A stretch of DNA of 64,000 bases from Macrostomum hystrix (lineage: Eukaryota; Animalia; Platyhelminthes). The stretch spans positions 1,612,001 through 1,676,000 of the forward strand of contig CATNEN010000014.1 in NCBI GenBank assembly GCA_950097015.1, read 5' to 3'. Shown here piece by piece: positions 1 to 64,000 of the stretch (the first letter of the stretch is position 1; the number at the start of each line of letters is the position of its first letter). The translations under genes and the position numbers were made by a program. The notes beneath the pieces were generated by a model, which worked only from the letters and a program-made list of their open reading frames with translations, had not been told where the DNA came from and made no database searches.

Positions 1-485
1 TTTGTACATTTCTTCGTTAAGTGCAATACCGGTGCGTTTGCCATGTATTAGGTGTACTGACTTTCCTTTATGTTGATATGTCCTTCTGCCTGGGTTTTGT
101 TCCTTCTGTTCGGTCAGTAGAGCTATTTCACATTTCTCTTCTACCAGGATTTTGATAATTTCGCCGAAGCGGTGGTTCAGAATGTTGGCCCGCTGTACGT
201 TCCACGTGTGTATACGGATGTCTTTTTTGTCTGGGGCCTTTTTTTGGCTTTTTCCGCTTTTTCTTCTACGTCTTCTTTCCTTCCTGCGGTCGTTCCGACG
301 TTTATTCAGGTTTGTCGTCTTCTTTCTCCTGGGTCCTGGATTCTTTTCAATCGTGAGCAGCTTAGATGTTACTTCCGCTTCACTCCTGCGTAACTCCTCA
401 CTCTTCTGCGCCTCATCCTTCTCCGTCCACTCTTCGTTCTCCCACGAGGGTGGGTTAGCCTGATTTTTTCCGATCCGGAGGTCGG

Positions 486-1301
486 CTACTGCTCCGAATC
501 GTTGATGAAAAGGGCTGGTGGCGATGTGCCGTTGGACGCGGACACTCCGCTCCTGTGCGCCTTTCCCTGTGTTCTGTTTGCCAGACGTTTTTCCATTCGT
601 CTGTCCGCTTTTCGCCGCGAGAAGGCCGAACATCTTGAAAAGCAGTCTCTGGCATCTTCATGTTCTTCGTGATCATCGTCTTCTTCGTCTGAGGACTCAA
701 TTTCTCTAGTCAGAGAAGTCTGACAGCTCTGATGCACGAGGCTTGGGCTGCATTGAGACTGATGTTCTGACATTCCTCTTGAAATAACTGACTGGTTTCG
801 GTTCACTGTAATGGCAGGAGGTTCAGCCTCTACCTGTAGTTCTTCCTTCTGAACTTTTTCTTCGTTGGACCTTTCCGGCGGTCGTCTGGATAGGCTATCT
901 GCATTTCCATGCTTCGCTCCACTTCTATGCTCAATATCATATTGGAACTCGCTCAATCTCTCAATCCATCTTCCTAGGATTCCTTGCGCCTCGGTCTGTC
1001 TCAGCAACCATAAGATTGCCTTATGATCTGTGCGAGCCAGGAACCGTTTGCCTATCAGGTAGAACCTAAAATGCTTCATCCCGTCTACTAGTGCAAGTAA
1101 TTCCTTCCTTGTAATCGGATATCTCTTTTCAGACTCCTTCATTGCCCTGCTAAAATATGCTATGGGCCTTTCAACTCCATCAGATTGAATCTGACCTAGG
1201 CAGGCGCCGATTCTTCCATCGCTAGCATCTGCATCAAGCACCATTCTTACATTTTCATCATCCGTGAACTCAGGATATGCCAGTACTTCAGTGGAAGTCA
1301 T
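486..1301 (-). pseudogene. pol: Retroviral-type RNase H plus charged tether
   Basis: LDADASDGRIGACLGQ, YPITRKELLALV, RTDHKAI and KHGNADSLSR motifs. Confidence 0.92.
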
Positions 1302-1463
1302 CTTCCTTTTGAGTAGCTCAAAAGCTTCATCATGTTTTTTAGTCCACTTCTCCTTAAAGTTCTGGATTCCTTTCTTGGTTAACTGGAATAGCGGATGCGC
1401 TGCTTCGGCATAGTTCTGGACGAATCTACAATAGTAGTTACATAGTCCGAGGAAGCTTCTTAA

Positions 1464-2607
1464 CTACTTGACATCCTGTGGTGTTGGCCAAGTCTGGATT
1501 ACCTCTATTTTGGCAGGATCTGTACTTATTCCTTCTATTCCAACAACATGACCTAGATATTTCAATTCCTTTTGAAACAGATTACACTTCTTAGGTCTCA
1601 GCTTCAGTCCAGCAGTTGATAGTCTTTGAAACACTTCTCGTAGGTGGCTCATATGATCTTCAAATTCCTTTGAATACGTAACAATGCCATCAATGTAGGA
1701 CATAGCGTACTTGTGCTGGATACCCATTAACACTAGGTTCATCAGTCTCTGGAATGTTCCTGGGGCATTTGATAAGCCCTGAGCCATCACTTGATATTCA
1801 AACTGTCCTCGAGTCAAGGTGGAGAACGCCGTCATGAACTTATGCTCCTCCTTGATGGGTACCTGCCAGTAACCGGAATTCAAGTCTAGGCTACTGAAGT
1901 AGTTGCTTCCAGTCAGATGCGAGAAAGTCTCTTGTATATTCGGCAATGGGTATGGATAATAGTTGACACGAGAATTCAACACTCGAAAGTCACTAACAAT
2001 TCTGATAGTTCCATCTTTCTTTGGCACTATCACCAATGGTGTCGAGTATGTACTATAGCAAGCAAGGTCTTATTAAATTCTTTGCAAGCATGTCGTCAAG
2101 CTGTTCGTCTACTTGTTTCTGTAGATGTGGTGGAATTCTGCGTGTTGGAATCCTGACCGGAGTAGCATCTTTTAATGAGATCTCATGGGTTACCAGGTGG
2201 GTCAGACCCATGTCTTGATTATTCTGAGAGAAGGCTGATCTATTCTCCTTTACTAACTCAATTACTCTTGCTCTCTGCTCTGTTGTTAGCTCTTCACTGA
2301 TGTTAATCTCTTTGATCCATTCATCATCATTCTCCTCAGCTTTATTGCTCTTTACTGTCTTGATTTCTCCATCAGTCTTTGCATTAGGTAGTCTTTCCTC
2401 TTCCTGACTATTTAGGTAAACTAGATCTTTTATTTTTAATGGCTTTGCAACTCCAATGAAAGTTGACTTGGATAAGCGAACATCACTATTTTGCTGGTTG
2501 ATTACTTCCACTACACCTTCTCCGTTCGTCATTGTTACAAGAGTCGGACTTATTTCCAGACTACCTTCTTTTGTGATTATATTTCCTCCAGATCGCTCAA
2601 TTACCAT
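1464..2607 (-). pseudogene. pol: Reverse transcriptase, split across two frames
   Basis: PVRIPTRRIPP, IVSDFRVLN, FSSLDLNSGYWQVP and QGLSNAPGTFQRLM motifs. Catalytic YIDD reads YIDG. Frameshift near 2040-2053. Confidence 0.92.
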
Positions 2608-2626
2608 GGTTGTACCATGATTTGCT

Positions 2627-3682
2627 TCATTTTTTGGCTAATTTTACAGGTATTCTCAATGCACTATTAGCTGGTATAACAACTCTTTCTTGGCAAAATA
2701 CTCGGCAGACTCGGACTGGTAATTTAGTGAATCGAATAGGAAGGCAGATTCCATCCTTCATCATCAACATTCCTTTTGTGAAGCTGACATTCTCGCAATG
2801 ATTCATAAAAAACTCCATGCCTAGGATATCATCACAGTCGTGACTGCACAGCAAAAACTCTTTCTCGATTTCAACATCTCCAAATCTGACCTTTGTCGTA
2901 ACTTCACCTTCAATTCTGACTTTCGATCCATCAAATGTGGTTACTCTTCTATCTGACGGCTCAATTTCATGACTTTTGAACATCTTTTTCCACGAACACT
3001 TACTAAGAAAATTATGACCGGCTCCCGTATCTAACAAGAAATCAACTTTCTGTTTCCGAATCTCTCCACTTACAACAGCTTCACGTCCTTTCTTAATTGG
3101 TTCTTCATATTCACTGGTTTCTGGGGTAATATCGGCATGTACTTCTGTACTTTTAATCTTCTTATTCAAGTTTCCACGCGCAGGTGCATAATCGCATTTA
3201 GGTGCAAGCGGCTTATTTACAGTGGGTGCAGTGGGTGCATAATAATTCGCATGACTATTTACACTCTTCTTTGGCAAATAAAACTTATTATACTCGTCAC
3301 TTTGCTTATGTACAAACTTCTTCTGATTAACCTTGTACGCATTATTTACAAATTCAGAGGCCTGAGCTTCGTACTTTCTATTTCTTGAGGGGCGTGGCCT
3401 CGCAGTTCGACCCTCGGCAATCAGTTTCCCTGCGCCCGATAGTGCGGTTGTCTGGATTCTTGACAGAATCTGGCCATATGACCTGGTTTTCCACAGTTGA
3501 AGCAGGTTCTGGGTTGCTGCTGTTGCTGCATCATTGACTGTGTGGCCTGTTATTATTACGAGATCCTGCCTGCTGTTGCTGGCTAGGCTGGTGTTGGGCT
3601 CTGACAGCCTGGGCGTATGTCTGACGCTGTGGATTCTGTAAAATCTGCTGCTGCTGTTGCATTGGCTGTTGCTGATAGCCAT
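2627..3682 (-). pseudogene. Gag C-terminus / aspartic protease segment of pol
   Basis: VDFLLDTGAGHNFL active-site motif and DDILGMEF motif. Confidence 0.88.
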
Positions 3683-4418
3683 CTTTTTTCTCTGTTAGTT
3701 CTTGTAGCATTTTCCGCTGTTGAGCCAGTTCCATCATCTGTTTCCTCACCAGTTCTTCCAACCTTTCCCGAGCAAGCTTCTCTTGCTGATTATCCTCATC
3801 TTCCTTGGCCATTCTTACACCAGAATTATTTCTGTGTGACATACACCAGGCAGCCTCTATGCGCCTGAGAATTCTCTTCGCATCCTGCAGATTCGCTGGC
3901 TGGGCGAAAATCAGTTTTTCTCTGGTCTCTGTCGGAACCTTGGCTCCCCTAATGAACTGCTCCACCAGCTCTTCTTCTCGCTGTTCTATCGTCATATTAG
4001 GAAATGCCCTTGCGGCTAATTCGATCAAGCAATCGGAAAATGCTTCAGCAGATTCATTTCTTCCTTGCATCCTTCCTCGGAATTCCTCACGACATTCCGC
4101 AGAACTGCCAGTTCGTCCGAATCGTTCAATAAGTCTGTCCTTGAACTCCTGATATTCTAGATCTTCAGGAAGGTTCATTCGTTGAACTGCAGCGAAGGCC
4201 GTTGATAAGTCCAGATTGGCAAGCACTTCCTGCTTCCTGTTTTCTTCTGGAAAATCATCTGCATCACATCGGAGATCAAATGCCAGCAGCCACATCCTGA
4301 TGTCTTGGCCTGGCTTAAATTTCTCAATTTTCACATGGCGCGTTGGCCCGATCTCAAGTCTGTTTCTCAGTTCCTCGGCTAACATAGCCATTAAATCTTG
4401 AGCTTGTGCCTGATTCAT
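3531..4418 (-). pseudogene. gag: Gypsy gag (capsid-like)
   Basis: KIEKFKPGQDIRMWLLAFD...FRGRMQGRNESAEAFSDCL...EELVEQFIRG is typical retrotransposon gag. Starts just downstream of the PBS. Confidence 0.85.
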
Positions 4419-4449
4419 CTTGCTATAATCACTGCTTCTCTAATCCTTT

Positions 4450-4461
4450 CCGCTGCCACCA
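4450..4461 (-). promoter_or_regulatory. Primer-binding site TGGTGGCAGCGG (tRNA-Leu-like 3' end)
   Basis: Plus strand reads ccgctgccacca, 4 nt from a TG..CA LTR end and upstream of the gag ATG. Confidence 0.75.
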
Positions 4462-4465
4462 AAGT

Positions 4466-4730
4466 TGTACTAGGGCTTTACTTCTTTTTACTTAATTCTA
4501 CTGAATGCCACCAAAGTTGTTCTTGGGCTATTTTAATAATTCCACTGCTGTTGACTCAACTAATAGATATTTTTAATTGGCGGTCCTTAAATGGGCCGTT
4601 TTAACTTCTCAAATGGTAGCGTTTATATATATGCACGAGCGGTAACTAGGCAACTGTACACGTTTCCAGTCAATTAGGCGTCCCCGAGATTAGAGTTTAG
4701 CAGTTTCCCTTCTGTAATATTCTTAGTACA
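4466..4730 (-). mobile_element. 5' LTR of the Gypsy element (outer boundary uncertain, could extend to ~5190)
   Basis: 7-bp inverted ends TGTACTA (4466) and TAGTACA (4730), with a TATA-like tatatata near 4625. A second TATA-like motif near 5085 leaves a longer LTR possible. Confidence 0.5.
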
Positions 4731-5300
4731 ATTTCTGAGTATGATTCTGATTATATCTCTCACTGCTATCTCTTCTTAAAATGAATAACACAATGCAATA
4801 CCTTCGGAAATTTGCTTTTTAACACACTTAAAAACTCTTTTTACAAACACACTAAAACTTCTTCAATTTCAACTCTTTACACACTTCAAATTATCTCACT
4901 TTAAACTCACTCTTTAAACTCTTGAAAACACCTTAGAACACTTGTCTTTAACTTCAACTTCTTACAAGAAAACTTCGGAGACACTTTAGACTCTTTAACA
5001 CTCTCATACGAACTGAAACCAACGCTTCAAGAGGGGTGGGTTTGTTTGCCCTATTTATTTTTCCTGGTCAAAACTCGCGGCTATTTATACAGAGCAAATT
5101 GACATTTTGTTAAAACGATAATATTTTACAAAGTATTATTTACAGGATACAGTATTAAAACAAAATTATTTACATAAGCATTACTTTCAATACGGTACAA
5201 AGATAAACAAAAAATTATTTTTTTGGCGCACTTTTGATTTTATTTATTTTTACAATTTTTATAATAGAAAGAACGTATTTATAAAGTGGCTAACTGTTAC

Positions 5301-6034
5301 AATATCCATTGACAAAGCTTGATCACCCTCAACCCAATAGACCATGCTAGCACTTTGATATATTATAATATCCATTGACAAAGCTTGATCACCCTCAACC
5401 CAATAGACCATGCTAGCACTTTGATATATTATAATATCCATCGACAGAGCTTGATATCCCCTCAACCCAATAGACCATGCTAGCACTTTGATATATTTTA
5501 ATATCCATCGACAGAGCTTGATATCCCCTCAACCCAATAGACCATGCTAGCACTTTGATATATTATAATATCCATTGACAAGGCTTGATATCCCCTCAAC
5601 CCAATAGACCATGCTAGCACTTTGATATATTTTAATATCCATCGACAGAGCTTGATATCCCCTCAACCCAATAGACCATGCTAGCACTTTGATATATTAT
5701 AATATCCATTGACAAGGCTTGATATCCCCTCAACCCAATAGACCATGCTAGCACTTTGATATATTATAATATCCATTGACAAGGCTTGATATCCCCTCAA
5801 CCCAATAGACCATGCTAGCACTTTGATATATTTTAATATCCATCGACAGAGCTTGATATCCCCTCAACCCAATAGACCATGCTAGCACTTTGATATATTA
5901 TAATATCCATTGACAAGGCTTGATATCCCCTCAACCCAATAGACCATGCTAGCACTTTGATATATTATAATATCCATTGACAAGGCTTGATATCCCCTCA
6001 ACCCAATAGACCATGCTAGCACTTTGATATATTA
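5301..6034. repeat. 67-bp minisatellite, ~11 copies
   Basis: Unit aatatccattgacaaggcttgatatcccctcaacccaatagaccatgctagcactttgatatattat; period checked at 5701 and 5768. Confidence 0.97.
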
Positions 6035-6036
6035 TC

Positions 6037-6110
6037 AAATGCTGAGCCTAGATAATTATCAATGCTGAGCCTAGATAACTATCAATGCTGAGCCTAGATA
6101 TCTATCAACG
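6037..6110. repeat. ~22-bp tandem repeat x3
   Basis: caatgctgagcctagata(a/t)... repeated three times. Confidence 0.85.
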
Positions 6111-6399
6111 CTTTTGGAAGTAACTAAGCAATTAAGTAAGCAAGTATCAAAAAAGATTTTACTTGCTACCAAGAAAAGCCGATCACTTGAATCAATTCAG
6201 TTCTCAGCTGTTGCCTTTTGGAGTAGGCTGTGATGTGAATCTGCTATAATTGAAATCTGCTATATCTGCCAAATGGGTTTGAATAAAACTTAATAAATAA
6301 ATAATAAATATCTTCAGTGCCGAACAGATAACAGAAGCCAGCTCAGCCTGTGCACATTGGGCAGTATTTATCTCGCATGTGGGGTTGACACAGCTATGC

Positions 6400-6702
6400 A
6401 CATTTGGGTGAGAAATTTCTTATCAGTTCGCTCGCCTAACAAAACTGGCTCTGATGCAATCATTAAAATTGGCACTGGAGTCTCACTGTGCACAAGCTGA
6501 AAACAAGAACGCATTAGAAAAGCCTATATAAAACAGTTTTTCGAATATATTTAATCCCCTTGGCAATGGAATTAAGCTTAATAAAAATACGTAAACCGAT
6601 TCCGGCCCATTTGTGATCTTTTGGCGAAGGAATTGTGAAAATCGGTTGAGCCGTTCGGGAGCTAGTCGATTGCAAACATACAAGCAAGCAAGCAAGCAAG
6701 AT
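6400..6702 (+). mobile_element. Putative non-autonomous Helitron/Helentron (DINE-1/HINE-like) remnant
   Basis: Motif gtgaaaatcggttgagccgttcgggagctagtcg followed by a (caag)n tetranucleotide tail resembles DINE-1-like 3' regions. Recognised by eye only. Confidence 0.4.
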
Positions 6703-7052
6703 TTTTTGCATGCGTTAAGCAAAAAATCAATATAAAAATATTTTACTCGAATAGCTGGTGTAGTCTTCAACAGAAATATAGTTAAGAGTCGAATTGAAAA
6801 AAAAATTACCGAAGTCAGTTTGCGCATTCAACAGGACTAGGCAGCCCACACATATAAAATTCGGCATTCCTTGCCTTTAATTTCTGTTTACAAAATAATG
6901 CTGCTTTTTATGAATAGTGAAAATTGAAAAAAAAGAAATTTTCTTGCATACGTTAAGCAAATAATCAAGCAACCAAGCAACATAGGGATTCCTTCCTAAA
7001 GCAATTTTTAGGAAACTTTGAAACCTGTCTGGTACTTATGCCAGCTCTACTC
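6700..7052 (+). repeat. Dispersed repeat, copy A (copy B at ~52986-53338)
   Basis: Colinear near-identical sequence from attttttgcatgcgttaagc to ccagctctactc in both places. Confidence 0.9.
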
Positions 7053-8865
7053 CCCTGTGTAAAAGTCAGTCGAAAAGACGTCTTTTCGACCCCTACGGTC
7101 CGATCTTACCCTTCGTCAGCTCAGCTAAATAATCGAGTTAGCTGCTGAAAACGTCTTAAGAGCCTTGTTTTCAGTTATTTATGCATTTAAAAGAAGAAAA
7201 AATATGTACTTCCAACAGTCCGATTTCAGTCCGAAAAAGGACGACGCGTCCGCCGGCATGGTCCGTTTTGAGTTCTCAAAAGGACGACGAGGAGGACGAT
7301 GCTCCGAAAAAAATTACTATCGTTCTACCTTACAGCATGTGTCCACATGACTAAAATATGCAGCTTCTAATTAAAAATTTCGGAATTTATGCTATTGTGT
7401 AAATATTTTATATCGGTCGCTTTCCAACCCCTTTTAGTCCTTTTTTGATCTACTGTCCAGAACCTAACAGAACATGCTTGAAATACTACTCGTATTTAAA
7501 CGTTAGTAGTGCAGCAAGTTAAATGTTCGGTTTGTACTCGTATAATCGAATATTAGTATTAAGATATAACTTATTTACAATACATATACTTACTGTTTTA
7601 CTGATCAGTGAGGGCAAAGAAATAAAAAAGAAATAAAATGTATTAGCAAGAAGGCTACCAACTTCCACTGCAAAATATTCCATCACTATCTGTGATCATC
7701 TCTATCTCCAAGAGCCCACATTGTCTCCCGTGAACAATCAATCTAGACACCGTCTCCCATAGCTAGACAATCTAGCCACTCTCCGCAATAAACAGTGTTG
7801 CTATAGTAACTGTCTTTCTAGCTATGGGCTAGCTACCTAGAAAATCTTCGAGATTTTGATCTACTCATAGTAGCTACCCACTGTCTCCCATAGAACTACC
7901 CCAATTCCCCAATTCCCCAATCCTGGAAGTAACACTGTGTTTTCGCAAATAACGGTGGTAGACAATAATCTGTAATTTTATTTCTCATTGACAGTGTCAA
8001 TGACGCTTAAAAATTTGGAAATCTACGTTTATAAATTTGATTATAGGCAATCGTTATAGACAAAGATAAATATGCAAATTGGGTCTAAAAAATCAAAATT
8101 TCTTCCAGATGTTCTCCATCAACATCTGACGCCCGGTACACGGTCAGGTGCGTCAAGAAATGGAAGCTGCGGATGACATTGATATTAGTGTTTATTCTAA
8201 GATGTGCTCCTCAGAAGTTCGAGCGTCATGAAACTGTTGCCGTACAGTTCAGCGGCATAATCACTGCAATATAACTGTTTGTCGCGAGAAATAAATTCGA
8301 AAATACGTTTTTAATAATTAATAGACACAACAGGCATTTTATAAGAAAGCATTTTATTAAAAAATTAACGCAGCAAATCATAATGCTGACACAGCTAGTG
8401 CTTTCACCTGTGATCGAATATTTTGGGATCGTTTTCCTGAAAGCGGCTCATCTATGTCTACAAGACTTAATAAGTCTGAATACGGATATTCAAAACTTAT
8501 AAGCAATTTAGTGCAGCTCCACATGGTATATTATGCAGAATCACCAAGCAGTGTTAAGCATTTAACCCATGCATGGCACAACTGAGCCAAAAATCTTGTC
8601 AACTTGCGCATCAGAGGCCACACCAAGTGCGACTCACTGCGCACTTGCTGTAAGAATTTAAGAAATGCATCAGCGCCTAAATTCATAATGCCGGTCGCCC
8701 TCACAATTGAGCGACCGGCATTACGAGCGTAAATCGACGACTCTCCAAATCACTCCGCCATTATGTATACACATTACCATAGAATATACCACCACGGGCA
8801 CCAGGGGAGAATATTCTACAGTAATTACAAAGAAGGCAGAAACAGTTGTCAGTCATATACTCGGC

Positions 8866-9909
8866 AGCTGGCACTTGTCGGCTAGCAGTTGTCTAGACTG
8901 GCAGTTGTCGGGTGGCAGTCTTCCGACTGGCAGTTGTCGGGTGGCAGTCTTCCGGCTAGCAGTTGTCTAGACTGGCAGTTGTCGGGTGGCAGTCTTCCGA
9001 CTGGCAGTTGTCGGGTGGCAGTCTTCCGGCTAGCAGTTGTCTAGACTGGCAGTTGTCGGGTGGCAGTGGCAGTCTTCCGGCTAGCAGTTGTCTAGACTGG
9101 CAGTTGTCGGGTGGCAGTCTTCCGGCTAGCAGTTGTCTAGACTGGCAGTTGTCGGGTGGCAGTGGCAGTCTTCCGGCTAGCAGTTGTCTAGACTGGCAGT
9201 TGTCGGGTGGCAGTGGCAGTCTTCCGGCTAGCAGTTGTCTAGACTGGCAGTTGTCGGGTGGCAGTCTTCCGGCTAGCAGTTGTCTAGACTGGCAGTTGTC
9301 GGGTGGCAGTCTTCCGGCTAGCAGTTGTCTAGACTGGCAGTTGTCGGGTGGCAGTCTTCCGGCTAGCAGTTGTCTAGACTGGCAGTTGTCGGCTGGCAGT
9401 CTTCCGACTGGCAGTTGTCTAGACTGGCAGTTGCCGGGTGGGAGTCTTCCGGCTAGCAGTTGTCTAGACTGGCAGTTGCCGGGTGGCAGTGGCAGTCTTC
9501 CGGCTAGCAGTTGTCTAGACTGGCAGTTATCGGGTGGCAGTCTTCCGGCTAGCAGTTGTCTAGACTGGCAGTTGTCGGGTGGCAGTCTTCCGGCTAGCAG
9601 TTGTCTAGACTGGCAGTTGTCGGGTGGCAGTCTTCCGGCTAGCAGTTGTCTAGACTGGCAGTTGCCGGGTGGCAGTGGCAGTCTTCCGGCTAGCAGTTGT
9701 CTAGACTGGCAGTTATCGGGTGGCAGTCTTCCGGCTAGCAGTTGTCTAGACTGGCAGTTGTCGGGTGGCAGTCTTCCGGCTAGCAGTTGTCTAGACTGGC
9801 AGTTGTCGGGTGGCAGTCTTCCGGCTAGCAGTTGTCTAGACTGGCAGTTGCCGGGTGGCAGTGGCAGTCTTCCGGCTAGCAGTTGTCTAGACTGGCAGTT
9901 GTCGGGTGC
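8866..9909. repeat. 45-bp minisatellite (51-bp variants), ~22 copies
   Basis: Unit ggcagtcttccggctagcagttgtctagactggcagttgtcgggt, with occasional extra ggcagt. Confidence 0.97.
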
Positions 9910-9912
9910 AAA

Positions 9913-11131
9913 GAGTAAACTCGAAAATGCAACTTCTCTTAAAAGTACTGCATCGTGTACTGACGCTCAATCAATGTTCACAGGCAGGCATGGATGCTGT
10001 TCTTTTGAAGAGGGCTCTAAATGCTATTCAAAGACACCAAACTTGATTCGAGAAATTGCACTGCTAAAATCTTATGAGTAATCTTATGAGAAATTGGCAT
10101 AGGCCCCTGGTGTCAAAATTGCTGCAATGTGCCTTCCATTTCGAAAAATCGAATTTTCCAACACTAATGCAGCTGCTCATCGGATGCAGCATAGTATTGG
10201 GTACATTTCGTCTCCGTACATAAAAAAAATTCGCAAGACCGTTTTTACAAACTTTACCTTTAAAGGTTCGAAACATTGCATGATTTATTAAATTTCGATC
10301 TACAGAAACAACACGTTTTCCAACTGCAAATCAAGATTTAGCATCTTGAATGTGACGCTGACTTTAAGTTGACATGTCATTCTCAATCAAGCATCCACAT
10401 GCGTCTGTTGACACCATTTTCAAGTCAATGCGACCAAGTGCACTATCGCACGGGCAGAAATAGCAAACTTTTTCTCTCATACGTACACCTGTACAGGAAC
10501 ATATTTCAGTACAGATGCCCAACTACTGAATGTGTGTACACGAGTCTAGTATCAAATGAAAGAGGGTCCTAAATGCAATTCAGCAACGTATTGCAATTCA
10601 CAATTGGAATTCAGCGCAACACCAACGGATGCAGCAATCAAAAGTTATGACTGATCCCGTTTTGCATGCTTTAGCCACCCGGCGGGTCAAAATTTGGGAT
10701 TTTCGCATCCACCTTCGGGGCAAGTGGATGCTAAGAAAATTCGAAATATACATATTGTGCGCACATTTGTTTCTCTTTTAAAAACTGAAACCGAACTCAA
10801 ATCGCACACCAAATACGTTCTGGCCATGCAGTTTTGTACCTCGAAAAATGACAAAAAATCACCAAAAACACGTTTTTGGGAATTAATTATCCACATATTC
10901 GGTAAACAATATCCAATCAGTCTGAAAACAACATTGTCGTATAGGCGACACCCAAGAAAGTTGGTTGACATGTGTTGAAATGCAATTCAAATCACATGTC
11001 TGTGCCATAGAGGCGTCCAAAGTGCACCCTGTACTAAAAGTACTTTAAAAGTGCACATTTTTTTCAATCACAAAAGTACACGGTCAAAAAGTTTCTTCAC
11101 CATCAAGTAGACCCATGTGTTAAGGTTACGA
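9913..11131 (+). repeat. ~1.2-kb dispersed non-coding element, copy A (copy B at ~49425-50750)
   Basis: Long colinear similarity from cgaaaatgcaacttctcttaaaagtactgc to catcaagtag...ggttacga. Probably a non-autonomous DNA transposon. Confidence 0.88.
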
Positions 11132-11319
11132 CCCAGAAAATCAAAGTCCGCGCTAGCGCGCGGCCTTTGACTTGCATAGTGAGAGAGTTTAAAAACATGC
11201 ACATTTTTTTCAAACTCAAAAACACGTTTTTGACCCTTTGACCCAGAAGATGGGTCAGCAAGAAAAAATCCAGATCAAATCATTGTAGGCTTCTATAGCC
11301 TGCATTGACTGGATAGAGT

Positions 11320-13530
11320 CTTGACTTACTTGACTTAGCGGCAGGGAGCTTCCATCACGGACGCAGCGAGGAGGCGGCCGGTGCCGCCCATATCGCTAAC
11401 CCCTGGCAGCCGGACGGCCTCCAGCTAGGCGGTGCCGCTCACGGCGGTCCGTCGGTCGGTTCCGCCGCGCGATCCCCCTCGCCATAGGCTGGGAAGAAAT
11501 CAGCTCGGCCGGTATCCCGAAGGAAGTGGGCGAGCTGTGGAATGCTCTCGGGCGAGCAGGCTTCGACTAGGGTCGGCACCGGCCCGAGATGTTTTAGCCT
11601 AGCCCGGGTGAAGGCCGGGCAGTGGCAGATGAAATGCTAGGCGTTTTCACGTCCGGAGCAGCAGAAGGGACACGTTTCCTCAGGCACGTGGCCTTGGAAG
11701 TGGCGATGTCTGGTGAAGCAGCCATGTCCCGAGAGGGCCATGGTGACTGCTCTCAGGTCTCTGCGATTTAGCCTAAGCAAGGCTTTTCGCTGGTTACTAG
11801 AGGGGGTTGGCACCGCAGCTCTGGACTGGCGACAGTTGGAGTTGATGTTGGAGTTGACCACAGAAACGGGGATCGGGGCCACCGGGCCCGGGCCCATCAG
11901 GGAGCTGGCTGCTCCAGCCTTTGCAAGCTGGTCCGCCATCTCATTCCCTGTGAGCCCGGCGTGCCCAGGGATCCACATCAGCTCCACCTTGTTAGACTGT
12001 GCCAATCCGTTTAACTGGGTGTGGCAGTCTAAGGTGGTTCTGGAGCGAGAGGTGCAGCGGCTGAGGGCCTTGAGAGCTGCTTGACTGTCGGAGTGAAAGA
12101 AAATCCTTCGTCCAGTCAGCTGCCTCTGGCGCAGCTCAGCCGCACAGAGACTGATGGCGAGCATTTCGTTTTGGAAAACGCTTGAGCTCCTGCCACAGTG
12201 TTGGGAGTGGGTCCAGAGGACCTCACCACCCGAGGCGATGCACACTCCGAATCCCGAATTACCGTTCATCAGAGAGCCGTCAGTGTAACAGTGGACCGCT
12301 GGGTCATCCCAGCAGTCCTTAACCTCATTGCGAGGGAGGATGCTGACCTTGTACCTGTGGCTCCGGAGCAAAGTTCTTGGGGGTTAGCCCCCAAGTGGTA
12401 CCCACGGCACGCCTGACTTGCGCCAGTATGGCCAGGGCCCTCTTTGCCTTTGTGATGATGTGCGGGGTCCAGTTAAGCCTATGGTCTAGCAGGAGACCAA
12501 GGCATCGGACCTGCTTTTCCATGGCAATATTCTTGCAATAGAGAGTCAGAGGCTCAATGGTCCAGAGCAGTCTGCTGGTAAAATAACCGCTACGGTCTTG
12601 GACTCAGAGAGTCGGAGCCCGCATTGGTCCGCCCAGTTCACCGCCCTGTTGATAAAGCCCCGAATTAGGTCTCTGGTGGTTTCCGCTGAGGGGCCCGCGC
12701 AGATGGTTACATCAGTTACATCATCGGCGTATCCCACTTTCAGGACCGGGTCAGGACGAGTGCTTTTCAGCAACTCATCCATGACGAGGTTCCACAGCAG
12801 TGGAGTGAGGACGCCGCCTTGGGGCCCTACTTTTAGGACAGGTGCCGAGAGCGACCTGCGATCGAGGTGGGCCACCACGCGGCGTTGCCGGATCATGTAC
12901 ATGACCCAGCGAACGAGGTGAGGATGAGTGGCCCTGGAAACTAGGGCCCTCTCAAAGGCTTCGAAAATAACGTTATCGAAGGCCCCCTCGATGTCGAGGA
13001 AGACGGCCAGGGCAAAACCACTGCCCAGCACTGCCTTCTCGAGAGTCTCCACGATGCAGTGGAGGGCGCTCTCCGTGGACCGGCCCGCCCGGAAGGCGTG
13101 CTGGTTTGAGGAAAGCGGAGCCCGCCCTAGCTCTACAGTAAGAAGGCGCCAGAGCACCAGTCTTTCCATGAGCTTGAGGCAGTTGGAGGTCAGGCTTATC
13201 GGGCGATAAGACTTGACCGAGCGTAGTCGCCCTTGGCGGGCTTCGGGATAAAGATGACACGGGCTTCATGCCACAGCGCTGGCACATAGCCCAGCACGAT
13301 GCAGGCCCGTAGAAGTCTGCAGAGGAGATGGAGGAAGCGGCCATTTTTGACCGCTTCATGCAGAAAGGCCGGATAGATACCGTCTGGCCCAGGTGTTTTA
13401 TAATGGTTGAAAGACTTTGCCGCGCGAGCGATGCGGTCATTCGTGACAAGTGACTGAGCCAGGCCCTGACCGCCATGCGAGTGGTCGTCTGGGCCAAAGT
13501 GCGCCGGTACACTCCTGGATAGAGTCACTT
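11320..13530 (-). mobile_element. 5'-truncated, frameshifted non-LTR retrotransposon with RT + RNase H + C-terminal Cys/His motif (I/Loa/R1-like)
   Basis: RT motifs KTPGPDGI, NQHAFRAGRSTE, FLDIEGAFDN, PQGGVLTPLLWN and YADD. RNase H motifs [29 protein letters not shown] and [11 protein letters not shown]-terminal H..CPFC. Short (AAGTC)-like tail near 11320-11340. Confidence 0.9.
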
Positions 13531-14574
13531 GGCGACACCATAAAATGCCAAAATAAGCGCCGAGAGACCAATTTTTGTCATGTCCAAAAAATCATGTTTT
13601 TGGTTGCCATGGCTTCACTTCAGTTCAGTTTCACTTTCACTTCACTACATAGACCCAAGTCTTTTACATGTTTTGCAAAAAACGGCATCCAAATCAACTG
13701 GGAAAAAGCGGTAATCGTTAAAAGTTTAAAAACGTGCTTTCCTATCCCGACACGTTGGTTACATCTTATCAAGATGAGATATCGCATCCGTAATGACCAT
13801 GAGAAAGCCTCGCTTACGCTCGGCTTCCTCTTGGCCATTACTGGCTCACTCATCCCAACTAGCAGAAATTAATTTCAGACACTTTGAGCTATGGTCAGTG
13901 CTAACAGAAAATCAATAAAAACAAGCACCCTTTCAAGAGCAACAGAGCCCTTTCAATTCAAACTCGGCTTTTTGTCTCTGGCAAAATCTTTCTTACTGGA
14001 AGGCGAAAGGATGCTTTGAAGAACTTTAATAGCTACTTAGCTACTGTGATTAGAAAGTGATTCACAAATAGCTTGCTTCGCTTTTAAACCTTTTGTACAT
14101 GTAAGATATACGCCTTATTTTAATTCCGCATATGCCTAAAGTACAAATACAAGCTCAAAGTACGAGCTACAAGCTCGTAGCTATAAGCTTTTTAAGACTT
14201 TCTATAAGACAACTAGATATACTGGCTGTCTTTTATTTCACTCTTTTTCACAGCTGCCAAAACTCTACCTCTGTCTTATCTCATCCCAGTCTCATCTCTC
14301 TTTGTTTGATCTCGCATCTCATATGTCAGCTTTATCGTCTCTCATCTTTGAACTGTTTCATTTCTCATTTCCTATTTATATTTATATTTTAAATAATTAC
14401 AATGCTTTAGATTTAAAAGTACACACGAAAGAATGTACTATAATTTTTTGCTATTGTCATAGAAACAGTTGTCAGCTGCGGTTTTCTTAGCCTATGCATA
14501 GTAGGCGTGTCTAGTTGGTCCAGCAATCATGAGTTCTGAACGGCAGATTGTAATGATATCATTGCATCGGAACA

Positions 14575-14920
14575 GAGCATCAACATAGACGCTTATACCA
14601 TTCTAGATTTCTGTAATAACTCCGGGTGTAGAAGCGGAAGCGCAGAACGATCTCGGGTGGCTCGGGGTCGAAGTGATTCTTCAGGGTTTCGCAGATGTCT
14701 GCATAGCTGCTTGCATTCGGAGTACCAGTGGCTAGCAGGCTGGCTATTAGCTGGTAAGTCTTCTTGCCGCAGACGCTGAGGAGAACGGCGCGCTTTTTCT
14801 CATCTTTGATGTCATTGGCCTCGAAAAACTGCTCCAATCTTTCCTGGTACTGCTGCCATTTTTCTGTCCCCTTTTTAAAGAGGGTTCAATAGAGACAACT
14901 AAGCTCATTTCTCGTCGCCA
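14575..14920 (-). pseudogene. gag: Truncated Gypsy gag fragment with PBS
   Basis: EQFFEANDIKDEKKRAVLLSVCG...LKNHFDPEPPEIVLRFRFYTR. PBS TGGCGACGAG at ~14911-14920. Confidence 0.85.
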
Positions 14921-14921
14921 C

Positions 14922-15175
14922 TGTAAAGACTTTGCTTAACATTGTAGAACGAATCTCCACAACTCAACGAGATGACACAGCGGCTTTTATATTTTATTTT
15001 ATTTATCAAATCGATAGCAGTATTAGGGGTGGAGCTACTGACTCCGCGCGTGCACATAGGATAGAAGGGTTAAAAGCACGTACACACACAGTACATTCTA
15101 AATAATTGGATAGCGTGCGGGCAGGTGCACAACACACCTGCCTTAGCCAGCCGCAACCAGAGCCACGTCACCACA
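14922..15175 (-). mobile_element. 5' LTR of the truncated Gypsy element
   Basis: TGT..ACA ends directly abutting the PBS. AATAAA on the minus strand near 14995. Confidence 0.6.
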
Positions 15176-15258
15176 CTATTAAATTAGGAGTACTACCAGT
15201 ACTAAGTCTAAATACAAGAAGCAAATCGACAATTAAAAAGTTTATTATTACTTTGTAT

Positions 15259-15979
15259 TGTGACGTTGCTGCGCCGCGTGCGTCTTCTCCGTTTATGTGA
15301 ACCTGTGAGTTGCACTGCAGCTCCTGCCGTGTTCCGCTCAATGTTCTACTTCACTTCCATGTAGTTATTTATGTTGCTAGTTTCTCACTCTAAAGTTCTA
15401 ATAATTAAAGTTTTTCTATTTCACTGTAAGTAAACGCCAACGAACATCGCGCTGTCCCCAACTTGTTTTTGCTGATGTCTCAATATTCTTTCCCCCAGCC
15501 AATGAGCGGGCGAGCTCTGTCTGGCTAGAATTATCGATCGCCCTGTTTTCTAGACAGGTTATTTAACCCAGCTTATTTAACTAGGGCCCCTGAGCCCGCT
15601 CGCGCTCCACTGTCCTTTTTCACCCGGCCTGCCTCTCTGCCTCCGGACTGCCTTTGTCCTGGCCACTGTTACTTTCACCTGTCGTGTTCACTACCACTTA
15701 CACTGCCGCTACCTTTTCACTGTCGCTTTTTGTGCTGCCTTACTGCAGCTGCCACTGGATACTTCTTGCCTACTCTCGGCATCACTCATACTGTTGGTTC
15801 TCACGGAGCTCCTGCACCTGACTTTAATTAACTATATTGCTTGTCGTACGTCCCAGTGGTAGTCTAATAAATAAAGAAATTAAGAGTGCCACGGCTACAC
15901 TAAGTTACACGATACTCTGGACTATAACTGGATAATTCTGAACTGCCGACTGACTTTGTTCTCCTTTAATATCGTCACA
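15259..15979 (+). mobile_element. Solo LTR (721 bp)
   Basis: TGTGACG...CGTCACA inverted ends and 4-bp TSD GTAT on both sides. Internal CCAAT, TATTTAA and AATAAA. Confidence 0.88.
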
Positions 15980-16089
15980 GTATAGCAAAAACACGTACAG
16001 CAAATGATTCAGATTAAGCGATAGCCAGACTTCAGTTCATGCTTTGTGATTGATAGCGAGCGAGTGAATGATTTTGGAATTCGCAAATA

Positions 16090-16390
16090 CGAGGGTCACT
16101 CAGAAAGTCTTTAGCCTGAACAAGAAAACAGCAACATATGAACTAAAAAGTACTAAAATGAACTAAAGTACATCATAGCTCTGAAGTCACGATTTTCCAG
16201 CTTCATTGTGCAATTGAACGGCGCAAGGGGTGAACTGACTTTGGCTCACTGCAGTGGACTCAAACGTAACTGCTTCTGTTTGAAAATTTAGCTATAAGAC
16301 TTTTAAAAGGTGGTCTTTACCATAGACAAATTTCATGCTTCTGCGTCTCGTGGATCATACTCAGGCTAAAGACTTTCTGAGTGACCCTCG
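16090..16390. mobile_element. Tc1/mariner-type MITE (301 bp)
   Basis: Perfect 30-bp TIR CGAGGGTCACTCAGAAAGTCTTTAGCCTGA with TA on both flanks. Confidence 0.92.
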
Positions 16391-16435
16391 TATAAGGATG
16401 AATTCGCAACACTTTTAAAATTTTCATCTAACAAA

Positions 16436-16949
16436 AAGCAATTGAATTAAATTAAAGCGGCACAAAAATTAAAGCGGCACTCCGCTTCATCCCTAGATGT
16501 GTCGCGGGAGAAGACATCATTTGATTTCTGCCATATATCGGACAGCTTCTCTGAAGGAAATCTTTTTCGAGTTTCATTTTGTACTTTTTCCTGGGTTTTG
16601 CGTGCTAGTTTTTCATGTTTCGTCATTAAGTAGTCACTTTTTGTACCACACCATTTAGCTTCTTAAATATACAGCATCACAGTTAGCTGTCGAATGTTTG
16701 CTAAGCATTTATAATTGATGAATTGCGTGCTCACATTATTTATTTGGTTGCAGGAATGGACATGGCTTTGACCATAGAGTGTAAAAAATTACACTGATTT
16801 TGTCATTGATTATTTAATTGCTTGCTTGTTTTCTCTACTAGCCTGCAAAATGCTATAGTATCAGACGTAAAACGAATTTTGTTAGTTTTGGCTTTATTGT
16901 AATTCATTAGTGATTCTTTTCGTGCCGCTTTAATTTAATTCAATTGCTT
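16436..16949. mobile_element. MITE-like element with 28-bp TIR
   Basis: aagcaattgaattaaattaaagcggcac at 16436-16463 and its reverse complement at 16922-16949. TSD not clear. Confidence 0.65.
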
Positions 16950-17823
16950 ATTTTTCGACGCATTATTTTTGTCGCGCGTGGTCTTGTGTGGAAAACTTTT
17001 GTTTGGTATTTCCCTTTGCAGCATTTTTTGGCAAGATCATGACTTGAACTTAATCGTCCTTAAGCACAGAAACAGAGCAACTTATTGAGCTACTTTCCAG
17101 AGGAAATTTCTACTGAACAATAAGGAGTACACTCTCCACATCCAAGACATCCACACCAAGTTAAGGTATACAGACACCTTAAAAAGACACCTTGTAAAAT
17201 AAAGACACCTTAAAAAACAGGTAATGAGCAGGTACAAATGAGGCTATTTCCGAATTTCTGTGTGTGCAGCCTCCGGTTTTTTGTTACGCCATTCAAAAGC
17301 TGCTATAAATTTCCAAAATATCTCCATATTAATGGTTAGTTTTTTATTCCTGATTATAATTAACGTAATTTTTTGACACCGTTATCGCAACAAGGATTAT
17401 TACGAGTGGCGCTGCCAAACGCACCGTCGTGTCAGATCTCAGATCACACGATTCCATGTAAGACAAACCACTGTTCTGCGCATACAAACGAAACTTCAGA
17501 GCAAGTGGAACAAAAGCGGTTTGTAGCCAAGGACCACTAGAAGAAGAAAAAATCTTCATAAAATTCGTCGAAGCAACATATTTTGTAAGTTATATCAAAA
17601 GAAGCGCTTTGTATCTGCTTCCTAAGAAAAGTTATCAACACTTTAAGGTGAGAAAAGTGAAAAGTTCCTATCTCGTTAGTGTATTTGTTGTACTTTTTCG
17701 TATTGTCGGCAGTTCGCCAACGCGGTAGTGGGGGTTCGGGTACGGACCGCCCAAAGCTTGCCGGGGGTAGAGCCCTAGTCCAAGGTCTGACGTTAGAAGC
17801 ACGTTAGAAAAACGTTACAGGAC

Positions 17824-18320
17824 AGTAGTATGGGTTAACAGAACTCTGCCGCAAGGAAATCCGCGGAAATTCCATGGGACCCAGTGCATGTACATAGGTC
17901 CATGTTTCACATAGCAGAACTCTGCCGCAAGGAAATCCGCGGAAATTCCGTGGGGCCCTAGTTTGCGAACATAGCGCCTATGTTTCACATAGCAGAACTC
18001 TGCCGCAAGGAAATCCGCGGAAATTCCATGGGACCCAGTGCATGTACATAGGCCCATGTTTTACATAGCAAAACTCTGCCGCAAGGAAGTCCTCAGAAAT
18101 TCCGTGGGGTCCTAGTGTGTGAACAAACGCCATGTGTTTGCATAGTGGACTCTGTCGCAGGTAAATCTGTCTGAGAGGGAGAGAGGCAGTCAGTGCAGTC
18201 TGATAAACCGATTGTTTATTCAGTTCCACTCCTCCAATGGGAATTTCACTTTTGCTCTGATCTGTGTTATTTTTTCATATGAAGACAACAACAAAACAAC
18301 TGTTGGTCTGGGGAAAACAG
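17824..18320 (+). repeat. Left terminal inverted repeat of the Polinton
   Basis: Reverse complement of 33394-33890. Only two mismatches noticed by eye (18095, 18260). Contains ~76-78-bp internal repeats. Confidence 0.96.
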
Positions 18321-18509
18321 GGAACACTGCAGTGATAGGAGGAGAGGCCGGTCTATCTCTTTGCATTGGGGTTGTTGACTCTGCAGAGATAGGAGGAGAG
18401 GCCGGCCGGGGAAAATGTGAGTGCAGGCGCACTGGAATGGGGTTTGTACAGTGCTTTTTTGGGGGTTGGTGGGCAGGGGATGACTTTATTCTCACCTGCT
18501 GTAATTGGC

Positions 18510-18510
18510 C

Positions 18511-18547
<37 letters not shown>
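18510..18547. repeat. (CA)n microsatellite inside the Polinton
   Basis: Direct reading. Confidence 0.95.
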
Positions 18548-18549
<2 letters not shown>

Positions 18550-18773
18550 GGCGGCATGCATGTGAAGTGGAATGGCTTGTAAGCAAGCCATAAACTTATA
18601 ATAGAAAAATTTTCTATTTTCGTAGTAAAAAATCGATCTGCACAAACATAGCCAAACAGTAAACACTGGTGCTATGTTCTTCTGAAGAACAGCTACCTGG
18701 ATATTTATATATTACACCTGGAATTAATCAGTGGCGTCGCCAGAGATTAAAAAACTATCCTACTGGAGCCGCC

Positions 18774-20234
18774 ATGACTGCAAAAAACAAATCGCGCTGC
18801 CCATCCTACGTGTTCGAGGTGTGCATCGACTGCGGCCTGTGCGAGCTGGGCGGACTAAAATGGCACAAGTCAAAAGACTCATGCCGAGTTAGTCGCTGGC
18901 TTGCTTGCATGCAGTGCCAATCAGTCGAAGTTTTCAACGCTCGAGCACAAATAAAAAATCACAGAAACCATTTAGTGATCAATTGGGGTGCTCCAAGCGA
19001 CATGGATGCGTCCCGATCTGCTGCCCTCGAAGCTGCTCAGCACGACGAAGCTCGCAAAGAGTCTGAGCGAATGCGCCAGCCGGTGAGCACGCTCAGCCAG
19101 ACTATTCGAGGGATCTGCACTGAAATGTCTGATACCTACTCTGCTGCCACCCGAGTCGCCCTTGTCGTTGTTGCAGCCTCCGCCGCTGCAGCCGATGTTC
19201 AACCCTCCACCACCGCCGCACCTGATGTCCACGCCACCGCCGCACCTGATGTCCACTCCACCGCCGCACCTGATGTCCACGCCACCGTTGCACCTGATGT
19301 TCACGCCACCGCCGCACCTGATGTCCACACCATCGCACCTGGTGTCCACGCCACCGCCGCACCTGATGTCCACGCCACCGCCGCACCTGATGTCCACGCC
19401 ACCATCGCACCTGATGTCCACGCCACCGCCGCACCTGATGTCCACTCCACCACCGCACCTGATGTCCACGCCACCGTTGCACCTGATGTCCACGCCACCG
19501 CCGCACCTGATGTCCACTCCACCACCGCACCTGATGTCCACGCCACCGTTGCACCTGATGTTCACGCCACCGCCGCACCTGATGTCCACACCATCGCACC
19601 TGGTGTCCACGCCACCGCCGCACCTGATGTCCACGCCACCGCCGCACCTGATGTCCACGCCACCATCGCACCTGATGTCCACACCACCGCCGCACCTGAT
19701 GTCCACGCCACCGTCGCACCTGATGTCCTCGATGCCGCAGCCGCCACTGCTGCCTCCGCTAATGTAGTTGAGCTGGCCGCAGCTGAATTCAGGCCTGATC
19801 AGGTTATTAACTATCATGAGAATGATGATGATGAAGATGGCATTCCAATTATTCAGCTTGATTCACCCGCTGAGGAGCTGAACACAGCATTCTTCGAAGA
19901 CCTCGAGTTTGACTTGGAAGATGCCGCGAATACAGAAGGACAGCGGCAGCAGCAGCAGCAGCAGCAGCAACGACCCCCTCCAATTGCCGCAAAAAATCTG
20001 GAGCAGGCCAGAGCAATTGTGAACATGGACATCAGCTTGACGGACATTCTGCATGAACTAGAGCAGGATGAGCCAGCTGCTCAGCCTACTGTTATGCAAG
20101 AGGCAGTCAAAGTTGTAGAAGCCGCACCAGTCCCAGTCTTCATGCAGCTCGTGCTTCCCAGCAGCGTTGTCGGCGAGTACACCATTGACTTTGGGGGTGG
20201 TGTGTGCATTAAATTGAGTAGTGTTCAGCAGTAG
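18774..20234 (+). CDS. Polinton ORF1: Cys-rich N-terminus, 24-bp tandem repeat (PDVHATAA)n, acidic/Gln-rich C-terminus; function unknown
   Basis: Open frame 18669-20234. Probable start is GCCGCCATG at 18774, downstream of a TATA-like tatatatt near 18705. Confidence 0.7.
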   Translation: MTAKNKSRCPSYVFEVCIDCGLCELGGLKWHKSKDSCRVSRWLACMQCQSVEVFNARAQIKNHRNHLVINWGAPSDMDASRSAALEAAQHDEARKESERMRQPVSTLSQTIRGICTEMSDTYSAATRVALVVVAASAAAADVQPSTTAAPDVHATAAPDVHSTAAPDVHATVAPDVHATAAPDVHTIAPGVHATAAPDVHATAAPDVHATIAPDVHATAAPDVHSTTAPDVHATVAPDVHATAAPDVHSTTAPDVHATVAPDVHATAAPDVHTIAPGVHATAAPDVHATAAPDVHATIAPDVHTTAAPDVHATVAPDVLDAAAATAASANVVELAAAEFRPDQVINYHENDDDEDGIPIIQLDSPAEELNTAFFEDLEFDLEDAANTEGQRQQQQQQQQRPPPIAAKNLEQARAIVNMDISLTDILHELEQDEPAAQPTVMQEAVKVVEAAPVPVFMQLVLPSSVVGEYTIDFGGGVCIKLSSVQQ

Positions 20235-20756
20235 ATCGAACAATAGATTACTGTTAATTCCAATTTCCCATAAGCGTTGTGTCTCGAGTGACAGCATTTA
20301 AAGTCGGCATCCGTGTTCTATTTTTGCTGTTATATATAAGTAAATGATAATATTATTTGCCTTGAGACAGTTCACATTGTAACTTTTATTATGATGATGA
20401 TAAGGAGCGAGAAGTGATTTTTAGAGCATGATTTTCTGTGATGGTGTGTTTTTGGAAGAAATAAAATGGATTGAAATGATGCTCCGGACGCATTTGTTAT
20501 CATTAATTTTTATGAATTCACGGTTTTACGTATTTTTTCTTTAAATCAGGTTCTATAGCAGCTAGGATTCAATCACTCACTCAAACTCTTTGCTTTTAGG
20601 ATTGGTTTCAACTCTTGACTCTATGTGGACCAGACTAGAATTTGATCTATCGATATCGATGTATAATTTGCATGCAAAATGAAATTGAAACTGAATTTCA
20701 GCAGCATTGACTTGCTTTCTGAGTGGTGCCGCATAGCTTCACCATAATTCTCTGTG

Positions 20757-23700
20757 ATGTCTTCTGGGGCCTCATCGAGTCTCAAGGAAGCGCTGCTGGA
20801 CCCAGCTGTCAGTCGCGAGTTCGGGTCAAGCAGTAAGTGAAATATTTTATGCCTGACTTATTTGTTTGAACTACTTGACAAGGGCACACGTGCTTGTGGA
20901 TGATGTGCTTATTATGTTAGTTTTTGCTTGCTAGCTCGTTGTAGACATGCCTCTGCTACGGTATCGTTTTAAATTTAGGATTATTTCTCGGGAAATAAGT
21001 TAAAATGGGGGCATATGAACAGGATATGGAGTGAAATTAATCGTTGGGCTTAAAATTGGCTGAGGTGAAACAGAGAAGTATTTGAGCCTGAATGTTAAAG
21101 CAATAAATAAATGAAACCAATATTATTACTGTTGTCTTCCTCTTCCTCTTTAATTGTAGGACCATCTTTCTTCCTGACGTTGGAAAATAGCGCTCACGAT
21201 GATGTTCTTCAAGTTCATCGATTTACTCCGAAATCTATCACTGAGCCTTTCGAGTTTCTTGATTTAAGCAAAAACGCTGTCCTGCAGTGTCTTGAAGTTC
21301 GCCTCGACTCCTCTGAAAATTGCTTCGTGAGAGCTCAGATTAAGTTGAATTTGCACATGATCAGGGTGCAGGCGTTAGAAGTTGTAAATGCGGAGGATAA
21401 ATGGATGAGCACACAACTCGGATTGCTGGTAGATGTGGAGGAGTTCGATGATTGGTGGAGGCAGCAGTTTACGGAGCTGGAGCGCAAAGTCGATGTGTAC
21501 AACGCCAACGGTAGCGGTTGGATGATTGACAAGGTCAATTTTTTTGAACTTTACTCTGCTCTCGTCGATCGAGTTCCCTACTATACAGGGCGTGCTGCAG
21601 AATTTGTACTGCCGACTCTGCTTCTACGGAAGAAGGCTGTTATTTGTCCTCCAAGCAATGGTGAAAATTGTTTCCGTTATGCATGCCTTGCTTTCCTACA
21701 CAAGGAAAACAGCAAAATAAGAAAATCAGCGCAACGCGAATCCTCGTACACCGACTGGCTGGATGAACTCGACATGAGTGGTTTGAACTTGCCAGTCAAC
21801 GTGAACGACCTTGCTGCTGTTGAGAGACAAAACACAGGACTATGCTTCACAGTTTTCATCTGGGAGAATGATGCTGCTCAAGTCCTCCGCGTGCCTACTG
21901 CAGCCACAATGAAAGATCGAAGAGTTGTTCTGCTCTTGTTCGTTCCGCCATCGGAAGATGAGGTCTCAGGTCATTGGTGCGCTGTCTCAAGCATCAACCG
22001 GCTTCTCAATAGCAAAGTGTCCCTGCATCAGCGAAAGTGGTGTGAGCGCTGCTTGATGCCCTTTCACAGTGACTCAGCCTTTGAAGAGCACTGTCGAGCT
22101 CCTTGTCAACCTGGAGTGATCAACGTAAAGGAAGAGTTGCCAGATGTAAATCACAATTTTTTGCAATTTTCGTCATGGGAAAAAACAATCAGTCCACCAT
22201 TCGTTGTTTATGCCGACTTTGAAGCACTGAATGTACCATGTCAAGACGATCTACCAGCAGGTTCATCTACGAAGAAGGTCACTGAGCATGTTGCCGTTGC
22301 CGCGGGCTACATTGTGGTGCACAGAGAAGGCATGACAGGATTAGCACCTCGGGGAGCTGATGACAAAGTGAGCACTTTTGTTAGCGATGATCCCAACAAG
22401 TGCATTGCCGAGTTCCTGCAGTCACTGGAGCAGCTCGCTCGAGAAGTCTACGGCTGGAACACGGAGTTCAGTAGGCAGGCAGCCATAAAGACTGATGCAG
22501 CTAAAAAGCTGTTTCGAGAAGCCGTAGCCTGCTGCTACTGTGGAAGCCAGTTTCAGAACGAGTCCCAGAAACACTGGGATCATGATCACCTGAGTGGTAT
22601 ATTCCGAGGAGCCGCTTGCCCACCCTGCAACATGCAAGCGAGACTAAAGAGACGCTTTCTACCCATCATCATGCACAACTTAAAAGGGTATGACATTCAT
22701 CTGATGTTGTCAACAGCGTTGGGTCTCATGGAAGGATGGAGAATTTCAGTCATACCGCAGAATCCTGAGCAGTTTCTCGCTATGAAGATTGAATTCAAAA
22801 TCGATGAATATGAGAGTGAGGGCAAGATCAAGCCGCTCTATTTCACTATTCAATTCATCGATTCCAATCAGTTCCTGAATGCCAGCCTGGCACAGCTGAT
22901 CAAGAATTTGCCAGAAGAAGAATGCCCAATCACGGCTCGGCTTAAAAACTCGTATCCGAGTCTGTCATCGGAAGTGTTGTTCAACAAAGGCATCTTTCCG
23001 TATGATTATCTGACGAAGATCGATGTGCTCAATGACATGGTACTTCCCAGCAAAGAAAACTTTTATAATCTTCTTACGAAGAGTCACTGCAGCGACTCGG
23101 ATTATGAGCATGCACAGCGAGCCTGGCATGAATTTCAGGTGACCAATTTGAAGGACTACATGCTGCGCTACCTTGAGTTGGACATTAGACAGCTTGCAGA
23201 TGTGTTTGAAAATTTTCGGAAGCTCAGTCTTCGAGAGGATGGTCTTGATCCTGTTCATTTCATTACAACTCCAGGACTATCTTTTGCTTCTGCGCTAAAG
23301 TCCATCAGGTCTCCAATCGAACTTTTAACAGATCTGCAAATGTATTCAATGTTTGAGTGTGGAATTCGAGGAGGCATAACTTTTGTGAACGTTCACCGAG
23401 TGTTGGCAAGCCCACGTAATGTAAGCTCTCAGTGCGATGATGATGAGAGTGAGACAGACCTGACAACTCCACCAGCTGATCGCACTGAGCTCCTCGCAGT
23501 AGACGCCAACAACCTCTATGGACAAGCTCTCACGATGCATTTGCCAGTTGGAGACTTCCGCTGGCTAGACGAAGAAGAGTTGCTCCTATGGACAGATGAT
23601 CGTATTCAAGGACTGCAAACGACAGATTCTGTTGCCTACCTTATCGATGCTGACCTTCTGTACCCGATAGAGATTCATACCAGCACAGAAGATTTACCAT

Positions 23701-24872
23701 TTGCGCCAGAAAAGATGGCGCCGAGTTTCAGCGAGTTTCCTGAATACATGAAGCAGCTGTGGAAGCAATTTGGTAAAGAGGACTCTGCCTACCATCCAAC
23801 AGAGAAGCTAATGCTCACCTGCCATGACAAGAAGTCCTATATACTTCATTCTTCCATACTGGCATTTTACTTACGACATGGAATGCGAATAAAGTGTATC
23901 AATCGCATGATTGAGTTCCGACAAGAGCCCGTCTTTGCTTCGTATGTCGAGAAAAATAGTGCAAAGCGAGCTGCTGCATCAAACAGCTTTGAAAAAGATT
24001 TTTACAAGCTGAAAAACAACGCATTGTTTGGCAAGACAATGGAAAATGTGCGTAAGAGACGCGACATTAGAATTTGCACCGATGTTGCAAAGGCGAAGGT
24101 GCTCGCCTCGAAGCCGTCAGTGACAAGTTTCAACATTATTACCGGCTCGCTTAGCATTATGGAGTTGCAGAAGACCAAGATTAAACTTGACCGACCAATC
24201 TTCATTGGACAGTGCGTTCTGGACTATTCGAAGATGATCATGTATGAACTTTTCTACGACAAGCTCAAGCCATGGATTGAGCAGGAAGGAGCTTGTGTGA
24301 GACTCTGTGGTGGAGATACCGACTCTTTCTTTCTTTCAATCAGCAACATGAGCGTTCAGTCTGGAGTTCTGCCTCTGCTCAAGTCGAAGCGGTTATTAGA
24401 TACCTCAAACTATCCACCCCAGCATGCACTGTTCTCGAACGAATTAAAGGCTCGTCTGGGTTGCATCAAGGATGAAGCAGCAGGAGCTTACTATCTGGAG
24501 TGGCTGCTCCTAAGACCGAAGCTTTACTCGTTTAGGGCAAGCGATGAATCAGCCGAGAAGAAAAGAGCTAAAGGTATTCAGGGATGTGTTGTCAAGAGGG
24601 AGATTGCTCATAGCGACTACTTGAAGGTCTTCAAAGAGCTCTGCAGCCTCTCTGTCGTTGTTCAGCGTATTGCCAGCATACGACACAGACTCTTCACTCT
24701 GCAACAAAGGAAGTGTGCGCTTAGCATTTGGGAGGACAAGCGTGCCTGGCTAGGACCGAACTGCAGTCTCCCGTTCGGACACTTCCGACTTCTACAGCAG
24801 CAGCAACATCAAAATGGTATCACCAAACGCAAGCGGCGCCTAGCCAGTTCACGCCATCATGATGAGGATTAA
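20757..24872 (+). CDS. polB: Protein-primed family B DNA polymerase (pPolB); exon 1 20757-20832, intron 20833-21159, exon 2 21160-24872
   Basis: Exonuclease motifs VYADFE, HNLKGYD and YLELD. Polymerase motifs DANNLYG, KLKNNALFGKT and GDTDS. KGIFPYDY motif. Embedded Endo VII-like HDHLSG..CPPCN. The GTAAGT/AG splice joins in frame. Confidence 0.96.
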
Positions 24873-25556
24873 TCACGCGTTGATTATTTGACAGAAATCC
24901 AGTAATTTTAATTTCTGCTAATTCTGCATGTTAAAAAACGATTGACAAAACTGACTTAATTTTCGATTAAATCAGAACTTAAAAATCACTTAGAAATTTA
25001 GCCTAGTTATCTAGAAAACAAAAAGCTCTTTAGGTTTAAAGCAGACAATCCATTCGAAACTTTCTACGTTAATATTGACTAAATCGACTAATTGACTGAC
25101 GGATTGACTAAAGGAACTAAAGCTAATGCTAAAGGAATGAAAATCTGAGTTAAATTATTCACTGTTTTGAAAATGTTTCAAAACTTAAATGAACTATAAA
25201 AATATTTTACTTTTTCATGTGCGATGTGTACTTCGTATAATTGTGGTGGAGGTGATCATATGCTTGCTTGCTGTAGTTGTGTCGTGTTTGCGTAGGTTTT
25301 GCTTTCTAGTTTCTCTATTCTGCCCCTTTTTAACATTTTACCATTCGTAACTGTGGGTTTCTGGTTTGTTGCTTGTCGCGGTTTCGAACGATATTTTTAT
25401 TTTACGTCTGCGTCTGCGATTAAATTTAAAGAATCGAAATACTTTTTACAAAATAAAATTCAACGATGAAAGAAAATATATCTGACGCACTGATTTTGTT
25501 CAACAACATTTCAATCGGCATGAAAATTTGCTAGATTCTTGGAACACGCTTTCGAT

Positions 25557-26152
25557 TTATTTATTTTGAAAAAACAACGAATTCGCAGAGAGAAGGTTGA
25601 GCAAATGAGATAAGTCCTCCTCCAGCACATTCATTGACTTTGCACCACTGAGTACAAATGAGCCATTGTGAAATAGCAAACATTTACAATTACGGAGTTT
25701 ACATATTAAAGCAGTAAAAGTTTCGGGTTCATATTCAGCGTTCGGCAATGCATCAACAAGATTCGCCAAGGGAAGTGCATTGCTAAAATTAAGTTTGCCA
25801 TGCGCAGTGATAGTCTTGATTCTCAAGCAGACAGCTTGACGAGGCAGCAGTTGAGCCGGCACTCGGCGATGTAGCATAGCCACGAAGCGATGGGCAGCTC
25901 TGACTGAGTCGGAGTAGCACTTTGCGCCGCAGATGCTCAGTTGACCAGTTGGGTAGAGCAGCAGGGTGACTCTGGGTTGACGCATCTGCTTGATGAGCAC
26001 TCGGGGCCAAACGGGCCGGTAGATCACATTAGCCATGCTGAGAGCCAGCTCCCTTAAAGGAAGCTGGGCGCCCCTGCCTCCAGTCAGTCTTAGATCCACT
26101 CCGCCAACCAGATTGGTGACCCTCAGGGTTGAAGCTGCTGTATTCAATTCGA

Positions 26153-26190
<38 letters not shown>

Positions 26191-26216
26191 GGTGGTGGTG
26201 GTACCGGTGATGCCAT
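25557..26216 (-). CDS. Divergent TATA-box-binding protein (TBP)-like protein carried by the Polinton
   Basis: Two TBP repeats. First: VTNLVGGVDL...YRP...QPRVTLLLYPTGQLSICGAK. Second: IKTITAHGKL...EYEPETFTALICK...CLLFHNGSFVLSGAK. Poly-Ala N-terminus. Confidence 0.88.
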
Positions 26217-26246
26217 ACTTCGAGCTCTTTTGGTATGGACACCGCT

Positions 26247-26972
26247 TCAAACTTTTGAAAATATTTTTCTATTTTTCATTCGAGTTATTATAGCGTTTCT
26301 TCTGCCTTTGTTAAGCCTTAGCCACGCACACTCACTGCCTAATCCCTTGATTGGAGATTGTTCATTGCGAACTCTATCAGCGCCATCAGCAGTGTGCTGC
26401 AGAATTTGCTTGCGAGCAAACTTTCCAACTGCAGTCAAAGGGACATTTAGGTCCTTTTGTCTTAGTAAATTAATGAATTCTTTCCAGCCAGTTGGTTCAC
26501 TGGCACTCTGTGAGTCTCTTACAGTGTGCTGAATTAAATCCACAATGTTTGAGGCGGGGATCAAGCGGCCTGAAATCTCGACCTCCCCATTGTCATAAAC
26601 TCGGATTGAAGACTCATTACCGGACAGGATGGCCCATAGACTGCGAGCTCTTGCCTTGAACTTCTGTGGCACTGACTGATAGATCTTTTCATCCAAGTTT
26701 CTACCTGTCATCTCCACTTTCAAAACTTTTGCCTCACTACCTCTCACTTCGTTTCCTAGCTGCTTGCGTTTGACCAGCAGGCTTTTCATTGCACTCTGGT
26801 ACATGGCAGTCTTCACATCGTCAGGACAATCTTCAGCGAACAGAATTTCATCACACTTCATCTGCGCCTGTTTCATGGTCGCATCAGTTACAGACTCAGT
26901 GGGCTTTGCACTCTGTGTCAGCATTTCATACTCTGATTTCGCAATTAAAACCATTTCATTGAATTTGTGCAT
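26247..26972 (-). CDS. Uncharacterised Polinton protein (241 aa)
   Basis: Intact ORF in the gene cluster. SNIVDLIQ...PTGWKEF...NVP resembles conserved Maverick hypothetical proteins (from memory, not searched). Confidence 0.75.
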   Translation of the reverse strand: MHKFNEMVLIAKSEYEMLTQSAKPTESVTDATMKQAQMKCDEILFAEDCPDDVKTAMYQSAMKSLLVKRKQLGNEVRGSEAKVLKVEMTGRNLDEKIYQSVPQKFKARARSLWAILSGNESSIRVYDNGEVEISGRLIPASNIVDLIQHTVRDSQSASEPTGWKEFINLLRQKDLNVPLTAVGKFARKQILQHTADGADRVRNEQSPIKGLGSECAWLRLNKGRRNAIITRMKNRKIFSKV

Positions 26973-27279
26973 TTGCCCTCCTCTTCTTCACAAGTTTCAG
27001 CAGAACTGGAAGAATCTTGATGAAAGCAGCAGTCAGCAAATCAGCTTTTCTTTTCTTTGCAGGGATTCTGCGGATAATTTCCTTTGATTTTTTAAGTACA
27101 GCCTTCTCTTGAGGTGAGAAGGGTAAATTGTCTTGTAGCAGGTTGTGGCAGGCTTCAGCAAGGAAAATTCCAACTTCTTTTGGGCTTTCTTTTATTAACA
27201 TGCGCTTGAGGCGAATAGTGTATTTAGCATATGAGGCTAGAACTTCAAACAAACTTTGATGGCAATCAAACACTTCCAT
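26956..27279 (-). CDS. Small basic Polinton protein (~107 aa, from MEVFDCH)
   Basis: Sits between the ATPase and the 241-aa ORF. LAEACHNLLQDNLPFSPQEKAVLKK pattern resembles a small conserved Maverick protein. Confidence 0.65.
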   Translation of the reverse strand: MEVFDCHQSLFEVLASYAKYTIRLKRMLIKESPKEVGIFLAEACHNLLQDNLPFSPQEKAVLKKSKEIIRRIPAKKRKADLLTAAFIKILPVLLKLVKKRRANAQIQ

Positions 27280-27328
27280 ATTAATTTTCTTTGTTTGAAT
27301 GACCAGGATGATCACAAGTGATCCATTC

Positions 27329-27976
27329 TTAAGCATAGACCAGATGGGGGCGCTGATTGGGCAGAACTCGCGCTCGGACTCGCAGCTCATCGGGGGTGGA
27401 CGGGTGGAAATCCAGAAACAGATATGCCCCCCTACCCTGCGATGTGACATGCTTGAACACCGCAAGCAGAAAACTCGGCTTCTCGGGAAAGCACTGCCTG
27501 CCCAATGCGGAAATCTGCAGCTGATCTCTGGGGTTCTTCATGATTACGAAGTACATGGCATTCAAACTCATCGTCCGCAACTCCTTTCCCTTGAAAAACA
27601 TGTTCTGAGTCAGCATCACCAGAAAGCAGGGCAGATGATGGGCTATTCCAGTAAAGATATTTCGCATTGAAGCAGAACTTGAGCTTTCGTCAATCAAGTC
27701 GTCAAACACAACCAGGTCATTGGATCTGAGTGCTGTCTCAAAGTTGGAGGGGAATCCCTGCTGCAAGTGGACCCCCAGGCGGCTTAGCTCAGCATGCGCC
27801 GGCTGTGGAATCCCATAGTACCAGAGCACTCTGCCAGGTTGAATGTCGAATAGGACTTCCCTATACTGAATTAGATGCTTCACAAAGGTTGTCTTTCCCG
27901 CATTTGTGGGACCGCTGACAATCATGCAGCTGCCCTGACGCAGGCGAACATCGTAGCATGCTTTCTGAGATTCCAT
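27329..27976 (-). CDS. A32/FtsK-like genome packaging ATPase
   Basis: Walker A GPTNAGKT, Walker B LVVFDD, plus LTQNMF and KNPRD motifs. Confidence 0.95.
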   Translation of the reverse strand: MESQKACYDVRLRQGSCMIVSGPTNAGKTTFVKHLIQYREVLFDIQPGRVLWYYGIPQPAHAELSRLGVHLQQGFPSNFETALRSNDLVVFDDLIDESSSSASMRNIFTGIAHHLPCFLVMLTQNMFFKGKELRTMSLNAMYFVIMKNPRDQLQISALGRQCFPEKPSFLLAVFKHVTSQGRGAYLFLDFHPSTPDELRVRARVLPNQRPHLVYA

Positions 27977-28002
27977 CTCTTCAATAGACTTTCAGAATAT
28001 AC

Positions 28003-28518
28003 TCAAGGTTTCTGGGTTTTTCTTAAGCAAACTTCAAATTGCCTGAGTACTTTATCATTCAGGTGACATTTCTTCTTTGCATGCAGACTCGTGAGAATAC
28101 CCAGGAAGGACCGCTTCAAAGCTAGCCTCTGGTGGGCAAAGTAGACACAAAACAGGCCGCACTTGTCCGACTGAGCGCTTTGGATTTTATTGACGTTGCA
28201 AACCAGTTGAAATTGAACCATCCCACCTATATCCTTCAAGTATTCATGAATTACAGCTAAAGCTTCTTCATCCCAACCAAGAGAATTGAATAACTCCACT
28301 GTATTTCCATCAGCAAAGTGGCATACAACCCAGTGTCCAAAACTGACGCTGTGTTTTAGCAGAATGAAAATTATTTTATTTCGGTTGAAGCATTTTTTCA
28401 TCAAATTCTGGCCCGCATTTACAGTGACAGCTCTCTGCTTTAAGCAGAGAGTGAGTATAACGATTTTGGAGCTGGGTAAAAAGCTCCTTGTTAGAGAGTA
28501 CAGTTGAGTTGAGTCCAT
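28003..28518 (-). CDS. Adenain/Ulp1-like cysteine maturation protease
   Basis: GHWVVC (His), FNSLG and IQSAQSDKCGLFC (Gln...Cys). Confidence 0.92.
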   Translation of the reverse strand: MDSTQLYSLTRSFLPSSKIVILTLCLKQRAVTVNAGQNLMKKCFNRNKIIFILLKHSVSFGHWVVCHFADGNTVELFNSLGWDEEALAVIHEYLKDIGGMVQFQLVCNVNKIQSAQSDKCGLFCVYFAHQRLALKRSFLGILTSLHAKKKCHLNDKVLRQFEVCLRKTQKP

Positions 28519-28530
28519 CTTTCAGTACTC

Positions 28531-29811
28531 TCAAGATGAATAGTCCAGCAAGAGCTCCCTGTGCTTGGTTACTTCAATCAGTGAGTCATAGACGCACATG
28601 ACAATCAGCGACACGGCTTCATCCAGTGCCCGTCGAAAGCGAATCTCCAGCCGCAGGTTTCCCTCCTTCTGGCCGTACCACAGAGCTGCTCCCTCAGGTG
28701 TGAGATCAAATGCGAACACTGTGTTCTCGTTCGAGAACAGTTGGTAGGGAATCCACGGAACTGAACCACTGGAGCTTGCAGATTGGCAGCTTTTCAAATA
28801 GTGCAGGTACTCCCTCACAAACGAATTGTTCTCGGGTGTGAATGCCCCATGGCACATTGATTCACCCCCTTTCTTGAGAGCTAGCTGGCTCAGCTCGAAG
28901 CTTTGGAACTGGAACGGGCTGGAGTGGTGATGACCGTTGAAGGCTCGGTGGCTCACAAATGCCAGCATGATGAACTTCGGGAGCTTTCCGTGCGTGAATC
29001 CCTCGATGTTCTTTGACTGAATTCCATGGGGCAGGATAAAGTTCTGCATTTCAGTTCGCTCGATCGGGTAGAGAGCATTTTGATTCGTTAGTCCCTGCTC
29101 ATGAGCCAGGCTGATGTGGGGCACCACCTTGACACGGCGAAGGTACAGGATGCAGTGGGAAATTTCCATTCGGTAAGCTGTGGTGTTGAGGGCAGGAGCT
29201 CTAATGGCAAAGGCTCCATCGCTGGGCACTAGTTTGATGTGCAGGTGCAAGTTGTTGAGCAGGAACACGGGGCACTGGAAGATGTCGCTGAGGAGGGGTC
29301 CCGCATATTCCACCCAGTTGGAGATCATATGCCTCTCGGTGTGGCTCTCATCGGCAGAGTCGGGTTCCAGGAATCCAGCAGGGTAAAACTTAAGCTGCTG
29401 GGCATCGGAGGAGCTCATGAGAGCTTTGAAGTAGGCATGGTAGGGATACAGCTGGTCTCCTCCAGAGACAATGCGCTGGTTGATGCTGACAATTACATCC
29501 GAGAAGGCCGTAGCTAGAACAAAATTCTCCGGGTGCACTTGGCTGTCTCTGCGCTCGGTAACAGCACCATCAGTCACAATATCCTCCCTGATCAGGGCAC
29601 CACCCAATCTCACAACGCGACAACGAATATAGAGAAAGGAATTCAGCAGGTCAGTGTACTCATCAGCTGATTGATGGCAGTCAAATTCAATTGGTGAGTT
29701 TGCAACAATAGAGTTTACAGGATGAATGTCAACATAAGCAGATTTCTCAATACAGGTCTGAAGCACAGGCGCCTTGAACAGATCGAGTCTAGGGTTGAAC
29801 CCGTAAGCCAT
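28531..29811 (-). CDS. Major capsid protein (double jelly-roll type)
   Basis: 426 aa. LDLFKAPVLQT, PIEF, YTDL..SFLYI, LYPYHAYFK, LPKFIMLAFV, AFNG and FAFDLTP motifs match Polinton MCPs. Confidence 0.92.
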   Translation of the reverse strand: MAYGFNPRLDLFKAPVLQTCIEKSAYVDIHPVNSIVANSPIEFDCHQSADEYTDLLNSFLYIRCRVVRLGGALIREDIVTDGAVTERRDSQVHPENFVLATAFSDVIVSINQRIVSGGDQLYPYHAYFKALMSSSDAQQLKFYPAGFLEPDSADESHTERHMISNWVEYAGPLLSDIFQCPVFLLNNLHLHIKLVPSDGAFAIRAPALNTTAYRMEISHCILYLRRVKVVPHISLAHEQGLTNQNALYPIERTEMQNFILPHGIQSKNIEGFTHGKLPKFIMLAFVSHRAFNGHHHSSPFQFQSFELSQLALKKGGESMCHGAFTPENNSFVREYLHYLKSCQSASSSGSVPWIPYQLFSNENTVFAFDLTPEGAALWYGQKEGNLRLEIRFRRALDEAVSLIVMCVYDSLIEVTKHRELLLDYSS

Positions 29812-29815
29812 ATTG

Positions 29816-30184
29816 TTAGGACAGAGAATCCAGTACGCGTTTCACAGTTTTTCTGTAGATTTTTTGCTTTCCTTGTCCTACCTTTTTCTGTTTCCTAGTT
29901 TTTCTCTTCTTCTTAAGCTTTTTGTTTCCGGCCCTCGTCTGATTTTTTCTTGAACTCTTCTTTCCTGTGTCACCCTTAGCAGAATGTTTTCGTTTTCTTT
30001 TCGATCGCACAGATGGCTTTTTACTTTCCCTTTTGTCTATTAGCCGCGCTGCACCTGCAGTTGTAGCAACCGGTGGAGGTTGGTACGTCATGAGCCCTGG
30101 AGCGCTGCCGCAGCCATAGAGTACCGGTTTCTCCCCAAGGGTTTGAACTCCCGAGTAATGCCGAATCAGCTGCTGGTAATTCAT
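29816..30184 (-). CDS. Basic, pVII-like DNA-condensing core protein
   Basis: Lys/Arg-rich C-terminal half with a GxG motif (LYGCG). Located between mCP and MCP. ATGA start/stop overlap with mCP. Confidence 0.75.
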   Translation of the reverse strand: MNYQQLIRHYSGVQTLGEKPVLYGCGSAPGLMTYQPPPVATTAGAARLIDKRESKKPSVRSKRKRKHSAKGDTGKKSSRKNQTRAGNKKLKKKRKTRKQKKVGQGKQKIYRKTVKRVLDSLS

Positions 30185-30993
30185 AAAATTCTTTTTTCAC
30201 GGATCTGAATTGTTAGCAAAACTGGACTGCTGGACTGCGCGATCAGTAGGCTTCCAAAAATATCTCGCAACTGCACTCGAATACCATGTAGATAGATGAC
30301 TCTAGGAATGGTGAAGAATATCGTTTTCTTAAACACTTTGCTCACATAGCCACCCCATTGAATGTCATCTCTCATTCTAACAGTTCTCAGCAGGGAGCTG
30401 TGGTTGCAGTTGTTCGACTCAATGATGCTGCAGTGCACATTGATTAGGTTGGTGCGCGGGCAGCCGATGAACTGCTCAGATACGAGACGCCCAGGTGGGA
30501 CTTTTAATCCTTGGCTTCCGAATCCAAGCCACTGCAGAATCCGGTGAGGCGGGAGATACAGCTCCACCTGAGCTGTGTTATTCTGCACAACTGTCCTTGA
30601 GCCATCAATTGTACACCTTATTCCATTGTCCGCAGCAGGTGCAGAATGTCCCATCAGACCTGACTGATCAGCCTCCATTGCAGCATCTCCATCACTTCTA
30701 GCATCAAAGAACTGCAGCCGTGAGTTGGCTAGCAGCTCATTCAAAGACTCCACCAGCTCCTCCACTCTGCCAAAGCATCCAGGTTGAAGAACCAGGGTCT
30801 CATGCTCTCTTCCATCTGAGACAGAGATGCAGTAAGGTTCGTCAAGATTGAACCATGCAGCAGGTAGATGGATTTCCACAAGAGCTGCCTCATAGTCCAC
30901 ATTTCGATCCAGGTAAAGAGGTGAAGCAAGGTAAAAATAAAAATCACTAGAAATACCTTCACCATGGTTGCTGTTGATGACAATGTTTCTCAT
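30181..30993 (-). CDS. Minor capsid (penton-like) protein
   Basis: DFYFYLASPLYL...YEAALVEI, INVHCSIIE, SLLRTV and IRVQLRDIFG motifs. Confidence 0.88.
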   Translation of the reverse strand: MRNIVINSNHGEGISSDFYFYLASPLYLDRNVDYEAALVEIHLPAAWFNLDEPYCISVSDGREHETLVLQPGCFGRVEELVESLNELLANSRLQFFDARSDGDAAMEADQSGLMGHSAPAADNGIRCTIDGSRTVVQNNTAQVELYLPPHRILQWLGFGSQGLKVPPGRLVSEQFIGCPRTNLINVHCSIIESNNCNHSSLLRTVRMRDDIQWGGYVSKVFKKTIFFTIPRVIYLHGIRVQLRDIFGSLLIAQSSSPVLLTIQIREKRIL

Positions 30994-31026
30994 TATATCT
31001 GATTATTTTTTTTATCTGCAGCTTAT

Positions 31027-32124
31027 CTACACTTTTCTTAAGTCCTTTTCATCCACCCAGCCTGTGGAGTTGTAGCCAGCCCACTTGACAAGATAGCGGA
31101 TTTTCCCATTGCGCTTTTCTGACTTCAAAACCTTCTCAATGACATACAGCCGCTGTGATTCCGGAACAGCCTGCAGCTCATACTCGTGAAAGAGCCCGCG
31201 AATCTCCTCACCCTTCATGTCTCGGATCTTGTACATGTACGGGTAGTGCTTTGGTGCCCTGCACACTACAGTGTATACCTCCTCGCTCCAGTTGGCCTTG
31301 TATCCCTTTCGGAACAGCCTGGGTGCATTTGAAATTCTCACAGACTGTTTCTCACAGAACTTTGGCTTCTTGGGTCGCTGTACAGTCTCAATTGCCTTTC
31401 CGTCGTACAGATTCATCCACACCTCAGACTCATTCTCTTTGCAGACACTTGTCGGTGCCATTTTGATACTTCTGTGGTAAGTATTGTTGTATGATTTCAC
31501 CAGCTTAGGCAGCACATCAATCCAGAGCAGTGTGCTCTTGTGAGTGAAATATTTCCACATCTTACTCTTCAAAGTTCGGTTCCATCGCTCAATTACTGCA
31601 GCTTTCTGCTCACTGTTAGTTTTGAAGGCCAGGATTCCCCGCTGTATGCAGAACTGCCTAAAATTAGTGTTTATGAATTCTTTTCCCTGATCTGTGCGGA
31701 CTGTGCGAGGCTGGCGCTTTGAGCATCTCAAAATGCTCTCGAATGCGGACTTTACTTCTGCAGCTGATTTGTTCTTCAACGGCTTGGCCCATGCTGATTT
31801 AGACAACACGTCAATGCAAGTGAGGATGTACTTGTAGCCTTTGTTGTACTTGGCGAATGGGATCATCTCGACCAGGTCAAGTTCCCACTGGTCATCTATC
31901 GCTCTCACTATGATTGGTGCTCTGGGATAGCGCCTTCTAGCCGACCTGTGCAGTGTGTGCACGGGCTGTTCAGTTAACCACAGCTCAATGTATTTTCTAG
32001 ATTTCCCCTCATTATTTTTCCCTAGTTGCTGCTGCAACTTTGATGCACCTGAGAAACTGGCCGGCTGAGCGGGATTGTAGTAAAGCTTTTCCATTTTCCA
32101 ACATGAAGAGGATGTCAGAATCAA
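31027..32124 (-). CDS. int: Retroviral-like (rve) integrase with C-terminal chromodomain
   Basis: DDE triad in WELDL, RTDQGKEF and IERWNRTLK. Chromodomain YVIEKVL...YLVKWAGY. Probable start MEKLYYNP. Confidence 0.96.
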   Translation of the reverse strand: MILTSSSCWKMEKLYYNPAQPASFSGASKLQQQLGKNNEGKSRKYIELWLTEQPVHTLHRSARRRYPRAPIIVRAIDDQWELDLVEMIPFAKYNKGYKYILTCIDVLSKSAWAKPLKNKSAAEVKSAFESILRCSKRQPRTVRTDQGKEFINTNFRQFCIQRGILAFKTNSEQKAAVIERWNRTLKSKMWKYFTHKSTLLWIDVLPKLVKSYNNTYHRSIKMAPTSVCKENESEVWMNLYDGKAIETVQRPKKPKFCEKQSVRISNAPRLFRKGYKANWSEEVYTVVCRAPKHYPYMYKIRDMKGEEIRGLFHEYELQAVPESQRLYVIEKVLKSEKRNGKIRYLVKWAGYNSTGWVDEKDLRKV

Positions 32125-32376
32125 TATTATTTATTGTCTTTAGCAACTTTCTTAAGTTGCATTGCCACAATGTAGTTTATAAAATGTCTTGATACATATA
32201 CCGAGAAATAAAGCCAAAAAGACAGTTAAATTAGCTATTGCGAAAAGCACAGAGCAAAATTACACTGTAGCCTATATTGCTGAAATATGGCTGGATAGGT
32301 CAAATAAGCTTAGTGCGCATTTGACCAAATGAAAGAAGTTAGAAATTATTTGACGCATGTACTGTCACTTGGAAAT

Positions 32377-33135
32377 TCACTCGTTGTCCTTGTTTTCATC
32401 TGAGTCATCCGTCAGCTTCGGAAACTTGATCGCATCGCTCCTACGCAGAGGCCATGGCTGCTTGCGCTTGCGGCTTCCGATCAAGCAGTTGACACTGAGA
32501 CCCGCAGCCGCTCGGGCCTGGTACCAGTAAGGATCCTGAGACAGGTCGCTGTCCTGCTGTGGGATGCAGCCGAATGCTTTGGGCGTCGAAAGTTGGGCTG
32601 CAGCTGGAAGCGGTTCGGAGGTTGCGTTGTCTGACTCGGAAATCAGCAGCGTCTTCTCGTCGTCCGCATCCTCACTAGAGTGTTGGCCCGCCCGATTCTC
32701 GATGTCCGGCTCGGTCTTGATGTCCTGAGGGTCCAGCTCGTACTCGCACTCCGGTGACTTTCCTCTCAGCTCACTACTGATCCGGTCGACATGGCACCAC
32801 AGCGCTCGCCACAGACGGGGAGTCATCTCGATCGAATTCCGTCTCAGGAAATCCTCCGTGCAGTCCTCCGGCAGTCGCTTGAGCCAGATGACTCCTCGCT
32901 TGACTTCTACGAGCTTGTCGGAGCCCAGCTTGGCAGTGACGTTTCGTCGGTTGACTGCAGCCTGCACGAGTTGGCGCCTTAGCTGCTTCAGCTTCTCCCA
33001 TTGGTGTACGTTCAAGTTGAATCCAGGGATTCCAGGCTTCAGCTCCCCGTCAGAAGAGTAGAAGCGTCGGATAGCGATGAATCTATTGCCTTCATACTCC
33101 TGCACTTGAACTTTGAAGCCGTCGCTAAGATCCAT
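32377..33135 (-). CDS. PC4/Sub1-like ssDNA-binding transcription-coactivator protein, probably with two PC4 repeats
   Basis: VQVQEYEGNRFIAIRRFY...KPGIPGFNLNVHQWEKL, then a second degenerate repeat ending SIEMTPRLWRAL...I. TATATAAG box near 33216-33223. Confidence 0.85.
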   Translation of the reverse strand: MDLSDGFKVQVQEYEGNRFIAIRRFYSSDGELKPGIPGFNLNVHQWEKLKQLRRQLVQAAVNRRNVTAKLGSDKLVEVKRGVIWLKRLPEDCTEDFLRRNSIEMTPRLWRALWCHVDRISSELRGKSPECEYELDPQDIKTEPDIENRAGQHSSEDADDEKTLLISESDNATSEPLPAAAQLSTPKAFGCIPQQDSDLSQDPYWYQARAAAGLSVNCLIGSRKRKQPWPLRRSDAIKFPKLTDDSDENKDNE

Positions 33136-33393
33136 GGTAGCAGGTCAAACTTACGTGACGAAATGGCTATTAGTTTTAAAGAAATCCTCTCTTAACAATA
33201 AAAAAATCCCCACCCTTATATACCAGCGGAGTGGGGTGGGTTAATGTAATGGGGTGGGTGAGACTGTGGGCGCATATATAATACTAAGAAAACATATAAT
33301 AACATTAGGCAGAGTTTATGTATCCATGCTACGCATCCACTGTCCTATTTCTACAGTGTTGGCCATACCCACTGCAAACAGACGGTGGTTTCA

Positions 33394-33890
33394 CTGTTTT
33401 CCCCAGACCAACAGTTGTTTTGTTGTTGTCTTCATATGAAAAAATAACACAGACCAGAGCAAAAGTGAAATTCCCATTGGAGGAGTGGAACTGAATAAAC
33501 AATCGGTTTATCAGACTGCACTGACTGCCTCTCTCCCTCTCAGACAGATTTACCTGCGACAGAGTCCACTATGCAAACACATGGCGTTTGTTCACACACT
33601 AGGACCCCACGGAATTTCCGAGGACTTCCTTGCGGCAGAGTTTTGCTATGTAAAACATGGGCCTATGTACATGCACTGGGTCCCATGGAATTTCCGCGGA
33701 TTTCCTTGCGGCAGAGTTCTGCTATGTGAAACATAGGCGCTATGTTCGCAAACTAGGGCCCCACGGAATTTCCGCGGATTTCCTTGCGGCAGAGTTCTGC
33801 TATGTGAAACATGGACCTATGTACATGCACTGGGTCCCATGGAATTTCCGCGGATTTCCTTGCGGCAGAGTTCTGTTAACCCATACTACT
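33394..33890 (-). repeat. Right terminal inverted repeat of the Polinton
   Basis: Mirror of the left TIR. The spurious 83-aa ORFs 17978-18229(-) and 33485-33736(+) are identical. Confidence 0.96.
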
Positions 33891-34956
33891 CAGGACGAAC
33901 GAATTTCCGTTAGGTTTACGTTAGACTTTAACGTTAGTCTTTCCGTTAGTTCGGTCGTTAGACTAATGTTAGTTTTCCGTTAGAATTTTAACGTTACTTT
34001 ATTCCACAATAACTGACTATAACCTAACGGTTTTTTCCGTGCTGATTTTATACTATATATTTTTCATAACGCACCGTTGCCAATGCAACAAAAGTATTAA
34101 TTGGAGCAAGAATAAGACAGTGAACCAAAATCATGCAATTAAACTGACCAAATAAATATTTTCAAATGTGTAATTCCACTAAGTTGTCCAATAAAGTGTG
34201 ACAATTACTTTAAACATTGCAATATATTTAGCTATTTAAATAGATACGGTAATAAAAAAATACTTCTAATAGAAACAGTGTAAGTTTCCTCAACCCACCG
34301 CCACTCGAATCTACTTCCCAGTTTTACTCGAATGTAAAAATGTCTCCATTTTTTGGGTGTTGCGACTATCAATCTTTCCTTGAATTCACCGCCTCTCATC
34401 TTTGTTGAGTTTACCTGCACTCTTGTCCCTCTGTCAGCTTACTTCTCCATATGGCTGTCTCCTCGCATTCTCTCTTATTTTTCTGATTGGCTGCGGGGCC
34501 AGCCACCTCTTATCTCCTCGTTCCTCCTGGCCAACTATACATTTAATACATACAACAATACATAAGCTCAGTTTTTTATTCTTATTTTCTCGACACATAA
34601 CACATAAAAGACCTACATCAAGTAATACAAAAGATGGCAAACTAATGGGCGTCGTTGTGCCGCAAAAAGGGGGCGTTAAGTATAAGGCTCTCAAATATTA
34701 TTAGGGGCGACAAGTATGAGGGCCCTTATGTAACAAGGACAGTGGTTTGGTTAGCATTTCGGGGCGGCGCCCCCTAAATTCGGTCTTGGTTGCGCTGTCA
34801 TTGTGGGAAGTAACGACCCCAGAAAAAATGTGAGCAAATAAATGAAAAAGCGAATAGAACTGGAACAAAAAATACAGAAAAAATTATTAGGATGTTGATG
34901 GCATAAAAATCAAAGCATGATAATTAAGTCAACTATGTTTAAGGAAAAAATTGGGC

Positions 34957-36573
34957 CTACTCTGCGGCATTAGCACTGTCTTTTTTTGCGAACGGGGCTT
35001 TTTTCAACCAACGCTGAACTGCATCGATAACAGCTTCTCGACTCGCATCAGGTTGACTTAAACGAGTCAGTTTGAGAATGTAGTCAAAGGTTTTTGGAAA
35101 TTCATCTCTTAGTGAAGCTTTTTCCGAAGCCCGATTTGTCCCAGCCCAATTCAGAACCTTTGCCACATTGACTGAAATGGTTGTCTTACATGCCATGTAC
35201 GTGGCAGATCGCACATCTGAACCACCGATCCGACCGATTGAATTCAGAACGACATTTTCATTTTCATTTAGGTGCTCTTCGAACAATTTTAGATCACCAA
35301 TTGTTCCAATTGGTAAATGGCAAGGAAGTTGCTGAAGCACGTTTGCAGAACTTATCTGCTGTTTTGAAATGAGATTGCGAAGCATTTGATTGTTTTCTCT
35401 AACCAAGACAAACGTCGCACAAAGAAGACGGAGGTGACTAGGACCAGTTGTTGCGTCTCTGTTTGCTCCACGTTCTGCCAATAGCTCAGTGGCAATAGAT
35501 TCAAAGGCCTCATTGCTGATGCCGAAATCAGCATTCCTGGCTGCGGAATTTCTGGCGCTTGCACCTCTTGGCGTTAATGTCACGTCTAGAGAGTCTAAGA
35601 GCTTCGGTTGAGTTGAAGCAGTAGCCACGGTTGTTGCAACGTTGCTAGGCGTCACCCCCGCAGCAGCCACGGTTGTCGCAACGTTGCTAGGCGTCACCCC
35701 CGCAGCAGCCACGGTTGTCGCAACGTTGCTAGGCGTCAACCCCGCAGCAGCCACGGTTGTCGCAACGTTGCTAGGCGTCAACCCCGCAGCAGCCACGGTT
35801 GTCGCAACGTTGCTAGGCGTCAACCCCGCAGCAGCCACGGTTGTCGCAACGTTGCTAGGCGTCACCCCCGCAGCAGCCACGGTTGTCGCAACGTTGCTAG
35901 GCGTCACCGCAGCAGCCGACTTGGGTGTCGTAGTCGCGTCCATGAAAGTGGCAGCTGCAGATCCCAGTGGCAGACTCTGATTGTAAGCGGTCATTACTCT
36001 TACATAAAGAGGTGGCGGCACTGGATCATCGTCATCACTAGTCTGTTCATATCTTGAGATGCTCGTGTCACTGCTTCTTTTATTCGCAGGATGTTTGTCG
36101 ATTAACCTGGATTCTGCATTTGATAAGCACGGGAAAATAATTTCAAGTCAATACATTAGGAAAAATGCATTATAGTATATCCACCTGAAAACATACCTTC
36201 AGGACGTCTTCTTTTCCTAGCCAATTCATGATCTGAGTCGCTGCAAGAGAGACTTGAAAATTGGTACTTCTTTTCCTTATCGACAGCAGTCGCATATTCA
36301 TCTGAAGTTAAACGAATTGTTTAAACACTTTAAACGATAGCTAAAAAATTGTTTCTTGAAAATAAAAGCAAAGTTACACTTACTACTTCGAAATACGATT
36401 TTGAATTCATGATATTCGTCCCAGTTAGCCATTGGGCTCTTAGAATACATTTTCCGATGGTCATCACTGGCAGGTGGGAAGTAAACTGTGTTAGAATTGG
36501 AATCAAGCCAGGTGCTAGGAATTACAGCAATGGTTCCTTCAGCAAAGCTAACAACAAGCCAATTTTTCTCCAT
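34957..36573 (-). CDS. EnSpm accessory gene (DUF4806-like), spliced: exons 36573-36384, 36301-36197, 36113-34957
   Basis: GT..AG junctions join in frame (checked by hand). N-terminus WLVVSF...VIPSTWL...YFPP. C-terminus LPIGTIGDLKLFEEHL...IGGSDV...LNWAG. Confidence 0.8.
35630..35915. repeat. 42-bp coding tandem repeat x~7 (TPSNVATTVAAAGV/L)
   Basis: Unit gttgctaggcgtca(a/c)ccccgcagcagccacggttgtcgcaac. Confidence 0.95.
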
Positions 36574-38605
36574 GTGAATCTGGAAAGTCAAGGCGAAGAG
36601 GAATGATAACATATCCTTTCTTTACAGGAAAACCGCAAGCCTTGTCCAATATGCAATCATCAGTGACATCGAATGGTGCTCCAAAACAGCCATCTTTGAC
36701 AAAAAATATTCCTACAGCTGAACTTTTTATTGGATAGGAATAAAAATCTTCTTTCTGTGTAAATTCCATCACCTTGAACTTAGCAGGCAAAACTTCAGTA
36801 ACAAGACAGACTTGAAGAGTCCTTGTGATAATAAAACAATCTCTGCTGTTAACTCTTATTGTACTCTTGTGAGATGGTACGGCAAGCTCAGCCCTGGACC
36901 TTTTTGTCATCAAATATTCACCAGTCCGATTTCTCAGTTGAGCAATCACTTGATTACCACTGCATAGTCTGTTCTTTAGAATCTGCAAAAAACTTTCAAA
37001 TCGAAAAGCAGAAAATGCATCTACTGCACCAAATTTTTCACAGTCATTTGGCAAATGAATCAGAGAATGAACTATGTTTGAGACAAATCCACGTCCATAC
37101 AATCCAGATGACTTTGTAACAAATTCTTTTAGCAGATTGGTTGCAGCAACAACATTTACACTTAGCATTGCAGATTTACCACAAAGAAGATGCATTGCAA
37201 TGTGAAAGTATAGAAAATGAGGATAAATGTCCTTTGGAATACTAGCATCATTTAAAACAATGATTCCATAATAGAGAATAAATGATCGGAATTCAGCTCC
37301 TTTCCAATAGCAAAGCTCATTAAGCCCTCGTGGCTTTCGGCAAAATTCTGATGGGACATGTGATTTTAATGAAACTAAATTGGCAGATAAAGTCTTAATA
37401 GCCTGACTTGGCATTCGGACCTTGTATGGGCCCTCTTTTATCCAGAAATACATCATCCTTCTCATAACACCAAGATATGCCACATGAAGAACATCAAGTG
37501 GAAATGATGCAACCATGTCAATTGAATTTAATTCAAGAAATGGTGATAATCCATTGGCTTCATTATGGTGATCCTCATCAATTTGCAGTCGAAATTCAAG
37601 ATCAGTTCGTAGATCAGCATTAACTTCATCAAAGACAATGCAACTTCTTTCCTCACATCGAGTACCTTCTACTTTACATTTGTCACAACTATGATAACCA
37701 GTTGGATACTTAGTGCACTTCAATAAGCACCTAGCTGGTGCATCACAAATTATTGCCTTTGTTAAAATTGCATAATGATGACCACAATAATCAAATCCAC
37801 TTGAAATTAGATGATTCAATTCTTTAATCAGTTCAGAACACAGTTGTTTGGGATTTGGCTTATCTCTTGAATAATAGAACTGGATGACAAAAGGTTCAGA
37901 TTGTAATTCAGGAACAAAACCAAGAATAGGCCAGCACTGGTAGCCAGAACTTTTGAAAAAACTGATTCCATCAATATTTAGGAATAGAGTCAACTGATTA
38001 GATTTGGTATGTATGCTTGATAAAGAATTATCTATTATAGATTCAATTGCAGACTGTACACCAACATAATAGATATCTTTAGAACAGTAATATGACTTTG
38101 CATTAGTGCTATGAGCCAACAATGTTGATGCTGTCAATGGAAGATCCAAATTTGGAAAATGTTTAGCATGTAGATGCAGTAAAGACGTAATATGTACTTG
38201 ACTCACTTTGGCTTCAACAACCCATGCAGCCAAGTCATCTTTGAAGCTACTTTGGACTTTGTCATAAGACTCTGACCTTTCTGATAAGTCTGATAAAAAT
38301 TCTTTTGTAATGTCTACAAAATGTTGTAGCAATGTGTCTTCATGTTCAAAATGGTCAACATCAGAAGTATCTTCCACCTCAATAAGGTGAAGACCATTAT
38401 TAGAAAACTCTTCTAAGACAAAGTTGCTCAAAATCTTGTCAATGTCAATATCAATATCTGACAAACAAATGCCACTAGATGATTCATCTTGAAGTGGGTA
38501 TAAATAGTAAATTTGTTGAGACAATGAATTTTCTATATGTTTCTCTTGGTCTTTTATTTTAGCTTCAATTTCATTAATACTTCGCTTTAGTTGCCTTTGG
38601 TTCAT
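36548..38605 (-). CDS. CACTA/EnSpm-type transposase (685 aa, possibly with an upstream exon)
   Basis: LFLNIDG, ICDAPARCLLK, CDKC, FPLDVLHVAYLGV, PSEFCRKPRGL..WKGAEFR and VHSLIHLP..FSAFRFES motifs. Confidence 0.92.
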   Translation of the reverse strand: MNQRQLKRSINEIEAKIKDQEKHIENSLSQQIYYLYPLQDESSSGICLSDIDIDIDKILSNFVLEEFSNNGLHLIEVEDTSDVDHFEHEDTLLQHFVDITKEFLSDLSERSESYDKVQSSFKDDLAAWVVEAKVSQVHITSLLHLHAKHFPNLDLPLTASTLLAHSTNAKSYYCSKDIYYVGVQSAIESIIDNSLSSIHTKSNQLTLFLNIDGISFFKSSGYQCWPILGFVPELQSEPFVIQFYYSRDKPNPKQLCSELIKELNHLISSGFDYCGHHYAILTKAIICDAPARCLLKCTKYPTGYHSCDKCKVEGTRCEERSCIVFDEVNADLRTDLEFRLQIDEDHHNEANGLSPFLELNSIDMVASFPLDVLHVAYLGVMRRMMYFWIKEGPYKVRMPSQAIKTLSANLVSLKSHVPSEFCRKPRGLNELCYWKGAEFRSFILYYGIIVLNDASIPKDIYPHFLYFHIAMHLLCGKSAMLSVNVVAATNLLKEFVTKSSGLYGRGFVSNIVHSLIHLPNDCEKFGAVDAFSAFRFESFLQILKNRLCSGNQVIAQLRNRTGEYLMTKRSRAELAVPSHKSTIRVNSRDCFIITRTLQVCLVTEVLPAKFKVMEFTQKEDFYSYPIKSSAVGIFFVKDGCFGAPFDVTDDCILDKACGFPVKKGYVIIPLRLDFPDSHGEKLACC

Positions 38606-40494
38606 TTACATCTGGAATTCAAAATTAGTCAATTGTTTTAAATCAATCTTACAATGTCTATCACATTGAAAAAATATTATGATGATTGTACTAAGGTGCC
38701 AACTGTTAGGCCTAAGTTAAATTTATTTAGTAATATGAATAAGCTACATATAAAAAGTTGCTTTAGATATAAATAATAGATAGAAAATAATACTAACATA
38801 ATAGATATTAACATACTATATAGACACTGGCTACAATAGGGCAAACAGTTATTTAGACAAAATAATTATTTCAACAGATTTTATTTCATTGCCTAAAACA
38901 AAAATAACATTTTATAAAATTATGTTATAAAATAACATTTACATTTACAAATAACGATAACATAAACATTTTTCTTAAACTATCTGTCTATATTTTTAGT
39001 TTTTGTAGCTGAATATCTAGATTATAGAATATAATAGAATATTCCGCTAGTTCAATAAGGATTTAATTTAAAATTTCATTGACGGCCATCTTGATTTTTG
39101 TATTATAAGAAAATTCATATTTCTTTTGCAACTTTTTTTATTTCTGCCTAAATCTCCAAATTAAAATAATAACTAAATTATTATCTATTAAGTTATTAGA
39201 CTAAAAATTGATTTTACAGTTTGGAATTATTGTTAATTTTTAGTTACCGCATTAACGTTACATAAAAATCTTATAAATAACGAGAAGCAAACGTTAGTCC
39301 TAACGTTAGCATGGACTAGGGAGGGAGGGGGAGCAGCGACCCTCGAGGCGTCCAGACACTCCGAGGAGAGACGGGATGGATTTGGAGCGTACCGACACTC
39401 GCTAAGCCCTGACTGAAGGTTTTCACTGCGAGCGGGTAGCCACTCGACAGCCCAAGAGAGAGGTAGATGATGGTCTGGAAGCGTACCGACACTACGCAGA
39501 CTTGAGGAAGACTCTAGAGGAGAGGGATGATGGTGAGCTTTTGGCAGCAGCCGAGGTCGAGCAGAGGAACAAGATTCGATAATAAATAAATAAATAACGC
39601 GTGAATGCTTTTCTTACCAGGAGGGGTTGAACGTTGAACTCATGCAATAAATTGTGCTTCAGGCTGCGTGGTTTATTATGGTTTCTACTTTCTACCGCTT
39701 TCCAATCGCTTCTAACGTTTAAATTAGCTTCGCCAACGTTCTCGCCCTAGTACTCTGGAGGCGCGGGGGCTGGCCACGGGCAGCGCGCGCAAATAAATAA
39801 CCGCGTGGGGTGGGGCGAGGGCATAGGGCTGGACGGGGTAGGGCTAAGCCACGCAGGGCTGGGGTGGTAGCAAACAGGGCTGGGCTGGGGTCGGCTGCAA
39901 GCCGAGAGAGAGAGAGAAGGAGACCGGCTAGCCAATCAGAAGTCTCCTTGGCGAGAGGCCTGATTGGACTAGCGAGGACGGCACAGGGGACAGCCAATGG
40001 GCGAATGACAAACACGCCAAAGGAGGGTGGCCTAAGCCGGGGCCGGGCAGAACCGGATTGAGCAGGCGGCCGGGGTGGAAGGGCTGGAGACGCAGGGGTC
40101 GGGGCACGGTCGTTATGAGACGCAGCTCACAACATATTTTTCCGTAAAAATCAGCCTTTAATAAACTTTCTAAGAAACGAAGTGTCCCATCCTTCTTCTT
40201 CTAGTGGTCCCTGCTGACTGCCTGCCAGGGTTAAGAGCATAAATGCAGCGGCGTTTGTGCCATAGACAGCGCAACTTCCCTTGCGAACGCGAAGTCTATT
40301 CCTTCATTTATTAAATTGCTTTTGAATTTAAAGTGCGCACGATTGCTTATAGTATATATTTTATTTAATCAGAAAACATCCGATATTTGAGAAACTAAAG
40401 TGCGTAGCTAAAAAACCGGTCTAACCTCAGATGATAGAATTATAGAAAAACAATTCTATCTTGTAAATGATGTAGCATAGTATAGTATGTCCTT

Positions 40495-40990
40495 ATTCCT
40501 CAGCCCTCGTTCAGTCTCTCCCTCAGCCCTCATTCAGTCTCTCCCTCAGCCCTCATTCAGTCTCTCCCTCAGCCCTCATTCAGTCTCTCCCTCAGCCCTC
40601 ATTCAGTCTCTCCCTCAGCCCTCGTTCAGTCTCTGCCTCAGCCCTCGTTCAGTCGATTCCTCAGCCCTCATTCAGTCTCTCCCTCAGCCCTCATTCAGTC
40701 TCTCCCTCAGCCCTCATTCAGTCTCTGCCTCAGCCCTCGTTCAGTCTCTCCCTCAGCCCTCATTCAGTCGATTCCTCAGCCCTCATTCAGTCTCTCCCTC
40801 AGCCCTTGTTCAGTCGATTCCTCAGCACTCATTCAGTCTCTCCCTCAGCCCTTGTTCAGTCGATTCCTCAGCACTCATTCAGTCTCTCCCTCAGCCCTCA
40901 TTCAGTCTCTCCCTCAGCCCTCATTCAGTCTCTCCCTCAGCCCTCATTCAGTCTCTCCCTCAGCCCTCGTTCAGTCGATTCCTCAGCGCT
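40495..40990. repeat. 23-bp minisatellite, ~21 copies
   Basis: Unit tctctccctcagccctcattcag. Related short copies at ~48455-48500 (inverted) and ~59495-59590. Confidence 0.95.
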
Positions 40991-41184
40991 CCTTCTCGAT
41001 CAGCATGTGGGTCTGGCCGGTGTTTCTGCGCAGCAGTAACAGAAGCAGGGCGGCAATCAGCAGCAGCAGCAGCGCCACCAGGCTCGTTCTCTCGGGACAT
41101 CACCTTGCCCTGAGCGAATAGAATGGCATGGATGAATTTACCAAAAGTGGGGATTTCAGGTAACTAAAAAACTGGAATTAGGAT

Positions 41185-41310
41185 ATCAGGTGAATTTAGA
41201 ACTGGAAGTAGGATATCAGGTGAATATTGAACTGGAAGTGGGATATCAGGTAACTATAGAACTGGAAGTGGTATTTCAGGTGAATATAGAACTGGAAGTG
41301 GGGATATCAG
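41185..41310. repeat. ~30-bp degenerate tandem repeat x~4 (probably intronic)
   Basis: Unit aactggaagtgggatatcaggtgaatat... Confidence 0.75.
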
Positions 41311-41346
41311 CAGGGATCAGAAGTGCTGAACATCCCGGCGCATTAT

Positions 41347-43808
41347 TCATAGAAACAGGCAAAGGCGCACCTGGAAGTCGATGCTCATGACGATTGACTG
41401 CAGACTGCTGGTCACATCAAAGTCAGTTGAGTAGAAGCAGCGAGGATCGGCCCTGCAGTCTTTGTCACCGGCAGCTACGTCCTTAGAACCGTACCTGTCT
41501 TTGTGCATCCGAAGGTTCGCCAGGTCGGCGAGGCTGACGGAGCCGGGCCGGTAGCGGAGGTTGAAAACAGGCGTGAGGGTCTTGCGCTTCTGCAGCTCGG
41601 CAAGAACTTTCTCGTCCGAGATTGGGAGGACCTGTCGGGCGGTGAAGAGTCGGTAAAGTCGCGAGTGAGTGAAGGCGGGAAATAACGGGTCCATTAAATT
41701 TTATTTCCGACCGCGCGCACCTTAAATGACAGTCGATTTGTATTGCTATCGAATAAGATTTCGGACACGCCTGGCTGGTTGATGATGGCTAGGTCAGTGA
41801 GGTAGACATTGTCAATCTTGAACATGGCGACCACTTCGACGTCGATTTGCTTCAGATAGGCAGTCAATTCCGGTTTGAAAGCTACCGCGAACTCGGCGCC
41901 GGTGATGGTGGAGCAGTGCTGCATGGAGCAGTTCCTGGCCATACTCAAATCAAAGCTCTCAGGCCCTGGACGCTGCAAGAAGAAGACATTGCTGCCAGAC
42001 TCTACCGAGTATTTCGGCATGCCGATCTTCTCCGCATCGCCGGGGCTCACGGTGGCGCAGCACACGATGCGATGCGAGAAATCCCTGCCCATGGACGATT
42101 TGCGCGGCGGGACACTGTCAATCGTTATGTTGATGGTTCGCCTGCCCGGCACTGACGTCACCGTGTCAACAATGACAGGCTGGCGCGGACTAAACAGCGA
42201 GTTGAATTCGTCCAACTGCATCTCCTTCCACGTAGAGGGTTTACGACCAGCCGATGTTGAGAACACGGCACTGGTAACCACCTGGTCCAAGTTGCTAAAA
42301 AATGTAGTGCAGTTGTAAGACATGGACTCGCCTTCCATTGCGTAGATCCTGGGCGGCAGGTTGCCGGATACTACACTCGAGCTTTCAAATGGCTTATAGC
42401 TGAAATGTGGCATGCTGACAATCTGTACATTGAATGTGAAGCTAACACCACCGGCCTCGCAAGTGTACTGGCCAGAGTGACTGTTGTCCACGGTCTCCGT
42501 GAACTCAATGACATTGCCAGTCTTTGAGACTCGGATGCCGTCAACATTTGCCCAATCGATGAACATCGATGGCACTAACGTTCGTCGATTATTGTCTTTG
42601 CTGATGTGCGTAAATCTGTAGGTCGTCAGGGGGTCGGTGCAGATGATCGGGCAGACAAGAGGCGTGGTGTCCATGCCAGAGAAGATAAAAATAGGATCAT
42701 TGCTCAGGTTGGCCGGCAGCTTGCAACCGGCCTTTGTGCCCTGCCTGGTGTACATTACTTCATATTTGGATATCCTCTGTTTGATGACAAAATAGCGGTC
42801 ATAGGACCATAACTGACCGGAGAACGAGAGTGTGGCGCAGATGCTGAATTCAGAGAAATACATCTTATCGAACATGCTAGCAACAATGCTGCTGAGGCCG
42901 TAGGCTGCATAGTGCAGCTCGCCAGTGGCTAGATTCAAGTGCATATGCTTCAGCAGCTGCAGTCCGTTTTCTTCCAGCTCTGAGTAATAATTGACAAACA
43001 TAGCGGTAGTTGTCATATCGCGCATCGCGCTCCAACAGGGCCCTGCGTCAAAACTGAGCAATGCACCAAGGTTGACTTTTAACCTGAGAAAGGCTGGTGC
43101 CGACTTAAGCGCACTAACAATGCTTTGATCAATGAATTTCACGCTGCCAAAATCTGATGCCATCCTGAAATTTATCAAGAATTCATATGCTTCTGGAGTG
43201 AGGAATCTCAGCATGACATTTGAGCCAGACACCGGTTCGCTGTTCCAGTCTCCCAGGGGGTCCAGGCTCCACACGAAGACGCTATTGGACTCGAGCTTCA
43301 AATCCAGCTGCCCAGACACGCGGACCTGCACGGAGAGCTCTAGCTTCTTCCTAAAGACATCAACCGACGGCAATGAAGAAGGTTGAAGGACGAATTCGAA
43401 TGCGTTCGGCTTGCCTTCGACTGGCTGCAAGGAGAATGGGATCGGGGTGTTTTCACACTGCAGCTCGCGACCGGTCACGGCTGACAAGTCCAGATCGAGC
43501 CCGGCGCTGGTATCCGGGCACTTGTACTTGAGAACAGCTGAGTAGCCTATCTGCTGGTTTCTTTTGCCAACAAGAGAAATGTTGATTGTAAAGCTTTGCT
43601 TCGGCTTCAGAATGGCGAACATGTTGGGTCCGCCAACCTCCCACACATCATCCCAGGAGAGGAGAATCTTGCCAGTCTGGGTATAATTGAAGCGCACTTT
43701 CTCGGTGTTCTCGGACACTACAAAGCTGGCGCATGCCAGCCAGAGCAACAGAATGCTTTGGGAAAGCATGGGCTGCAACAAATGAACTCCTGCAATTAGG
43801 CTTAACAT
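41347..43808 (-). CDS. Secreted or cell-surface protein with Ig-like domains; one very large exon plus downstream exon(s)
   Basis: Signal peptide MLSQSILLLWLACASFVVS and Ig motif HSGQYTCEAG in a 704-aa open frame. Plausible short intron ~41724-41636 and further exon to ~41369. Possible TM exon at ~40985-41090. Confidence 0.65.
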
Positions 43809-45184
43809 TCATTGTTTCATAGTATTACACAGGTGGTAATTAGAATGCAAAAAAATAATTACTCAGATTATAATAAAAGAGTCAATGAGCTCATTGCAGA
43901 AAAATAGAATTGGCATTTAAATAAGCCAATAAACAACTATTATTTGTCATTTCTAAAAACGTATTTGCAGAAGCCTGTGTTATAGGTAAAAATTTGATTT
44001 AGTATCACTGCTTGCTGATAAATAATTACAAACATTTTCTAAAAACAAAGATTCTGTATAATCTTGGAAGGCTATAACGCTTCTGCAACACTATGAAAAT
44101 TAAAAAAGTAAATCTAGATATTAAAGTAACATTTTCTAGCAAAAACATTTTAGAGGATTTGGCCCACAGCTTTGACAGCTTTGATATAGTTGGTCATATA
44201 TGATAATATATTCAAACAAGGACTATACATCAATGCACACATGTAACATTCGAACATTACTCAAAGATTTGCACTTACACGAGAAGACTAAATTTTGAAT
44301 CTAGGAGCCCATGATACTAGCTTCATTTAATTGTAAAATGATTGATGAGCCAATATGAACTTAATTGTTTATCGATAATAGACCTACAAAAGTACAAATA
44401 GGACAGCAATGAAACAACAACATCCAAAATGCAGTGGTGTTTTATGCACATAAATATACGAGTATTTTAATCTAAATACATCAATTGATTTTAAATTTAT
44501 AATCAGGCTCTGATGTTTTGTGTATGAGCTTGGGAAAAAAAATGAAATTTAGATTTTTAGTTCAAATATTTGTGGTTTTGGAAAGATGCAATTCGATTAT
44601 TTAAATTACATGACTGTAAATTTTGAAATTGATTTTTACTAACTTATAGGGAGCAGATTTCTTTTATAACAGTGGATCTGTTGATTTGTCTGAGTGAATT
44701 TTCCTAGATATGTAAATGCAAATATCTTATCTTAAATAATCAGATATCTTATGTAGTAAACATAGTTTACCAGCAACTTGAACTGATTCGGTACAGAAGC
44801 AGATTCTGACGCATCAATGACTGGAAGAATTCATCTTGTAAAAAGGCAAGGGTCTTCCCGCTGCCAGATTATCCCAAAGCCGCTTTGAGCTTTTGGAAAA
44901 GTGCAACTCGATTATTTAAATAATAGGACTGTAAATGTACTTGTACATCAAAGCTGCGGACTGTGAAGTGATTTAAGATCTGATAAAAATTGAGATAAAA
45001 TCATAGCAATATTGACAAAATACTTCAGCTTTGGGGCAATCAACACCTTAGAGAGAAGTCTGCTAAAATAGACTGGAATACAATTTACCATATTTTGGAA
45101 AGTAAGGAAACTTTGTTGGTTATTATTTCTTTTCTCATTACCCACTAACTTTTCTGATCTACATTTTTACCTTCTCTCATTCAT

Positions 45185-45515
45185 GACTTATTCTCCCTTG
45201 TCATCGATATCGTTTTGCCTCAAAAGAGAAGAAAAGCAGAGAGAGAGAAGAGATACATAATGAAAAAGACAGAAATAACAGAGAGAGTAGAAAAGAAGAA
45301 AAAACAAAAAGCAAAAGAGAAGGAGAAAAAGCTGAGTAGAAGAGACAGAGAATAAAACAGCGAGAGAGAAGAAGAGAAGAAAAGCAGAGGGAGAGAATTG
45401 ATAAGAATAATTAAAAGAAGGAAAACAGAAAAATAGTAGAAGAGAAAGAAAGTGGAAGTAAAGGAGAAGAAAATCAAAGAGTAGAGGAGAATAAGAAGAA
45501 AGAAGTAAAAAGAAG
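45185..45515. repeat. GA-rich low-complexity tract
   Basis: Almost purely purine on the plus strand. Confidence 0.9.
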
Positions 45516-45544
45516 AGTTTTTGCCATCCACATGAGTTCCTCAC

Positions 45545-47512
45545 TCACTATCGGTCTCTTGGTCCCAGATGATGAGTTTTTCAGCGAGATCGTGGTGTCA
45601 GACCATGACGGAACCGAGCTTTGATCAGGGGCTTTGCTTCAGTGAGCCAATCTGGTGTAGGACACTAGTCTGCTTCAGTGAGCCAATCTGGTGTAGGACA
45701 CTAGTCTGTCAAAGACTGACATAGACTTGTTGCTGGTCTGGGCTGCGGCTACCAGTTCCACATATTCTTTGTCCTTCTGCTTGGCGTCAGTGTACCTATC
45801 CTTGAGCACACCGAGAGCAGTCTCAAAAGGCATCTGGTCGCCGGTGAATGATCAGGTATGACATCAGTTGGGCCTCCCAGGAGTCGAACTTCATTTTCGG
45901 CTGATAAGCCGGTGGAGGGCGGAGCTTAGTCATACCAGACAGCGACGGCGACGGCGAGTAATGAGAGTATTAGGAGGACTGGCAAGGTGCTCCTCCAGCA
46001 TCCTATGAAGGATGCCAAGGTCTGGGCGAGCATGACCTGCTTGTTAAAACAATGGGCAGCGGCGGCAGCTTCGCCAGCATGCTCTGGGAATTTGGATTCG
46101 GTGGATGCCGACACTGCGGCGTTTCCACCGCCCGGTGGCGCCATGACCTGGTTTTCCCCGTTGTCTGACATGGTGTCGCAACGGCAGACAGCAAGAGCAA
46201 CCACAGGGAGAGGCCTGTGTCAGGCAGTTGGAACAGAATGGAGTGAAAGCAGAATCAAGCTAAATCGAAGTGATGCCGAGGATTGCGGGTGTGTAGGGCG
46301 AGATGGCGAGGGAAGGTGAGTTTAATACTTGCCTGACTGGGGCAAACCACACAAATCCTCCTACAGGGGAGAATCCTATCACGCAAATCCCTAAGCTAAC
46401 AGTCAGGCGATAGTCCCTGCAAATAATTTTACACAGCGGGACAACCTGGCACTGCGGAATAGCTCAACGCCTTGTCGACAGCTGACGGTGACCGGACTGC
46501 TTGCTCGGCGCGGTACACTCGCTCGCCACGGATCTTCGGACCGGGGCCGGACTCTTTAAGAGTCACGCAGTCGAGCCCACCTTGATGTAGCATACCCGAA
46601 ACCCACGGGCTGATCTCCTCTAGAGTCACGCAGTCGAGCCCACCTCGATATACTCGTAGCATACCCGAAACCCACGGGCTGAACTCCTCCAGAGTCACGC
46701 AGTCGAGCCCACACGATGATGCGGCAACAGCGGTGCTCACACCCATGGCACGATGATGGCCGCTGGTCTCGCAGTTGGAAGCCGACAGTGCAGAGCAGAG
46801 CCTCGGTGGGGCCTCCAAAATTTATGTGACGATGAGTTCCGGCTGTGCTGGATTGGCAATGGCAAATTGACTTACCATTTATATCGTTATAACAGAGATA
46901 TAACTTTTCTACAGCACTAAGTAAAGTGCTGTAGCGGTATCTCTAAGTTTGTATTTGTAGATTTCATTTGCTCTGCTGGTGACGATATTGTATTTGTACA
47001 CGGCGAACAAGGTCGGGTTGCAACGCAGATGGGGGGCGTGACTGGTCAATGAATGGCAGTGGCATTAGTAGACGAACAGATCGTTGCAATGATGGATTTA
47101 CAGATAGTGGCAGTGGTGGACTAACAAATAGTAGCTATTGTGACTAACTCAGGAGAACAGGTGGCGAGTCTTGGCAGGCAGAGCAGCGCAGGGCGAAGCG
47201 GCAGTGGAAGAGCTCGCTCGGGCGGGGATCGGCAATAAATAGGCCGGCGCAAATTTTAACAAAATGTATACTGCAGAAAATGATTGGCTAGAAAATGAAC
47301 AGCCAGTTGAACTTTGCAGATGAGCGTGGACGATTGGCATGAGCGATTGGCTGAGAAGAAAGTAATCATCACGGGTGGCGCAAGGGACTCAATGTACGTT
47401 GACGACTACTTCCAGTAGCAATCTAAGAAGTAAACGGTATTTGCAAAAATTGGGACAGCGTTACATTAATTTAAATTTCATAGCGCCTACTGCAGGAAGT
47501 GACAACGTCACG
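45545..47512 (-). mobile_element. Truncated LTR retrotransposon: 5' LTR (~46825-47512), PBS, leader and decayed gag
   Basis: PBS TGGAGGCCCCACCGAG at ~46802-46817 next to GTCACA. LTR has CCAAT and TATTTA. Gag-like KLRPPPAYQPKMKFDSWEAQL and MPFETALGVLKDRY occur in broken frames. Confidence 0.65.
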
Positions 47513-49424
47513 TTAAGAAAAATATGTACCTCAGTTAAAGCATTATTTGAGTAAATTATATAGTGTATTATGATATAGTATAGTATACACTATGACAAAG
47601 TTGTTTAAGATACTTCAAGCGGAGTTATAAATATACGAGCGTAATATCTTTTCAAAATAAATAAATTTATTTATAATAAATTTTATTAAAAGTACATATC
47701 TAAATAAGACGTACGAGTATGACTCGAACCTGGGCCACTCTCAACACAGGCAGACACCGCTGAGTTTCAGAAGTTGTTGGCATTAACTGCGACATCCGCA
47801 TATTAGTATGCAATTCTCAATAGAAACTTCCTCTTTAGCATCATTTTAGCATCAAGACACGAGTTATTTTGCATTGGCGACACACGTATATATCTAACAG
47901 CCTTAGTGGTACGTTTTTGGAAATTAGACACTTAAACGCACATTTAAACATCACTTTCACGTCTATACGACTGATCTAACGAAATCTAGAGCTAGAAGTT
48001 GTGCCATTTTACTAAAAACTATACCGTTTTTTTCTTTAGAGTTAAGTAAAGTTGTATTTGTCCTAGCACTTTCACGTACGTGATAGTTCAGCTATTTGAG
48101 CATCGAATAAAAAAATCTCAAAAATCGTTGCGCAAAAAAATAATTCGGCTTTAAAACTTCTACCCCCTGTTTTGTACATTTTATAAGTTACATATGAAAA
48201 GTACCTGTTAGAAATGGTCATCCACTCAAGTGCTTGGCGTCGTTGGAAAGACCATTTGACACCAAACTCAAAATAATTGGGTCCCTTTTCTATAAAATCT
48301 TAACACAACGTCTGTTTAAGAAGAGAGACCCTCGCCTCAAATTTATCTGGATTTTGAGTCGCTGCTCAGCCACCGTTCGATTTGAAGACTAAAAAGTGTA
48401 CTCGATTGTGCTACCGTGTTTGACACAAGGCTATGAAGGTCCCATGTCAGCAGCTGAGGGAGTGACTGAACGAGGGCTGAGGAATAAGGACATACTATGC
48501 TACATAAGGATATACTATGCTACATAACTTACTAGGCTAGTAATGAAGTCGGTGACTTATTACGGGATGAGTGAGCCGTGATGCATATCGATCAAAGTAC
48601 TGACTACTGATAAAGACTTATTAAAGACTCTGACTGAGACTGACCCCTGCCCTTTTGTTCTCTCTCCTAGACCCGCCATAAATCCCTTGGCGTTCAGTGA
48701 TTTTTCAAACTTTCAATAAAGAGAGGGGGCGCAGTGTCTTTAATCATTCGTCCAACTTTCTTAATTATCAATCCCGCTATATCAAAGTCTAAATTTCTAT
48801 TGTCTAAAGTATGGCCCATTTCAATAAACCATACATTTTAACAACGCAAAGGAAAGGGAAGGGACCCAGCACAGCACAGCTTGGCCCCAGCTAATGTACG
48901 AGTACACTCAAACCCCAATAGACAGAAATCTCGTCCCCACAAAAAACACTGACAAATGCATGGAGGGCTGTAGCCTGTGTACTTTAAGTGAAGCTTCAAG
49001 CCTTCAACAAATAAAATTTCGGTTTCGATTTTCATGTGATGCAAAAAAGTTGATCGCAAAAACAGGATGATCTTTCACTAATTACTGCTTACGAGTACTT
49101 CATATTCATACTTCATCAGATAATTAAACTTTCCAAGACTAAAGCAACATATTCATTTCAATGCTGGGCACACAATTTATATGCGAAACTTACATACATG
49201 CGAATCATGCGATGCGATTACTTATCCATTTTAGCACAATTTTCACTCAAGGTTGCATTATTTGTGTGCATGAAAAAAAATCTCATTTTATAAATGAAAA
49301 TCAATACTGTACATCTGAAATGTGATGCACAGCTTCAAGTGACATGTCATTGTCTTGGAAACATCTAGACGCATCTATTGAAACCATTTTCAATGACATT
49401 GGGGCAAAGAACAACATTTTATTT

Positions 49425-50750
49425 GAGTAAATCCGAAAATGCAGCTTCTCTTAAAAGTACTGCATCGTGTACTGTCACTCAATCAATGTTTACAGGCAGG
49501 CATGGATGCTGTCCTTTTGAAGAGGGCTCTAAATGCTATCCAACGACACCAAACTTGATTCGAGAAATCGCACTACTAAAATCGTATGAGTAATCTTATG
49601 ATAAATTGGCATGGGCCCCGGGTGTCAAAATTGCTGTAATGTGCGTTCCATTTCGAAAAATCGAATTTTCCAACACTAATGCAGCTGCTCATCAGATGCA
49701 GAATAGTATTGGGTACAATTCGTCTCTGTACATCAAAAAAATTCGCAAGACCGTTTTTACAAAATTTACCTTTATAGGTTCGAAAAATTGCATGATTTTT
49801 CTAATTTCTACGAAAACAACACGTTTTCCAACTGCAAATCAAGCTTTAGCATCTTGAATGTGACGCTGACTTTAAGTTGACATGTCATTCTCTTTCAAAC
49901 ATCCACATGCGTCTATTGACACCATTTGCAGTTCAATACGACAAAGTGCACTATCGTAGGGGCGGAAATGGCAAACCTTTTCTCTCATACGTACACCTGT
50001 ACAGGTACATATCTTAGTACAGATGGCCAACTACTGAATGTGTGTACACGAGTCTAGTATCAAATGAAAGAGGGTCTTAAATGCAATTCAGCAACGGTAA
50101 GTGCAACACCAACGGATGCAGTAATCAAAAGTTATGACTGATCCTGTTTTGAATGTTTTAGCTCCCCGGGGGGTCAAAATTTGGGATTTTCGCATCCACC
50201 ATCGGGGCAAGTGGATGATTAGAAAATTCGAGATATACATTTTGTGCGCACATCTGTTGCGCTTCTAAAAACTGAAACCGCATTCGAATCACACACCAAA
50301 TACGTTCTGGCCATGCAGTTTTGTACCTCGAAAAATGCAAAAATTTGCAAAATTATCAAAAAATCACGTTTTTTTACTTGAAATGTTAATACCGTTAATC
50401 ATATGCCTCGCACTGCTTCCGTTGACAGAGCAAATATTTATAGGACATCTGTACCTTGAAAAATGACTAAAAATGACCAAAATCACGTTTTTAGGATTTA
50501 ATTACCCACATCTTCGGTAAACAACATTCAATCAGTCTGAAACCAACATTTTCGTACGTATAGGCGACACCCAAGAAAGTTGGTTGACATGTGTTGAAAT
50601 GCGATTCAAGTCACATGTCTGTGTCATAGAGGCGTCCAAAGTGCACCCTGTACTAAAAGTACTTTAAAAGTGCACATTTATTTCAATCACAAAAGTACAC
50701 GGTCAAAAAATTTCTCCACCATCAAGTAGGCCTATGTGTTAGGGTTACGA
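49425..50750 (+). repeat. ~1.3-kb dispersed element, copy B
   Basis: Colinear with 9913-11131, with an extra internal segment near 50340-50470. Confidence 0.88.
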
Positions 50751-50920
50751 TCCCGCACTGTCTATGGCACAAACGCTGCAGAATTTATGCTCTTAGCCTC
50801 GGCAGGCAGTCGTACAAACTACTTTTGTTGCACTCGCTCTGAAGTTTCGTTTGTATGCGCAGATCAGTAACTCTGCGAACATGGAATAGTTTTTTCTGTC
50901 CCTAGACAGTGCCTGAGATC

Positions 50921-51392
50921 TGGCACTAGACCTCAGATCTGACACTAGAACTCAGATCTGACACTAGAACTCAGATCTGACACTAGAACTCAGATCTGAC
51001 ACTAGAACTCAGATCTGACACTAGAACTCAGATCTGAAACTAGAACTCAGATCTGACACTAGAACTCAGATCTGACACTAGAACTCAGATCTGAAACTAG
51101 AACTCAGATCTGACACTAGAACTCAGATCTGACACTAGAACTCAGATCTGACACTAGAACTCAGATCTGACACTAGAACTCAGATCTGACACTAGAACTC
51201 AGATCTGACACTAGAACTCAGATCTGACACTAGAACTCAGATCTGACACTAGAACTCAGATCTGACACTAGAACTCAGATCTGACACTAGAACTCAGATC
51301 TGACACTAGAACTCAGATCTGACACTAGAACTCAGATCTGACACTAGAACTCAGATCTGACACTAGAACTCAGATCTGACACTAGAACTCAG
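50921..51392. repeat. 19-bp minisatellite, ~25 near-perfect copies, containing the palindrome TCAGATCTGA
   Basis: Unit tcagatctgacactagaac. Confidence 0.97.
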
Positions 51393-51554
51393 ACGGAAAT
51401 TACCGTTCACTAATTACTTGTCAAGCCTGTAGTTTGTAGATTGAGGGCTTCCTGGACACTTATGTTTTCGCATACCTGAGCAACCGAACACTTTTCCTGG
51501 AAGTCTCGGCCAAGTTCACACCGCATGACAAGTGCTGCGAGGGTCGCAAACCCT

Positions 51555-52200
51555 ACGATAATTCATGCTTTATGCAACTCCGTGGATAAATCATGCTTCC
51601 TCCTCGATAGTTCATGCATCCCTCTTGATAATTCATGCTTTCCCCCGATAATTCATGCGACCCTCTCAATTATTCATGCTTATCCCTCGATACTTTTGGT
51701 AACCGCTTTGATAGTTTATGACTTCCCCTCAATAATTCATGCTTCCCATAGATAATTTCTGCTATTCAGTCGATAATTCATGCTTCCCATAGATAATTTC
51801 TGCTATTCAGTCGATAATTCATGCTTCGTCATGGTCCCTCGACAAAGCAGGCTACCCTCTCGACAAATCTTGCTACCCCTCGATAATTTATGCTACCCCC
51901 ACTAGAAATCATGCTACTCTCAACATTTGATGAAGTTCCCTCAAAAGTACTTGCTGTTCCCTCGATAATGCATGAAACAACCTTAAGTAATCAAGCTATT
52001 CTTGATTACTAGGGGAGAAGTAAATAACGCTCTGAAGCCCTGACAAACATGCAAAAATCATTTAAATTTTCAATCACAATTTTATACTTATCTTTTCTTG
52101 AGATATCTCCTTAATAAATCGTGCTGTCTCCCGGATAATTCATGCTTCCCCTTAATAGTTCATGCTAACCCCCTTGATAATTCATACCTTAATAATAATT
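51555..52200. repeat. Degenerate ~22-23-bp repeat (gataattcatgct core)
   Basis: Core recurs many times. Similar degenerate units at ~58195-58360. Confidence 0.75.
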
Positions 52201-52299
52201 GCAGGAGGGCTGTGGGCTATTGCACATCATCTGGTGACACTAGACCCTCAGCCAGCGGGAGGCAATTCTGCCCATTTCGCTGACTCCTGAGCACAAACG

Positions 52300-52546
52300 C
52301 ACACAGATACTGTACACAGGCATACACTCACACAGGTGTGTACATCTGCCCTGACTTTCTCATCGCCAGGCAGTGTACAATTAACTGTGCCTTGGAGGTT
52401 GGCCCTCAAGGGCGTAAATTGCACGACAAGCCCCCAAGCCTTCTCTCCGCGGCTGCGCCCCAAATAAATGTGGCCTCGCCGTGGAATCGAACTTAGGGAC
52501 CGTAGTGCAAGAGGCAAACGCGATAACCGCTCTTCCACCGACCCCC
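52300..52546 (-). mobile_element. tRNA-derived SINE-like element
   Basis: Minus-strand head has A box GGTGGAAGAGCGG and B box GTTCGATTCC, with no full cloverleaf. Partial second copy at ~59041-59096. Confidence 0.6.
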
Positions 52547-52985
52547 GTTTACTTAAGTAAGTTGAGACGGTCTATTTGAGTAGGCTGAGACTCTTCATTT
52601 CAGTATTTCCCTGCAATCTTTATGAATATTAGGTTTTATTCATTCAGGGATCACCTGAGGGGCACTGCCATTTTGTGAGCCGATGGTCACCAGGGGCTAG
52701 CGAAATGTGCGGTTCCTCCGCCTCCTCGCTGCGTCTGCCGGTCGGGCGCACCCTGCAGCTCAGTCAAGAACGGCAGGCTGCGACTAACTCTCTAGCTGAC
52801 GGACAGCTGACTAAAATATAAGCTTCTGTAAACATTTAATTTCTTATTAATTAAAAACAGGAATCCGTATATGAAAAGACAAAAAAACAGTCACGCAGCT
52901 GGAGTTCGCGTAAAAGGCTGCATTCCTTATCTCAATTTCTATTTACAAAAGAGAATGCTGCATTGAAAGGCACAGTTTTTAGAAA

Positions 52986-53338
52986 GATATTTTTGCATGC
53001 GTTAAGCAAAAATCAATATAAAATTATTTTACTCGAATAGCTGGTGGAGTCTTCAACAGAAATTTAGATAGAAGTCGAAGTGAAAAAAACTTACCGAAGT
53101 CAGTTTGCGCATTCAACAGGACTAGGCAGCCCACACATGTAAAATTCGGCATTCCTTGCCTTTAATTTCTGTTTACAAAATAATGCTGCTTTTTATGAAT
53201 AGTGAAAAGTGAAAAAAAAAGAAATTTTCTTGCATACGTTAAGCAAATAATCAAGCAACCAAGCAACATAGGGATTCCTACCCAAAACAATTTTTAGGAA
53301 ACTTTAAAACCTGTCTGGTACTCATGCCAGCTCTACTC
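52986..53338 (+). repeat. Dispersed repeat, copy B (of 6700-7052)
   Basis: Colinear near-identity. Confidence 0.9.
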
Positions 53339-54543
53339 AGCACTCTCTTTTCACTTCTCTCGCGTGTCGCAAAAGACAAGAAACATTTTGAGAGGAGAGT
53401 GGTGGGCGCGAAGAGGAATAATATCCCTCGCGGCCGGTAGAGAAGGCAATGGATGGTCTTGAATTGGGTGGGCGAACTTTGATGGCATATTAGCACGGTG
53501 TTTTAAATTGCGCTTCACGGTAAAATCTGAATTGAAAATGCAGTCATAATTTTCGGGTAACTTTTTCCGCAAATTTCCGAAAAGTTTTGTTTCTTCAGGG
53601 CTTTCACTTTTAAGAAAGAGAACGAAATTCGCTCGTTATTTTTTAACAGTCGCCACCAGCTCAAAATATCAAATATCAAAATATAACCAGCTCACAACAA
53701 AGAGCAGTGTTGTCTATGGAGAAACTTAACTTGTGGCTACACAAAAATCAGTGCTGGAATGCTGTTGCGGCATTCCTGCACCCCATGGAACGAATGTATT
53801 TAATCATAAAGAAACATAGAACAAGAATAAAATTGCAAAGTGACGATAAATTCAAAGTAGTAACGCTCAGGTCACTTGAGTCTGCATGAAGTCAATATTG
53901 GAGCGTAGTAGACTGCATCACATATCACTCAAATGCAAACTCCACTACGTTGCGTTCGCCGATAGCTATGCGATCTTCATGCGCTTTGTTAAGGCAGTAG
54001 AAACCGTCACAGTGGATCAGTGGATGCGCCGGCGCTTGGCGCTGTTGTAATGACAGGCTGGTTACCAGTAGAAACCGCGGTGTCAAAGCAGTCTCACTGC
54101 CACCGAACTACACGTTGTCGCTGTCAGTCAGGGCACGTGAACAACCGTTGTGAAACCGCTTACAGAGCAGTAGTTCAAGTGAATTAGTGGAGGTGCTATG
54201 GTGGAGTTAATAATTTGTTAGGCGAGCGTATTGATAAGAAACTTCTTAACTAGATGTGCATAGCTGTGTCAACACCACAGGCGAAAGTGCGAATTTATAA
54301 ATAGATTACATCACACAGCTTTTCTCGCCCGTTTGTGTGTGTGTGTGTGTGTGTGTGTTTGATTTGAACACGTATAATGTGCATGGCAGACTTCAATTCA
54401 ATGATAAATTGCTAAATGCCAGCGAGACATATACTCCTTCCTTAATTACTACAACTTATATAAACCATCCAATTTTGTTTCAATTTCAATCGGTAAATGC
54501 GTCCAAAAGTTTTCTTAATATGTCCAACCATTTTCTTTATGTG

Positions 54544-55075
54544 TCCAAAGGTTTTCTAAATGTGTCCAAAGGTTTTCTAAATGTGTCCAACAGTTTTATA
54601 AATGTGACCAACAGTTTTATAAATGTGACCAACAGTTTTATAAATGTGGCCAACAGTTTTATAAACGTGTCCAACAGTTTTATAAATGTGACCAACAGTT
54701 TTATAAATGTGTCCAACAGTTTTATAAATGTGACCAAAAGTTTTATAAATGTGACCAACAGTTTTATAAATGTGGCCAACAGTTTTATAACCGTGTCCAA
54801 CAGTTTTATAAATGTGGCCAACAGTTTTATAAATGTGTCCAACAGTTTTATAAATGTGACCAACAGTTTTATAAATGTGTCCAACAGTTTTATAAATGTG
54901 TCTAACAGTTTTATAAATGTGACCAACAGTTTTATAAATTTGTCCAACAGTTTTATAAATGTGACCAACAGTTTTATAAACGTGTCCAACAGTTTTATAA
55001 ATGTGACCAAAAGTTTTATAAATGTGTCCAAGAGTTTTATAAATGTGACCAACAGTTTTATAAATGTGACTAACA
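54544..55075. repeat. 21-bp minisatellite, ~25 copies
   Basis: Unit aatgtgaccaacagttttata. Confidence 0.97.
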
Positions 55076-55619
55076 TTTTGAAAGCATAATAATTCAAAGG
55101 AAAACATGAAATAAAATATAATAGCGCAAGATATCAACGGATGGCGTACATGAGATAACAAGAAAATTCATGTAATTTTTGGGGTTAGGCATTAGATACA
55201 TAAGGAATATCTTGATTTCTTGAAGAGATAGCATGGATTTCCAGGATTTCCGGGAACAAACGGAATACTTCAAGGGTGTCGAGTTAGACTATAAACTAAG
55301 TTAAATGAGAATAAGTAAGTTATGTATTATTTGCCTTTGAACAGAAAAGAGCGAGAGATCGTCTCATGGCTGCGCGGGACCTGTTTGAGCGGGCTGCAAC
55401 GAGGGCCATAGACCAAACAAATAGCACAGTAAATAACGATAGAAGAAAAGGACACAGATGGATTAAAGAGCTGGTTGAACTGAGAAATTAAAAGACCGGA
55501 AAACAAGTGCGATAAATGGAGGATGAAATCCGACACGCTCTGGGGGCGTCATAGCAGATAAAAGTGCAAAAGTCGAAGCATTTAGTGGATTTTAGTAATT
55601 TTTGTTGTACGTCTAGACA

Positions 55620-57240
55620 ACATCACGTTAGTATCAAAGATGCCATCACGGATTTTTTATGACGGAGGGCCCGGCAGTCGCGGTCTGATTGTCTGATCGA
55701 CGAGTCGGCAGATGGGTCGTTAAACAGGTTGTCGTTCGAACCGGACGAGTGGACAGGCTGCAACTGGGTCAGCGGCCGGGCTCCTGGGCGGGGCAGGCAG
55801 CTGAGCCGGTGGGTTAACCAGCGGCTTGGTGGGAGGACGATTCGTTGAGTTGGCAAGCGTCGACATCGGACTCCAGGGGAACTAGATGACTAGATGACTA
55901 GGGGCATAGACCGGCGGACCATGTGACCGGAAGCGGTGCGGAGGGTGACGTATCGGATGACGCGAGCGGGATCTGGGTAGAGTTGGACGATCCGACACAG
56001 CCTCCAGGTGGCCTGACGCGTCGGCTCGGCGAGGAGGCAAGCCTGGCCGGGCTGAAGATTTTGGGTGGGAGATCGCGTTTTGTTGCGGCGTCGTTTCTGC
56101 AGATGGACCGAGCGTAGATGGCTGAGGTATTCACGGCTCCATCGGTTCCAGAATTCGTTCAGGATGGTTTCACGACGGCGGTGGAGGGCTCGAAGACGGT
56201 CAGCGGTTGGGGAGCCAGCATGGAGGAGCTTGTCGTTGAGGGCCGGAAGCATGTGGTGAGGACCGACACAGAGGAGTTCAGCTGGAGTCAGCGGTGACGG
56301 GTCTGCTGGGTCGCTGGAGACGGTAGTTAGTGGCCGGCAATTGAGGATGGCTTTGATCTTGACGAGAAGAGTGTGGAGCTCCTCGTCTGAGATTTGCTTG
56401 CGCAAAAAGGCAGGACGTAGGCTGGACTTGTTTGAATAAACTGGAACGAGTTTGAATTCAAGGGGCCGTTGTGCGGCCATCGGTTGGAAGTCGGCGTGTG
56501 CAGCTTCCTCTAAAACGCGGTACCAATGTGGTTCGTCAGAAACTCGCTAGCTGCTTGAAAAGCAGTGGCCCGGTCCAGAGAGATGTGCATTTTGTGAGGC
56601 CGCGACGGCTCAAGAAGCGCTCGAATGCGTGAATGATATCGTTAGCGGAGTAGTCTTAGAGGACCTCGATGTGAACTGCGCGGGTCGTACAGCAGGTAAT
56701 GAGAAGGTGAAGACGGGACCAAGTTGGTCGACAAGCACAAATTAGCAAAAAGGCCGGCTTCGATTTTGAGGCGCTATTTGGGCAGTGGGCCGTGTGCTGG
56801 CAGCTGGTGTGGTGAACCTTTTGCAAGGCGACACTGGATGCAGCTGGCGAGGGTGTCGCGGACAGTGAGGAGCCCTTTCGGGATCCAGTATTTCTCGCGG
56901 AGCATGGCGAGAACGTTAGAAGCACCGGCGTGGCAGTTTTCACGGTGGATGAGCAGGGCAAGTAGCCGTGTCAGGCGATGGTCGGGTTGCAGCAACAGCG
57001 GGTACTTGGAACCCTCGTCCATGGAGGCATTGGAAAAACGGCTACCAAGGCGAAGGAGACCGTCGGAGAGGTGCAGGTCCATCTGGGGGATCCGTAGCTG
57101 AATATCGGGTGAAAGGCGCTGCGCAGCTGAGCTCCGCTAAGGTGGCGGAAGTTCTCATGACGTTACAGCTGAATCCGCTGTTGACCAGCACGACGTTTAG
57201 CTTAGTGTGGTGCGAAGAAAACGTAAGGCCCCAGCCGGCC
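55620..57240 (-). mobile_element. Decayed BEL/Pao retrotransposon pol 3' end (integrase + DUF5641-like)
   Basis: KYPLLL, H..H.G...LREKYWI...C..C zinc motif, FERFLSRRG, ILNCRPLT, LTPAELL, FWNRWSREYL and WRLCRIVQLYP, in several frames. Confidence 0.9.
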
Positions 57241-57519
57241 AAGCATGCGTCATTTTATTAGAGCAAACCGGGGGGGTGGTGCAACTATCGATTGGCATAT
57301 CGACGTACATATCGCAAGCAGATAATTGGTTGGGCCAATGCACGCGGTTCTAGGCACAGCTAGCCAACATTCCGAGCACACATGTTAGATTAGAATATTA
57401 CACTATCCTATCCAAGATGCTAATCATGATTTTAAGCGAAAAAAGATAACCTCGCATTAAAGCCATGAAAAAAAAAATCAGAAAAAATATGCGACCTATT
57501 TTAACTTATTTCAAAACAT

Positions 57520-58195
57520 ATCCCATCAACCCAATTGACCATGCTAGCACTTTGATATATTTTAATATCCATTGACAAAGCTTGATAACCCCTCAACCCA
57601 ATAGACCATGCTAGCACTTTGATATATTTTAATATCCATTGACAAAGCTTGATATCCCCTCAACCCAATAGACCATGCTAGCACTTTGATATATTATAAT
57701 ATCCATTGACAAAGCTTGATATCCCCTCAACCCAATAGACCATGCTAGCACTTTGATATATTATAATATCCATTGACAAAGCTTGATATCCCCTCAACCC
57801 AATAGACCATGCTAGCACTTTGATATATTATAATATCCATCGACAGAGCTTGATATCCCATCAACCCAATAGACCATGCTAGCACTTTGATATATTTTAA
57901 TATCCATCGACAGAGCTTGATATCCCCTCAACCCAATAGACCATGCTAGCACTTTGATATATTATAATATCCATTGACAGAGCTTGATATCCCCTCAACC
58001 CAATAGACCATGCTAGCACTTTGATATATTATAATATCCATTGACAGAGCTTGATATCCCCTCAACCCAATAGACCATGCTAGCACTTTGATATATTATA
58101 ATATCCATTGACAAAGCTTGATATCCCATCAACCCAATAGACCATGCTAGCACTTTGATATATTATAATATCCATTGACAAAGCTGGATATCCCC
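57520..58195. repeat. 67-bp minisatellite, second array (~10 copies)
   Basis: Same unit and orientation as 5301-6034. Confidence 0.97.
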
Positions 58196-59040
58196 TCGAC
58201 ACTTTATGCTACCCCTCATTTTATGCTTCACCTCGATATTTCATGCTACCCCTTGATAATTCATACGATCCCACTCGTTATTAAATGCTTACCCTAGTTA
58301 ATAGATGCTTCCTAACTGATAATTCATGCTTCCTCCCTGATGATTTATCCTTCCTCGTTGATAACTACTGCTGTTTAACTTTAACATTTTTCATTATTTT
58401 TTCCTCTAAAGGGGTCTTGGTTGCTAGCAAATATGCAAAAAATGAAAATCTTGCTTGTTTCAAGGCTGAGCTGGCTTCTGTTATCAGTGCCGCACTGAGA
58501 GATCTATTAATTTCATTTGTTGAATTGCATTCAACTAGAATAGCACACTAAGAGGCTAAACGCTGGACGGGCTCACCTCCAGCTTCCTGACCATCTGTCT
58601 CCTCAGCTGCACTGGGAAGCTGGCCGAGCGCTAGGTGAAACTGGCGTTCTTCATCGAGAGCAACAACTGCCTGCATGCAAGCCGGCTTCCGAGGACCAAG
58701 GAACAGGTGGCGGCGCTACCAAGTACATCGCGGACCGCTTCGAGACGAAAAAGCCGGCGAACCGGACCGCTTCTCTGCTCGCGGACGTCTCCAAAGCGCA
58801 TGAACTCCACCTGTGGAGAGCCGCCCAGATCGCCAAGCTCCTACACAACTACACAAGGGCGTGTCAGTCTGCTTCATCTGCTGTGTCCGCGGTCTATTGA
58901 CGGACCGTAGAACCTACGTCCGCTGGTGCGGCGCGACGGACAGGATGCTGACTTTCTCTGACGGGCTTCCTCAGGGATCAGTTCCGCCGTAGCCGGCGCT
59001 GCCAACCTTGTTCGAGCGGGCGCTCCGGCAACGCCAGAAA

Positions 59041-59218
59041 ACTTAGGGACCGTGGTGCGAGAGGCAAACGCGATAACCGCTCTTCCACCGACCCCCATTC
59101 ACTTAAGTAAGTTAAGACGGTCTAATTGAGTGGGCTGAGACTCTTCATTTGAGTATTTCCCTCTAATCTTTATGAATATTAAGTTTTATTCATTCAGGGA
59201 TCCCTGAGGGGCACTGCC
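59041..59218 (+). repeat. Direct repeat of ~52491-52670 (SINE head plus flank)
   Basis: Shared sequence from acttagggaccgt to gaggggcactgcc. Confidence 0.85.
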
Positions 59219-60024
59219 TTGTTTGCGAGCCGTTGGTATTTTTTTCTTTGGTTTTCTTTTCCCACTTAAAATCATGATTCGAATGATTTTGGATGGCATA
59301 GCATGAGTAATTAGGATTGTATTATAAAGTTTTTCCCTGACAGCATAAATTATCGAGGAAACAGCAAGTATTTGTCCAGAACCTTCATCAAATGTTGAGA
59401 GTAGCATGATTTATTGTGGGGCTAGCATTATCGTTGAGTAGAATGAATTATTGAGGAGGAAGCATACATTTTCGAGTGTTTGCTAATATAGTATATCCTT
59501 ATTCCTCAGCCCCCATTCAGTCACTCCCTCAGGCCTCATTCAGTCACTCCCTCAGGCCTCATTCAGTCACTACTTCAGGCCTTATTCAGGAAGGAATATG
59601 TATTTGTTTGCTTATTTGCAGTAAAGTGCATCATTGGATATTTATTAGCCTGTTTGTGTCTAAGTTTGATTATTCTGTGTACATGCAGCAGCGGCTCAGT
59701 TGATTTGCGCGAACCTTTGCAGCGCCTCTCACTCTGATTACTTAATATAGGCAGCAGCAAAAGTTGATATGCGCGAACCTTTGCAGCGCCTCTCACACTG
59801 ATTACTTAAGATGGGCAGCAGCAAAAGTTTATTTAAAAAATCGCAAAATGGGAAGGCGAAAATCTAATCTCACCTGACATGCAGAAGAAATTTGCGCTCG
59901 TAATTAAAACATCTTAGTAAAATAAAAGAAATCTGACCTACTTTAGCTACATATACTACATATACTAGTGAATAGTAGTGCGTCTGTTCACATTCAGAAA
60001 ATATCGATCAGCGCCGGGGCAGGA

Positions 60025-60426
60025 TCAGCAGTCGCCAGCTTGCTGCTGCTCATCCAGCAGCTTGAGCTCGGCGTCGGCCTCCAGAAACATTGGCTCCTGG
60101 CCGCACAGCTCTCGGTGCTGCTCCAGCAGGCTGTGCAGCTTCAGCCTGGCTGCCGCCAAGCGATGCTCAGTGTCCGGCACCATCATCTGCGACTCGCGCA
60201 GAACCTCCTGGCGCTTGTGCAGCCGGTGCTCGGCGTCATCAGCGTCCACGGCGTTGCCGATGTCCGGCGCCCCCGACTTCAACGCCTCCAGCTGGGCCTG
60301 AAGGCTGGCAGATTCAGCCTTGTACACCTGCAGCTCCTTTACCAGGCGGCGAATCACACCTGTGTAGATGCGCACCTGCTTCATGGCGGCAGCTACCATC
60401 GGCGATGGGGTGGAAGTCAGAGACAT
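60025..60426 (-). CDS. TBCA: Tubulin-specific chaperone A (cofactor A), intronless
   Basis: KQVRIYTGVIRRLVKE...KRQEVLRESQMMVPDTEHRL matches TBCA RQIKIKTGVVKRLVKE...KQAEILQESRMMIPDCQRRL. Confidence 0.88.
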   Translation of the reverse strand: MSLTSTPSPMVAAAMKQVRIYTGVIRRLVKELQVYKAESASLQAQLEALKSGAPDIGNAVDADDAEHRLHKRQEVLRESQMMVPDTEHRLAAARLKLHSLLEQHRELCGQEPMFLEADAELKLLDEQQQAGDC

Positions 60427-60724
60427 CGTGGAGTCCAGTTGCTGCTGCTGTTGCTTCTTATTTAAATAAGCTTTTGGCTGTCCCTTTGAGAATTTTAACT
60501 ATTTTACTCTCTTCCTCTGCTAAAGATATCTCCTTGTATTTCAATCCAAAGCCTAGACTGTTGCGTTCTAGACGAGTTGGCAGAAAACAATAGTCTATGG
60601 CCGCTAGAGGTGCCTCTTCTGTTAGCAAAAAATAAAAGTGCACTGTAAGCTTTTTCTCATGGACATCTATATGCAACACCTGGACTGAAAGCCGGAAAAA
60701 ACTCGCGATTGTTTTACCTGATGA

Positions 60725-61213
60725 GGCTGAGTACAGCGTGTTTAGCTGAGTACAGCGTGTTTAGCTGAGTACAGTGTGTTTAGCTGAGTACAGTGTGTTT
60801 AGCTGAGTACAGTGAGTTTAGCTGAGTACAGTGTGTTTAGCTGAGTACAGTGTGTTTAGCTGAGTACAGTGTGTTTAGCTGAGTACAGCGTGTTTAGCTG
60901 AGTACAGTGTGTTTAGCTGAGTAAAGCGTGTTTAGCTGAGTACAGTGTGTTTAGCTGAGTACAGCGTGTTTAGCTGAGTACAGTGTGTTTAGCTGAGTAC
61001 AGTGTGTTTAGCTGAGTACAGTGTGTTTAGCTGAGTACAGTGTGTTTAGCTGAGTACAGTGTGTTTAGCTGAGTACAGTGAGTTTAGCTGAGTACAGTGT
61101 GTTTAGCTGAGTACAGTGTGTTTAGCTGAGTACAGCGTGTTTAGCTGAGTACAGCGTGTTTAGCTGAGTACAGCGTGTTTAGCTGAGTACAGCGTGTTTA
61201 GCTGAGTACAGCG
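60725..61213. repeat. 19-bp minisatellite, ~25 copies
   Basis: Unit tagctgagtacag(t/c)gtgtt. Confidence 0.97.
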
Positions 61214-61871
61214 GCTCAGAAAATTTGCGCTTACTCTTGAGACGTCACACATCTCAGTGCGCTACCATGCCAGCCACGCAGATCGAATTTGGTGGAAAAC
61301 AATGGGATAGCGAAGCTTGCCAGCCAACGTTTGCCAGCGAGACATTAGCCAGCCGAACTTTGCATGCCCCTCAGATCAAACAGCGATGGCAAACTTCGTA
61401 GAACCCGAAAACAATATCGAGATGACCATGCTTTTCAACCCATAAATTCTTACGATTAGGAACTTTTACCACAATTTTATTCTATCCCGCCCTGACCTCC
61501 GCAACCGCGTCAGGCCGATCGGCACTTTCAGGATAACAGCAGAAAGACCACGTATGTATTAAAAAACACTTTTTTCTTTTCTTTTGTCTGTATCTCCGAA
61601 AATATTCAACATATACTATGAAAAGCCATGAAAATCGCGAACACTCTATTCGATGTAACGACTTTCAAAATCACAAAGCATCGGCATCAACAAGATATTC
61701 AACGATTCTCGTCGAAAACTTATGCGAGAATCGAAAAAATTTTCTGCTCACAAAATTTCATTACGTAACTATGACGGCTACTATTGCTGCTTTTATATTG
61801 ATTAACTCGCTAAATTATATCATAGAATACGAGCTCGCAAATATAGATTCGCCATGAAGGTTTCTACAGAC

Positions 61872-61947
61872 GGGGGCGAGTGGGTCAGCGGCTAGCGTCG
61901 CTGCCTCGCACTCCAATGGACGCTAGTTCGATTCCCCCTTCAAGTCA
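61872..61947 (+). mobile_element. tRNA-derived SINE head
   Basis: A box TGGGTCAGCGG and B box GTTCGATTCC. Not a foldable canonical tRNA by eye. Confidence 0.55.
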
Positions 61948-62973
61948 CGATTAATTTCGGTTTAGACAGTAGCGACCGGCGGAGGTGCACCATATTTCGT
62001 GCAATCAAAGCTTGAAATAATAGCTTCGCTCCTTGTGCCTGTTCTGCGTTGTGTGAGTTATTTGCGTTGGCGCTGGGGCGTGAGGCCTTGCGGGGTGGCT
62101 GGGGGGGACGGGTGTACACCGCCGCGCGCTTTCTGGATTTCCGTCAGCGCGATTGGATAAGTGTACACTCATCACCCGGTCCCCGCTGAGGACTGATTTA
62201 TCAGCCTTCCGCCCCGGCTTGGTCTGCTCTGTGCGTGTGGGTGTAGGTGTGGGGGGCACTGCTGCCTATTCTGGGTGCCTCCTGCCCTCCCCAGCTGGTC
62301 TGTGCTGCCGTGTGTGGTGCCTGCTCAGGGGAGGCGGTGCGATGGTCGCTAAGCGCCTAGTTCGCCGGTCTGGGGCGTGCCGCTCCGTCGCTTGTGCGAC
62401 AAGTGCCCGGGCCCCCCTGCAAATACATAGAGAATGTTTATACATAGCAATTTTGGTTGGGTCTTCGATAAGAATCACTGAATATCTTGACAATGCTAAC
62501 TTTGAAAGTAAGCACATCGTAAGGGGTGTAAAATTTAGATCCACATGATGGACTTTCACGAATATCGGCCATTCTGTTTGGGAGCTATCGTGAAGTATAT
62601 GAAGTATGCAAAGTATGAAGTATATGCACTGCAACACAGCTGCATTGTATTAGGGAGAAGCGACAGAAAATGAGCAGCCAGAAAAGCTGCCAGTCTCAAG
62701 ACATGGACACCAGCATCATAAATATTTTTGCTGATTTTAGCTGTTGGCAAATTAATGATTGGAACATGTGTAGTAAAATACTCGTATCTGTGTTTAAATT
62801 AGAGGTGCAAAACAGGAAAGCAAAATAATAATTACACTTTTCGCGAGACCTCGGTACAAACTCTCGATGCTAGCTTGGTTTCTTAGAAACACTTCATTTA
62901 CGCTCGTACTATAGACAGGTATATTTAATGCTGTTAATAGGCTAAAATGCAAATAAGCAAATTATCAGTGTCA

Positions 62974-64000
62974 CTAATCATCGATGCAGTCCCCTAGCAC
63001 ATCGGGGCAGTAGGGCAGGAATCCCGCACAATTGTCCGAGCCGCACAGGCAGGCCAGCATGCGGCGGTGGACGTCAGGAGGGGGCGGCGGCCCGTAGGAG
63101 ATGGTGAGCTCCTCGCCGGGCTGGACGGGCCGTCTAGCGAACAGCGCCAGCCACGGGATCTCGGAGTCGATGCGAACTGGTACCACGGACACGTTGGGCG
63201 AACAGCTGTGGTTAAGGTACCTAGCGGGGTGGCTGGACTCGCTGGCGTCAACGATTGTCAGCTGCTGGCTTTGCTGACCCTCAGCGGACAGCCGCTTTGT
63301 TAACGGCTGGTCATGGAGATCTTCGGCTGACACATAGAGCCGCTTTCGCAGCTGATCTGACTGCTGTTGCTGGCCTGCAGTCAGCTGATCTGACTGCTGT
63401 TGCTGGCCTGCAGTCAGCTGATCTGACTGCTGTTGCTGGCCTGCAGTCAGCCGATCTGACTGCTGTTGCTGGCCTGCAGTCAGCTGATCTGACTGCTGTT
63501 GCTGGCCTGCAGTCAGCTGATCTGACTGCTGTTGCTGGCCTGCAGTCAGCCGATCTGACTGCTGTTGCTGGCCTGCAGTCAGCTGATCTGACTGCTGTTG
63601 CTGGCCTGCAGTCAGCTGATCTGACTGCTGTTGCTGGCCTGCAGTCAGCTGATCTGACTGCTGTTGCTGGCCTGCAGTCAGCTGATCTGACTGCTGTTGC
63701 TGGCCTGCAGTCAGCTGATCTGACTGCTGTTGCTGGCCTGCAGTCAGCTGATCTGACTGCTGTTGCTGGCCTGCAGTCAGCTGATCAGGCTGTTGCTGCT
63801 GACACGTCTGTGCCAGCTCAGCTTGTGTCGACTGCACCATCAGCCGCTCTCGCAGTACGAAAATGAAGTTGCCGCAGCCGGTGCCACGCAGCGCCTCTCT
63901 GCGCAGCATCTCGGTTGGGCTAATGACTTCGCCCGGATAAACGCCCACGAAATCACCTGGCTGGAGGCCGACGCGAGTTCGCGCCCCGAGTCCAGCCGGG
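62974..64000 (-). CDS. SET + post-SET histone-lysine methyltransferase, SETMAR-like C-terminal part; 5' end lies beyond the window
   Basis: Frame stays open to the window edge (GLGARTRVGLQPGDFVGVYPGEVI). RYLNHSCSPN..VPVRIDS..LALFA..GEELTISYG and post-SET CLCGSDNCAGFLP. Confidence 0.9.
   Translation of the reverse strand, partial: PAGLGARTRVGLQPGDFVGVYPGEVISPTEMLRREALRGTGCGNFIFVLRERLMVQSTQAELAQTCQQQQPDQLTAGQQQQSDQLTAGQQQQSDQLTAGQQQQSDQLTAGQQQQSDQLTAGQQQQSDQLTAGQQQQSDQLTAGQQQQSDRLTAGQQQQSDQLTAGQQQQSDQLTAGQQQQSDRLTAGQQQQSDQLTAGQQQQSDQLTAGQQQQSDQLRKRLYVSAEDLHDQPLTKRLSAEGQQSQQLTIVDASESSHPARYLNHSCSPNVSVVPVRIDSEIPWLALFARRPVQPGEELTISYGPPPPPDVHRRMLACLCGSDNCAGFLPYCPDVLGDCIDD
63349..63800. repeat. 33-bp coding tandem repeat x~14 (QQQQSDQLTAG)
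   Basis: Plus-strand unit ctgatctgactgctgttgctggcctgcagtcag. Confidence 0.96.

What the first reader, a model, noticed from the sequence alone, without database searches (positions are those of the whole stretch)
25557..26216. A metazoan Polinton/adintovirus carrying its own divergent TATA-binding protein
Seen: an intact, intronless 219-aa ORF inside the TIRs with both TBP repeats. Repeat 2 keeps the YEPExF stirrup (the two Glu that contact TFIIB in eukaryotic TBP) and both DNA-intercalating Phe positions. Repeat 1 is remodelled (NPKRF becomes RPVWP, LIF becomes LLY), and the conserved Asn of repeat 2 is lost. Known: canonical Polinton gene sets (pPolB, INT, ATPase, PRO, MCP, mCP) do not include TBP, and viral TBPs are mainly known from large nucleocytoviruses. 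I do not recall a TBP in an animal Polinton, but I cannot search. Inference: the element may reprogramme or bypass host TFIID with an altered-specificity TBP that still recruits host TFIIB, or it may use the protein as a dominant-negative decoy.
Basis: partly seen in the sequence, partly recalled or inferred. Interest (0 to 1): 0.88.

Follow-up and report, generated by a model that had tools for sequence, protein, structure and literature searches.

The report
Flatworm Polinton carrying its own TBP
A young, intact-looking 16-kb virus-like transposon (Polinton/Maverick) in a flatworm-type genome carries a genuine but lopsided TATA-binding protein, and its relatives in Macrostomum keep the same gene, so the element probably brings its own promoter-recognition factor, something otherwise known mainly from much larger viruses.

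Summary
Window 25557-26216 (-) is an uninterrupted 219-aa ORF that is a two-repeat TBP by Pfam (85.8 bits, E 1.9e-24) and by fold (AlphaFold pLDDT 92.5; TM up to 0.89 to solved TBPs). It lies inside a 16,067-bp Polinton/Maverick with 501-nt TIRs (99%), a 6-bp target-site duplication, pPolB, rve integrase and a double-jelly-roll capsid gene.

Repeat 2 keeps both Phe and the acidic stirrup. Repeat 1 has Pro and Tyr in place of its two Phe, and the repeat-2 Asn is Thr. These changes are fixed in all five close relatives (52-75% identity; Macrostomum lignano, SRA assemblies, one metagenome). Repeat 1 is the more conserved half of the family. One M. lignano gene model strings capsid, ATPase, ORF241 and TBP pieces in the window's order. 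So this is a stable lineage gene, not a one-off capture.

It has no close cellular or viral relative (about 28% identity to any other TBP). The function is inferred: an element-specific, altered-specificity basal factor, analogous to TLF/TRF2 or the herpesvirus TBP mimic.

It is not wholly unprecedented: the 2021 adintovirus paper lists "TBP" in a gene-map legend.

The parts
17824..33890 (.). Whole Polinton/Maverick element, 16,067 bp
   Evidence: Bounded by 501-nt TIRs, 99% complementary, and a 6-bp target-site duplication. No other copies of its genes occur elsewhere in the window.
17818..17823 (.). Left target-site duplication (CAGGAC)
   Evidence: Read directly. The same 6 bp lie at 33891-33896.
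17824..18324 (.). Left terminal inverted repeat; begins with AG and holds 76-nt sub-repeats (3.5 copies)
18669..20234 (+). ORF521, unknown function; contains a 24-nt x 21.9 tandem repeat (19210-19728); coding status uncertain
   Evidence: No Pfam family above cut-off.
21111..24872 (+). [quoted passage not shown]
   Evidence: Pfam DNA_pol_B_2 E 3.4e-17 and Endonuclease_7 E 1.2e-7
25557..26216 (-). TBP gene (219 aa), the finding
26139..26216 (-). TBP residues 1-26: Pro/Ala-rich N-terminal extension, partly a (GCT)n microsatellite, absent from relatives
   Evidence: pLDDT 67-78
25851..26138 (-). TBP repeat 1 (residues 27-122): remodelled, both Phe replaced (P71, Y88); the more conserved half within the family
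25581..25850 (-). TBP repeat 2 (residues 123-212): canonical Phe pair (F167, F182) and acidic stirrup (E163, E165) kept; Asn replaced by Thr135
26247..26972 (-). ORF241, unknown function, directly upstream of the TBP gene
   Evidence: No Pfam family. One metagenome relative at 42%. 68% match to a segment of M. lignano model P0011.
26956..27465 (-). ORF169, unknown function; overlaps both neighbours; coding status uncertain
27329..27976 (-). Candidate packaging ATPase (215 aa)
   Evidence: Only faint P-loop and Pox_A32 matches, all below cut-off. 72% match to a segment of P0011.
28003..28518 (-). Candidate adenain-like cysteine protease (171 aa)
   Evidence: Pfam Peptidase_C5 E 0.0085, 16.2 bits, below the 21.3-bit cut-off
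28531..29811 (-). Major capsid protein with a double-jelly-roll fold (426 aa)
   Evidence: AlphaFold pLDDT 69.7, pTM 0.70. Foldseek matches the PBCV-1, SGIV, Sputnik and mavirus capsid proteins, E 3e-14 to 1e-12, TM about 0.5. Relatives at 28-79% identity.
29816..30184 (-). ORF122, unknown function
30181..30993 (-). ORF270, unknown function; minor-capsid candidate by position only (inference)
   Evidence: No Pfam or PDB match
31027..32124 (-). Retrovirus-like integrase with a C-terminal chromodomain-like segment
   Evidence: Pfam rve E 1.3e-13. Chromo E 1.1e-4, 22.5 bits, just below the 25.1-bit cut-off.
32377..33135 (-). ORF252 with an N-terminal PC4/Sub1-type ssDNA-binding domain
   Evidence: Pfam PC4 E 4.5e-11. 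PDB human PC4 (4usg, 1pcf) E 4e-6.
33390..33890 (.). Right terminal inverted repeat
33891..33896 (.). Right target-site duplication (CAGGAC)
27326..32156 (-). Span holding the five copies of CTTAAGAA, at 32149-32156, 31035-31042, 29910-29917, 28020-28027 and 27326-27333; a candidate gene-start signal of the leftward gene block
   Evidence: These are the only copies in 64 kb, and all are on the minus strand. They lie 32, 49, 106 and 51 nt upstream of the INT, ORF270, MCP and ATPase ORF starts. It is the only one of 516 strand-exclusive 8-mers with at least 5 copies that is dispersed yet confined to 5 kb.

Best explanation
The ORF encodes a structurally complete but asymmetric TBP paralogue. It is a resident accessory gene of a young, intact-looking Polinton/Maverick lineage of macrostomid flatworms.

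Most likely it is an element-specific basal transcription factor. The saddle binds promoter DNA. The canonical C-terminal repeat still kinks the upstream end of its site, and its acidic stirrup remains available to host TFIIB. The remodelled but strongly conserved N-terminal repeat shifts sequence preference away from a canonical TATA box. Host RNA polymerase II machinery would thereby be brought to the element's own, largely TATA-less gene starts.

Shown: the fold, the residue pattern, the position inside the element, conservation across the family, and linkage to capsid-module genes in a sibling. Inferred: DNA binding, changed specificity, TFIIB recruitment, and the benefit to the element.
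For: Fold and family:
- Pfam TBP 85.8 bits, two repeats.
- AlphaFold pLDDT 92.5. The top 44 Foldseek PDB matches are all TBPs, including the TFIIB/TBP/TATA complexes 1ais and 1vol, with TM 0.77-0.89.

Residues:
- Four columns are near-invariant Phe in the outgroups. The window protein and all 5 relatives keep the two in repeat 2 and replace the two in repeat 1.
- By PMC3142196, the C-terminal pair kinks the 5' end of the TATA box and the N-terminal pair kinks the 3' end.
- E163 and E165 in the repeat-2 stirrup are kept.

Constraint:
- Six family members at 52-75% identity all pass the Pfam TBP cut-off, and the full-length ones have similar length.
- Repeat 1 has 44% invariant columns against 26% for repeat 2. 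For the beta-strands the figures are 62% and 34%.
- The core has a net charge of +12 to +18.

Residency:
- The gene is inside the TIRs and TSD.
- GC3 is within the element's range.
- M. lignano model P0011 chains segments matching the MCP end, ATPase start, ORF241 start and TBP, in the window's order, at 68-88% identity.
- A metagenome lineage shows matching divergence of MCP (58%), TBP (52%) and ORF241 (42%).

Promoters: a canonical TATA word lies upstream of only 2 of 12 ORFs.

Precedents: TLF/TRF2 does not bind TATA but binds TFIIA and TFIIB. Herpesvirus ORF24 is a TBP mimic that drives late promoters through host Pol II.
Against: - There are no binding, expression or transcript-start data of any kind.
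- No dN/dS could be computed, because DNA of sibling copies was not fetched.
- No promoter motif is tied to the protein.
- The residue after the second stirrup Glu differs from the outgroup majority and varies within the family, so TFIIB contact may be altered.
- The tight packing of the leftward genes would also fit a few long transcripts from one or two ordinary promoters. The best TATA box sits next to the right TIR. In that case a dedicated factor would not be needed.
- The close family is seen so far only in Macrostomum and a few unnamed assemblies.
Confidence: 0.55

Rival explanations
1. Decoy or dominant-negative factor. The protein keeps partner-binding surfaces (TFIIB, perhaps TFIIA, NC2 or Mot1) but binds host TATA promoters poorly. 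It would titrate host initiation or repressor factors, either damping host transcription or relieving repression of the element.
For: - The repeat-2 stirrup Glu residues are kept while half of the TATA-kinking Phe set is lost.
- TLF is reported to modulate transcription negatively by sequestering TFIIA (PMC3142196).
Against: - The concave-face strands of the remodelled repeat 1 are the most conserved part of the family (62% invariant), and the core is strongly basic. That is unexpected if DNA contact no longer mattered.
- An endogenous element gains little from a general shut-off of its host.
Confidence: 0.15
2. Passenger gene. A TBP paralogue was captured once by an ancestor of this Polinton lineage and is carried along without a role for the element, not yet decayed.
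For: - Polintons and adintovirus-like elements carry many sporadic 'homologs of host proteins' (legends).
- Close relatives are known only from one flatworm genus and a few unnamed assemblies.
Against: - The gene is still a full two-repeat TBP in members down to 52% identity, the same order of divergence as the capsid gene (58%).
- The lineage-specific substitutions are fixed in 6 of 6 members.
- It is only about 28% identical to any cellular TBP, so the capture is old.
- Its position next to ORF241 and the ATPase is kept in a sibling.
Confidence: 0.12
3. Architectural DNA-bending protein used for something other than transcription, for example bending the repeat-rich TIR ends for protein-primed replication, integration or packaging.
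For: - TBP-fold saddles bend DNA sharply.
- The TIRs hold 3.5 copies of a 76-nt sub-repeat that could be protein-binding sites.
- The element also carries a PC4-type ssDNA-binding domain that could serve replication.
Against: - I found no precedent for a two-repeat TBP used in this way.
- The TFIIB-facing stirrup residues are conserved, which a purely architectural role would not require.
Confidence: 0.08
4. Not an element gene at all: a host gene or host pseudogene that merely lies between two unrelated inverted repeats, or an assembly artefact.
For: None found.
Against: - The 501-nt TIRs are 99% complementary, with a perfect 6-bp TSD.
- pPolB, integrase and a DJR capsid gene lie within the same bounds.
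- The same gene is linked to capsid-module genes in M. lignano.
- It is only about 26% identical to canonical animal TBP (human TBP core).
Confidence: 0.02

Closest known systems
Cellular TBP (Pfam PF00352; archaeal and eukaryotic TATA-binding proteins)
   Same: Two tandem repeats, the saddle fold (TM 0.77-0.89, rmsd about 2 A), a core-only length, and the repeat-2 Phe pair and acidic stirrup.
   Different: Only 24-33% identical to any other TBP. Both repeat-1 Phe, the repeat-2 Asn and several conserved Lys, Val and Pro are replaced. It sits on a long branch with no stable sister. It is encoded by a mobile virus-like element.
TLF / TBPL1 / TRF2 (metazoan TBP-like factor)
   Same: A core-only TBP paralogue with the TATA-contact residue set partly lost. 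TLF does not bind TATA yet binds TFIIA and TFIIB (PMC3142196). A mite protein named 'TBP-like protein' (P0064) likewise lacks both repeat-1 Phe and keeps both repeat-2 Phe.
   Different: No orthology signal. Identity to P0064 is 31%, against an outgroup median of 27.7%, and P0064 is sister in only 7 of 100 bootstraps. P0064 keeps the repeat-2 Asn and has different replacements. TLF is a host gene found in all metazoans.
Beta-/gamma-herpesvirus TBP mimic (KSHV ORF24 and orthologues; viral pre-initiation complex)
   Same: A virus that depends on host RNA polymerase II encodes its own TBP-like promoter reader for non-canonical promoters of its late (virion) genes, and it needs TBP-like Phe residues. 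This is the closest precedent for the proposed mechanism.
   Different: ORF24 is a large multidomain protein that binds Pol II directly, is predicted to be incompatible with TFIIB binding, and needs five viral partners. It shows no sequence-level TBP match: no herpesvirus protein appears among the top 50 BFVD matches listed. The window protein is a plain TBP core that retains TFIIB-type stirrup residues.
TBP-like proteins of Nucleocytoviricota (for example Heterosigma akashiwo virus, mimivirids, marseilleviruses, asfarvirus B263R homologues)
   Same: Virus-encoded TBP-fold proteins. They are the only viral matches named in the top 50 BFVD hits (PMC5825884).
   Different: They are 7-21% identical with TM at most 0.75, so further away than cellular TBPs. 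They act with a virus-encoded RNA polymerase (PMC7458399 abstract). This element encodes no RNA polymerase.
[quoted passage not shown] 2021, Fig. 5 legend)
   Same: A mid-size PolB plus integrase type element annotated with a TBP-like gene.
   Different: It is only a legend entry. The element is not named in the text. The section title speaks of non-animal eukaryote datasets. There is no analysis of residues, conservation or function, and no flatworm is mentioned. Whether it is homologous to this family is unknown.
Polinton / Maverick (polintovirus, adintovirus-like) elements
   Same: pPolB, rve integrase, long TIRs starting with AG, a 6-bp TSD and a DJR capsid gene, plus candidate protease and ATPase.
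   Different: It carries a TBP and a PC4-domain gene as accessories. The PolB has an Endonuclease VII-like segment.

Membership tests
TBP family (PF00352, TBP-like fold) | Two tandem TBP repeats | tested here: met
   Pfam reports two stretches, 85.8 bits against a 22.9 cut-off. Repeat 1 against repeat 2: 28% identity, E 7e-6.
TBP family (PF00352, TBP-like fold) | Saddle-shaped alpha/beta fold, five strands plus two helices per repeat | tested here: met
   AlphaFold pLDDT 92.5 with the expected order of secondary-structure elements. Foldseek TM 0.77-0.89 to solved TBPs.
TBP family (PF00352, TBP-like fold) | Four DNA-kinking phenylalanines, two per repeat | tested here: not met
   Only the repeat-2 pair is present (F167, F182). 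Repeat 1 has P71 and Y88. 49 of the 67 aligned TBPs have all four.
TBP family (PF00352, TBP-like fold) | Conserved Asn at the equivalent position of each repeat | tested here: not met
   N35 is kept. The repeat-2 position is T135, where 92% of outgroups have Asn.
TBP family (PF00352, TBP-like fold) | Acidic C-terminal stirrup facing TFIIB | tested here: met
   E163 and E165 are kept (outgroups 85% and 95%). Actual binding cannot be tested here.
TBP family (PF00352, TBP-like fold) | Sequence-specific binding and bending of a TATA box | not testable with these tools
   No binding data. Only 2 of 12 ORFs have a TATA word upstream.
Polinton / Maverick | [quoted passage not shown] | tested here: met
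   Pfam DNA_pol_B_2 E 3.4e-17 in the 1253-aa ORF
Polinton / Maverick | Retrovirus-like (rve) integrase | tested here: met
   Pfam rve E 1.3e-13
Polinton / Maverick | Long terminal inverted repeats and a 6-bp target-site duplication | tested here: met
   501-nt TIRs at 99%. CAGGAC on both sides.
Polinton / Maverick | Double-jelly-roll major capsid protein | tested here: met
   Model pTM 0.70. Foldseek E about 1e-13 to the PBCV-1, SGIV, Sputnik and mavirus capsid proteins. TM is only about 0.5.
Polinton / Maverick | Minor capsid (penton) protein | not tested
   ORF270 is a candidate by position only.
Polinton / Maverick | Adenain-like maturation protease | tested here: inconclusive
   Peptidase_C5 at 16.2 bits, below the 21.3-bit cut-off
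Polinton / Maverick | FtsK/A32-type packaging ATPase | tested here: inconclusive
   Only faint P-loop and Pox_A32 matches with E 0.01-0.3
Adintovirus (proposed family, Starrett et al. 2021) | PolB and virion proteins that group with the Alpha or Beta adintovirus clades | not tested
   The label 'adintovirus' is therefore not claimed.
TLF / TBPL1 / TRF2 | Orthology with the metazoan TBP-like factor | tested here: inconclusive
   31% identity to the one named TBP-like protein retrieved (P0064), against an outgroup median of 27.7%. P0064 is sister in 7 of 100 bootstraps. No named flatworm TLF was available.
Nucleocytoviricota TBP-like proteins | Closer to viral than to cellular TBPs | tested here: not met
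   BFVD matches are 7-21% identical with TM at most 0.75. PDB cellular TBPs are 21-29% identical with TM up to 0.89.

The most novel reading that the evidence does not exclude
A lineage of animal Polintons carries a small initiation kit of its own: an altered-specificity TBP, a PC4/Sub1-type cofactor, and a shared gene-start word (CTTAAGAA) in front of its integrase and virion genes. The remodelled TBP would read that word in place of a TATA box. These would then be the smallest known virus-like elements that specify their own core-promoter recognition while using host RNA polymerase II. Metagenomic TBPs that share the same diagnostic substitutions (P0036, P0122) would mark a wider, unrecognised clade of such factors in other mid-size DNA viruses.
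Probability: 0.15. Interest if true: 0.8.

Novelty: new variant of a known kind. Interest (0 to 1): 0.6.

Why it matters
Polintons/Mavericks and adintovirus-like elements are thought to depend entirely on the host's nuclear transcription machinery. Virus-encoded TBP homologues have so far been discussed for giant viruses with their own RNA polymerase, for mirusvirus-type elements, and, as a distant mimic, for herpesviruses.

A 16-kb element that stably keeps a complete but one-sidedly remodelled TBP shows that core-promoter recognition can be an accessory function even in very small DNA elements. It also offers a natural half-canonical TBP: one repeat is intact and the other is rebuilt yet conserved. 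That is informative about how each half of the saddle contributes to promoter choice.

There is a practical point as well. Automatic M. lignano gene models fuse pieces of this element with host genes. One example is an 'Ig-like domain' protein of 1733 aa that starts with a TBP repeat. Annotation of TBP-like genes in flatworm genomes therefore needs care.

Tried and rejected
- **Origin of the gene.** A Kimura-distance NJ tree with 100 bootstraps on 67 TBPs gives a monophyletic family (95/100) but no stable sister (best 57/100, an unnamed metagenome protein). Names of 30 nearest proteins show plants, algae, Blastocystis, a tapeworm TBP paralogue, a mite TBP-like protein and unnamed contigs, all at 24-33% identity. 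Recent capture from canonical host TBP is rejected. A deeper origin is unresolved.
- **Archaeal ranking in the PDB search.** This comes from two overlapping stretches being counted, not from affinity. Foldseek ranks archaeal and eukaryotic TBPs equally.
- **Synteny through the adjacent ORF241.** Only one distant metagenome hit was found, and none in annotated M. lignano. Linkage instead came from the chimeric model P0011.
- **TATA enrichment.** Rejected. TATAWA density is 1.06/kb in the element against 1.98/kb in the window, and it lies upstream of only two genes. No TATT-type late box was found upstream of any gene.
- **Sequence-level identification of the ATPase, protease, ORF270, ORF241, ORF169, ORF122 and ORF521.** Nothing above cut-off in Pfam or the PDB.
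- **Rfam scan of the window.** Nothing found.
- **Literature.** No paper combines adintovirus with 'TATA-binding protein'. Searches for polinton or mavericks plus TATA give only the Starrett legend as relevant. No supplement text is held. Nothing on PC4 in Polintons or on Polintons in Macrostomum.
- I did not fetch DNA of sibling copies (look-up of encoding contigs, the search for related loci, the DNA search on collections), so there is no dN/dS, no copy census and no test of the motif in siblings.
- **Host.** The contig is not human. Its closest proteins are from a flatworm.
Full report
**1. The observation**

The ORF listing gives an ATG-initiated, uninterrupted ORF of 219 aa at 25557-26216 on the minus strand.
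- Pfam-A assigns it to PF00352 (TBP) with E 1.9e-24 and 85.8 bits, against a curated cut-off of 22.9, in two stretches.
- phmmer against all PDB sequences returns 35 distinct sequences, all of them TBPs, with E 2e-19 to 1e-9.
- The two halves of the protein match each other (28% identity, E 7e-6).

This is far beyond chance, and the coordinates are exact.

**2. Fold**

An AlphaFold2 model built on a 67-sequence alignment (A2) has mean pLDDT 92.5 and pTM 0.82. Each repeat shows the expected run of strands and helices. Foldseek against the PDB gives 44 matches with E below 1e-3. All are TBPs: archaeal, yeast, plant and human, including the TFIIB/TBP/TATA complexes 1ais and 1vol. Target-normalised TM is 0.77-0.89 for free-standing TBP chains, and rmsd is about 2-3 A. 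Only the first 26 residues are less confident. They form a Pro/Ala tract, partly encoded by a perfect (GCT)11.7 microsatellite that relatives lack.

**3. Residues**

I compared the protein column by column with 61 outgroup TBPs and printed only shares.

| Window position | Residue | Outgroup majority (share) |
|---|---|---|
| 35 | Asn, kept | Asn (95%) |
| 162 | Tyr, kept | Tyr (85%) |
| 163 | Glu, kept | Glu (85%) |
| 164 | Pro, kept | Pro (98%) |
| 165 | Glu, kept | Glu (95%) |
| 167 | Phe, kept | Phe (97%) |
| 182 | Phe, kept | Phe (97%) |
| 71 | Pro | Phe (90%) |
| 88 | Tyr | Phe (89%) |
| 135 | Thr | Asn (92%) |
| 137 | Thr | Val (80%) |
| 92 | Gln | Lys (79%) |
| 186 | Ser | Lys (75%) |
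| 168 | Thr | Pro (89%) |

[quoted passage not shown] So this protein keeps the upstream kink apparatus and the stirrup that faces TFIIB, and has lost the downstream one.

**4. The element**

- The ORF sits inside a 16,067-bp element (17824-33890).
- The element is bounded by 501-nt TIRs that are 99% complementary and begin with AG.
- It is flanked by a perfect 6-bp duplication, CAGGAC, at 17818-17823 and 33891-33896.
- On the plus strand it encodes a repeat-containing ORF521 and a 1253-aa protein-primed PolB.
- On the minus strand, in order, it encodes: a PC4-domain ORF, an rve integrase with a chromodomain-like tail, ORF270, ORF122, a 426-aa ORF, a candidate adenain-like protease (below cut-off), a candidate P-loop/A32-like ATPase (faint), ORF169, ORF241 and the TBP.
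- The 426-aa ORF folds (pTM 0.70) as a double-jelly-roll capsid protein. Its best matches are the PBCV-1, iridovirus, Sputnik and mavirus major capsid proteins (E 3e-14 to 1e-12, TM about 0.5).
- All listed ORFs are open as they stand. I saw no break in the two genes I could compare with full-length relatives (TBP and capsid), and I did not compare the others.
- The near-identical TIRs and the intact TSD point to a recent insertion.
- The flanks are retrotransposon debris and short tandem repeats.
- The contig is not human. Its nearest proteins are from a flatworm.

**5. Relatives of the TBP**

The word-indexed search found nine proteins. The exhaustive HMMER search of 1.84 billion representatives found 1047 with E of 1e-3 or better, but only five below 1e-30.

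The close family consists of:
- four Macrostomum lignano records: P0001 (190 aa, 75%), and P0005, P0010 and P0011, which are longer automatic gene models;
- three clusters from SRA assemblies (P0002-P0004, 69-70%);
- one metagenome protein (P0012, 52%).

After these comes a gap to about 30% identity. A distance tree keeps the family together in 95 of 100 bootstraps but gives it no stable sister. Identity of the core to the 61 outgroups is 23.6-32.7%, with a median of 27.7%. Named proteins among the nearest hits are plant, algal, Blastocystis, tapeworm 'TBP-like 2' and mite 'TBP-like' proteins. BFVD matches are all from nucleocytoviruses and are more distant than cellular TBPs (7-21% identity). 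The gene is therefore neither a recent copy of the host's canonical TBP nor a relative of giant-virus TBPs. Its deeper origin stays open.

**6. A stable gene of the lineage or a one-off?**

Several lines point to stability.
- (a) All six diagnostic substitutions are identical in the window protein and in the five full-length relatives.
- (b) The remodelled repeat 1 is the more conserved half: 44% invariant columns against 26%, and 62% against 34% for the strands. The core is strongly basic, +12 to +18. That fits a constrained nucleic-acid-binding face and argues against decay.
- (c) The M. lignano model P0011 (UniRef A0A1I8HSG7) strings together pieces that match the window's genes in the window's order:

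| P0011 residues | Matches in the window | Identity |
|---|---|---|
| 1-40 | end of the capsid gene | 88% |
| 33-93 | start of the ATPase ORF | 72% |
| 94-174 | start of ORF241 | 68% |
| 238-347 | TBP repeat 1 | 83% |

  So a sibling locus in M. lignano has the same gene order.
- (d) JGI metagenome proteins show matching divergence for the capsid (58%), TBP (52%) and ORF241 (42%). This is compatible with a second, more distant lineage that carries all three, although co-location was not shown.
- (e) GC and GC3 of the TBP gene lie within the range of the other element genes.

I could not compute dN/dS or count copies, because that needs the DNA of sibling elements (see section 10).

**7. Mechanism**

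The element has no RNA polymerase gene, so its genes must be read by the host's nuclear machinery. My preferred reading (confidence 0.55) is an element-specific basal factor: a TBP that still bends DNA at the upstream edge of its site and offers a TFIIB-type stirrup, but whose rebuilt N-terminal repeat prefers something other than a canonical TATA box.

Two precedents frame this. The metazoan TLF/TRF2 does not bind TATA but binds TFIIA and TFIIB. The herpesvirus TBP mimic ORF24 reads non-canonical late promoters and brings in host Pol II. In line with this, a canonical TATA word lies within 150 nt upstream of only two of the twelve ORFs: the PC4 ORF, next to the right TIR, and the integrase.

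The rival readings are a decoy that titrates partners, a passenger gene, an architectural role at the TIRs, and a host gene or artefact. They are set out with their evidence in the Rival explanations section. The last is effectively excluded.

**8. A lead, not a result**

A simple shared-word search upstream of the genes turned up CTTAAGAA in 4 of 11 upstream regions, against a shuffle 95th percentile of 3.
- In the whole 64-kb window this word occurs five times. All five are on the minus strand within the leftward gene block.
- Four lie 32, 49, 106 and 51 nt upstream of the integrase, ORF270, capsid and ATPase ORF starts. The fifth is at the ATPase stop.
- Of 516 strand-exclusive 8-mers with five or more copies, it is the only one that is dispersed yet confined to 5 kb.
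- A one-mismatch copy lies about 99 nt upstream of the TBP start.

It may be a promoter, a trans-splice signal or another processing signal. M. lignano uses spliced-leader trans-splicing (title and abstract of PMC8629364). Nothing links the word to the TBP. The word was also found by a post-hoc search in a single element.

**9. What is known**

The searchable literature has no paper that combines adintovirus with 'TATA-binding protein'. Among papers that hold polinton or mavericks together with TATA, the only relevant mention is in Starrett et al. 2021. The Fig. [quoted passage not shown] The preprint's Fig. [quoted passage not shown] The text does not name the element, mentions no flatworm, and discusses no residues or function. 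TBP genes are also noted sporadically in mirusvirus-related elements of a green alga.

A TBP-like accessory gene in this class of element has therefore been seen before. What appears undescribed is:
- a conserved, half-remodelled TBP family resident in an animal Polinton lineage with intact ends;
- its pairing with a PC4-type gene.

I rate it a new variant of a known kind, with interest 0.6.

**10. Steps left out, and a slip**

I could not tell whether endogenous sibling copies of this element count, so I did not use the look-up of encoding contigs, the search for related loci or collection scans with the DNA search for any of its genes.

While reasoning I also recalled a few canonical TBP letters and residue numbers. 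Papers later confirmed the late-promoter word and the human Phe numbers. No conclusion depends on recalled letters.

Noticed in passing
window 32377-33135 (-): The element's first leftward gene has an N-terminal PC4/Sub1-type domain (Pfam E 4.5e-11; human PC4 structures E 4e-6) followed by about 200 residues of unknown nature. PC4 is both a Pol II coactivator and an ssDNA binder. The ORF could therefore partner the TBP, or serve as the single-strand-binding protein of protein-primed replication. No literature on PC4 in Polintons was found.
   Followed up: partly
window 27326-32156 (-): sites at 32149-32156, 31035-31042, 29910-29917, 28020-28027, 27326-27333: CTTAAGAA occurs five times in the 64-kb window. 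All copies are on the coding strand of the leftward gene block, and four lie 32-106 nt upstream of ORF starts. It is a candidate gene-start or RNA-processing signal. It was not tested in sibling elements.
   Followed up: partly
window 17839-18167 and 33589-33875: Each TIR holds about 3.5 copies of a 76-nt sub-repeat (154-nt super-unit). These are possible protein-binding arrays at the element's ends.
   Followed up: no
window 19210-19728 (+), within ORF521: A 24-nt unit is repeated 21.9 times (87% matches) inside the GC-rich ORF521. It gives an 8-residue protein repeat, with long ORFs on both strands. It is unclear whether ORF521 is a real gene.
   Followed up: no
window 21111-24872 (+), PolB residues 462-509: The PolB ORF has an Endonuclease VII-like segment (Pfam E 1.2e-7) just in front of the polymerase domain.
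   Followed up: no
window 26155-26189: A perfect (GCT)11.7 microsatellite encodes the poly-Ala run in the TBP's N-terminal extension. Relatives start close to the core and lack it, so it is probably young and length-variable.
   Followed up: partly
window 17780-17823 and 33897-33950: Both flanks of the insertion consist of short ACGTTA-containing repeats (13-nt tandem array at 33904-33950). The element apparently inserted into a simple tandem-repeat tract.
   Followed up: no
proteins P0010, P0011 and P0005 (Macrostomum lignano records): Automatic gene models fuse pieces of this element family with other sequence. P0010 is a 1733-aa 'Ig-like domain' protein that begins with a TBP repeat. P0011 is a 586-aa 'Parvo_NS1 domain' protein that chains capsid, ATPase, ORF241 and TBP pieces. 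P0005 is a 359-aa model with an unrelated N-terminus. These are annotation artefacts that could mislead surveys of TBP paralogues in flatworms.
   Followed up: partly
proteins P0036 and P0122 (ENA metagenome contigs of about 1 kb): Two environmental TBPs, only 26-30% identical to the window protein, share its diagnostic substitutions. P0036 shares Tyr88, Gln92, Thr135 and Thr137 and has also lost Phe71; P0122 shares Tyr88, Thr135 and Thr137. P0036 is the most frequent sister in the bootstraps (57/100). They may mark a wider clade of half-remodelled TBPs of unknown context.
   Followed up: partly
window 486-4418 (-), 11637-13169 (-), 55890-56480 (-): Retrotransposon remains lie outside the element: RT, RNase H and aspartyl-protease ORFs, and a DUF5641 ORF typical of BEL/Pao-type elements. 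The region is repeat-rich.
   Followed up: no
window 40478-40527 / 48453-48502, and 59488-59532: Three copies of a 45-50-nt terminal-repeat-like sequence in alternating orientation (93-96% complementary) suggest one or more other DNA transposons to the right of the Polinton.
   Followed up: no
window 62974-63948 (-): A 324-aa ORF with a SET domain (Pfam E 3.6e-14) near the right end of the window. It could be a host gene fragment or part of another element.
   Followed up: no
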